Source: Lingula anatina (Eukaryota > Animalia > Brachiopoda). Taken from it: a stretch of DNA of 64,000 bases. Below are positions 1-64,000 of the stretch, in pieces. How positions within the stretch are numbered: the first letter of the stretch is position 1; each line of letters begins with the position of its first letter. Under the pieces are notes generated by a model. That model was not told the DNA's origin. It saw nothing but the letters and a program-made list of their open reading frames with translations, and did not search any database. Both the position numbers and the translations under genes were made by a program. Location: NCBI GenBank assembly GCA_051362555.1, contig CM120640.1, forward strand, positions 25,158,225 to 25,222,224, given 5' to 3'.

Positions 1-616
1 AAATAGTGTGTGCCGAGTTATCATTTTGATCAATAGCAACATAAATGTTACAGATTTATTACGGGTTCTTAAATTATGGAACTTATGTAGGCCTACGTAT
101 TTGCATGTACCGTTCACCACGAGTTGGAGAAAGTGCACATGAACTTGACGAAAGCTCACAGTTTGAGTTTCTGTTTATAAAAAAAAGAAATAAAATGAAG
201 AAGGAACTCAGACTCGGGCTGGACAGTCCCTGTCAAAGCTTCAATTGGATGAAAGAGACTGCCTTACTGTGCTGTTTCAAAATGCATATGTTATTGCCAA
301 TAACAACGGATGAAATGGTTATCTGATTAACAGACGTTTTTATGGACATACGTTTGATATTACTAGCTACACGTTCTTCATACTTGTATTGGTCTTAGTC
401 TTTGTGTCATTCCACAATGTCTTTTTCATTAAATAAAAAGCAACTTGTTATGCAAGTAATTTTTTGTCTATTTTTTGTTTGTTTGTTTTTCTTTCTTATT
501 TTACTTTTTTACAAATATATATCAAAAATTTAATATTTGATTTAATGTCAGTGATTTAAAACATTAGAAAATACACATGAAAACATGAATAATGGTTCGT
601 ATTTCTATTATTTTAC

Positions 617-708
617 TTCGGTCTGACAGATTTTGTTTCGGTCTGACAGAATTTTCAAGCTTGTCAGACCGAATGTCTGACAGATTTTTTGGCCTTTCGT
701 AAAGTCTG
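617..708. repeat. Short direct/inverted repeat cluster, probably the end of a degenerate non-autonomous element in an SMN intron
   Basis: TCGGTCTGACAGA twice, an inverted TGTCAGACCGA, and a third GTCTGACAGA. A possible terminal pair is CAGAC (331) and GTCTG (704-708), but no target-site duplication is visible. Confidence 0.35.
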
Positions 709-1296
709 TTATTGACTTTAATGTAGCTACTTTATGCAGAACAGTGTCACAGCAAACCTGTAGTAGTCTGCCATGGTTTTATATAGCATAAAATTGAATT
801 TGAAAAAAAAAAAAATTAATAAGTGCCATCGTAAATGATATGCAGTCTTAAATTCAAGTCTTTTGGTTAAGACCAACTCATATTTGATCTTTACAAGTAT
901 TTTAAATGTATGTTATGTCTACTTCACTCAAATATTAGTGGAATTCCACACCCCTGGTGCCCTATTTATATATTAGTAAAGAAACTGTTACTAGTGCCTG
1001 AGACTGTTTCGTTGCCCAGTGCAGCATTTGGCTGGAAAATGACTTGATGTATAAAAGGCACAAGGTGGAAAAATATAAGACACCTGAATCATAAATTCTG
1101 AAGTAACCCAATTTTAACTGATCCTTAAATATTAGAGACAGAAGTATTGGTTTGCTAAAGATGTTTGCTATATAATGCCATTGATATATGGGCATGATTT
1201 TCCTATCATATTTGGTACAATTTTAGACATTTTTCAAAGAATATTGTTGTAATTTGATAATTATACATTATTGATATTATTGATATTTTACAGCAG

Positions 1297-3375
1297 TGGA
1301 AAGTAGGGGACCAATGCAGAGCAGTTTTCACAGAAGATGATACTATTTATGATGCTGTGATTGTCTCCCTGAGTGAAGAAGTAGGTACTTGTGTTGTACG
1401 CTATCTGGATTATAACAATGAAGAGACACAAAAATTGGCAGACTTACTAGCTCCCAACAGGAGACATCAAAGACGAGAGTCAGGAAGTAATGCAGAAGTG
1501 AGTTTTTATCAGTTTTATATTAGAATGGAATCACTAATTTTAGAGAGTGAGGGTTTAATTTTTATATTTTTGATGTGAACAAAATGGAATGGGCATTTGG
1601 AAAATTCAGCTCTTGTGTCATTTTTAAATGCATGTCCTATAAAATGTCACTGGTGCAAAATTGGTTTAACTTCTCTTTATCACCTCACTCATTAAACAGT
1701 GCTGCCAGTGTTAAGTTGTCACAGTGAATATTGATACATAAGTTACATATTTTTCCCTGTTTCAGAGTGATATGGACTGTACCCCAGGTCCACATAGAGG
1801 AAGTAGACCTCACAGACAATCAGAGTCACATGCTCCTCCTCCCACTTGGCCATGGCCACAGTCACCAAATGTCATTCCACCATTTAGTGCAATGCCAGTA
1901 AGTTACAACTATAAATCACATCCATAATTCGACTAACTTGAAACAAAAAAATAATTAAGGTTCATTCTCACTTACATATTTTATTATATCTCAGTAGGCT
2001 ATATGATTGCAATGTAGGAAGCAAGTATCACCCCTGTTGTTTTTCCCCACAGCTAGGCATGCAGTTCAAATAAAACTGGTCTTAAATGCCATAGTTGTGG
2101 AGTTTGAAGGCCAGGTATGGTTTTTTTCTGGAAATTGAAAATGGAAGGAAGTTCTCATGCCATGTTCAGTGGTGGGGATGATGGCATTGGGAGAGACAAC
2201 GACAACAAGACATGATTTGATACAGTATGCTTTAAATAATATAACCAAATGAAGAGAGCATAAAACCACCATACTCTAAAGAACCTTTGGAGATTTAACA
2301 TCCAATCTTCTCTTTTGGTGACACACTGCTGCATTTCTTTAGATTTTATGCTGCAATGATTGTATGTTGTTCATTCAATTTTAAGTGAAAATGTAGCTGC
2401 GGATGAAATCATTGTCATGTTAAAAGCTAATATACTCCTACCTTTTCAAGTAATTTGCTATTTTTTTCTGTAAATTAAATTGTAAAAACTGTATTCTTCT
2501 TTTTATTGCAGCCTGTGTTTCCGTCATTGCCAGTCTTTCCACCCTGGACGAGCCCAGCACAAACACCATTATCCTCACAAGTCTGTAAACTTAATTATTC
2601 TTTTCTATTTTATTATTTTTTTTATTAATATATTTGTTGTTAATCTATCATCAAAAATTTATATATATTTAGTCATTTTTTTGAAGAAAAATAGTGTATT
2701 TCGAGTATGAAAATAAATGAACTGGTTATAGTAAGAAATGCGGTATTCTTGTATGCATTCAATTGCTTTGACACATATTGACCAAAAATAAAAAATAGAC
2801 CATAAATTTGCATTGTTTGAGTAGCATTGTAAACAGAAAGTTTAGTTATAATTCAGTTGTTACTAATATAATATTATGCCTGCATGTCAATTTGATATAG
2901 TTTGCACTGTTTTCCACCTTAGAAACCTCCATTTATGCCCCCTCCCCCACCAGTGCCTGAAGGCCTTGAAGGAGACAATGAGGCATTGTGCAGTATGTTG
3001 ATGTCCTGGTACATGAGTGGCTACCATACAGGTTATTACCAGGTAATTAAACATAGTCCATCAGCTGTGTTAAACATGCATAACTTACTTCTTGGGGGCT
3101 CTTTTTCCAACACTTTATGTTTGAATTAGAATAGGTGAAGTATAAACACTCCAAAAAACACACTTCTTTGAATGGTTGGGAAGTAAACAGAAAAAGGGAA
3201 AAGAAAGAAAAAGAAAGGTGTACATTCGTTAAATACAACTATTTTTTAATGCAAATTCAAACTGCCAATTTCATATTTATCTGATGTAAGCATATAATTT
3301 TAGGGCTTGAAGGATGCTAAGAAGCAACAACATGGCCACCAGCCTCACAAAGATTCTAGCGATGTTAAGCGGTAG
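1297..3375 (+). CDS. SMN: Survival motor neuron protein, 3' portion (5' exons lie upstream of the window)
   Basis: Exons 1297-1497, 1766-1897, 2512-2580, 2923-3042 and 3304-3375, all GT-AG and phase 0. Tudor domain [43 protein letters not shown], Pro-rich middle, YG-box [20 protein letters not shown], stop TAG at 3373-3375. The tandem acceptor CAGCAG allows an alternative exon start at 1294. Confidence 0.96.
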
Positions 3376-5845
3376 CAAAATATTGTGGCACCTGTGTGTC
3401 ATGGTGTTTACTGTTGTAAAGGGGGACTTGAATGAAATAAAATGAAATTGAAAAGAAGCAGCTGAGCAGGATATCCAGCTGTAGGATGAAGTCACACTTG
3501 ACACAAAAACTCCATCAGCTGTACCATATCCACTATGGTCCTTGTTCATTCAAACAGCAGTTGGAGAACCCAGAGGAATAAACATAACAGTATCAGGGTT
3601 TGAGCACATTGGATAACATGAAGAAGAATATTGAAGAAATATTTGACAGTATATGAACATGCTGAGCATGAAGGAGGAAATGTGTACAAATGATATGTCA
3701 ATATAGGGGAGTTGGAAATATTTTGCTGGTAATGATGACATAAAAGGCAGAAAAATGTGTGCTTGATGTTGTTAAAAGTGGAGGCAAGAGATTCTTGTCT
3801 GTTGAAAAAAGCATCATCAAATTGTATTTGTCCTTCTTTCTTTTCCCAATTCAAACATTGACTTTGCACAGAAAGCACTTGGTGCTGTGCCAACGAGTCA
3901 GAACTACATCCTACTTGGAGTGAAAATAATGCAAGCCTGTCAGATTTGGAAGATTGAGATTTTAATGACCTCAGTGGTTGTAACCACACTTTCATTTGGC
4001 GTAATAAAGGTTTTTTTATTCAACAATTGTGTCATTAGTACATTACAGATGCAGTTAAAGTCAAACTTTTGCCCCAGAACCTGACCCAACTCCACCATGT
4101 GTAGCTTGAAATAGTATAACTTGGAGAAATGCCATAAGACATCGTTTCAGGTTTCCCAAAAAATTCAATTTGAATGGGGTTTTCTTTCTGTGCTATAAAT
4201 GACCCTCAGCTGTCCCATTTGACTAAACATGCAATTGCACGCACAGTTTTACACCCATAAATAGGAGTAAGAGTAATGATTATACAATGTGCACACAGTT
4301 CTCTTGTCATTGAATGGATCTTTATGAACTTGAGGGCCAGATAAATGGGTAAATTTATGATTTAGTACTTAAAGAATGTTCAATTTTAAAGCAGTTTTTT
4401 GTCTGATTGCAAGATAAATTTAGTTATTGATTTGATATGTTGACTTCATTTCAGTTGTATAATAAATTAGTTGAAGTGGTTTATAAGCTTTAGTGGAATT
4501 CCATGCTCTTTATTTGAAGTATTTTTAAGGATCAGGTTCCTAAGGTGTGTCGTGTCAGTGTTACTGGAGCAATCTAATATCAAAGCTGAATTAAGGGTAT
4601 TTTAACTCTTTATAATCACCTAGATACTGAAAGTAAGGCTTTTCCTGCATCTAATTATTCAATAATGCATCTATCTTTGTGCTGATTAAAAACAATGCCC
4701 CCCCCCCCCTTTGAAAATATAAGATATCAGTGTTTATAATTCTGAATGCAAGGAAAAAGCATAGGCAATTGAAAGCTTTAATTGTCATTTTAACAACTTT
4801 CTATTTTGAGGTGAGATAGCAATTGGTATGGGGCGTAACTTCATCCCTAAACAAAATTTTATCACAAAAATTGGCAAGTGTATGGGCTGCAATCCCCCAG
4901 GAGTAAAAAAAATAAAAGCATTAAATGCTATTAGGAAGGTATTTGTGATAACACTGCGAACACCTTTTGTTGGCTACCAGTGAGAAAACATTTTAAAAAT
5001 TCACAATTTATTTAATGCCCATGACCTTGAAAAAGTACAATAAGTGATGGATCTGTTGCAAACATTTCCATCTTACAAAAACTGAGTAACTTTTGTTTGG
5101 CAATGAAATCAAGGACTAAAACTAGAACCAGAAAAATTGCCTGGTTATGATATATGATATATTTTGCATAATTTATATGTAATGAACTTTTTTTCTTCAT
5201 AAAAGAATGGAGAAAATGAGAAGCAAGTTTACAATATGATCAATACAATGCCACAGAGAAACATTCTTCATAAATTTTCCAGTACTGATGGCATATAACT
5301 TACTAATGACTAAAATGAAAATGGAATTGTTCAGTAAAAATAATAAAGTGAAGTCATTGTTCTATAATGTTAGCAAAGATGCAAAATGGTTTTGTTTTCT
5401 TCAAATAAATGACATACAAATGTGTATCGCTGTGTGTATTGAAGCAATGCATGGACATCCAAAACCTATCAAAATCCCAAAACTGCTCTAATAACATTTA
5501 GCAAGAATCATGAGCAGGCCTTATCAGTCATATTTAATAACATATTCTAAGTACTTTATCAGTTTATGTGAGAAGAGACAAATAGGATATATCAAATTAA
5601 TATCATTCATACTCATCAGTTGTACAAAATGTGCCTTTGTCTTGATACCAGCCAATGCATCACTTGTAGATGTATTTTAAAAGAGCATGAGCCTATGCTT
5701 GACATCAGCTGTTACAGCAAGAGGGACATATGCCTGTAGATAAACATTTCCTATCTAAATATCTGTAATGGGTTAAGTCCAGAATCTCAGATCAAGATAT
5801 GTCCAGTTCATGTTTTCAGAATACAGTTTCCATTTGCACTTGTGT

Positions 5846-7021
5846 TTATTTCCCTCCTTTAGCACCTCCACTTGCTCCCTGGGCCTGGGCTGCTTTCTTC
5901 TCTTGTTTTTGTCTCATAATCTCAGCATCTCTGAAAAGAGACATAAAGAGACATAAAGTTATTATTCAGAAAATATTATCCAATACACAACCAAATTTTT
6001 TCGTTTTCTAGGGTTTAGTTGTCTTATACACATTTTTGTCTGGTTTGAATATGTTTGTTATATGTATGCATTAAAAACACATTTCCCCGTAAATGAATAT
6101 AGTTTGACTTATATGTAAAGGTAAATACACTGTTACCTGTGTCTTCTCTCTTCCAAAGACATTCCAGCATTGGCACCCTTAGCTGCAGCACCCTTGGCTT
6201 TATCCTGCTGCTGCTGCTTTTTCTGATTTTTTTCTCTTGCTTTCTCACGTTGATTTCCACCTGTGGAGAAAACATTTTAAAAATTATTGAGTGATCAAGG
6301 GGGGGCAAACTGTTGGTGGGATATACCTGACCAAAACACATTTCTCTTATATAGCTGATCTTTAATCAAATATCAACTGCAAAATTTTATCCATTCTAAA
6401 AAATTTATATTATCTTACTGATCAAACTTCTTATTAGCGACAGGTACTGTTAAATGTTTTGATAAAACCTTTTTTTTTTTTTTTGGTCGCTTATTAATAA
6501 TTTTAGTTGAGGACCTACGAATGTTGCTAGAAAAGCTATTCATATTGAAGCTGTAAATTTGATAGAAGTGAAAAGAGCAAGAGGCAAAACATTCATGTTT
6601 GCCAGGCTCAGAGAGGGGCCTTTCCCTGTACTAGTTCTTGCCTGAGATACGGGAAGGTTTTAAAATTAAACCGAGGCTGCACTCATTGGGTTCACCTTCA
6701 AGCTTTATCTCATCTGAATACCCCATTCTCTCTCTCTCCTCCATTTCAATCTTCCACCCTACGCTAGAACCGTAGGGTGGTTGGTAAAAGTGGAGGTTAG
6801 AGGTTCAAGATACTTTCAGATTGATCTTTAGGTGGATTTGGCAGCACTCACTGTGTTTGTATGAGTGTGATGAATGAAATGAGGACAACACAGTTAAAGC
6901 GTAGTACTGCAATCATAGAGTTTTCCTTGTTATATTCTAATTACATTGTCCCCATCTTAATCGATAGTTTCCCTGGGGTGTGTTTTCTTAAAGAGAACTA
7001 TGACCAGTACTTACGAGTCAT
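5846..7021 (-). CDS. SERF: Small EDRK-rich factor (SERF/4F5 family), 71 aa
   Basis: Exons 7021-7015, 6260-6137 and 5930-5846 splice in frame to MTRGNQREKAREKNQKKQQQQDKAKGAAAKGANAGMSLEERRHRDAEIMRQKQEKKAAQAQGASGGAKGGK*. MTRGNQRE and RDAEIMRQKQ are the 4F5 signature motifs. Not in the ORF track because the exons are short. Confidence 0.95.
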
Positions 7022-7363
7022 GGTTTTCAAACCAATCGGAGCTACGTGGCACAACAACAAAATAACTTTCGGACAGCCTGACAAATCACTCAAGAGGTGA
7101 GATTGCGATTGGAATTGATGCCACGCTTAAAAAACACCAGTAATTTAAGATTCCCTAATTTTGATCTTCTCTATATATTTTTTAAACAAAAACATGAAAG
7201 TAGTCCTTTTAGGACGAAGTTACGAAATAAATTAGCTAAAATGAAAATTGTTATTCCACTCATTATTCTTTTATTTCTATTTCAGAGCTATGAACCAATT
7301 AGGTTTGGCACCGTTTTGGAGCGCGGTGATCTGGATTTCATTTCCGGTAGAGAGACAACACGA
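7022..7363. promoter_or_regulatory. Putative bidirectional promoter and 5'UTR region shared by SERF (-) and SUB1 (+)
   Basis: The genes are head-to-head. The region is locally CpG-rich, with CCAAT at 7032 and 7295 and ATTGG at 7108. A GTAAGT donor at 7364 fits a non-coding first exon of SUB1. Confidence 0.55.
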
Positions 7364-7825
7364 GTAAGTTCACATCACCGGTTTTAACCGACTCGTAGTG
7401 TTTACTTTAAGTGATATATAATTTAACAGTTACTGGTATGTTAGTTCGGTGAAAGTAGGTAGTGCGATCAGTGCATTGAATATTGTGCAAAGGCACGATG
7501 ACCTCCTTTCGATTAATACCTGTACTCAGTACGCTGTACGAGAAAAACCACAGAACAATTTGCGTTTGTTAGATCTACATGATTATCATCTGCTGTACAA
7601 CTGCTATATCACATATGTGCTAATACATTCAACACAAATAGGTGAGATCCAAAACGTAATGAAAAGTTCCTAAGCTCAATTTTTAAATTTGCATGGTCGA
7701 AATTTAGAAGTGACACTAAAAATGAAACTAAAATAATTTTAAATTTATTGATAATAATTAAAAAATAATAAAAACGTACATTGTTGTATCTATTTGTTTC
7801 AGATAAACAAATAAAATAAAACAGG

Positions 7826-8616
7826 ATGCCAAAATCGAAAGAATTTATATCAAGCTCAGAATCCGATTCAGAAGATGATAAGGCAAGTGAGAACCCACTG
7901 TGTTTGATAAAAAAAAAGTCAATCTGATTGAAAGTGGGTTTTCTAAGTAAGGTTGATATTATGATGAAAAATTTGCCACTTTTACTGTGCCATGACTATT
8001 TATAACACTCACTGATGACAAAGATGTTGTTACATTTTCTTGTGATATTTTCTTCGAATGAGATGTCTCTATGCTACTGTCATTTATTCTTTAGCCAAAA
8101 GCAAAGAAAAAGAAGACAGAAAAACCTAAGCCTGCAGAGAAGCCCAAGCCCAGTAGCTCCAAAGGAAAGGATGGTGAAGAGATGTTTCAGGTATACAATA
8201 TGCGGCATATTATTGCTCTGTATAAATATTGTTGTACTGAAATTAATAGTTTCTGACATGTATTGAAGTTACTTAACCTTGATGAAAAGAATTTATTTAA
8301 TTAAACTTTTTCACAGCTTTCCAAGATGAGGTATGTTACAGTGAGTGAATTTCGGGGAAAATGCTTTGTCAACATCCGAGAGTATTATGAATCTGATGGA
8401 GAAATGAAACCAGGAAAGAAAGGTGGGTTGCATTTCCGAAAAAGGAAACTTTTGATCAATCAGACAGGCATGTCAATTGATTGTAGATCTGCAAAGAATG
8501 GCTTAAGCAGCATCACAGTGTATATACCAATATGTATATATTTTACTATTATGCCCTAATTTTGAACCACCACATTGACGTGCCTGATCAGATCTTTCAT
8601 GTTCTAATTATTGCAG

Positions 8617-8683
<67 letters not shown>

Positions 8684-8987
8684 GTGAGGTTATTGATTTT
8701 AAAATTATAAATCTGTATGATTTATTTGTGTCAGGATCATTTATTATTTGATATTTGATTTTGCTTTTGATCAGAATTTTGAATTTTATGGTACAATTTG
8801 TCTGCAACATGTTACTTCAGCATATTTTTGACTTTTTTTTGTCATCTCTATTCTTATTATTTATTACTGTTCATGTTTATTTATTTGTGTTTTATTAATT
8901 CTAGGAATAGCACTTAATGCGGAACAATGGACTAGACTGAAAGAACAAATGGAGGAAATAGATGCAAAACTGAAAAGCATGCAGTAG
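7826..8987 (+). CDS. SUB1: Activated RNA polymerase II transcriptional coactivator p15 (PC4)
   Basis: Exons 7826-7882 (GC donor), 8095-8190, 8317-8422 and 8905-8987. N-terminus [19 protein letters not shown], a Lys-rich linker, and the PC4 domain [60 protein letters not shown]. Confidence 0.96.
8618..8679. repeat. (TA)n microsatellite
   Basis: Perfect TA run in SUB1 intron 3. Confidence 0.95.
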
Positions 8988-9710
8988 TGCTTTTTTATAT
9001 AAGGAAACAGTCTCTGTATCTCAAGTGATAAGGGAGGATATCATAAAGTTAAACCTCTTACTTATAAGTCTGGAATATGACAGACATACAGCTCAGCAGA
9101 CAAAATCTGAAAAGTAGCTAGCTAGCAGAGCAGACTAAAATTGGATTTTGAACAGCAGAGTTGGGTCAAGTGTCTATTATGTTGGATACAATATAGTTTG
9201 TGACAAAATGTATCTTGATCATTTGTTTTCTGAGAGGACCTTAGGTGTTTTATGTAGAGCCTTCTTTAAAATTGTGCTATATGTTTGTTAAAAGGACAAA
9301 TCAAGCCACGTGTGGTGGGAGACAGCACCAAATGCCCATTCCTCGTATAGACGTGGTCAGATGTGAAAACATGAAGTGACACTGTAGAGGCATGGTTGGC
9401 AAGAGTTTGCCACATGAGATGATTATCTTCACAGAGTATTAACATGTTAGCACTTACATTTTCTTACGTAAAACTTTCCATTGTAGATCTTGTAAAGTGT
9501 TGTTCAAACAAGCTAAACTAGTATATTGTTAATTGGGTATATTTGGCTCACCGTTTGTGGTGGCACAGAAAGAGTCGTTTTGAAGTGATGTGAAAACTTA
9601 TAAATTATGAAGCTGACATGATTTTGCATTTTAATCATCCTTTTTAATTGTTGTGCTTGCTTTCATTTCTTAGGACAGAAAATTGACCAAATCCTTGAAA
9701 AAAAAAGGAA

Positions 9711-9713
<3 letters not shown>

Positions 9714-9760
<47 letters not shown>
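9714..9760. repeat. (TA)n microsatellite
   Basis: Perfect AT/TA run between SUB1 and the Roco gene. Confidence 0.95.
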
Positions 9761-9763
<3 letters not shown>

Positions 9764-10089
9764 CAACTTTTTCACCAGTAGTTTTCCTAATGTTTTTCTC
9801 TGTTGTTGAGTTGGTTGGATTTTCTTAGTCGGTAGTGTGTTGCAGTCTTTTAAGATCTGCCTGATTTTTTTTTTGCAATTTTGGTATTAGAAAGTATTAA
9901 TTCATTTGCGTAAACATCTTAAGGAAATGGAAACAAGAAACAAATATCAAACATGTTAATAAGTTTAAATATCGTTTATTGAAAAGAAATTCAATAAAAT
10001 TTTACAGGTTTGCACACGAAGCCTTTTTGTCCACTTCACTGACTTCTGGCAAACTTGGCAACAAAATATCAATGTGGACAGCACTGGCA

Positions 10090-13000
10090 TTAGGGTGCCT
10101 GCACCAAGTTGCCCTCTCGTGCATAGTCTTGGATATCTTGCACTAAGTCCAGTCTTCCCATGTCCCGCAGGCAGTTGATCACATCACTCACGGTCACGTT
10201 AGAGGTTTGGCACCACTCTGTCAGCACAGCATCACATGGGTTCTGTTGCCTTTCCAGCACCTGGACTTCGAACATGCTCTTGCCTAGTTGAGCTGAAGAG
10301 ATGTCACATTTCATTTATTTATTTATTTTGATGAAATCATTGTTATGTTGTGAAGCATGTTGTTAAACGGTCAACCCATGTCTTTGTTACCAGTTCCAGA
10401 GAAAAAATAATAATTTTAATAATAATAATTTTTCGAACGGTAGCGAGAACTAAATTCACCTATAATTAAACAAAAACTACATTCTTTCAATTTTTTAATC
10501 AAGGAAGAGTCTTGATTTTTCAAATATACCGACATGATAATCATCTTTATATGACATTATACCTTGGCTGATGGGATGGCCATGAATCTTTATCAGCACG
10601 GTATTAATAAATCTCGACCTTGTTTTGCGTACAACGATTTATCGTAAATCATGATGTATACAGAATGAAGAAATCAAAAGTTTACGATATTCTACGTCTT
10701 TGATCAATGTCATTTTCTTTTATCAATTGTAAGATAATCTTTTGTTAAAAATGATTTATATTAGATGTCTACAAGAAGCTCTAGAAAAAAACTGGAGTTC
10801 GGCATATTGCACTCTGGGTCATTTCCCTAGATACTGCTCATGTTATCAGTATCTTATTAAGACGCTCAAGAGCATGATTATCAAACTTACAGTGGGAGAA
10901 GAATCAATCACGGATTTTACAGCAGTATGATTACATATTTGTTCTCTCTCTCTCTCCCTCCCTCTCTCCCTCGTCAATCTTACCTGCCAATCCCTTCCAG
11001 TCCCTACCAAAAATACTAGGTGTATTTAGGGCATTACACACGCGGTAGTATATGTCAGGTGTCAGGCTTTTGAATGAAGTATCTGCCCAACACTTCGCTG
11101 TCAAATCATTCTTCTTGCGTTGAAAAATCTTTTTCTCATCTGAGGTTGCCGTCTTATCTAACCCAACAGCCTGAAAACAGATCTTTTAATGTCACATGTG
11201 ATGTTTAATCTGTTTGAACAAAGTTTCAAGATTAGTTTTAAATGAGAATACAAAACAGGTTGATTCAAAAGAGTCAAGGTAAATATTAGACATAGTTATT
11301 TAATGAGTGGGATATATCTCGTGGTTAATTGTTGGGTATCAATATGTATGAATCAGTATGATATATAATTATGATGAAATTAATGAACTTCTTTTCCCTT
11401 GAATTCTATTAAAAAATGCCACCCGGTAGGGTTATCCAGTGCATCTAATTCTCCTTGCTAAATAATTTATATATCATTCACAAATTTGCTTGGTTGGATA
11501 GTTTTTTTTTTCATCTTTTTGCTTATCGTTGTACATGTCGCTAAAGACAAAAAAAGAAAACTTACTTTGCTCCCTTGCAACTCGATCATTCGTCCACGAC
11601 ACCAGAATGTCGTCTGCTTCTTACGTGACGCTGAGGCATCTTCTGTGTTCATGGACCAGGTTTCAAGAAGGTGAATATCCTGAAATGGAAGAGAGCCCTT
11701 ATTGAATCCAGGTGAGTACAACTTACAAGGATTTTTTTCCAGTTTGAATACCACAATAAAAAAGAATGCATTATATGCTTTATCTTTTTTTAAAGTTGTA
11801 TTATTTGTTTTTTACAGGGACTGCATTTATATTTCAATGAGTACTGTTGATTTTCGCAGAGTCTTATGTAATACCACATTACTGGTACTTACTGAATTCT
11901 CTTGGTCATGAGCATCCTGAAATGGGCATTTAGGGCCAAAAACGTAGGAACATTTCTCAAAATCCTGTGACACGATTCTTTTCAGATTGTGTTGGATTGC
12001 ATCTAACACTATGGCCGGTTCACGGCCTCTACCGCATCTTACAGTCACCTTGATCATTTGGCTTTGCTGGCTAACAAAATCTTCATTTCCAAGAAGTTCT
12101 AGCTTCAGTGCATAACTGTTTTCAAAAGTAAATAACGCAGCACTTTGTGAAATCCGAGGCACGGCGATATTTCGTAGGTTATCGTATTGAACACATTGGC
12201 ACACAAGTCGTAGGAAAATAGTCTGTGGGGGAAAGCATCCAAAGTCTACATAGTAAATTATATCTGAGTCGACGTCGTCATCCCACCATCCACTTAGATG
12301 TTTGGTATGAGGTAGCAGTTTTGGCACTATATAATGGAAACCATTATTGTTCAGCATCACTTTACATATAAGGTGATAATGCTGCAGAAGGTCTATCAAA
12401 CTCTCCTGGACATTGGCGTTTGTGAGGTCAGACAGCAAATGTTGCAGTAAAGGCGTGGAAAGCGTTCCAGTGTTTTTCAGGTTTCTCCAATCGTCCATTA
12501 ATGAATGTTTTTGTTTAGATAAAGATGGGATGGTCACTATGGAGGCCATGATATTGACCAGTAACTGTGGGTCAAAAACAATAACATCGGACAGTTTTCC
12601 ATTTGCTTTGTAAATAATTTCACCAATGAAATGAAAGAAGTTTAACATGTCTTTAAATTCGTCTTCATCTTTAATGTGACACTGGTTCTTTTTACACACT
12701 TCGTAAAGCTCTACAAAATTTCCAATGAGCTGTCCATTCTCTCTCCTTTTTTGAATAACTTCGTGTAGCGCCAGGTATTTTATGGGCCACAGTTGCTTTT
12801 GGAATTCGGACTCACGCGCTATGCGCATCAGTGTTTTCCGCAAATGCTCATGGTCAGCATCATTAACAGATCTGAGACTATTTTCCACCGGAAAAAGAGG
12901 CGTGTCATCCTCATTCCATATCAAAAATTTGTGCAAGTTGTGTGGCAGGCTGTTCCTCAAGAAATTGCCTATTTCTCTCACTTTCGTTGGTCCCACCATG

Positions 13001-14553
13001 TTATGATCGCGGTGAGTTCCAACTATCAGGACGGATGCGTTTGGGTACTGCGCGTGCACCTGTATTGAGTGTAACCAGAACAGCAAGCTGTTCAGAGATG
13101 TTCGAGCATCGAGAACAGCGTCCTTCAAGTTGAACACGACAAGGTAAATCGAATGTGCCGCCATGAAGATGTGATGTACGGAATGGTAGAGAGCATGCCC
13201 AGCATAGTCTCGCATTACCAATTTGACTCTTTCCCTGCGACGATGGCGCGCTTGTAAAACTTTGCTCGGGGAGAGCGAAGTGCTTTTGAATTTGTCGTTG
13301 CCGTGCTTTTGAGGACTTCGTTTGAGGCTGTTTATTAAATGGAGAAGCTCGACTCCAATAACAAAAGTTAGACCGACAACATGTTTGCCTAAATTAAAGT
13401 TTCGAGGAAACCTCCATCCTAACATGAAACTGAATCCAAGCCCGGGTATGATTCCTATGGCGTAGGTGATGAGACGACGCGTCTGCGGTTCACATAAAGG
13501 TGATACACGCTCTTTAAACAATAGGTAGAGTTTCTGTCCCACGGAAAGAAACACGCCGTGCCCGTAACCACAACCCAGGCCAAACACAAGGGTAAAAATA
13601 CTGCTGCTTTGTGTCTCTGCAGCCCTAGAAGCGACAATGGCAAGAGCAGGGACAATAATCCAAGAAATGACTTGTGGAAATTTTTGAGTCCCCAATCCCA
13701 CGCAGGTAGATAGCATGAAAATGGCTTGATGGTGATAAAGGCCAATTGGGCATGTAAGTGGTTGCGAGTCTGTGGCCACGGGAGTGTCCATAATACACAG
13801 AGTCAGGGTCATGCCAGTCCCTAAAGACATCCCACAGGATAACCCGATGTAACTGTCTATTAAGAAAAACAACACAAAGCCAAGTGTTAATGCTGGAAGA
13901 AGACCGTAGTCAGAACTCACTTGCTCAAAATGTTCGTGGAGTTGCCATCGGCACACACCGTCGGACCATAGCGCCAGAATGATCACGCCTATTGCTATAC
14001 CAAACCCATCCCGGAGTCCGAAGAAACACACAGAAACTGCATACGTTAGAACCAGAAGGAATCCCATCCATGGGACCTGGTCTGAAACACGTATGCTGAC
14101 ACACAAATATGCTGACAGCAAGCCAGCTACTAAGAGTAAAATCTTAAGAAAACATTTACAAGACGCCAAAACGGCGTTCTTTGCACTAACCTTGCGCGAA
14201 GGTTTTAATCGCATAAGTGTGTGTACTCCAAGCGCTTCCTCGAATTCCGAAGCGTTTGACAGAGCTACGTCAACCGTTTTCCATGACTCCGTTAAACCCG
14301 ATGTGTCCACTAGTCTCTGTTCAATACCGACGGTGCTCATTTCGTTCATATCAAACGGATCACAGGTCAACATTTTCCTAAGGCTTGTTTTGCCTTGTCG
14401 CTCTTTTCCGACGATGTTAACGACCACTCTTTGGTGAGCTTCTTTCCCTTCGTCTAAAGCGGTTTGCTGAGCCTGCAAACCAGCAGGACCGCTTACAAAC
14501 CCAACACCAGGTGTAAGACCCATCTCAAAAATGGCGTGGCTTTCGTCGCCCAT
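10090..14553 (-). CDS. Roco-family protein (Roc GTPase with a multi-pass transmembrane insertion, COR, death domain), about 1054 aa
   Basis: Exons 14553-11893, 11679-11566, 11170-10984 and 10292-10090, phases 0/0/1. G1 GKERQGKTS, G2 STVGI, G3 DYAG followed by YHSVHHIF, G4 VGTHRD, G5 region FPVEN. COR-like segments MLNFFHFIGEIIY, VFDPQLLV and YIVPKLLP. C-terminal death domain DWKGLAAQLG...VLTEW...VSDVINCLRDMGRLDLV. An acceptor at 14595 and a donor at 15566 suggest a 5'UTR exon. Confidence 0.88.
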
Positions 14554-17291
14554 AGTTAGGGCAATGGTGAGCTCGACACGAATTTCTTTTGTGACCTGAA
14601 AAAAATGGGAAATTCCGACTGGAGGTTATGTTTTCATGGAATGTGTAGTTGCATTAAGCTCTTATTATATCTTGATCTATCTTGCACTACTATCGAACAT
14701 TCGTGTCTCTGCGCGTGACTCGATTCTTTCAACGACATTTGGTTTTCCAATTATCGTCTTATAAAAAAAACAATTTAGTATATGTTTGCACAACATTACA
14801 TTGCATGTCTTTGTAGCACGCTGTTTAAGTAAACCACAACTATCGATAATATTAGATATGTGAGAGATTGGTTTCTGTCGGAACTCGTATAAGTGAAATA
14901 TAAAATCATTTAATTTCAAGATGTGATGTTGATATATAAAAAACCGATGGTAAACCATGGACAATTATCTAGTATAATTGCATTCTAGTTTATAAAATAT
15001 AAATTTTGATTTTAACATTTTGGAAATATCATGGCACATACATGTAGGAGCGTTTGTAGTTATGACGCCTTCCTCTTTTGCGTGTGAGATAATACACTGT
15101 CACCCAAGCGATACATGTGCCAGAACACCTCGAGCGTCAGCAAGAGGTATTCAAGACATATTGCGAGAGGGTGGCAGTGTGTTTTTTTTGGCATACGTAC
15201 CGGGGGAAAGTATTCGCGTCTCACTTATTAACGTAAGTGTTATATCAATAAAGTGTTGATCGCCGCGGGCATATAACATCTCTAGGTATGTATTGGTCTA
15301 CAAAGGATCAAAGGGGAACACCTCGCCACCTGAACAATGCTGGCGCATTTTATTTCCGCTTTAGCGATGACACGAAGCATCTAGACAGTCGGCTACTTTC
15401 CAATTATGCCCTATACGTTTGGCAATGATTTAGGTCTACCTTTCCATGCCCAGCCTGACGAGTAGGGTAAAATAGCTATCGATCCTCTCACTAATCCACT
15501 CTTTATCAAATCTAAAAGGCGAATCAAAAGAACAAGAAAAAACAAATACATCACTCTCAACTCACCCTCTTAATCAATCGACAAGTTCCTCAACTCTTGC
15601 TGAATACTGCCAGTGCATCCCTAGCAGCTTTAACAATGTATGCTTTACCAACTTTATACTGAATTGACAAACGACAGTAAGAATGTCTTCTGCACCTCCG
15701 CAAGAAACACCTTCTGACTCTCGAATATTTACCTGTTTGTCATTTTTCTTGGCACCAGACCATCGTGCACATATTAGGACTTTCCGAACGTTTATTTTTA
15801 GCATAACGACACTAAGCGTGATATCTGACAACGCGGACACGAAGCTGATAATGGAGCTGTCAAATTAACCCTAAATTAAACCACTAGTAGAGTGCGTGTG
15901 ACAAGGTCGTACCAATGGTGTCTCCTTTTTTCACATTGGGCGTTATACGTATCGGTATCGAAAAACTTAAAATGGCCCTCACATACATGTTTACTATAAA
16001 TTGTACCTTTACCTCTGAGAATGTCATATATTGTAGAGGTAGATTCTTTATACCTATAATCGTAATAGTGAGGAACGCGTGAAGAGCACAGCGGTATGTT
16101 AGATAATTCGTGGGGCATTTTGGTCCAAAGTAAAAATCACCAGTAACAAGAAACTGATTTAAGAAAAGCCTAATAATACCGGTACATTTTCCATGATAAA
16201 TATTAACTGCAACACCGAGTAAAAAATTGATATAAAAGAGTTTTTACTTCTTATCCGTAGCTACACAAAGCATAAAGAATTGTATCGATACATGTAGCCG
16301 CTCTGGTTATTACCCGCTCCCCACCCCCACCCCCCAAAAAATAATAATATACAATCACATCTCGTTAATCAACTTTAGCTGGTAACAGTGGTTTTGCAAT
16401 CACTCACCTTACCAGTCATAGCACGCGCCCCTCCCCTTCAACGGGATACGGTTACATAAGAAAAATCTGTATATCAAATTCCTTTCAACCGGTATTTTGT
16501 TTTATTGTGGTTTGCAAACATCGGCTAAACCGTGGATACAATTTAATTTCTTGACATGCTATTGACACTGGTTCAATTTATCCGTAATTTACACACTACT
16601 GCCAGTCCTTATGTTTGAACATTGAGTCATACTTCCTGCATCTGCTATCTCCATAAGTCAAGAGCTTAAATTAATGTCCCAGTGTTATTTTATACATCGT
16701 GGGAGAATGCACCGGTCTTTGATCATCTTTAAAAACGTTTAAATCGATTATCAATGTTTAGCAATGTATTTTATTCTCTCTCCGCTGTACACTTTTTTGG
16801 GGGGTTAAACATATTTTCAAAAATTTTAGGATTTTTTTTAAATAACGAATTATTATAGGCAATGAATGAAAAGATAATGCTGTAAATGATTCGATCATTA
16901 TTTGAATGAAAACGGTGTAAATTACTGTCGCCTTTGAAACACTTTTCACCACGATACAACCTTCATTGAACTTTAAGCAAGAGCTAGTACAACTATATGT
17001 ATATAGGTAGAACAACATCAGGTGCCACGGCCTACGAGTAGGAAGTTAACGCTGTTGATACTTACTGTATGTTCGAATGTTTCTAAAACGTGATACGTAA
17101 AGGTGAATATTTCTAAAAAATATTTATCATAGCATCATGAATATTTCTTTACTGTTTGTGCGTAAGAACCAAGTCTGAGTAGGTTACGTCTTCTTTTTTT
17201 TTTTTTTTTTTTGTCGATGGAAAATGTACTTATTACAGTGAATTGCCAAAGAAGCTATATCTAGCTATGATTTATTTTGTCTTTTCATTCA

Positions 17292-18840
17292 TTAGCATTC
17301 CAAGAAGCCTTTCTCTTGCGAAAAAGTCAGTCTCCAAATTTGAGGTGGCGTGTTCAAGCTTACAAATACAGTAGTTTCGTCCGAGGAAGATGAAATATTC
17401 CCTCCCCACCTGAATGCAATACCCTCCAACTGTTGACTTGTGGTAGGTATTTCAAAATCCCGACTTTCTGAAGTCTCTAAGTTCCAGGAACGGACAACGG
17501 CTTTGCTATCCAATAATGCATACAAAGTATTGTTATAAACACTTAAAGCACCGATTTTCTCGTGGACGTGTAAAGATTGTAATGCCACTGGATGTGAATG
17601 CAATTCGGAGGTGCTGTTGTTGGTGTTGAAGGTGAATATCTGGATGAATTGCTCTGAGGTAGCGAAGAAGGTTCCAGGCCTATTCTCCATCTCTCCGCTG
17701 CCGACCCAAACACTGTCACTGTAAGCAATGCCCCCAAAGCTAGGATCACGACCTGCGTGTGAATACCAAACTTTATAATTTGTACAAGTTATTTAGATTT
17801 TTTTCTTTTTCAGAATAAAATATCACACAGTTTATAGCCCTGACCTACGTTTCACTAATGAAATTAGGCAAATGATTGATAATGTAAAGGAATTTGTACT
17901 TTGATAAAATGTAGCTCTAAAGTAGTCAAGCAAAATTTTTAAAAGCTGGTCTTAAAACATTGTTATATATTTTCATGTAAAACAATTTAAATGTCCCAGT
18001 TAATTGGATATTAATAAATTTTGAGTCGATTAAAGTGCTTTGCTTTACAGAAAGGCCCACCTTTGACTTCTCTTTTGATGATAGGTCTTTGTAGGCCTAT
18101 TTAGAAGTGTGCTTTTCAAAGCTTTTTTAAAGTGAATTTTTTTTGCACTTAAAAGTGTTGTTGCTAATGCTACATACATCTGGGATTATCATGAAAAATG
18201 CTAACAAATTTTTTTTCGGTGAGATTACTGTAATCAAAACGAACACTATTTACTGTTGGACTGTAATTTGTCTAAAATCATATTCTAAGATAGCTACAAC
18301 AAAATAAATCCCAAACTTTTAGATTTCCTTTTGACAGTATGATCAAAAAAGTTTCAAATCCACAAAACAAGAAAAATGGCCCGGTTTGTTTTCATTAATT
18401 ACCTAAAAGGTGTTTCATTTCTACAACATCTAAAACCGTTCTCTTCTGAAGATCATACATCAGAATTCGGTTGGTTGGGAACTCAGTGGCGATGTATATG
18501 ATTTGAGGTTTATCTGCCTTTGTGAAAGTAAGTCCTTGAAAATCGTACTTCTCCTTCCCTAAAAATACAATAAATGGACTTAACAAGAAAAAAAACTGCC
18601 AAGAATAAACAATAAAACTTATTGCAAAATTCACCCATTCTTAAAACGTTTTGCTGGGATATATATATGTGTAATTTCAATTTTATGCCCCAAGAATAAA
18701 AGTTTCCTATACATATATTTTGTTGGCCAAGATATGTGATGGAGACGCAAAAGTCCAGTTTAGGTATACGTATTAGATGACGGATTAGAGCTCAATCCAG
18801 TCAACCCCTTTTTTAAGTCATGAAATTAATCATGGTAGGC

Positions 18841-18906
<66 letters not shown>

Positions 18907-19520
18907 TACGCATTACTTTGGCGTTTCAAGAGAAATGTTCAACTTACCTCTGACATGTATGCTTTCTTCCAGAACTTCAGTGTAGATATTTATTTTGGCT
19001 ACGATGTTGCCTGAACACGCCCACAGGTACCGCCCCGATGGATCTAACACCACGTCACTTGGTTCAAAGAATACGGGGAAAATCGTGTTGAGCTTGTGGC
19101 AGCGGCTGGATTCGTGTAGAATATTACGAAAACCTTGAAAGTAGTCAATTTGTTATGTAGGATGCTAGTTCATATTTAATCGGCACATATTCTTACATAA
19201 CCCTTTTGCAAGTCTGATAAGGTTCTATATAGGAATTGGGAAATATATCTAATCACATACGCTAAGTTTTTAACTATTCATCAGCAGTTACACCATTTTG
19301 AAATGTGTTGTTCTCACCATTCCCAATTAAGTTTTCCTTTTCCAGTCGTTTCAGATAATTCCTGGATTGTAAACTGAGCATTGACAGAATGGCCACACAC
19401 AGAAACAATGTCAACACAGCAGGACCAAATGCATCCTGGTATCCAGTCTTTGAAGTATGCTTCAGCCGATACAGCCGTAGCTAAAAGCAAACCGGCAATT
19501 CTGGTCTTACGTTTTGATAA

Positions 19521-19556
<36 letters not shown>

Positions 19557-22500
19557 CTTGAATGCTACTGAAATATTACAATAGCCGATATGCAAAAGTG
19601 ACAACGGCAATGTCTTGTAGCACTAATTAAGTAAATTTCATTGAACCACAGAGAACACATTTTGAGATGTCAGATTTTGAAGTTCGGTGTGCCTTTTATT
19701 CGCCCATGGTCAATAATCATAACGATATTGTCGTTATTTATTAAAGAAAAAAAGGTTTGTACTCACGTAGTACATAATCGTGGCATAAATGAGCATAGCC
19801 ATTGCCAGTGGAAGAAGTAAGAGACCTGTGATCAGTGCTTCATTATCTCCCAGTGCAACAAGTGCTCCGCTCAGTGTCACCTAACAGGTGGTAGAAAGGA
19901 TGGACAGAAATGTGGTAGTGAAGACGTAAAGCTATTTTGAGTTGATTACTAATCCGAATAAGGCAAAGGCCCCATCACATTTGTTTATATAATGCCTGCA
20001 TGTTTATATCCCTATACGGCAATTCATAGAAATATACAATTTGTTAGAGATAAGATGAACATTTCTTAAAAACTTTTTGAATGAAAATAAGTTTACAATA
20101 CATAAATATATAAATAAATTACTAGTAGCAACGATGCCGTCAGCCATTGAATGAAGGTTCTTTCGTTTGCAAAGTAAGTCTTGGGTTCTACTTTCAAGCG
20201 TCTCTTTTTTTGGGATGTCGCACAACCTGAAGCATTTTTCTGAAAACTTCTCGAAAACTTTGGTAGTTTTGTATGTCGGAGACGCAGTGCACCTACATCA
20301 ATTGAAATATGGGCATTTACACTTTTTATCGAATGTGAAGTGATCTTTTGAAAAACAAGTATTATATAGACTTTTTAAAATTATATTTATAAATCAAAAC
20401 ATCTTTACAAACGAACAAAAAAATGAATGAAAAATATTCTTATTTTGAACCTCCGCATAAGCCGGTTTATACGCACTGTTTTGCAACATTTCAATAAGGG
20501 GAATAGTCGGCATTTTAGCGTTCTCGTCTGTCACTTGGATGCTGCTTTCCCCAGTTCCACAGTTTAATGAATAGGATGTTGAATCTCCAGTAGTCTCTAT
20601 GACAGAATTTTGATTCACAGATAGACGGTGATCGTTTCCCTCTTGATGCAGTAAAACCTGTGGAAAAAATAAATAAAGAGCGCCTACATCATTTATTAAG
20701 CTGGGGACGCGTTAATGTTTTGAAATAAAAACCACGTTTACGACTTTTTAAATGCTGAACGGGCCTCATAGTAATTGCGGCTAATCGTCGCCATGCATAC
20801 CTTACTAAAACCAGTTTTACTCCCGTGAATGGTGACATCAGCGAACCAGTCTGGAAACTCCTTTATCCTGTGAGGGTAGAAACAGGTTGTCGCTTGTTGA
20901 GATTTTGAGAACTTTTCCATGCGACGGACACTAGGGTGCTCTAATAGAAGTCTTAGCCATTCAGGAAAAGTAGACCCAAGCTCTACTTTGAGGATGCTGT
21001 ACGGGAACTCGCAATAGTGGCGGTTCTCAACTATTTCTAGGAGAGAATTTGAAGGAGATATTATCGAACATGTTGCGTCAGCTTTGAGCCGTCTATTTGT
21101 AGGCATCTTAACGTTTAACCCAATAAAAATGATGTTCATCATTTTAAACCTCTTTTGATGATATGAAATCGTTAGATGAATTTATTAGCACGTAGAAAAT
21201 TAATTTCAAGTACTTTATTTAACTCACCATCTTCGTTTCGCTTCCATTGTGAATTTTGTCGGCCACCCTCATCGACAAAAATGAGATCAGAATCTAAGGT
21301 GATTCTGACTTCATTGTCATCAGGGCTTTGAAATATCATTCTTTTGCATGCCGTTCTCACCAAAGGCTCCAAATTATCTCTATTGATGACCTTCTGTGCC
21401 TCATTTCTCAAACGCGTCTCTGGTTTGGCAGAATCACAAAGAGAGGCAATTGGTTCTCCTGAAAATAAAGTTCTTGTATCCACTACCGTGAAATGAATAT
21501 AGACGTGAAATGAATATAGGTTTTTGATCTAATAATGTTATATGGGATACATGCAAAAGAATAGGTATTTTCACTTGAATTTCTTAACATGTGACTGTAA
21601 TAAAGGTAAGGCAGACAAAGCATGCTCCCATACCTTTTAAATAACTGAAAACTTCCTCTTCGTTCAACGGAAATCGTTCCGTTTTATTGCAAATACTTTC
21701 GCTGTTGTAGGTTTTCTTCTCAACGTATACTATCGAATCAAGTGGACTTGCAAGAGGAACTACCTGTAGAAAAGTTGATTGACAGGTACTAATCCGTAAA
21801 TTTCGTTAAAATCAATAAATCTTAATTACATAAAAAATTGCATATCTTGAAGCAACAGAAGCAATATCATTGAATCAAAATTTAAAAATATCTGATTGAT
21901 TTAAATGACATCAAGGACTATGGTTTAAAACTCACGTCTTTATCGAACAACGTTTTGCGTAACCCAAGTTTACATTTCTATCCATTACCCCATCAATTCC
22001 GAGTATTCGGTAACTGCGTGTAACACACAAGCATAATGGATTACTATTGCTCACCAACTAAACACCAAAAGACTAAGAGCACGGTTAGTACCGGACAGTG
22101 TCTTGAAATCTGACGCAGTGACTGATCACTGTAAACATACCTCCCTCCCTTGTGAAAGGTTGTGCCATCGCAGCCGTATGGCCGTGGCGCTTTCGTCCAG
22201 TCGCTGGAGGCTGTGGTAAGAGAGCAGATCTGAGTTATCCAGAAAAACCGAGGAAACCAATGTCATGAAAGGCGGTGTGCTTTCTATGAGACTCTCGTGA
22301 GGCTCGGGGTTGCAATTAAGCTGGGGACTTATCCTGAAAATTTAGTTTTTAAAGTTAATAAAAGCGAATCTTCTGCTCGTTTTTTACGGGTCACGAGACA
22401 GTACTTTTTCTAAAAAAAAAATGGTAATAAATTATTGCAAACGGAGGATTGCTCAACGCGTGACTTAAATATAAAAATATTGAAATATTGGTAGTCTTCC

Positions 22501-23845
22501 AGCGTCTTGTCTCATGGAACCAGTGTAACGCCGTACACCAATTAAGCATGTACACGTGATTGTATTCCACCACTATGTCATCAGTCAGGGTCCAGTATTT
22601 TTCCCTTTTTCGCTGTTTTAATGCATCTCGTCTCACGAAGCGTTCTTTCATAGTTGCGGCTCTCTTTGAAGAATTTTGTCTAGCTATCCATTTTGGCTAT
22701 TGATAAATGGGACTTTGCTATCAAATCTTAACTTGAATATCCTTCTCCCAAAATTCTAATATCTCTTAGATCCCATTTCCAGAGATTAGATCGATCTACT
22801 TTAGATCGACCTAACTCCCTGGGGGTTCACGCTAAATAGCTGTCAGCCGGGCGGACACGAAAGCTAATTACCCCCTTACAGCTTGTAGTAGGCGGGACGG
22901 ACATTTAAGCCGGATTATCTGACAGTAATCTAGGCAGACTCCCCGCGGGAATAGATCGATCTAAAAGCTCTGGGAATACAGCCTTATTTCAGGTTCTGAA
23001 TGGTAGGCTTATTCAAGAAAAACAAAGTGCTTGAGCCATTTAGGTGATTCAGGTGCAAAACCTGAAACGCCTTTGATATCTAAAAATGATTAATTTTAAA
23101 TAGTGAAGCGTAGTGAAGCATAACGAAGCGTAAAAAAAGGGATTTAGAATGGGTTTACAATTTGGTCTTACCTGTACATGTCATTTCGAATGCTGATTGG
23201 TAGATGCTTGATGAGTTCGGTCTTAACCGCAAAGACATCCTCTGTTTTTACCAAGTGTTTTAAAATGTTTCGCTCAAACAGTTTTTCTTCCACATTTTCG
23301 CGTATTTTGTTATTTTTTGCTTTGTCTTTACTTCTTGTTTCTGTGTAAAGAATGCTAATGTGGAAAAGAAATGCGTCCAGTTCATTTAAATATCTGGCAA
23401 AGAAGGCACCATGATTCTGTGAAAAGTACCAGTCGCTGGTTATCCCTGTGATTAGGTCGTGTTTTTCAATGACGCGGTCCATTCCTTCTCTGTTAAGCAT
23501 GATGAATTTTTCCATATCTTCTAGTTCAGTAACGAAATCATCGATGAACTCCTTGAATAATAATTTCTCAGGAATTTGGCTATCGGTGTTTCTGATGTGC
23601 CCCCCGCATTTTTCTTGGTCTCGGTAATATTGAAGGCGCTGAAGGGTCATGCGTAGTTCCTGGAGCTTCAGATTTATAAATGTTTTGATCCGCTCCAATT
23701 CTTCGTTGAAAAGAAGCAAAAACTCACCTTCCCCGGTGGCCCCTGTGATGTTGTGAGCACAGTTTTTCAGAGATTCGTATCGCATAAAGTGGTGTCCGTT
23801 TTTCGATCGGAGACAGTACTGATCGCTCCTCCCCTTGAACTTCAT
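17292..23845 (-). CDS. Vtc4-like putative polyphosphate polymerase: SPX, VTC (TTM/CYTH tunnel), DUF202 (3 TM), C-terminal beta-propeller-like domain, about 964 aa
   Basis: Twelve GT-AG exons splice without stops: 23845-23172, 22333-22141, 21763-21634, 21458-21228, 21036-20801, 20657-20477, 20292-20123, 19880-19767, 19480-19318, 19133-18948, 18558-18403, 17752-17292. The exon 6/7 junction has alternative in-frame choices. SPX motifs: MKF, RYESLK, LNREGMDRVIEKHD. VTC motifs: FERNILKH, SSVFLDN, AIRLRW, VYVEKKT, ERFPL, VRITLDS, FPYSILKVEL, KFSK, FPDW. DUF202 motifs: KVEPKTYFANERTFIQWL and YQDAFGPAVL. Confidence 0.9.
18843..18904. repeat. (TA)n microsatellite
   Basis: Perfect run in an intron of the Vtc4-like gene. 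Confidence 0.95.
19521..19546. repeat. (GT)n microsatellite
   Basis: Perfect GT run in an intron of the Vtc4-like gene. Confidence 0.9.
22769..22983. mobile_element. MITE, PIF/Harbinger (Tourist)-like
   Basis: Imperfect terminal inverted repeats (gatcccatttccagagattagatcgatcta ... tagatcgatctaaaagctctgggaatacagcc) flanked by TTA on both sides. Lies in intron 1 of the Vtc4-like gene. Confidence 0.6.
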
Positions 23846-26541
23846 GTTTGATTATACATTTAGTTTTGCGGGGAATAAAGAAGCGTCTTTTCCCTTTTTT
23901 CACGAAAATGAAATTTACCTGTCTGGTGCCCTTCTGTCTTTATTATAAAATTTCATATTGCAAGTTATTTGCGTTGAGTCCGAACAATAAAATGGGTAAT
24001 AAACGGAGTATTTTTGTTGTTATCGTCAAGGCTAAATAAAAGATTAAAGCATCCCTGGCTCCTTTGCTGAATCAAATTTATAATTCAATCAGAAGTGAAA
24101 AACGTGGTAGTGTCTCGGCGGTTTCCTGCTTCTTTCACAGTTCTTTCAGCCCTCTGCTTACAGCAACACCTTGCATTCTCGTATACGGTGTATAATATTT
24201 ATAGAGCTATCTCTGCACTGGTATACTAATTTTCTTTTGTGGATGCTTTTACTGACAATCACATCTGCAACTTGAATATTTTTTCCACTCTCATCGACCA
24301 AGAATTCTTGACTACAGAAATGCTGTCACTGCCATACATTAAGCCTTATTTGTTCCCTTCACATGTTTGTGTTTACATGTAGGCCTACAGTGAAAAATTA
24401 TGCTGGACCGTGAAGACAACAACTGTGAGATTAACTATCTGATAGCACGGAATATTCATTCCTGTAGTCGCACACGTGCACTGTGCATAGTAGGCTTATT
24501 CCAGAAGTAATTTAAAGTACATCTACATTGCACGAGCATTTTTCACCATTTAGTTGATTTTTGAATTCATTCAAAATTTTCAACCGCAATAATGCAAGTA
24601 CATGGTCGGTCTTGAAATTTTTGGCAATTTTCAATAGTATACACATCTGAGCGTGACCTACCTGTTTGGACAATGTCCAAATTTTTGTGGGATGCGTGTT
24701 CTCGTATAATGCTCAATTTACAGATAGGGCTTTATGTACATGTAAGATCTTACGAAATATTAGTAGTACACTAGAGACCTAATACTAAATGAAGCCTACA
24801 TGTAGTGAATTGCAAATTTGACAAGTATTTTTTGGGGAAATTATTTGTTAGTATATTTAAATATTCTTAGACCAAGGTCTTCGTCATAAAACAAAATGTT
24901 ATTTATTTATTTATCTATTTATTTATTAAAATTACCAACTTTAAAAGGTGAATGTTTTTTTTAAAGACGAATGAAATAAATAAAATAGGATGGAATAAAA
25001 TGAAATGGGCCAACATAAAATTACGTAGCGTATTAGAGAAAATTTAAAAGCTTTTAAAAGTAGTCCCACAAGCATATTTTCCTCAGATCGTCTGATCTGA
25101 TATCTAGGATCATCGACTAAAAGTTTCATTGTGTCTCTAATCCACATGGTGCCTGTGAGCCTTGGCTAGCATACCGTAGTAGGCCTATATTGTATTAAAC
25201 ATAAAATCGGATTTATACCATAGGAACTGAGCCTTTAGAGCAAGGTCCATTTGTGAACACCACACATTGATCATTTAAATCTTACGATACGGTGAGCCTC
25301 AATCCCTCATAGCCCTACCGAACATTTTGATTTAATGATAATACAACTACACTGTAGTTTTGGTGAATATCTAAAGCTTTTAGATCTGATGTAGGCCCTA
25401 TGAGGTCTGAGGGACTATAGGCCTACCAAACCTCAAACTTCGTAGGCCTATGTAGGCCCTACATGGTGTGAAATGAGGGGATTGATCTGGTTGTTTTAAA
25501 ACAATGAAACCATTTCAAGGCGCTTACCAGACGTAGCCATACCATTAACCTGGAAAATTCTTCGTGGTACCCTAAACTGCCATACCATAAGATCGTTTTT
25601 CATTATTTTGATATTTATGCGTGCCACCTCCCCCCCCCCCCCCCCCTCCATATCACTGCGGAATGTAATGAAAAGCTTGGTTCATTTTCATTTCTGTGAT
25701 GTGCCCAGATCATGATATAGCAATCGACATCGGAATCAATACAAGCTCTGGGGTACAGTATTAATGCCACGAAATATCATATCAGGCTTGTTTCTTTTCG
25801 CTTAAATAACTGCTCCCGACCTAATTAGATGCTTTTGACCAATGAGATTGCTCCTGTGGTTGTGATGGTTTAAGTAGGTCACACAAGCATGAAAAGAAGC
25901 AAATAGACCTAGTCAGAAGTTAGTCAGTGCTTTTCACTTTCAGTAAGTAATGTTGTTATTTTGTTATCTATATTTGCATGTTTGATATATGTCAAATTAG
26001 AGTTTGAATAGTTATGGCTACCAAAATTTAACATATGCATGGTGAATAGTGTGAAAAAGAATCGTCGCGATTTAGTTTTATTTTAAATAGCAGGGCAAAG
26101 TCCAATGTCAAAGACTACATATGTCAAGTCAACAAGTGCCTTTTTCAGTATTCACGCAGTGTTTGCCTTCAGTTTGAAAACATTTGCAAGCAGTTGCTTA
26201 AAGCCAGTAAGTTTTAGTTTTCAATGGTAGAGGTCGATTCTCGTCATTTATAGTGTTTTGTTCACTGGTGAGATTTAGATGAATTTATAATAATTGTAGT
26301 ATCTTACACGCTTTCAGTCTTGTGAGTCTACACAGTAGACTGTTTACTGAACTGAATCGATACGGGTATTTGGCAACTTGCCAGTTAAACTTGAGTGTAT
26401 TCACTTTCGCAAAATGGCAGAAAATGACATAGACCCGTGATAATATTCTTTGTTCATAATTTTCTATAATCTTTAAAGATGTTTAAGTTATTTTAGTAGC
26501 TGATTTCAGTCTTAATTGTGGTAAAATATATTTGCGGTAGC

Positions 26542-27192
26542 GGGGACAGCGCGCTGTGCCGAAGGTTCGCTGTGCCGAGGGTTCACTGTGCCGACAAAAC
26601 CGGAAAATTGGTCTAAAATTGGCTAAGTTTTTCCGGAGCCCCAAAATCAAAGGTTCGCTATGCCGATGGTTCGCTGTGCCGAGGGTTCGCTGCGCCGAAA
26701 AAGGCTACCCATCACCCATTGTGCTTGTTATGTAACGTGGCGAGCAGTGGCCTTTCTTGAAAATAAACGAGTTTTAAAAGTTCTCTTCTTCCATCCGTAC
26801 CATTTGAATTTGTTAAAACTGCGCATTGAAGGTTTATCCTTATGGACATAAACATCTTAAATCGCTTTAAATAATCAGTTCTGTAAGTTAATTTATTAAT
26901 TATTTTTGGCACTATGGGCGTCACCCACATTTAGAAAATTACTGACAAGAAAACATTCTCTAATTATTTTTGGCGAACTTGTTGTAGTTATTGGGTGTGT
27001 GTAAAATTAACATCTTTTTAAAAACAATCGGCATAGCGAACCCTCGGTATAGCGAACCTTCGGCTCAGCGAACCCTCGGCATAACGAACCTTCGGCATAG
27101 CGAACCCTCGGCACAGCGAACCTTCGGCATAGCGAACCCTCGGCACAGCGAACCTTCGGCATAGCGAACCTTCGGCATAGCGAAGCGCACCC
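26542..27192. mobile_element. Non-autonomous foldback-type DNA element with inverted subterminal 16-bp tandem arrays
   Basis: Unit gcgaacc(c/t)tcggca(t/c)a, about 9-10 copies at 27030-27185, with inverted copies at 26552-26594 and 26650-26699. GGG...CCC termini, flanked by the direct repeat GCGGTAGC at 26534-26541 and 27193-27200. Confidence 0.75.
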
Positions 27193-27237
27193 GCGGTAGC
27201 TTCGATCCTCTTAAACACACACACATGCATGTATTTA

Positions 27238-27239
<2 letters not shown>

Positions 27240-27268
<29 letters not shown>

Positions 27269-27271
27269 TAT

Positions 27272-27313
<42 letters not shown>
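27240..27313. repeat. (CA)n microsatellite, interrupted
   Basis: Two CA runs separated by TTATCATA. Confidence 0.95.
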
Positions 27314-27316
<3 letters not shown>

Positions 27317-28503
27317 TTTACTTTACACATAAAAATGTTCAGGTCCTGGCCCAAAGACGTGAGTGCATCTAAACAGTTGGGAGAGCCAAGTGGGTTGGAA
27401 TGTTCTTTGTTTGCCCAGAGGTTCAAAGGTCTGAAGGTACTAATATGGAACAAAAACAGTTTCCACTGACTGTGCTGTTTTAACAGAATTTCTTGTAAGT
27501 TATTTATGTACCAATTATGAACCTCCGGAAAGTAAAAAACCTGCAGAAGCCGAGGACAGGCTGCAGCCTTTAAAACAGCTGCTAGAACACACCTGTAACT
27601 CCTTTTCAAGTTATGTGCAGAGGCAGTTATGCTATGGGAATTCGTGATATATCAAATATAAAGTGGGTGATTTAAGCTTGAGTTTCACTGTGGAGTACTG
27701 TCCTCTGAAATACTGGATCTGTCTGTGGAAGGAATTTAGAACTACTACCATCCATTATGCATGCCACCTGCTGTGAATGCAAAGTAACTAAGAGATACTT
27801 CTGGTCTTTGGCCCTTGCCTCTGACTGAGCTCAGCTTGCCTCATCAGTAATGATTGTTTTATGTCATATGAGATTTGTTTTGGATTATATCTTCGTGTTT
27901 TACTTTCTAGGTGCTTGTGCCAGGCCATGTAGAAACATGGCAGGTGACCAATGGCTGTCAACTTCAAAGCCATGAGACTAAAAAAGGTAATTTAATGCAG
28001 GACACAGCATGTTAGCTTTTTGTTCCTCTCATTATTCTCTCTATAAAATAGTAATATCCCACCCTCTTAAGGCTCAAGATAATAAGATAATAAGATAATA
28101 AGAAAATATAAATTGATATGGCTTGCTATTATAATCACTCTTCAGTTGAAAATCTTTTTAAAATTATTGATGAGAACTGTAAACATGTTGCACAAAACAA
28201 GCTATTTGATGTACTCATAATATCATTTCAGAGATGCAAGTTTACCGAGATTGCACACAAGATGTTGTCACCAGTTTGTGCCATGATGTTGCTTCTCTGT
28301 GCAGAATACTTAGAACAAGCTTATATGAAGAGTTTCTGAATGAGGAGTTGAAATACTTATGTAGTGCTGCTTCAGTTGACTCTAAACTTGTACTGTTATG
28401 GTGATGACCAAGTGAACCAACTGTGACATGAAATGATACAATCACCAACAAAATTGGTATCAGAATATGTCCTTCAGAAAACAGTTCCAGTCTAACAATC
28501 ACC

Positions 28504-29613
28504 ATGGTGACCCCACCTCAATCCCCTAAATTGACTGTAAATCGATACATTTCCGGAAAATGGTGCACAAATGTATGCTTTCTATTAGGGATACTAGCCT
28601 TGTTGATAATTGCCCTAATTGTTGTCCAAAGTAAGTCAGTTACACCTTATGATGAAGCAGAAAGAAGTACAGATAGAGTTGAGGACAGTTTTAGTATGTC
28701 GAACACTGATGTTGTTGCTTTGAACAGAGGTGGTATTCCCGACACTAAGTCTAAGTGGAGTTGGTCTGCGTTGGGTGGTTTGAAACAGGAAACCATCAAA
28801 TGTCGGAAAGACGCCTTTCTACTTATACTGATTACATCCTCTCCTGAAAATTTTGTGAAACGACAAGGTATTAGAAAATCTTATTGCAGTAAAAAGCAAA
28901 CAGAAGCTATTGGCGGAGTGACTTGCAACTGGCAGTGTGTTTTTCTCATTGGCAAGACAGACAAATACACCATAAATAAAAATTTGAAGAAAGAAAGTGC
29001 AATCAGCAGAGACCTACTGTTTGGGAACTACCTTGACAGTTATAGGAATTTAACTCTTAAAGTTCTTCATGGACTTCGTTGGAGCTCTGAGGAATGCCAT
29101 GCAAAATATATCTTAAAGACAGATGATGATTGTTTTATCAATACTCCCATTTTATCCCAGTTTCTGCTTTATGAGAATACTCTAACTAAGGGTCTGTATG
29201 CCGGACATGTGTTTGTGGAACAACAACATCGTGAAGTTGTGAGAGGAAATCCGAAATTCAACAAATGGGCAGTGTCAGATCAAGATTTCAAGGAACAATA
29301 TTACCCAGAATATGTCAGTGGAACTGGATATGTGCTCTCCTGTGATGTTGTGGAGGATATTCTTTCCCTTGTGCCAAAAGTCCCACCTTTTGTGAATGAG
29401 GATGCTTACATCGGTACCCTTGTACACAAGCTTGGGATTTCCCCAGTAAAAAGTGGGAGATTTTCACTGCAGAACAAATGGAAAACTTGTAACTTTCTCT
29501 ATTTTTTCAGCATTCATGGGGTAGGCATTGAGACTCAAGCAGAAATGTTGGGACAAGTTGCCAGGGCCAGGAAAACTTGCCATTCTGGGGAAGAAGTAAA
29601 GTCTTGGAGATAA
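28504..29613 (+). CDS. Beta-1,3-galactosyl/GlcNAc-transferase, GT31 (Galactosyl_T) family, 369 aa, single coding exon
   Basis: Type II membrane anchor (VCFLLGILALLIIALIVV), motif I LLILITSSPENFVKRQGIRKSY, DSYRNLTLKV, DxD motif YILKTDDDCFIN, YPEYVSGTGYVLS and EDAYIG. Confidence 0.93.
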   Translation: MVTPPQSPKLTVNRYISGKWCTNVCFLLGILALLIIALIVVQSKSVTPYDEAERSTDRVEDSFSMSNTDVVALNRGGIPDTKSKWSWSALGGLKQETIKCRKDAFLLILITSSPENFVKRQGIRKSYCSKKQTEAIGGVTCNWQCVFLIGKTDKYTINKNLKKESAISRDLLFGNYLDSYRNLTLKVLHGLRWSSEECHAKYILKTDDDCFINTPILSQFLLYENTLTKGLYAGHVFVEQQHREVVRGNPKFNKWAVSDQDFKEQYYPEYVSGTGYVLSCDVVEDILSLVPKVPPFVNEDAYIGTLVHKLGISPVKSGRFSLQNKWKTCNFLYFFSIHGVGIETQAEMLGQVARARKTCHSGEEVKSWR

Positions 29614-32600
29614 AAGCATATCTTTATCAGAAGTCATTCTGATATGTCAGATGTAATTTAGGAGATATTATTAGGCGAGGAAGGCTGTACAAAGGACCTT
29701 CAACCTTGAAAAATCTTAAGTAATACGCAATTATTATATGCTCTGGACGTACTGTTTTTGTCTTTTCATAACAGTACATTGAAGTTTGTTTAAAATTAGA
29801 GAAGTAATATGCAAGTTAAAGATTTTATTTAACTGCAGTTTCTTGAAAAAATTCTACAGGTGTGTATTTTATCTCTTGACACTCATTCATTAGACTTTGA
29901 CAATTATATGGTCAAACCTTTTTGGAATTCTTTTTTTCATGATAAAACATTTACATTTTGATATGCCATTACAGATTCTACAAACTTCATTAAATCATCA
30001 TCATATGTGTAGACACTATCAAACGAGGAGATGCTGACCAAATATACAATCCACAGTGCCTTAACAATGCAATTCTCATCAGTTAACTTTTAGTCAGTCT
30101 TCCCATTTTAGATTATTTTTATATGAGAATTAGATATAATTAAATGTTGCTAGAGAGATGGGCATATTTTTATACTATTCAAAAGATTTAATGTAGTTAA
30201 GTATTTCTATTGATATAGATAGGGTCCAGTTTCCCTGATTTTTATAATCCGAATTACAAAGCACTAGTACATTTATTGTGAGGGTGGAGGTTTGTTCCAC
30301 TATTCAACTTCAGCTGAAATGGTGCTGAAAATGTCTTTATGGCAGTTTATTTGTATTTTACATTTTTCATAACAGAAATTGGACCAGCTAGTTATTTCTA
30401 AAGATGATTATGTGTGAGCTGTATATGTAACTTACAGGCAAAGTTTTATATCATCATTAAGTGTTCAATTAAAAAGACAACTTACAAACAGCTTGCTCTT
30501 AGGTTTTAAAGGGGAAGTTTGCACACAATCCTTCTAGGCATTTGGTGGTGATCATGATATTAATTCCTGAGCCAATTTTTGTGTAACAATTTGTATATAC
30601 CTGTATCTATATTTTTATCACATGTAACACCAATTGGTGTTTTTTACAATCAAAATCCTTAATCAATACAGTATTAAGTAAGCAATGCAACACAAAATTG
30701 ATATGCAGTACATTCTTAGGTTAAGGAAACATGACTTGATGTTTAAATAACTGCATGTTTGTGCAAAAAAGTGATGACAAACTAATTTTTAGTTGGAGTA
30801 ACAGTTCCTCTTTGTTAGCAGTACTAGAGGCACTTTTAAGATGGTTGAACCAGTAAAATGTGGCATTGATTGGGAAGTGTTTATAAGTTGATCGTGCCAG
30901 TTTCAAAAGAAAACTAGTATAAGTTTCAGTAAATTGGACTAGAGGATTTAAATGAGCGATTGGGCATAAAACCTTCAGTTTATAATATGACAAAATTAAA
31001 TGCAAATGTAATATGCAGCTATAGAGGTAAAAATGTTATTCATATCATTGACAATATACTGAATCTGTGGTATCAAATATAAATTTACACATCAAATGAG
31101 TCTTGTGTCCATCTGGTATATATGAATATTTATTTATTGCTTGAAAAAATTTCAATATTTATAACATGTATTAAGGAAGTAACTATAATAAGAATAATAA
31201 CTGATAAATGCACTTCCAACATCTCAATGACCCATTTACATTGCTGAAATAACATATTTGTCTTCCTTTAATTCACCTTGACCTTTGCAAGATTTTCTAT
31301 GCCAAAAATACTTTTCATAACATAACAAATCACAGCATTCAAGATGGTATCTTCAACATATACCTGTATTTCAGATTTATCTGGGCCAAAAATAATGAAC
31401 GCCACAGATCTGCTGCATGTTTAATGAGACAAAATTGTGGCTTCAAAAAACAGAAAAATTGATATTTAAATGGTGCAATTACATGTTATACCTTAGACGC
31501 TTCAAACAAATTAACCAGAATTTTATTTTCCGACCATCAAGTGACAAAACAGATGCTCAATGCTAACAATATGAAAGATGCACAGACCATAATTGATAGT
31601 TCAACAGAAGTGACTAGTGACTAGATAAGCTTTATCCTTTTAAATAATTCCCTCTACTTGTCTACAAAATAACACAAAAGGTTTATAAAATGTGACAAGG
31701 TGAGAAAAAAGGTTCTTCAAGAGAAAAACATTTGTATGCAGTGTATTTTTTTTCAAAGTAAACTAGAAATTAGACAAGTTAAAAAGTCTTTAAATAAATT
31801 TCATGATTATGACTAGAGTTTAATTAATGTACAAATGTTTTGGTGTATAATATGAAGTTGCATGTGCACTGTGATAAATAATATATGTAATTAAATAAAG
31901 ATTACATGAAAACTGCAGGGAATACATAAGAGAGTGAGACATACAAACAAATATCCATTATGCCAGACCCTAAACTCTTTAAATTTCAATAAATGGCCAT
32001 TTGTCTGAAAGTAGCACAAAGAATACTTACAAATAATCATAAAGTTGTCTTAATGGGCATTAAAAGTGGAGCATTATCTTTTATTGCTTCACTTTATTGG
32101 CATTTTTTTTTTACACAAAGAAAATAGGCTATGCAACAGTTACAGATTAATGAATACAATAAATGATAATAGAAATAAAATGGTCTTTGGCAATTAACAA
32201 TATTCATTATAACAATTTGCATGAAATTGAGCAAATGCGAATATTTTACAAAACATCAATTTGGACTGAGAGATAGTTACTGTGGATTTCATAAAACACT
32301 TCATGAAACTAGGCTACCCTCGCAAAGGTTTGAAAATAAAAGAGATTGCTTCAAGTTCAATCTCCTAGTTCTTAAACTCAATTTCCCTTTGTGTATAACT
32401 TCATTCTTAACTTATAGCTGTTTTCTAAACTGTTTTACCAGTTTAGAAGACAACATGGTAGTAGGCAGCTGAAAAGATGAGCATGGTTTGACCTTGCTTT
32501 TTTTATTGCTTTCACAGTAAAACTGTAATGTCTAAACTCTGTATCTACCTGTATATGTATATATAGTATGAGTACTTTCTTTTATTGCCTGAATGCACTT

Positions 32601-33721
32601 TTTGTTTTTTTTTTTTTTTTTTGGGGGGGGGTTGTTTTGGGCATCACAACCTAATCTCTCAACATACAAATATCATAATACAACAAATTAAGTTCTTGGA
32701 TAATACACAAATAAAATAAAATGCATTATTAACATAATGTCAGACATGCTACTTTGATTAGCTACCCATATTAACAGTGTTGACATCGAAGTAGCAAAAT
32801 TGGATAAATTTCTGAAGAATGTTTGAAAAGAGTGCACAAATCTTTTCAAAACATTTTTCCTGTTTTTACCTAATTAATGGAGAGAAAACTGCATAGAGTT
32901 GAACATATTTGCTTTTTCCATTCATCCAACCACCCATCCATACTTTCATCCATTCACTCGCCTATTAGACAAAACACTGACATGTAAAATATCAGACTTT
33001 TATAAACCATTAAGTCTCGACCATACTGCAGTGCTAAAGTACTGTATACTTCTACGACACACAGTAAACTCATATAACATTGCAATCTGTGAGCCCCAAC
33101 AGAATGATACATTCTTCAGAAATAAATCCCACCAAATAATGCAAAACATGCATTATGCAATGTCTACATGATAACTACAGCTAAGTTATTCATATTTCAT
33201 AAGAAAAAAAGCTGTGCAGTTGGCATTTTCCATTTCAAAGTTTGAAATATAAATGGATATTATGCATCTAAGACTCACTTTTTGCCACAACTGAATATAC
33301 CCACTAACTCGCTTGATTAACTTATTTTCAAATTGTAATTTACAGCTCAAAACTTAACCATCTGTTCATTCTTCATGATTATTAACAATTCCAGTATTAT
33401 AATAATCAAATATATTTATCTGTACAAAATCAGAACGTCTCTTTCACAATTCAGACAAGCATCACAGTTAAAGTGTATAAAACAACTTGCAATATTACTT
33501 ATTTTCCATAAAAGAACAGCTGAATAAGATTCATTATTTATGTAACTGTCATTGATCCAACACTTCTACACTTATAATACCTGTATTCAAAATTAGTGTA
33601 GTAAGGCAAAGAATAAGTTTCACTAAATCAGCTCTCCTTGTTTTCTTTTAAGCTCTTCCCCATTCATATAGTGTCATTCATAAAATAATAATTTGACCCT
33701 TTGGAGTATGTATTTTTTTCT

Positions 33722-53450
<19,729 letters not shown>

Positions 53451-56400
53451 CCTAAACTGGTGCCTGCAATGAAAAATTCAATCATTATATCAGGGGATCC
53501 ACTCTGCTTTGTTCAAGTATCTTCTATGATTACATTAACTGACTGTCAGAACAAATAGAAAATGACCTCTGCCCAGGACACAATTTGATAAAGATGACAG
53601 CAATAAAAAACATGCCAAGTACACATGATACCACACTTAACTTACAGAGAGATTAATGCAGAATTCAACCAAATATCAATCTGTGGAAATGATAATTTCT
53701 GAGATTATGCATTAAAAATATCTATTTAAAGCTAACGCCAATTATTATTTCATACTAGAACACATAATATCCGTATACTAAATCATCATTCAGAGTGAAC
53801 AAAAAAAAAATTCACCATTCATAATGCTGGCTTTGAACTAACCTTTTGTTTTAATGACAATTACGATAAAACATAAATGACCCTGACAGCAATAATTAAC
53901 TTACTGCACTCAAACTGATTAGAAACACTTCAGTAATTATTTAGCCAATCAATACTTCATCGACAGAGTGATCTTCATTTCTACATGATTAAGTACCTAA
54001 ATCATTAGGTATTAATAAACAACATTGAACTTTGTGTAAATAAACTAGCAAGGAATCAATCTGGAATGCCTTTCTTCAGCACAACCATGAATAATTCACC
54101 CAGCATCCCAATTTTCAATTATGTAAAAATCTGAGAGCATCACTTCACTCCTGCAGCCATTTTACATTTGTGATAACTTTATTCCAATTAGTGAAGTCAC
54201 TGACATTTTTTTTTCATTTAGACATTTAGCTAAAGTGGCATCCTTCTGATTTTTTATGCATTAACTCAAACTACCAATTGATTACATGTCTGTGATCCTT
54301 GAAGTTAACTGGCTTTAAAGGTCATTTAATCTGAAGTCAGACAACATGTGATTCAAATTCAAAACTGGCATGCAAATTTTGTATATATATTCCACATCAA
54401 CATACTTTCCCAAGTCAATTGTAAGAAATTTAAAAATACATTAATTATGAGTTGATTAGAGATCCCATATTCATCCACAAAGAGGCAGAACACGTACATC
54501 TTCAGCGAGGCAATCTACACTATAAAGTATTCAATAAAATCTCAAAAAGACATTAAATACTCATACATGTACCTTGAAAGGAGCACACTCAAAAAAGAAC
54601 GGAGTGTTCTCCTCCTACTGTGTGCCTATACTTGCTTCTTCAAAAAGCACACAAACTACACATCAATCCTATCTCTAACTCAGTCCTCTAGCTTCTGTTC
54701 ACCAACTTCACAGTATGTTCAAAGACTGCGATATTCAAGGAAAACACTATCAAAGGCTGAAATGGTTCCACTTCCCTTACAACCAATGAGAGGTCCATAA
54801 ATAATGCCCTAAGTTATCTGCCTTCTCTTCCTTTTCATAAATCATAGTACCTGGTGCTCATAGGTGAGGCACATCCAAATAGCTTCCCTGAAACCACTTT
54901 CCCCCAGACAGCTTCACAGATGTTTCTTCTTTGATTTACTAAGCTGTGTGTCCTCGGGTCTCCTCTACCTGTCTCTCTTCTTTCTACTTAGAACTCAGCC
55001 TGCAAGCCCATTATCATTTCTATTCCCAGAACCAATGGTAAAGGGAGGCACGTGGGTACAATTTCATATCCTATGCACCTTTACTTCAACAACAACCATA
55101 GCTGAGGTCGATACCTGGAATATTCCCCTAGCTTCCGAAAAATATTAAAAATTCATACACAGGGCCTTGACATTCATATAGCAGTGCCCTGCAACCTGGC
55201 TCCTAAGCCAAGGAGCACCTTCACAGAGATTCTGACTGGTAGATTTCCAATGGGCCAACAGGTATGGATTATCCTTAATCTCTAGGAACAAGTTTAAAAA
55301 CACTACCTGCTGATGTATTATTCATCACCCTGTACACAGCAAACATGCAATTTTCAGTTTGCTTCAGATACCCTGAGCTATATCATTTTACTCACTACAG
55401 TGCTCAATAACACACTCAAAAATTTAAACTTTCATCTATGTATTTCCACAAGAGCCAGGCTCAAGCATAAAAATGACTTGTCAGTTCATGGGTTTAACAT
55501 AAAAAAAACAGCTATGATTGAGCACTTTTATATGTGATATTATGCTACAAGCCAGGATTTTCTATTTTTTATCTATTTATTTATTTATTACAATATGCAT
55601 GGTATCATTCTCCATTGCAATGGGATTCGATGGAAAGTGAGTTGAATATCTGTCTTGCACCAATCGAGAAGTACACACCCTATATCAAATTATTCCCAAT
55701 TTGAAACATACAAAACAAATCTGAAGAAATAAAACATACATGTACCTGAAGTTTTTTCATTACATTGTCTTTGTTTACTCAAGCACCCTAAATGCCTTCA
55801 CAATATGTATTCATGAACGATGGCACATACCAACCCTAAATATGATAACATACAATGCCCCTATTATAAAACAATTTTTCTTTCAACATATACACAGAAA
55901 AAAAGCCAAGTATCACATTCCAAAAACTCCACTTGTGCCCACACAACCCTTCATTCAGCATGGTCTAAAAATATATTTTAAACAGAAAAGAAAATAGACT
56001 TTTACATTCATTTAAATTCCTTTCACCTCTTTAGCTCCCCATACAACTGGTTGTTAGTATAGTGATCCTCTGCATTTACATGTACCCAGAGACATCAACA
56101 AGGAAGTATGTGCATAATTTAAAACATATTTATGTCTCCTTCTCTCTTTCAAAATATCTCAAAAAGTTTGTATTCATGCTATTGAAATACTGTAAGGGAG
56201 AGTGAGATAAAAGTACATTTAAAATCATACACATGCTTCCTTGTTAATGTCTTTGGAAAGTTTGGATACATGTTTATGCACTTCAAAATAAAACATGTGA
56301 CTACTAGTAATATTTTGATCTTAACCCAGGTTCCCTTATCTATTTGATTTCTCACATACATCTTCAATTATCATCACAGGATCATCCAGGATTAGATGTA

Positions 56401-57445
56401 ATGTGCTAAATAAAAAGCTACTTCCACTTCCATTTACCAGTAACTAAGTGATTAATATAACTAGTAATTCAATCTAATTAAACCAAAAAATCAATGACTG
56501 ACAGTAACATGAATAACAGTGGTCCTATCAATTTGACTGAAAACAATGCACATTGGCAAAACCAACAAAATGCTTTTATTACCTTGTATTATATCATGTA
56601 TGCATCTGACCATCAAAATCTATTTCCAACAACTTTCAAAGAGTGACCCAGATATTTGTCTTTGGCTATCAACCTAATTTGGGCTATTAAATTGCAATCA
56701 CTACAACTCCTAACCCCCAAATTTGTCAACTGGTTATTCCTCATTATTACAAATGTCATTTTAACACTCTCTGCTTGTGGTTAATTATTCAATAAACTAC
56801 TGAGTACCTCAAAAGTAAGGTGTTAACATATACACAAATAAGGAATTAAGTTTTTACGTGACAATTGTAGCATGTCTACGGATTATGTGCTGTCACTGTG
56901 ATATATCACTAACATCATGTAAATGTCAACAGCAGCTAAACTGAAGTCTGCTTTGTGATGGTAAAAAAACATATTGTTCAATATAGCGACAATCATTTAC
57001 TATTTCACAGTAGAGATTTATCATCTTATTAGAACTTTAAGATAGTTGAATTCATCTCTAATAGTTCAAATGCAATAACTATACTCTCGTCTGTTTAATG
57101 TATCTACTGTCTATGTCCATTTACCATTATTAAAGTGATGAAAATATCAGAAATTTTGAAAAATCCAGTTACATTGTATATGCATCTTTATTTATTATTT
57201 TGCTAATTCTTAACATTCATTCATTCAGTTAAACATTTCTAATTGACAGGGCATCTAGACTATGTAAAGCATCAGTTAACCTTGGTAACATAGACTTATG
57301 GTACAAGATGAAATGTTACATTAGGTCTGATGTTGCAAATGGCATTGTTGACTTGCTAGAAACTTCATCATAACATCGACAGTCTCCAATTAAGTGAAGT
57401 AAATACTGCGTAAGGCAGAAGACAGAAGTCAAACAGTCAACTCAC

Positions 57446-58193
57446 CTCACCACTCAAGATTTCAGAGTGGCATTGTACAATTAAGAGTGTTGAATATCTT
57501 TTGGCCTTCTGACGTCTGCAATCATCTTTCGCGTTTGAAGAAATTAAACGGCCCCAATGGCCATGAAACGCAAAGATAGCAAGAAACTCAATGAAGCCGC
57601 GGTAGCCATGACCTGCTTGACAGGCTGCAGCTAACTATTGGATTCACTACGAAGACGACCGAACTCCGGAACGGATTTTCGCGATAGCGATGATTTCTTA
57701 GAAAATTTATTGACCATATATTATAGTTTAGTTTAGATATATTATACCAAACCATCCAAAACACATTAAAATTTAGCTTAGACACGTAGAGAGCAAATTC
57801 AAGCGTAGAGCGATAACCATTAAAAATAGTGACGACGGCGGGGGGGGGGGGGGGGGGGGGGTTGTGGTGGTGGTGGTGGTAGAAATCTTATTCCCATTAA
57901 GCTCTTCTTTCTGCCTCAGAAAAAAGTGGTGGTGGTGGTAAATCTAACCCTTTACCGTTTTAATGTCATCTACAATATTTTAACGTCGCATTCTTTGATT
58001 CACTTTTTTGGTTGGACATAGATTTTACGCGCTATAGTTGTTATAAACATCGTGCTATAGAGCTTACAAACATGGCAGCTTCCATGTATGTCGAGCATGC
58101 TTTCATTTGATTAGTATAAGTTTTAACAAATCCTTCTTTCTGTGAGTGTATTCACCGACTTTATGACTACTTAGTCTAGGTGTTATTGAAATA
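57446..58193. promoter_or_regulatory. Putative TESK non-coding first exon and head-to-head promoter with ZNF593
   Basis: CpG-rich island in CpG-poor surroundings. Minus-strand donor GTGAGT at 57445, a poly-G/(GGT)n tract at 57840-57880, and a YY1-like AAACATGGCAGC near 58068. Confidence 0.5.
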
Positions 58194-58387
58194 ATGGGTC
58201 GACTTGCGAGAAAAAAGCAGCATAAAGGCGACAAGCCGCTGAAAGAAAAGTACAGAACAAGACGAAAAACGAAGGATTTAGATGAAATTCATGAAGACAT
58301 GAAAGCAGGGAATGCAAAGAAACTGTTGAACCAGCCTATTGATCACGATTTGCCGGGTAGCGGTCAGCATTACTGCCTGCATTGCGC
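58194..58387 (+). CDS. ZNF593: Zinc finger protein 593 (Bud20 homolog), first coding exon
   Basis: [18 protein letters not shown]...[16 protein letters not shown] followed by a GTAAGC donor at 58388. No downstream exon was recognised in the window. Confidence 0.93.
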
Positions 58388-58888
58388 GTAAGCTTACTAT
58401 ACGTGTTTGAAAAATATATTTTCGGCACTTTTGCAGTATTTCCCTCACCACTTAATTAACTCTGATTTTTAATATCCTTTCTAAACTTGTATGTGTGGTG
58501 CGTTTGGTGACTTTTAGCATTGTCTTTGCTATTCAGATAAATTAGTTTTGCAATTCATTTACTATTTTAAATATGTTTTTAACAAGTCATTGAAATTTTA
58601 TGCCTTCGACATATAATGAGAGTCCGAGTTATCACGAGTGAAATTTTGCTGTAATCACATTGGCCAAAGAGCTTGAAGGTTTATTAAAAAAGAAAAAAGT
58701 TTGTAAATTTCTAAACTTATTTATTTAAATAGTTAGACATTGATCAAAGATGCCACATAATTTTACTCTGATTAACATTTAGAATTAGAGTTACAGCGTG
58801 AGGGAAGTTGCAAAAGTACCATGTACTGCATATATCTGAACTGTCCAAATTGTTGCTAGCTATAGAGGTGGCAAAAAAAAAAAAAAAA

Positions 58889-58892
<4 letters not shown>

Positions 58893-58929
<37 letters not shown>
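58893..58929. repeat. (AAT)n microsatellite
   Basis: Trinucleotide run following a poly-A tract. Confidence 0.9.
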
Positions 58930-60475
58930 CAAACCCAATATTAGTGGCATTACCCTCTTTGATATTCTGACTATAGCTGACTACCGGACCCTGACTACTA
59001 ACATTTGTATGAATTTTGTGTTGACATACATGTACTATGTAACAGGCCTTAAGGGAGGATTTCTCTTGCAGGCAATTACACAACAATATGCATTATTCAT
59101 AAATTATATTTCCTAGAGCTCCTGTTACCTCACTTTTTGACCTTACATGTTATATTACTTCAAGGTTTTTACCAGGGATAAGGCCTCAAACAAACACTCA
59201 GTGCAAAAATATCCACATCCTGGCTATAAGGCTGAAACTTCATGTGCCAAAAATGTATGAATTCTTAGAAAGCAGTTTAAAAGTGACATGCAAAACTGAT
59301 GTTAAATTGTTATTCAACAGAACTTGAGAGAAAGCAACCCTAAAAAAGAAATTGCCCATAAACAAATTCTGTCAGTTTGCATTGCTTCCACACAGGTGTT
59401 GCTAGTCTGCCATTAATTCTGACACCACTCTCCTACAAAACCTAAGAAATTTCACTTAATTTTACATTAAGTTTGAAGATTTGGGGTATTTCTGATTATC
59501 AACACCGAGATCCCTACCCGAATACATAGGCACTAAATAAAAATGATTAATAAACTTTAAGACAACCATGCATGTGAGACAACCCATCTTGCCTTATAAA
59601 TCATTGTAATTTTTTCATTAGATAGGAAACACAATTTTTGGTGAGATGGGAATAAAATTTTTTGTTTTAGATGTAAAAAAAACAAGGTCAGTTTTTGGCA
59701 ATAGGCATTCTCCCTTGCTCCGGTCTTCAAGAGTATTTACAGATATAATACATGGTGATTTACTTGATTGGTCTTTGAGTGTAAAAGTTCAAGATTCCTC
59801 AGTCATTGTAATAAAAAATAAAAAAAGGTTAAGTAAATATTTTCAAACTAACTTATGTTAATACAATCCTCACAGAACAATACATAAGAGCACATACATT
59901 GTGGTTGTATGTGGCCAACTTGATTGATCTAACATGATGTACATGTCAATGATGATGTAAATGACTGGGTATAGTTGTGTGACAAGGTTCTTTAAAAATA
60001 TTGACATAGTTGCATTTGTTAGAATTTATTGATTTTTTAAAGCAACATAATATTATGCAAGCTTTGTATGGCATAATAACAATATTGTTTTAATGGTCTT
60101 TTTTTAATTGACCAAGTAAATTGTGCATGTAGTGTTTTGTAGCAATATTACTCGGTAGTAATCACTGGTAATGCACGTTTGCATCTCAACACAATATTCA
60201 GGATCAGCATCTGTAGTCCAGCATTAGTGAATTATGTGTAAAAACACCAGGCTGGATTACAGATCCGGTCACACTTAGGCACTGTTAAATATTCAACATA
60301 GAGGGAAATTATAGTGAAAAAGTCCATTTTTCATAATGGCCATATCAAATATTATCAGAGCCATTAAATATGAAGACTTAATTTTGTCCAAGACTTGTCC
60401 ACCTTTAACCAGTGATGGACTCCTAGCCAATCATTACTACTTTTAAAATTTTGTATAAATTTTTTCAAAATTTAA

Positions 60476-63400
60476 GAGCTTGTCCACGAGAGAACCAGCC
60501 CAGGGTGGCAAGGTGGGGGTCAGCGGATTTCAACCAAATTTGTTGTATGGAGGCATATTAGGAAGTTATTCATGAGTTAGGAAGGAATCCCAAAAATATC
60601 CTTTCTTCAGAGAATTATAGCCTATTATAAGTCATGGCTTATGTAGGCTCTTTGAGACTCCATTTTTACCTTGGAAAAATAATGATATATTTTGTGTAAA
60701 TTAAACAAAAATGGAGAAAACTAAAAAATATTAGACCTTACAATCATTGAAAACAATCATTTGGCTTGCCACAGATATATGTAGAATTCAGATAAGACCC
60801 TGCTTGGGCGAGCCACACCCATTTATAACACCCCTCCCCCCAAAGTCCAATTTTGATACTACCATCTTTAATTGCATATATCTCCATCTTCACAGGGTTT
60901 ACAGCTATAAAACTGCATGAATATTTTAGGCAGATATGGGTCATTCCAAATCAAGTTTCAAAAGTTACTGCTGTATTAAAACAGGTACTGAAAAATACCT
61001 CCAAAGTTGGCCATTTTTAAGGCAAAAAATCGTGGTGGATTCATTCAAGTCTATGTAGACGATAGGTTCGATTAATTTATTAAACCATTTTGCTCTACAA
61101 TGATGTTACTAAATTAATAGGGCTGGTGAACATGGAAAGTGGGTGTGTACTAATGAACATCAGGTCAGTAGGTCAAGGTCACTGGGCTTCATATTTGTAA
61201 ATTGCCATATATGGACTTCTTAATTTATATGGACAAAAAATTTAGAGGAAATAAATGATAGATTCTGTTACTTTGGATAGGCACTGGCAATTAACTTGAG
61301 AGTTTACAAGATAATTTTAATATATATATATTTTTTTAATATCATCAATTTGGTGAATACAAATTAAAATCTTAGTTTAGTAGCGATTTCTTTTTGGTGC
61401 AATATTTATCATATAGAGATCAGGATATGCCATAGTATTTATGATAGCAAAGCCAGAACAAATCTATTTCAATTATCAAGAGTTTTTTTTAATCATCCAC
61501 ACCACTTTTTGGTGACTATTTATGAGCATACAGTAACTAAAAAATTATTCAATTTAGTTTATTGTTGTCTCAGATGAATAATTACAAATAATAAAAAAAA
61601 TCACAAAATTATAATATAGCAATACATGCAAAGCAGTGCAACATTAGTTGTGATCATTACAAACTATATCATAATGTAGCAAAACAAGATAATTTTCTAT
61701 TCAAAAAAGCAAAACTAACACAACCGCAAAATATATCCTGGTGTTATGAAACATCTTTGCAGTTTTGTATCAAACATTACAGCTCATAACATCAAAGTTT
61801 TTAATACATTCAAAAATAACCGCCGATTTTTTCTTCCTGAATAGTCTGTAACCCTCCTTACTGACATTTCAATCTCATCTTCATGCTCACAAATGCTAGG
61901 TTCTGCTGGCCTGTTTCTTGTGCCCTTCTAAACTCCTTCAGTAAAAACTCCTTTACTTTATTTGAATATAGTTTCAAAGGTTTAGATGACTTTAAAGCTC
62001 ATCCATTGTGTAACTCAGTGAGATATTCAAGAGGGTGGAGTTCTCTCACAGCTGATGTGCTTTAAGTTTTTCTTTAGTCAGATTGTTGGCCCACTAGACT
62101 TTAATTTGATCAAAAGCTTTTTTTTTTGGCACATTTCATAACTGTGGTCTAAAAAAAGACCTTACAAATACTCTTCAGTCTTAGTAGCAAAAGATTTCAG
62201 AGAAAACTTCTCTGGACAAGAAAAAATTTCCCTGTTTGTGAGCTTGCTTGGTATAGTCCCAGTTGGCATATTTGCCTCAGAAAAACCCAAATTAACTTTA
62301 AAGCAATAATAACTCTTTGTTTTTGCCAAAAAATGAATTTTCCTGGAGTAAACATCAATTTTCCCATACTTACCAATGGTTAATGAATCCATTTTTACAT
62401 TCAAAGACGGTCCCTGGTTTTTTTCTAAAAAGTTTGGTTTTTTGTTAAAATCTCTTAAGAGATTTTAACAGAGTATAGACATCAATGGAGGTCACGTGGT
62501 CTAAAGACAAGTTCAGATATCAGAATAATAGTTATAACTGCTGTTTTTGTGGTAAAACAGAATATATTATATTTCTATGAGTTATTCACAGGGTTTTTAT
62601 TGTAAAATATAGATCTCATACGAAGAGTTATTATCCCTTTAACATCAGTATCACTCATGTTAAAACTGCTCAAGGAAGGAAGACACCTTTTCTCATGTTG
62701 TAGGAATCAAGAAAGCTAAATTGTTGTAATTGGACACTCCAGTCCACGCAGGTTTGGAAGATGTCTGTCTAGCTGGATGTAGAAAATGGCTCCAACTGCA
62801 GAAACTAGGGCCTCATGCATCTCCTCAGCATTTGTTATATTGTGGCTTTCATTTACATACATGCCTTTCTACAACAGCCATCATTTCCACACTAGTTTCA
62901 GTTTCTGCAAGACTTTGGACTCTTTTGCTGACCATAAGATCACTGTGTGTCAAATAACACTTCTCAAATATGCCTGAAATATAAATATAGCTTACTATAG
63001 ACACATGAAAACACTTATCTGAAAGTTAATTGATACATTGATGAAAAATAAATTATTATCCCATTTGTCCATGTTTTATAAGTAAGGCATGGTTTTGAAT
63101 ATTAATTATGATGAGCCTAGCAATTTTGCCAAGACCAGCCCTAGCTTCAATCTAATTCCAATTGTTACCCTTAAATTTATTTTACCCAAGTACCATTAAA
63201 CCTACATAAATACCCACACAAATATAGCTTAAAAGATAAAATTATCACAGGTCCTTAGGCTGCAATTTCATTATTTGAAAGGGGGCATTTTTCTTTTTAA
63301 AAAAATGGAGCGTTTACCATTAAAAAATTACACCTAGATCATTTTTCTGAGTGAACTTTTTTTCTGGATTTTAGCCTGTATAAAAATACAAACAAACCCG

Positions 63401-64000
63401 TTTCTTACCTGAACCAAGTGGCACAAGTGGCATCAGTATATTCAAATGGCTTTTTGTCTACACTGACATCTGCAAGTTAATCCCATGACATATTTCGTTA
63501 TAGGCTCGTTTTCCCCTGTGTGGATGGTTTCCAGCACAAACCAAGCCCATATCCCAGTGCTGGTCACATGGTGTAACCCATTTATTCTCCCAAAGATACT
63601 TGAAAAAGTCCAATTGCTGTCATCGGATACAAAAGAATTCACACCTGACAAGAATCAGTGTGCTTTCGTAACTCACGCTGTTTTGCTTCACGTAAACGCG
63701 ACGAAGATGACTGTTAATATCTCTGTTGCAATTTTTCAATACACTTCATGTTTTTTTATATCTGTAGACAGAGTATAAACCACATGATATACGACTTCGT
63801 TGAGGAAGATTTGTAAACAAACAGTCTGCGATTTCCGCCATGTTGGATAATGACGTTGTGTTGTTCTGACGTTAGTACATTAGTTCATTAGTTTCACATG
63901 GTTTTAAAATGTGTTAGATGCTTGTTTTAACCAGAAAAAAATTAGAATAGGTAAAATGAAAATAAAAAGTTCAACTAACAGTGTTTTAAACCATTCGTTG
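60476..64000 (-). mobile_element. Decayed DNA transposon, Sola3-like; probably extends past the window end
   Basis: Disrupted minus-strand transposase-like fragments: CNRDINSHL...ESTLILVR (~63700), HGINLQMS*...LVPLGS (~63420-63490), YVNESHNITNAEEMHEALVS (~62800-62860), WTGVSNYNNLAF (~62710-62745), IFSCPE (~62215), G*ALKSSK...KEFLLKEF...ETGQQ (~61900-62005). Candidate terminus TTAA|GAG at 60472-60478. The family assignment rests on remembered motifs and termini, not on a search. Confidence 0.5.

What the first reader, a model, noticed from the sequence alone, without database searches (positions are those of the whole stretch)
13333..14154. Multi-pass membrane domain inserted inside a Roc GTPase between G2 and G3
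Seen: G1 (aa 49-57) and G2 (STVGI, aa 73-77) are separated from G3 (DYAG, aa 449-452) by about 370 aa. Residues ~134-407 hold roughly 8-10 hydrophobic, Gly-rich segments bounded by basic stretches on both sides, all within one uninterrupted exon. Known: characterised Roco proteins (LRRK1/2, DAPK1, MFHAS1) are soluble, although some carry soluble insertions in this loop. Inference: an integral-membrane Roco in which a receptor, channel or pore-like bundle is coupled directly to the switch regions.
Basis: partly seen in the sequence, partly recalled or inferred. Interest (0 to 1): 0.8.

Follow-up and report, generated by a model that had tools for sequence, protein, structure and literature searches.

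The report
Ten-pass membrane domain inside Roc GTPase
A lamp-shell gene encodes a relative of the Parkinson's protein LRRK2 whose GTP switch is interrupted by a predicted ten-helix membrane domain and which ends in a cell-death signalling domain; the same design occurs in molluscs, acorn worms, lancelets and a feather star, so it likely marks an old, unstudied family of membrane-embedded signalling switches.

Summary
Confirmed, and wider than reported. The ORF is the 2,703-nt second exon of a five-exon gene matching Lingula anatina LOC106150386: Roc[insert]-COR-Death, 1,092 aa. The insert (aa 134-409) has 10% charged residues, against 23% elsewhere in the exon. Family hydropathy gives ten segments, with basic flanks that fit N-in/C-in. 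An alignment-based AlphaFold2 model (pLDDT 84.7) rebuilds the split Roc around an all-helical insert: 167 of 167 residues of an intact Rab superpose at 3.0 A. All 24 of 29 other hits with a G1-G3 span of about 400 aa carry a hydrophobic insert. Soluble relatives hold a polar loop of about 100 aa between the same two helices. So the bundle sits on a stalk at the beta2-beta3 hairpin, not on the switches themselves. Best reading (0.5): a membrane sensor or assembly module that tunes the Roc-COR switch and death-domain signalling. Rivals are a passive anchor and a GTPase-gated pore. Membrane topology and function are predicted only, and RNA coverage is thin. Ten literature searches found no description. 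The nearest design precedent is the KAP/YobI (Tmn) ATPases.

The parts
15733..15804 (-). Coding exon 1 (isoform X1 only; 24 aa)
   Evidence: tblastn with P0003, GT donor
11893..14595 (-). Exon 2 (2703 nt): all of Roc, the membrane insert and COR; Met of isoform X2 at 14553
   Evidence: AG/GT borders
14386..14409 (-). G1 / P-loop GKERQGKT (aa 49-56)
   Evidence: G49, G54, K55, T56 invariant in 25 of 25 rows
14305..14334 (-). G2 threonine T74 and strand beta2 (aa 74-83)
   Evidence: aligns with LRRK2 T1368 region
14206..14268 (-). Stalk helix A (aa 96-116), after conserved W91; a similar helix is seen by eye in soluble relatives
13327..14154 (-). Predicted 10-helix membrane domain (aa 134-409): TM1 134-153, TM2 161-179, TM3 184-202, TM4 218-241, TM5 245-257 (short), TM6 273-290 (weak in this species), TM7 295-311, TM8 318-338, TM9 361-380, TM10 389-409; conserved buried polar residues D197, S243, H332, E402
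13240..13269 (-). Stalk helix B (aa 429-438) before strand beta3
13198..13224 (-). Strand beta3 and G3 DYAG (aa 444-452)
13006..13017 (-). G4 THRD (aa 513-516)
11896..12798 (-). COR domain (COR-A Pfam hit plus COR-B-like sheet in the model)
11566..11679 (-). Exon 3 (linker after COR)
10984..11170 (-). Exon 4 (linker and first part of the Death domain)
10090..10292 (-). Exon 5 (rest of the Death domain and stop codon)

Best explanation
The gene encodes a Roc-COR GTPase with a C-terminal Death domain and a 276-residue hydrophobic insert between G2 and G3 that is predicted to form ten membrane helices and likely acts as a sensing or assembly module, which would tune the GTP switch and through it death-domain signalling. 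Step 1 (shown in sequence): all G motifs are intact on the two sides of the insert. Step 2 (predicted): the insert is an N-in/C-in bundle, so both halves meet in the cytosol and fold as one Ras-like domain. Step 3 (inferred): a change in the bundle (ligand, lipid or membrane state, or lateral clustering) is passed through two stalk helices to the beta2-beta3 hairpin that links switch I and switch II. Step 4 (inferred from Roco biology): the nucleotide state changes the Roc-COR arrangement. Step 5 (inferred): this exposes or clusters the Death domains, which recruit death-fold adaptors. The stimulus is unidentified.
Against: No experiment exists on any member. The site is permissive: 9 of 9 soluble relatives with both G1 and G3 in one ORF have a 158-171 aa span filled with a polar loop, and the C-terminal linker (413-421) is low-confidence in the model and variable in length, which would loosen coupling. 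The outer loops are short (6-15 aa), so there is no obvious ectodomain. TM5 is short and TM6 is weakly hydrophobic here (mean KD 0.87 and 0.42), so the count of ten is not certain. The core orthologue turned up once per named species in most cases, unlike fast-evolving immune receptors. RNA reads were sparse: none at 13451-13904 in 4 of 4 runs.
Confidence: 0.5

Rival explanations
1. Passive anchor or scaffold: the bundle only places a constitutive Roc-COR-Death protein on a given membrane and does not talk to the switch.
For: The site tolerates unrelated polar inserts. The linkers are long and partly low-confidence. Inserts of four subgroups (7 proteins) could not be shown to be homologous to the rest in pairwise profile tests. 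Brown-algal Rocos gained C-terminal membrane anchors twice (PMC3341825, passages).
Against: Ten helices with conserved glycines, prolines and buried H/D/E have been kept across protostomes and deuterostomes, where one or two would anchor.
Confidence: 0.25
2. The bundle is the effector: a GTPase-gated channel, transporter or pore that opens on oligomerisation, as for the bacterial defence ATPase Tmn, with the Death domain serving assembly or input.
For: Conserved polar residues inside predicted helices, glycine-rich helix pairs, and a short TM4-TM5 hairpin broken at GxSxG. Tmn has two helices inserted in its P-loop domain, forms a decamer and exports Mg2+ (PMC13001434, abstract and passages).
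Against: No internal 5+5 or hairpin repeat above reversed controls in 22 of 22 profile comparisons. No transporter or channel family is hit by more than 1 of 29 (Pfam) or 1 of 36 (NCBIfam) members. A separate death-fold or caspase output is already present.
Confidence: 0.2
3. Artefact: the insert is an unspliced intron-like segment, a nested gene or an assembly fusion, and the real protein is a soluble Roco.
For: In the two oligo-dT runs (25 reads) both Roc halves and COR have reads but 13451-14358 has none; 13451-13904 is empty in all four runs.
Against: The frame is open through the insert, and the window differs from the RefSeq protein at only 6 of 886 residues of this exon. Homologous inserts occur at the same site in many phyla. 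One run has reads at 13905-14358 and another at 13224-13450, and no joints were listed. None of the 3 in-frame donor-acceptor pairs found inside the insert removes it whole.
Confidence: 0.04

Closest known systems
Roco proteins (LRRK1, LRRK2, Chlorobium and Methanosarcina Roco; DAPK1 for Roc-COR-Death order, recalled)
   Same: Roc-COR tandem by sequence (LRRK2 E 6e-26) and by model (Foldseek top hits LRRK1/LRRK2, E 2e-16); G motifs and the switch-II histidine (H460, LRRK2 H1405 by the alignment) are conserved.
   Different: No LRR/ankyrin sensor and no kinase. G1 to G3 is 400 aa against 53 in LRRK2, and the span is filled by a predicted ten-helix membrane domain.
Soluble invertebrate-type Roc-COR(-Death) proteins (P0031 Mercenaria; loci L002-L013)
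   Same: Same G2-beta2-W-helix ... helix-beta3-G3 frame; closest insert-free relatives found.
   Different: About 100 aa of polar low-complexity sequence instead of the membrane bundle; G1-G3 158-171 aa.
KAP and YobI/Tmn P-loop ATPases
   Same: Membrane helices tied to, or inserted within, a P-loop domain; defence and signalling roles (PMC13001434, passages; the 2004 Aravind paper seen only as a reference title).
   Different: Those are ATPases of another class with 2-4 helices. This is a Ras-like GTPase with about ten. It works like them in layout but is not a member.
Ectocarpus Rocos with membrane segments
   Same: Membrane-attached Roco; one member has a large insert inside the GTPase domain (PMC3341825, passages).
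   Different: One or two helices at the C-terminus, after COR. The in-domain insert is a repeat array after strand 5, not a membrane bundle in the beta2-beta3 loop.
Engineered Cdc42Lov / photoinhibitable Rac1
   Same: A folded domain inserted between G2 and G3 of a small GTPase controls it allosterically (PMC10083549, passages; 5hzh appears).
   Different: Synthetic, soluble, and joined with short linkers rather than a helical stalk.

Membership tests
Roco (Roc-COR) GTPases | Ras-like Roc domain with G1-G4 motifs | tested here: met
   Pfam Roc E 5e-12; motifs; reassembled fold in the model
Roco (Roc-COR) GTPases | COR directly after Roc | tested here: met
   COR-A E 2e-11 at aa 590-747; Foldseek and VIA-align matches to Roc-COR structures
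Roco (Roc-COR) GTPases | GTP binding and hydrolysis; nucleotide-dependent oligomer cycle | not testable with these tools
   needs biochemistry
LRRK/DAPK kinases | Protein kinase domain and N-terminal repeats | tested here: not met
   No kinase, LRR or ankyrin family in 29 of 29 members scanned (first 25 of 28 families shown, none of these)
Integral multi-pass membrane protein | Several ~20-aa apolar helices with charge-biased loops | tested here: met
   (prediction only; no dedicated topology predictor was available)
Integral multi-pass membrane protein | Even number of crossings (both Roc halves on one side) | tested here: inconclusive
   Ten peaks and a reassembled Roc favour even; TM5 and TM6 are weak
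KAP/YobI NTPases | ATPase-type P-loop domain with Walker B, KAP/YobI family match | tested here: not met
   The domain is Ras-like with DxxG and G4; no KAP family hit
Known channel/transporter/receptor folds | Sequence or fold match of the insert | tested here: inconclusive
   The insert was not folded alone; whole-model searches were filled by GTPases
Death-domain signalling proteins | Death domain | tested here: met
   PF00531 E 4e-12 at aa 969-1044; MyD88 and p75NTR matches
Death-domain signalling proteins | Homotypic adaptor recruitment, or immune/death output | not testable with these tools
   needs cell assays

The most novel reading that the evidence does not exclude
An ancient animal receptor class in which a previously undescribed ten-helix membrane sensor is built into the interswitch hairpin of its own G protein: receptor, G protein and death-fold or caspase effector in one chain, present in the bilaterian ancestor.
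Probability: 0.35. Interest if true: 0.9.

Novelty: new variant of a known kind. Interest (0 to 1): 0.76.

Why it matters
How Roc domains are switched on is a long-standing open question for LRRK2 and its relatives. This family offers a natural Roco in which the candidate input module is wired into the hairpin between switch I and switch II, and it comes with natural insert-free relatives as controls. It also supplies a conserved polytopic membrane domain with no family assignment. And it is a candidate membrane-level innate-immune or cell-death switch in molluscs, brachiopods, hemichordates, lancelets and echinoderms, including farmed oysters, mussels and abalone.

Tried and rejected
Single-sequence AlphaFold2 gave pLDDT 36.7 and was not used. 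The insert alone matched nothing in Pfam, in PDB sequences at E<=10 or in the ESM Atlas feature search. phmmer of the insert region against 1.84 billion representatives gave 13 hits: 12 family members or their fragments and 1 tandem-repeat protein (P0042, rejected as compositional); no free-standing membrane relative was listed. An internal repeat in the insert was sought and not found. Homology of the inserts of P0022 and P0024 is weak (25-27 bits vs 13-20 for reversed copies), and for P0026-P0030 it is not above controls. The sequencing-run search: no RNA holder listed. A second read lay-down at lower stringency was not obtained, so RNA evidence rests. The complex predictor was not available, so dimer formation was not examined. 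No whole genome was held, so copy number in this genome is untested. The tree is the quick IQ-TREE run; the careful run did not finish. Literature: searches aimed at a membrane insert in Roc and found no description; some searches sought analogues. The library lacks most subscription papers (the Marin Roco surveys, recalled, were not seen), and no supplements were read, so a domain diagram in a supplement could pre-empt the claim.

Full report
1. Observation. The minus-strand frame 11827-14625 is open for 932 codons. From the Met at 14553, G1 is aa 49-56, the G2 threonine is T74 and G3 is aa 449-452. Pfam reports Roc (E 6e-12) and COR-A (E 1e-11), and nothing for the stretch 13333-14154 alone. 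The insert (aa 134-409) has 9.8% charged residues and 10.5% glycine, against 22.6% and 4.8% in the other 610 aa of the exon. It holds 6 hydrophobic 19-mers against 1; random sequence of the soluble composition never gave more than 3 in 2000 draws.

2. The gene. A search with the insert returned one protein among 5612 candidates, Lingula anatina LOC106150386 (isoforms of 1054 and 1092 aa). Five exons with canonical internal borders (15733-15804, 11893-14595, 11566-11679, 10984-11170, 10090-10292) translate to 1092 aa plus stop and differ from the database protein at 11 positions. Roc, insert and COR all lie in exon 2. RNA support is thin: 46 reads in 4 runs, 13 of them on a repeat. Reads fall on both Roc halves, on COR and on both ends of the insert (13905-14358 in X1; 13224-13450 in X7), none at 13451-13904, and no joints were listed. 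Most laid reads were only 95-99% alike, so reads from divergent alleles may have been lost. Three in-frame donor-acceptor pairs exist inside the insert; none removes it whole.

3. A family. To avoid selecting for the insert I searched with the C-terminal half only (aa 430-1054). Of 29 other hits, 24 have G1 and G3 about 360-420 aa apart with hydrophobic segments between them, 3 are partial models lacking G1, and the 2 weakest are soluble Rocos. Named members come from Haliotis, Pinctada, Mytilus, Patella, Nucella, Glandiceps, Ptychodera, Branchiostoma and Antedon; others are unnamed records. I then took the 31 insert-bearing proteins with both motifs, leaving out 6 partial models, 2 soluble proteins, 1 repeat protein and the cluster members. 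Their G1-G3 distance is 358-420 aa (median 395), with 4-10 hydrophobic windows inside that span against 0-2 after G3. Profile comparison links the insert of the Lingula-mollusc-hemichordate group to a Ptychodera paralogue group (P 6e-5), Branchiostoma (8e-4) and Antedon (6.5e-5), and the Ptychodera group to Branchiostoma (2e-9); 28 of 28 reversed controls had P>=0.02. The other four subgroups did not pass; two of them are weakly positive against a pooled profile. A quick tree of 38 post-G3 segments (insert excluded) puts the 25 insert-bearing rows that include all named animals on one branch (SH-aLRT 96), with Lingula, molluscs and two hemichordates as one group (100). The five unnamed rows P0026-P0030 join the rest with support of only 52 (8 soluble rows, long branches). 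The insertion therefore likely predates the protostome-deuterostome split; a second origin for P0026-P0030 is not excluded.

4. Where the insert sits. Against LRRK2 the profile matches in two pieces, ending just after G2 and restarting at strand beta3: about ten residues of hairpin in LRRK2 correspond to about 360 here. A metagenome scan gave 13 loci, 1 with the insert and 12 with no hydrophobic segment before G3. The 9 of these 12 that have G1 and G3 in one ORF space them 158-171 aa apart; by eye they show the same W plus helix after beta2 and a helix before beta3, with a polar Ser/Pro/Glu-rich loop between. The membrane domain thus replaces a loop at the tip of a two-helix stalk on the beta2-beta3 hairpin.

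6. How it likely works. Shown: motifs, architecture and conservation. Predicted: a ten-pass N-in/C-in bundle and a reassembled Roc. Inferred: the bundle is an input or assembly module acting through the stalk on the hairpin that joins the two switches, and the output is death-fold clustering. In support, engineered insertion in this part of Cdc42 controls effector binding more than 100-fold (PMC10083549, passages). The family lacks the LRR/ankyrin sensors usual in Rocos, and it swaps Death for a caspase in P0024. Roc-type GTPases are described as switches of apoptotic and immune systems (PMC8195603, passages), and ROCO domains occur in Aplysia TLR- and MyD88-like proteins (PMC9334734, passages). 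I put this at 0.5. A passive anchor gets 0.25 because the site is permissive and the linkers loose. A GTPase-gated pore or transporter like Tmn gets 0.2 (PMC13001434, abstract and passages). An artefact gets 0.04.

7. Comparison with what is known. It is a Roco by both defining domains. It is neither a LRRK/DAPK kinase nor a KAP/YobI ATPase, although it shares their layout of helices within a P-loop domain. Membrane segments reported for Rocos in the papers I could read are C-terminal anchors in Ectocarpus (PMC3341825, PMC4104024, passages). Insertions in Roc are noted as non-conserved or repeat sequences (PMC11378527, passages). PMC2927912 (passages) had nothing relevant. Six searches aimed at a membrane insert in Roc found no description; the library is incomplete and no supplements were read. 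An unchecked note from this scan (e1-7365813) reports a two-helix, EGF-bearing insert splitting Roc in a marine plankton eukaryote. I did not test it; if right, the loop has taken membrane-looped modules more than once. The Atlas lists only Roc/COR/Death clusters for the whole protein.

8. Verdict. A real, conserved and, as far as my searches reach, undescribed variant of the Roco family, with a polytopic membrane domain of no assigned family inside the G domain. The mechanism is untested. Interest 0.76.

Noticed in passing
window 17292-23851 (-): Upstream neighbour with exons matching VTC (E 3e-14 and 4e-5) and weakly SPX (E 0.016): a VTC4-like polyphosphate polymerase layout in an animal genome; a beta-rich ORF at 17292-17792 may be its last exon.
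   Followed up: no
window 13195-13197 and 13054-13056 (-), aa H453 and H500: By the alignment these residues sit at LRRK2 R1398 and R1441; His at the R1441 position is nearly invariant in the family and also present in soluble relatives. R1441H and R1398H are human LRRK2 variants (effects recalled; R1398H named).
   Followed up: partly
P0024 (Branchiostoma belcheri): Same Roc[insert]-COR core but with a C-terminal caspase domain instead of Death.
   Followed up: partly
P0020 and P0041: Each model lacks about two predicted helices (TM4-5 and TM9-10 respectively), which keeps the count even; these may be gene-model errors.
   Followed up: no
P0011, P0012, P0014, P0016-P0018 (Ptychodera flava): Six paralogues share the same longest-contig length, suggesting a local expansion on one chromosome; a separate orthologue-like copy (P0034) lies on another.
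   Followed up: no
L001:5640-5710 vs window 11893: The relative's long ORF ends just after a GT at about the same place after the COR Cys-Pro motif, suggesting that the single large Roc-insert-COR exon is conserved.
   Followed up: partly
L011:225-3689, L012:286-3735: Soluble Roc-COR proteins with, by eye, N-terminal zinc-finger- and ankyrin-like segments and a C-terminal death-like domain.
   Followed up: no
window 15085-15117: Thirteen reads of run X1 match only this short stretch of intron 1, with consistent loose ends: a transcribed repeat from elsewhere.
   Followed up: no
window 1261-1575 (+); 28432-29613 (+); 33722-34840, 43843-44148, 53058-53477 (-): SMN Tudor exon and a single-exon galactosyltransferase (Pfam); protein-kinase-like exon fragments recognised by eye.
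   Followed up: no

Follow-up and report, generated by a model that had tools for sequence, protein, structure and literature searches.

The closest described counterpart of the gene analysed here is yeast Vtc4, in which E426 chelates Mn and the substitution Y359F lowers polyphosphate (polyP), according to parts of 10.1101/2023.01.27.525886, from which the list of triphosphate-binding residues used below is also taken; the SPX cluster sites follow passages of PMC9911596. Passages of three papers state that animals lack VTC (PMC10704438, PMC10657179, PMC12526157), and metazoan polyP kinases are called elusive in a section of a 2026 paper (PMC13061417). The main text of the Lingula genome paper (PMC4595640) contains neither 'vtc' nor 'polyphosphate', and a full-text literature search, with subscription papers outside its coverage, returned no report of an animal VTC or of a propeller fused to VTC4; database entries are already named 'vacuolar transporter chaperone 4-like [Lingula anatina]'. 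Lingulid brachiopods have apatite shells and contain Ca/P granules; polyP has been proposed to be present in these granules, without having been identified there, as stated in a portion of PMC3824353. With respect to propellers, part of a review describes that loss of Pseudomonas CarP disturbs Ca2+ homeostasis, and a table in it groups CarP with SdiA-regulated homologs (PMC10574481). Leishmania VBP2 is described, in sections of PMC13375126, as a separate luminal propeller protein that binds the VTC complex by pulldown, for which the authors suggest a structural or signalling role.

The window is the whole stretch of Lingula anatina DNA that was analysed, 64,000 nucleotides long. On its minus strand, we identified a vtc4-like gene (23845 to 17292) with 12 exons, 11 GT-AG introns and 964 codons without a stop, whose predicted protein joins an SPX-VTC-3TM frame (aa 1-697) to a C-terminal addition of 267 aa (aa 698-964). 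Between exon 9, which carries TM3, and exon 12 lie three phase-1 GT-AG introns with lengths of 184, 389 and 650 nt. The features are the following:

23172..23845, minus strand: exon 1, SPX-like domain (aa 1-170) and start of the VTC/TTM domain with the K200 equivalent (Pfam SPX E 0.02, under cut-off)
22141..22333, minus strand: exon 2, VTC domain, R264/R266 equivalents kept, R253 changed to L (Pfam VTC E 2.7e-4)
21634..21763, minus strand: exon 3, VTC domain, K281 equivalent kept (residue alignment)
21228..21458, minus strand: exon 4, VTC domain, R361 kept, Y359 changed to C (Pfam VTC E 1e-13)
20801..21036, minus strand: exon 5, VTC domain, S457 and K458 kept (residue alignment)
20987-20989, minus strand: in exon 5, Lys at the position of E426, the Mn ligand (same residue in database proteins P0002 and P0003)
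20981-20983, minus strand: in exon 5, Glu at the position of K428 (same residue in P0002 and P0003)
20477..20657, minus strand: exon 6, linker; the 184-nt intron downstream is spliced in reads
20123..20292, minus strand: exon 7, linker and TM1 with the equivalents of channel residues K622/R629 (Pfam DUF202 E 8.4e-5)
19767..19880, minus strand: exon 8, end of TM1 and TM2
19318..19480, minus strand: exon 9, TM3 and a short luminal neck (predicted)
19134..19317, minus strand: intron 9, the connection between TM3 and propeller, 184 nt, GT-AG, phase 1; in-frame stop after 13 codons, ATTAAA at 19180
18948..19133, minus strand: exon 10, closing strand with C709 and propeller blade 1
18403..18558, minus strand: exon 11, blade 2; D765 and E785 kept, family E767 changed to Q (18536-18538)
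17292..17752, minus strand: exon 12, blades 3-5 and stop, four sequons, terminal C964; family E818 changed to G (17733-17735), D945 to N (17352-17354) and W920 to L; K877, D893 and E921 kept
17271..17276, minus strand: AATAAA, candidate polyadenylation signal, 16 nt past the stop

Single-exon Pfam scans found a weak SPX match in exon 1, VTC matches in exons 2, 4 and 5 and DUF202 in exons 7-8, and hydropathy analysis indicates three membrane segments. SPX, VTC/TTM and the three-helix DUF202 are present in that order, with SPX being weak (i-E 7e-5 to yeast Vtc4). The initial annotation had reported that three exons add about 265 aa after TM3, with blade-like motifs and NxS/T sequons, and the gene model agrees with this description: the frame is stop-free across exons 9-12, all of the quoted motifs are present in exons 10-12, and the sequons are located at N856, N857, N885 and N930. 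Nearby in the window are a Roc-COR gene, an exon encoding a death domain and a galactosyltransferase, and the base composition of the vtc4-like gene matches the rest of the window; together with a repeat in intron 1 that is abundant in the organism's RNA, these observations argue against a contaminant origin. The repeat (22770-22986) has an RNA depth of about 200-1000-fold, mostly from other copies (90-95% alike, with loose ends), and is likely a short transposon. The Roc-COR neighbour is a single-exon, Roco-like frame of 932 codons (11827-14625, minus strand; Pfam Roc E 5.5e-12, COR-A E 1.1e-11), with several hydrophobic segments between the P-loop and the remaining Roc domain, followed by COR-A; a membrane insert within a Roc GTPase is unusual. 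Upstream of the vtc4-like gene, at 26560-27190 (minus strand), two arrays of a short imperfect tandem unit are seen by eye in inverted orientation.

The C-terminal addition has no name in single-exon Pfam and NCBIfam scans of the window. An AlphaFold2 prediction with 43 sequences gave five four-strand blades and an N-terminal closing strand (pLDDT 88, pTM 0.81), as the annotation's propeller proposal had anticipated; prediction from the single sequence was poor (pLDDT 45), and a structure search with that model gave only generic propellers. With the pLDDT 88 model, Foldseek listed only WD40 entries in its top 50, and the first match in the VIA search was E. coli YjiK (3qqz_A, Z 21.5, rmsd 2.6, 211 residues aligned), tied with glutaminyl cyclase 3mbr_X, the next family being at Z 17.8. 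The proposed kinship to YjiK/SdiA-regulated proteins gained further support from an Atlas comparison of the paralog's propeller (SdiA-regulated, feature score 0.94, TM 0.69/0.77) and from the family profile, which scores 33.4 bits against E. coli YjiK (best of 500 shuffles 7.3; hhalign 96%) and matches 58 of 60 bacterial PF06977 loci at E ≤ 0.001. YjiK is favoured over glutaminyl cyclase by the Atlas, profile and gene-neighbour evidence, in a comparison that covered fold (a tie) and sequence (no hit to the cyclase). A word-indexed search with the propeller region gave no match, and the same kind of search missed most VTC4 relatives. Neither Lingula propeller (P0001, P0004) has a PF06977 Pfam match, and none was found at gathering score in 41 homologs, where sub-threshold Pfam matches occur in four (SdiA-regulated in 2, Phytase-like in 2); the propeller is a homolog of the PF06977 family and not a Pfam member of it. 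Beta-propeller phytase, which has six blades, was considered and rejected, with five blades predicted and Phytase-like hits only sub-threshold in 2 of 41 homologs. The position of three helices after a catalytic domain that is cytosolic in the yeast topology, the four sequons and C709, a residue that 38 of 42 homologs share and that may be bonded to the terminal C964, suggest that the propeller likely lies in the organelle lumen.

We compared a profile of P0001 and P0004 to 1.84 billion representatives and obtained 2217 hits at E ≤ 0.001. The join of VTC to propeller is found in the Lingula paralog P0004, and a propeller follows TM3 in 46 of the 150 top-listed VTC4 relatives, a fraction that is not a prevalence because the search profile included the propeller domain. 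Twenty of the relatives were named by look-up, and the carriers include Owenia fusiformis, Gefionella okellyi (Malawimonada), Coscinodiscus wailesii (a diatom), Mesostigma viride (Streptophyta), Cavostelium apophysatum (Amoebozoa) and Gloeochaete wittrockiana (a glaucophyte); many VTC4 proteins, fungal ones included, are without propeller, and the fungal protein P0005 ends at TM3. This wide eukaryotic distribution suggests that the VTC4-propeller architecture is old, and, judging from the proteins compared, it is not a Lingula invention. The initial annotation had regarded the propeller as an addition that would point to a donor lineage, which does not agree with an old eukaryotic architecture. 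A recent bacterial donor was not supported, as identities to bacterial propellers (13-24%) are no higher than those to protist ones. A tree was built from 43 hand-picked rows of the 150, and its groups were named once a tree had been seen. It unites the three animal proteins in a single clade (100/99), within which the two Lingula copies are sisters (100/98), placing the duplication after the split from Owenia. The grouping of the animal clade with a Choanoeca-containing clade (74/51) is unsupported, and its grouping with the fungal clade is rejected (p-AU 0.014, 43 rows). The Choanoeca tail was not counted as a propeller, with 8.1 bits on the propeller profile, within the shuffle range (maximum 10.1). 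A second Pfam-less domain type is present after TM3 in P0008, P0060, P0123, P0101, P0139, P0079, P0011, P0057, P0063 and P0114, with P0060 carrying both this domain and a propeller; an Atlas search with the second domain type was without match, and its kinetoplastid counterpart might, as a guess, be VBP3/Vtc6, which is luminal and TTM-like.

Comparison of the VTC core to yeast Vtc4 (yeast numbering) shows that the window copy keeps the entire triphosphate-binding set (K200, R264, R266, K281, R361, S457 and K458), as well as R373 and the channel residues K622 and R629. The changes are E426 to Lys, K428 to Glu and Y359 to Cys, with R253, H283 and W287 altered too, whereas the paralog P0004 and the Owenia protein keep all catalytic residues, including E426 and Y359. 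Of the 150 aligned proteins, 149 have both E426 and K428 and the window copy alone does not; its 8 deviations at 19 tunnel sites are also the most among the 150, in an alignment gathered with a profile dominated by the intact paralog. The E426 change is not a sequencing error, because the same change is present in P0002 and P0003. With the Mn ligand E426 and Y359 absent, we do not class the window copy as a catalytic Vtc4. Unique changes in the core are significantly more frequent in the window copy than in the paralog (50 vs. 24, p = 0.003), and in the TM region the two copies are 73.5% identical. In the SPX domain, the phosphate-binding cluster (Y22, K26, K133) is kept in the window copy, and the lysine surface cluster K129/K132/K136 is changed to R/E/L; this surface cluster is lost in both Lingula copies, for which control by inositol pyrophosphates may thus be altered, and Owenia retains all six SPX basic sites.

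In the propeller, the polar residues with the strongest conservation are S723, D765, E767, E785, E818, K877, D893, W920, E921 and D945, which are situated at blade starts and at the ends of second strands; by topology, the seven acidic positions would lie on one face of the predicted propeller. Among 34 fully covered homologs, 6-7 of the seven acids are kept in 26, 0-2 in 8 and 3-5 in none, where the sites were picked from the same alignment, a single clade supplies 22 of the 34 rows, and 8 rows with partial coverage as well as 3 weak hits were excluded. The paralog P0004 and Owenia keep all seven acids and the window copy keeps four; for the blade glutamates 767, 818 and 921, the corresponding numbers are three of three in the paralog and Owenia and one of three in the window copy. 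All 16 bacterial homologs in the alignment, namely YjiK and 15 selected among 58 hits, have these three glutamates, and the putative acidic pocket is, on this alignment, common to eukaryotic propellers and their bacterial homologs. Such an all-or-none acidic cluster would fit an enzyme as well as a binding site.

SdiA-regulated genes occur near ppk in Bacteroidota, which was the starting point for a count of gene neighbourhoods. Across 201 genomes, PF06977 is present in 56, ppk in 171 and VTC in 33. We examined 6 kb on each side of 60 Bacteroidota PF06977 matches (58 of the 70 of one set and 2 others). At four of the 60 loci, PF06977 comes directly after VTC and DUF4956 genes (0.04 expected by chance), and at three of these four the genes share a strand; ppk1 is within 6 kb at five loci (0.25 expected by chance), with both counts and chance expectations ignoring kinship among the genomes; neither VTC nor ppk1 is nearby at 51 of the 60. 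The four VTC genes beside PF06977 are only 40-46% identical to each other, suggesting that the linkage is old, and the four VTC operons share an upstream gene and so may represent one old event. A metallophosphoesterase-Omp85 gene is found near 22 of the 60 loci, and a gene that we take to be HD-PycTM, the HD label being our assumption, near 20. A cluster that recurs in Bacteroidota (L177-L218) consists of an SdiA-regulated propeller, a metallophosphoesterase-Omp85 fusion and a PycTM-domain protein, often with a cyclase and ppk1. In two regions inspected around plasmid or phage YjiK, we found no polyP genes.

The conserved acidic pocket and the bacterial gene neighbours lend support to the idea of the initial annotation that a luminal propeller could bind cations or phosphate, or trim the chain. 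Our preferred reading, to which we give about an even chance, is that a luminal five-bladed propeller of the YjiK/SdiA-regulated family is attached to a Vtc4-family protein, where it would likely hold divalent cations and catch polyP, and that the window copy is likely an accessory protein beside an intact paralog; a copy in which the domain is kept while the pocket and the catalytic metal site are given up fits the pattern of an accessory subunit. In this arrangement, the intact paralog would make polyP from ATP, and the chain would be threaded, as in yeast, through a channel built of the three-helix domains. The luminal propellers would bind divalent cations with their acidic residues and hold the emerging polyP chain, and the window protein would add channel helices and a structural propeller to the complex. 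The Lingula arrangement would then parallel that of yeast Vtc4 and Vtc2/3, reached independently.

The main rival explanation, which we regard as possible though doubtful, is that the propeller is a metal-dependent phosphohydrolase that trims luminal polyP or another phosphate ester and releases chains, with the window copy being a pseudo-enzyme. Homologs either retain the acidic cluster with its Ser and Lys as a whole or have lost it, and its conservation extends to bacteria, where the neighbours are phosphate enzymes; Atlas clusters carry Phytase-like PF13449, and the five-bladed Ca-activated nucleotidase 2h2n_A is among the structural matches (Z 15.1). However, the literature found records no catalytic activity for the YjiK family, K877 is replaced by Asp in most bacterial homologs, and eight intact-looking VTC4 proteins have lost the cluster and keep the domain. 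A different objection concerns the core, as the window gene might encode a still active polymerase with a rewired metal site rather than an accessory subunit, which we consider unlikely. Some activity may remain, given that K458, which is lost in yeast Vtc2/3, is kept and that a Glu is located two residues from the lost E426 on the same strand; the other triphosphate-binding residues, R373 and the channel residues are likewise kept, and Y359C is found in 6 of the 150 aligned proteins. Against this stand the changes at the otherwise invariant E426 and K428, the additional changes of R253, H283 and W287, and the doubled rate in the core.

That the propeller is a structural lid, or an assembly or sorting module for the channel, in which any bound ion only stabilises the fold, appears improbable to us. 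Eight of 34 homologs have the domain although they lack the acidic cluster, the propeller of the window copy is not evolving faster despite its lost pocket residues (17 changes vs. 23 in the paralog), and a structural or signalling role is what the authors of the VBP2 study suggest in part of their paper (PMC13375126). This explanation nevertheless leaves unaccounted for the same surface acids in 26 of 34 homologs and in bacterial proteins, as well as the bacterial polyP neighbours, and many VTC4 proteins, including those of fungi, manage without the domain.

The reality of the fusion itself bears on all of these readings. RNA was sampled from 8 of 9 runs (6-26% of each, depth about 1-2), of which 3 were without exon coverage, and expression of the gene is very low in these samples. 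They contain 11 junction reads in total, 5 for intron 6 (in 2 runs) and 6 for intron 11 (in 2 runs), and 0 for introns 9 and 10 at this depth, at which exons 8-9 are uncovered. The nearest named proteins are from Lingula anatina (96-99%): the database models P0001 (333 aa) and P0002 (761 aa), which are 96% identical to the window over the propeller, join TM3 to the propeller identically, and the model of P0003, with 99% identity in the N-terminal half, stops at the end of exon 5. The public Lingula set holds the gene in two near-identical versions, 96% and 99% identical to the window, on separate contigs; these are either alleles or a recent duplicate. The paralog P0004 (973 aa) is collinear, with 50% identity over the last 337 aa (E 2e-116). 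A stand-alone gene for exons 10-12 is unlikely, since the first Met within them is M793, inside blade 2, and exons 9 and 10 are only 184 nt apart. Sequence comparison confirms exons 10-12 as part of a real VTC4 fusion, with the 9-10 splice free of spanning reads. It is very improbable that exons 10-12 are a separate gene, or that the main transcript stops within intron 9 and the predicted fusion is an artefact, as junction 9-10 without reads, the in-frame stop and ATTAAA in intron 9 and the truncated model P0003 might suggest. The same fusion recurs in the paralog, in the Owenia protein and in roughly 44 proteins from outside Lingula, several of which come from transcriptome assemblies, and there is neither an upstream Met nor room for a first exon.

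Taken together, these findings place spliced VTC4-family genes in a brachiopod and an annelid, against their stated absence from animals, and because the propeller escapes Pfam, a common VTC4 architecture seems to have been overlooked. The fusion to VTC4 provides a first functional handle on the uncharacterised YjiK family, and the Lingula genes make the presence of polyP in Ca/P granules testable. A broader proposal, to which we assign a low probability, is that YjiK/SdiA-regulated propellers are an unrecognised metal-dependent polyP module, located beside bacterial polyP enzymes and fused to VTC4 since early eukaryotes, and that a two-subunit VTC that arose by duplication in Lingula loads Ca-polyP granules feeding the apatite shell. 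We treat the link to the shell only as a hypothesis, because Owenia and protists carry the same fusion.

Compared to known systems, the window protein resembles yeast Vtc4 (PDB 8i6v_E, 7ytj_D) in the order SPX-TTM-linker-3TM and in most triphosphate-binding and channel residues, with matches at E 3e-27 for P0002 and 2e-78 for the two-protein profile. It differs in that the yeast protein ends a few residues past TM3, whereas the window protein continues for 267 aa, and in the absence of E426, Y359 and the SPX lysine surface cluster. As in yeast Vtc2/Vtc3, a catalytically impaired paralog would stand beside an intact one, likely in the same role; in contrast to Vtc2/Vtc3, the lesion is at E426/Y359 and not a change of K458 to Ile/Leu, and the window copy stems from a duplication after the Owenia split and carries a propeller. 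With E. coli YjiK (3qqz_A, PF06977), the propeller shares the predicted five-bladed fold, profile homology and common acidic residues, at about 17% identity and with no Pfam hit. YjiK has a hydrophobic N-terminal segment ahead of its propeller; the bacterial members, CarP included, are separate proteins, whereas the Lingula propeller is fused behind the VTC membrane domain and its pocket is partly lost. The bacterial glutaminyl cyclases 3mbr_X and 3nok_B match in structure (Z 21.5 and 20.5) without a sequence hit. Leishmania VBP2 is likened by position, its propeller also being in the lumen, where TM3 of Vtc4 ends; it differs in being a separate single-pass protein, predicted to be six-bladed, Fla1-like and kinetoplastid-specific in the sections consulted of PMC13375126. 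The same full architecture is shared with Owenia fusiformis CAH1787178.1 (P0006) and the paralog P0004, which, unlike the window copy, retain all catalytic residues and 7 of 7 pocket acids.
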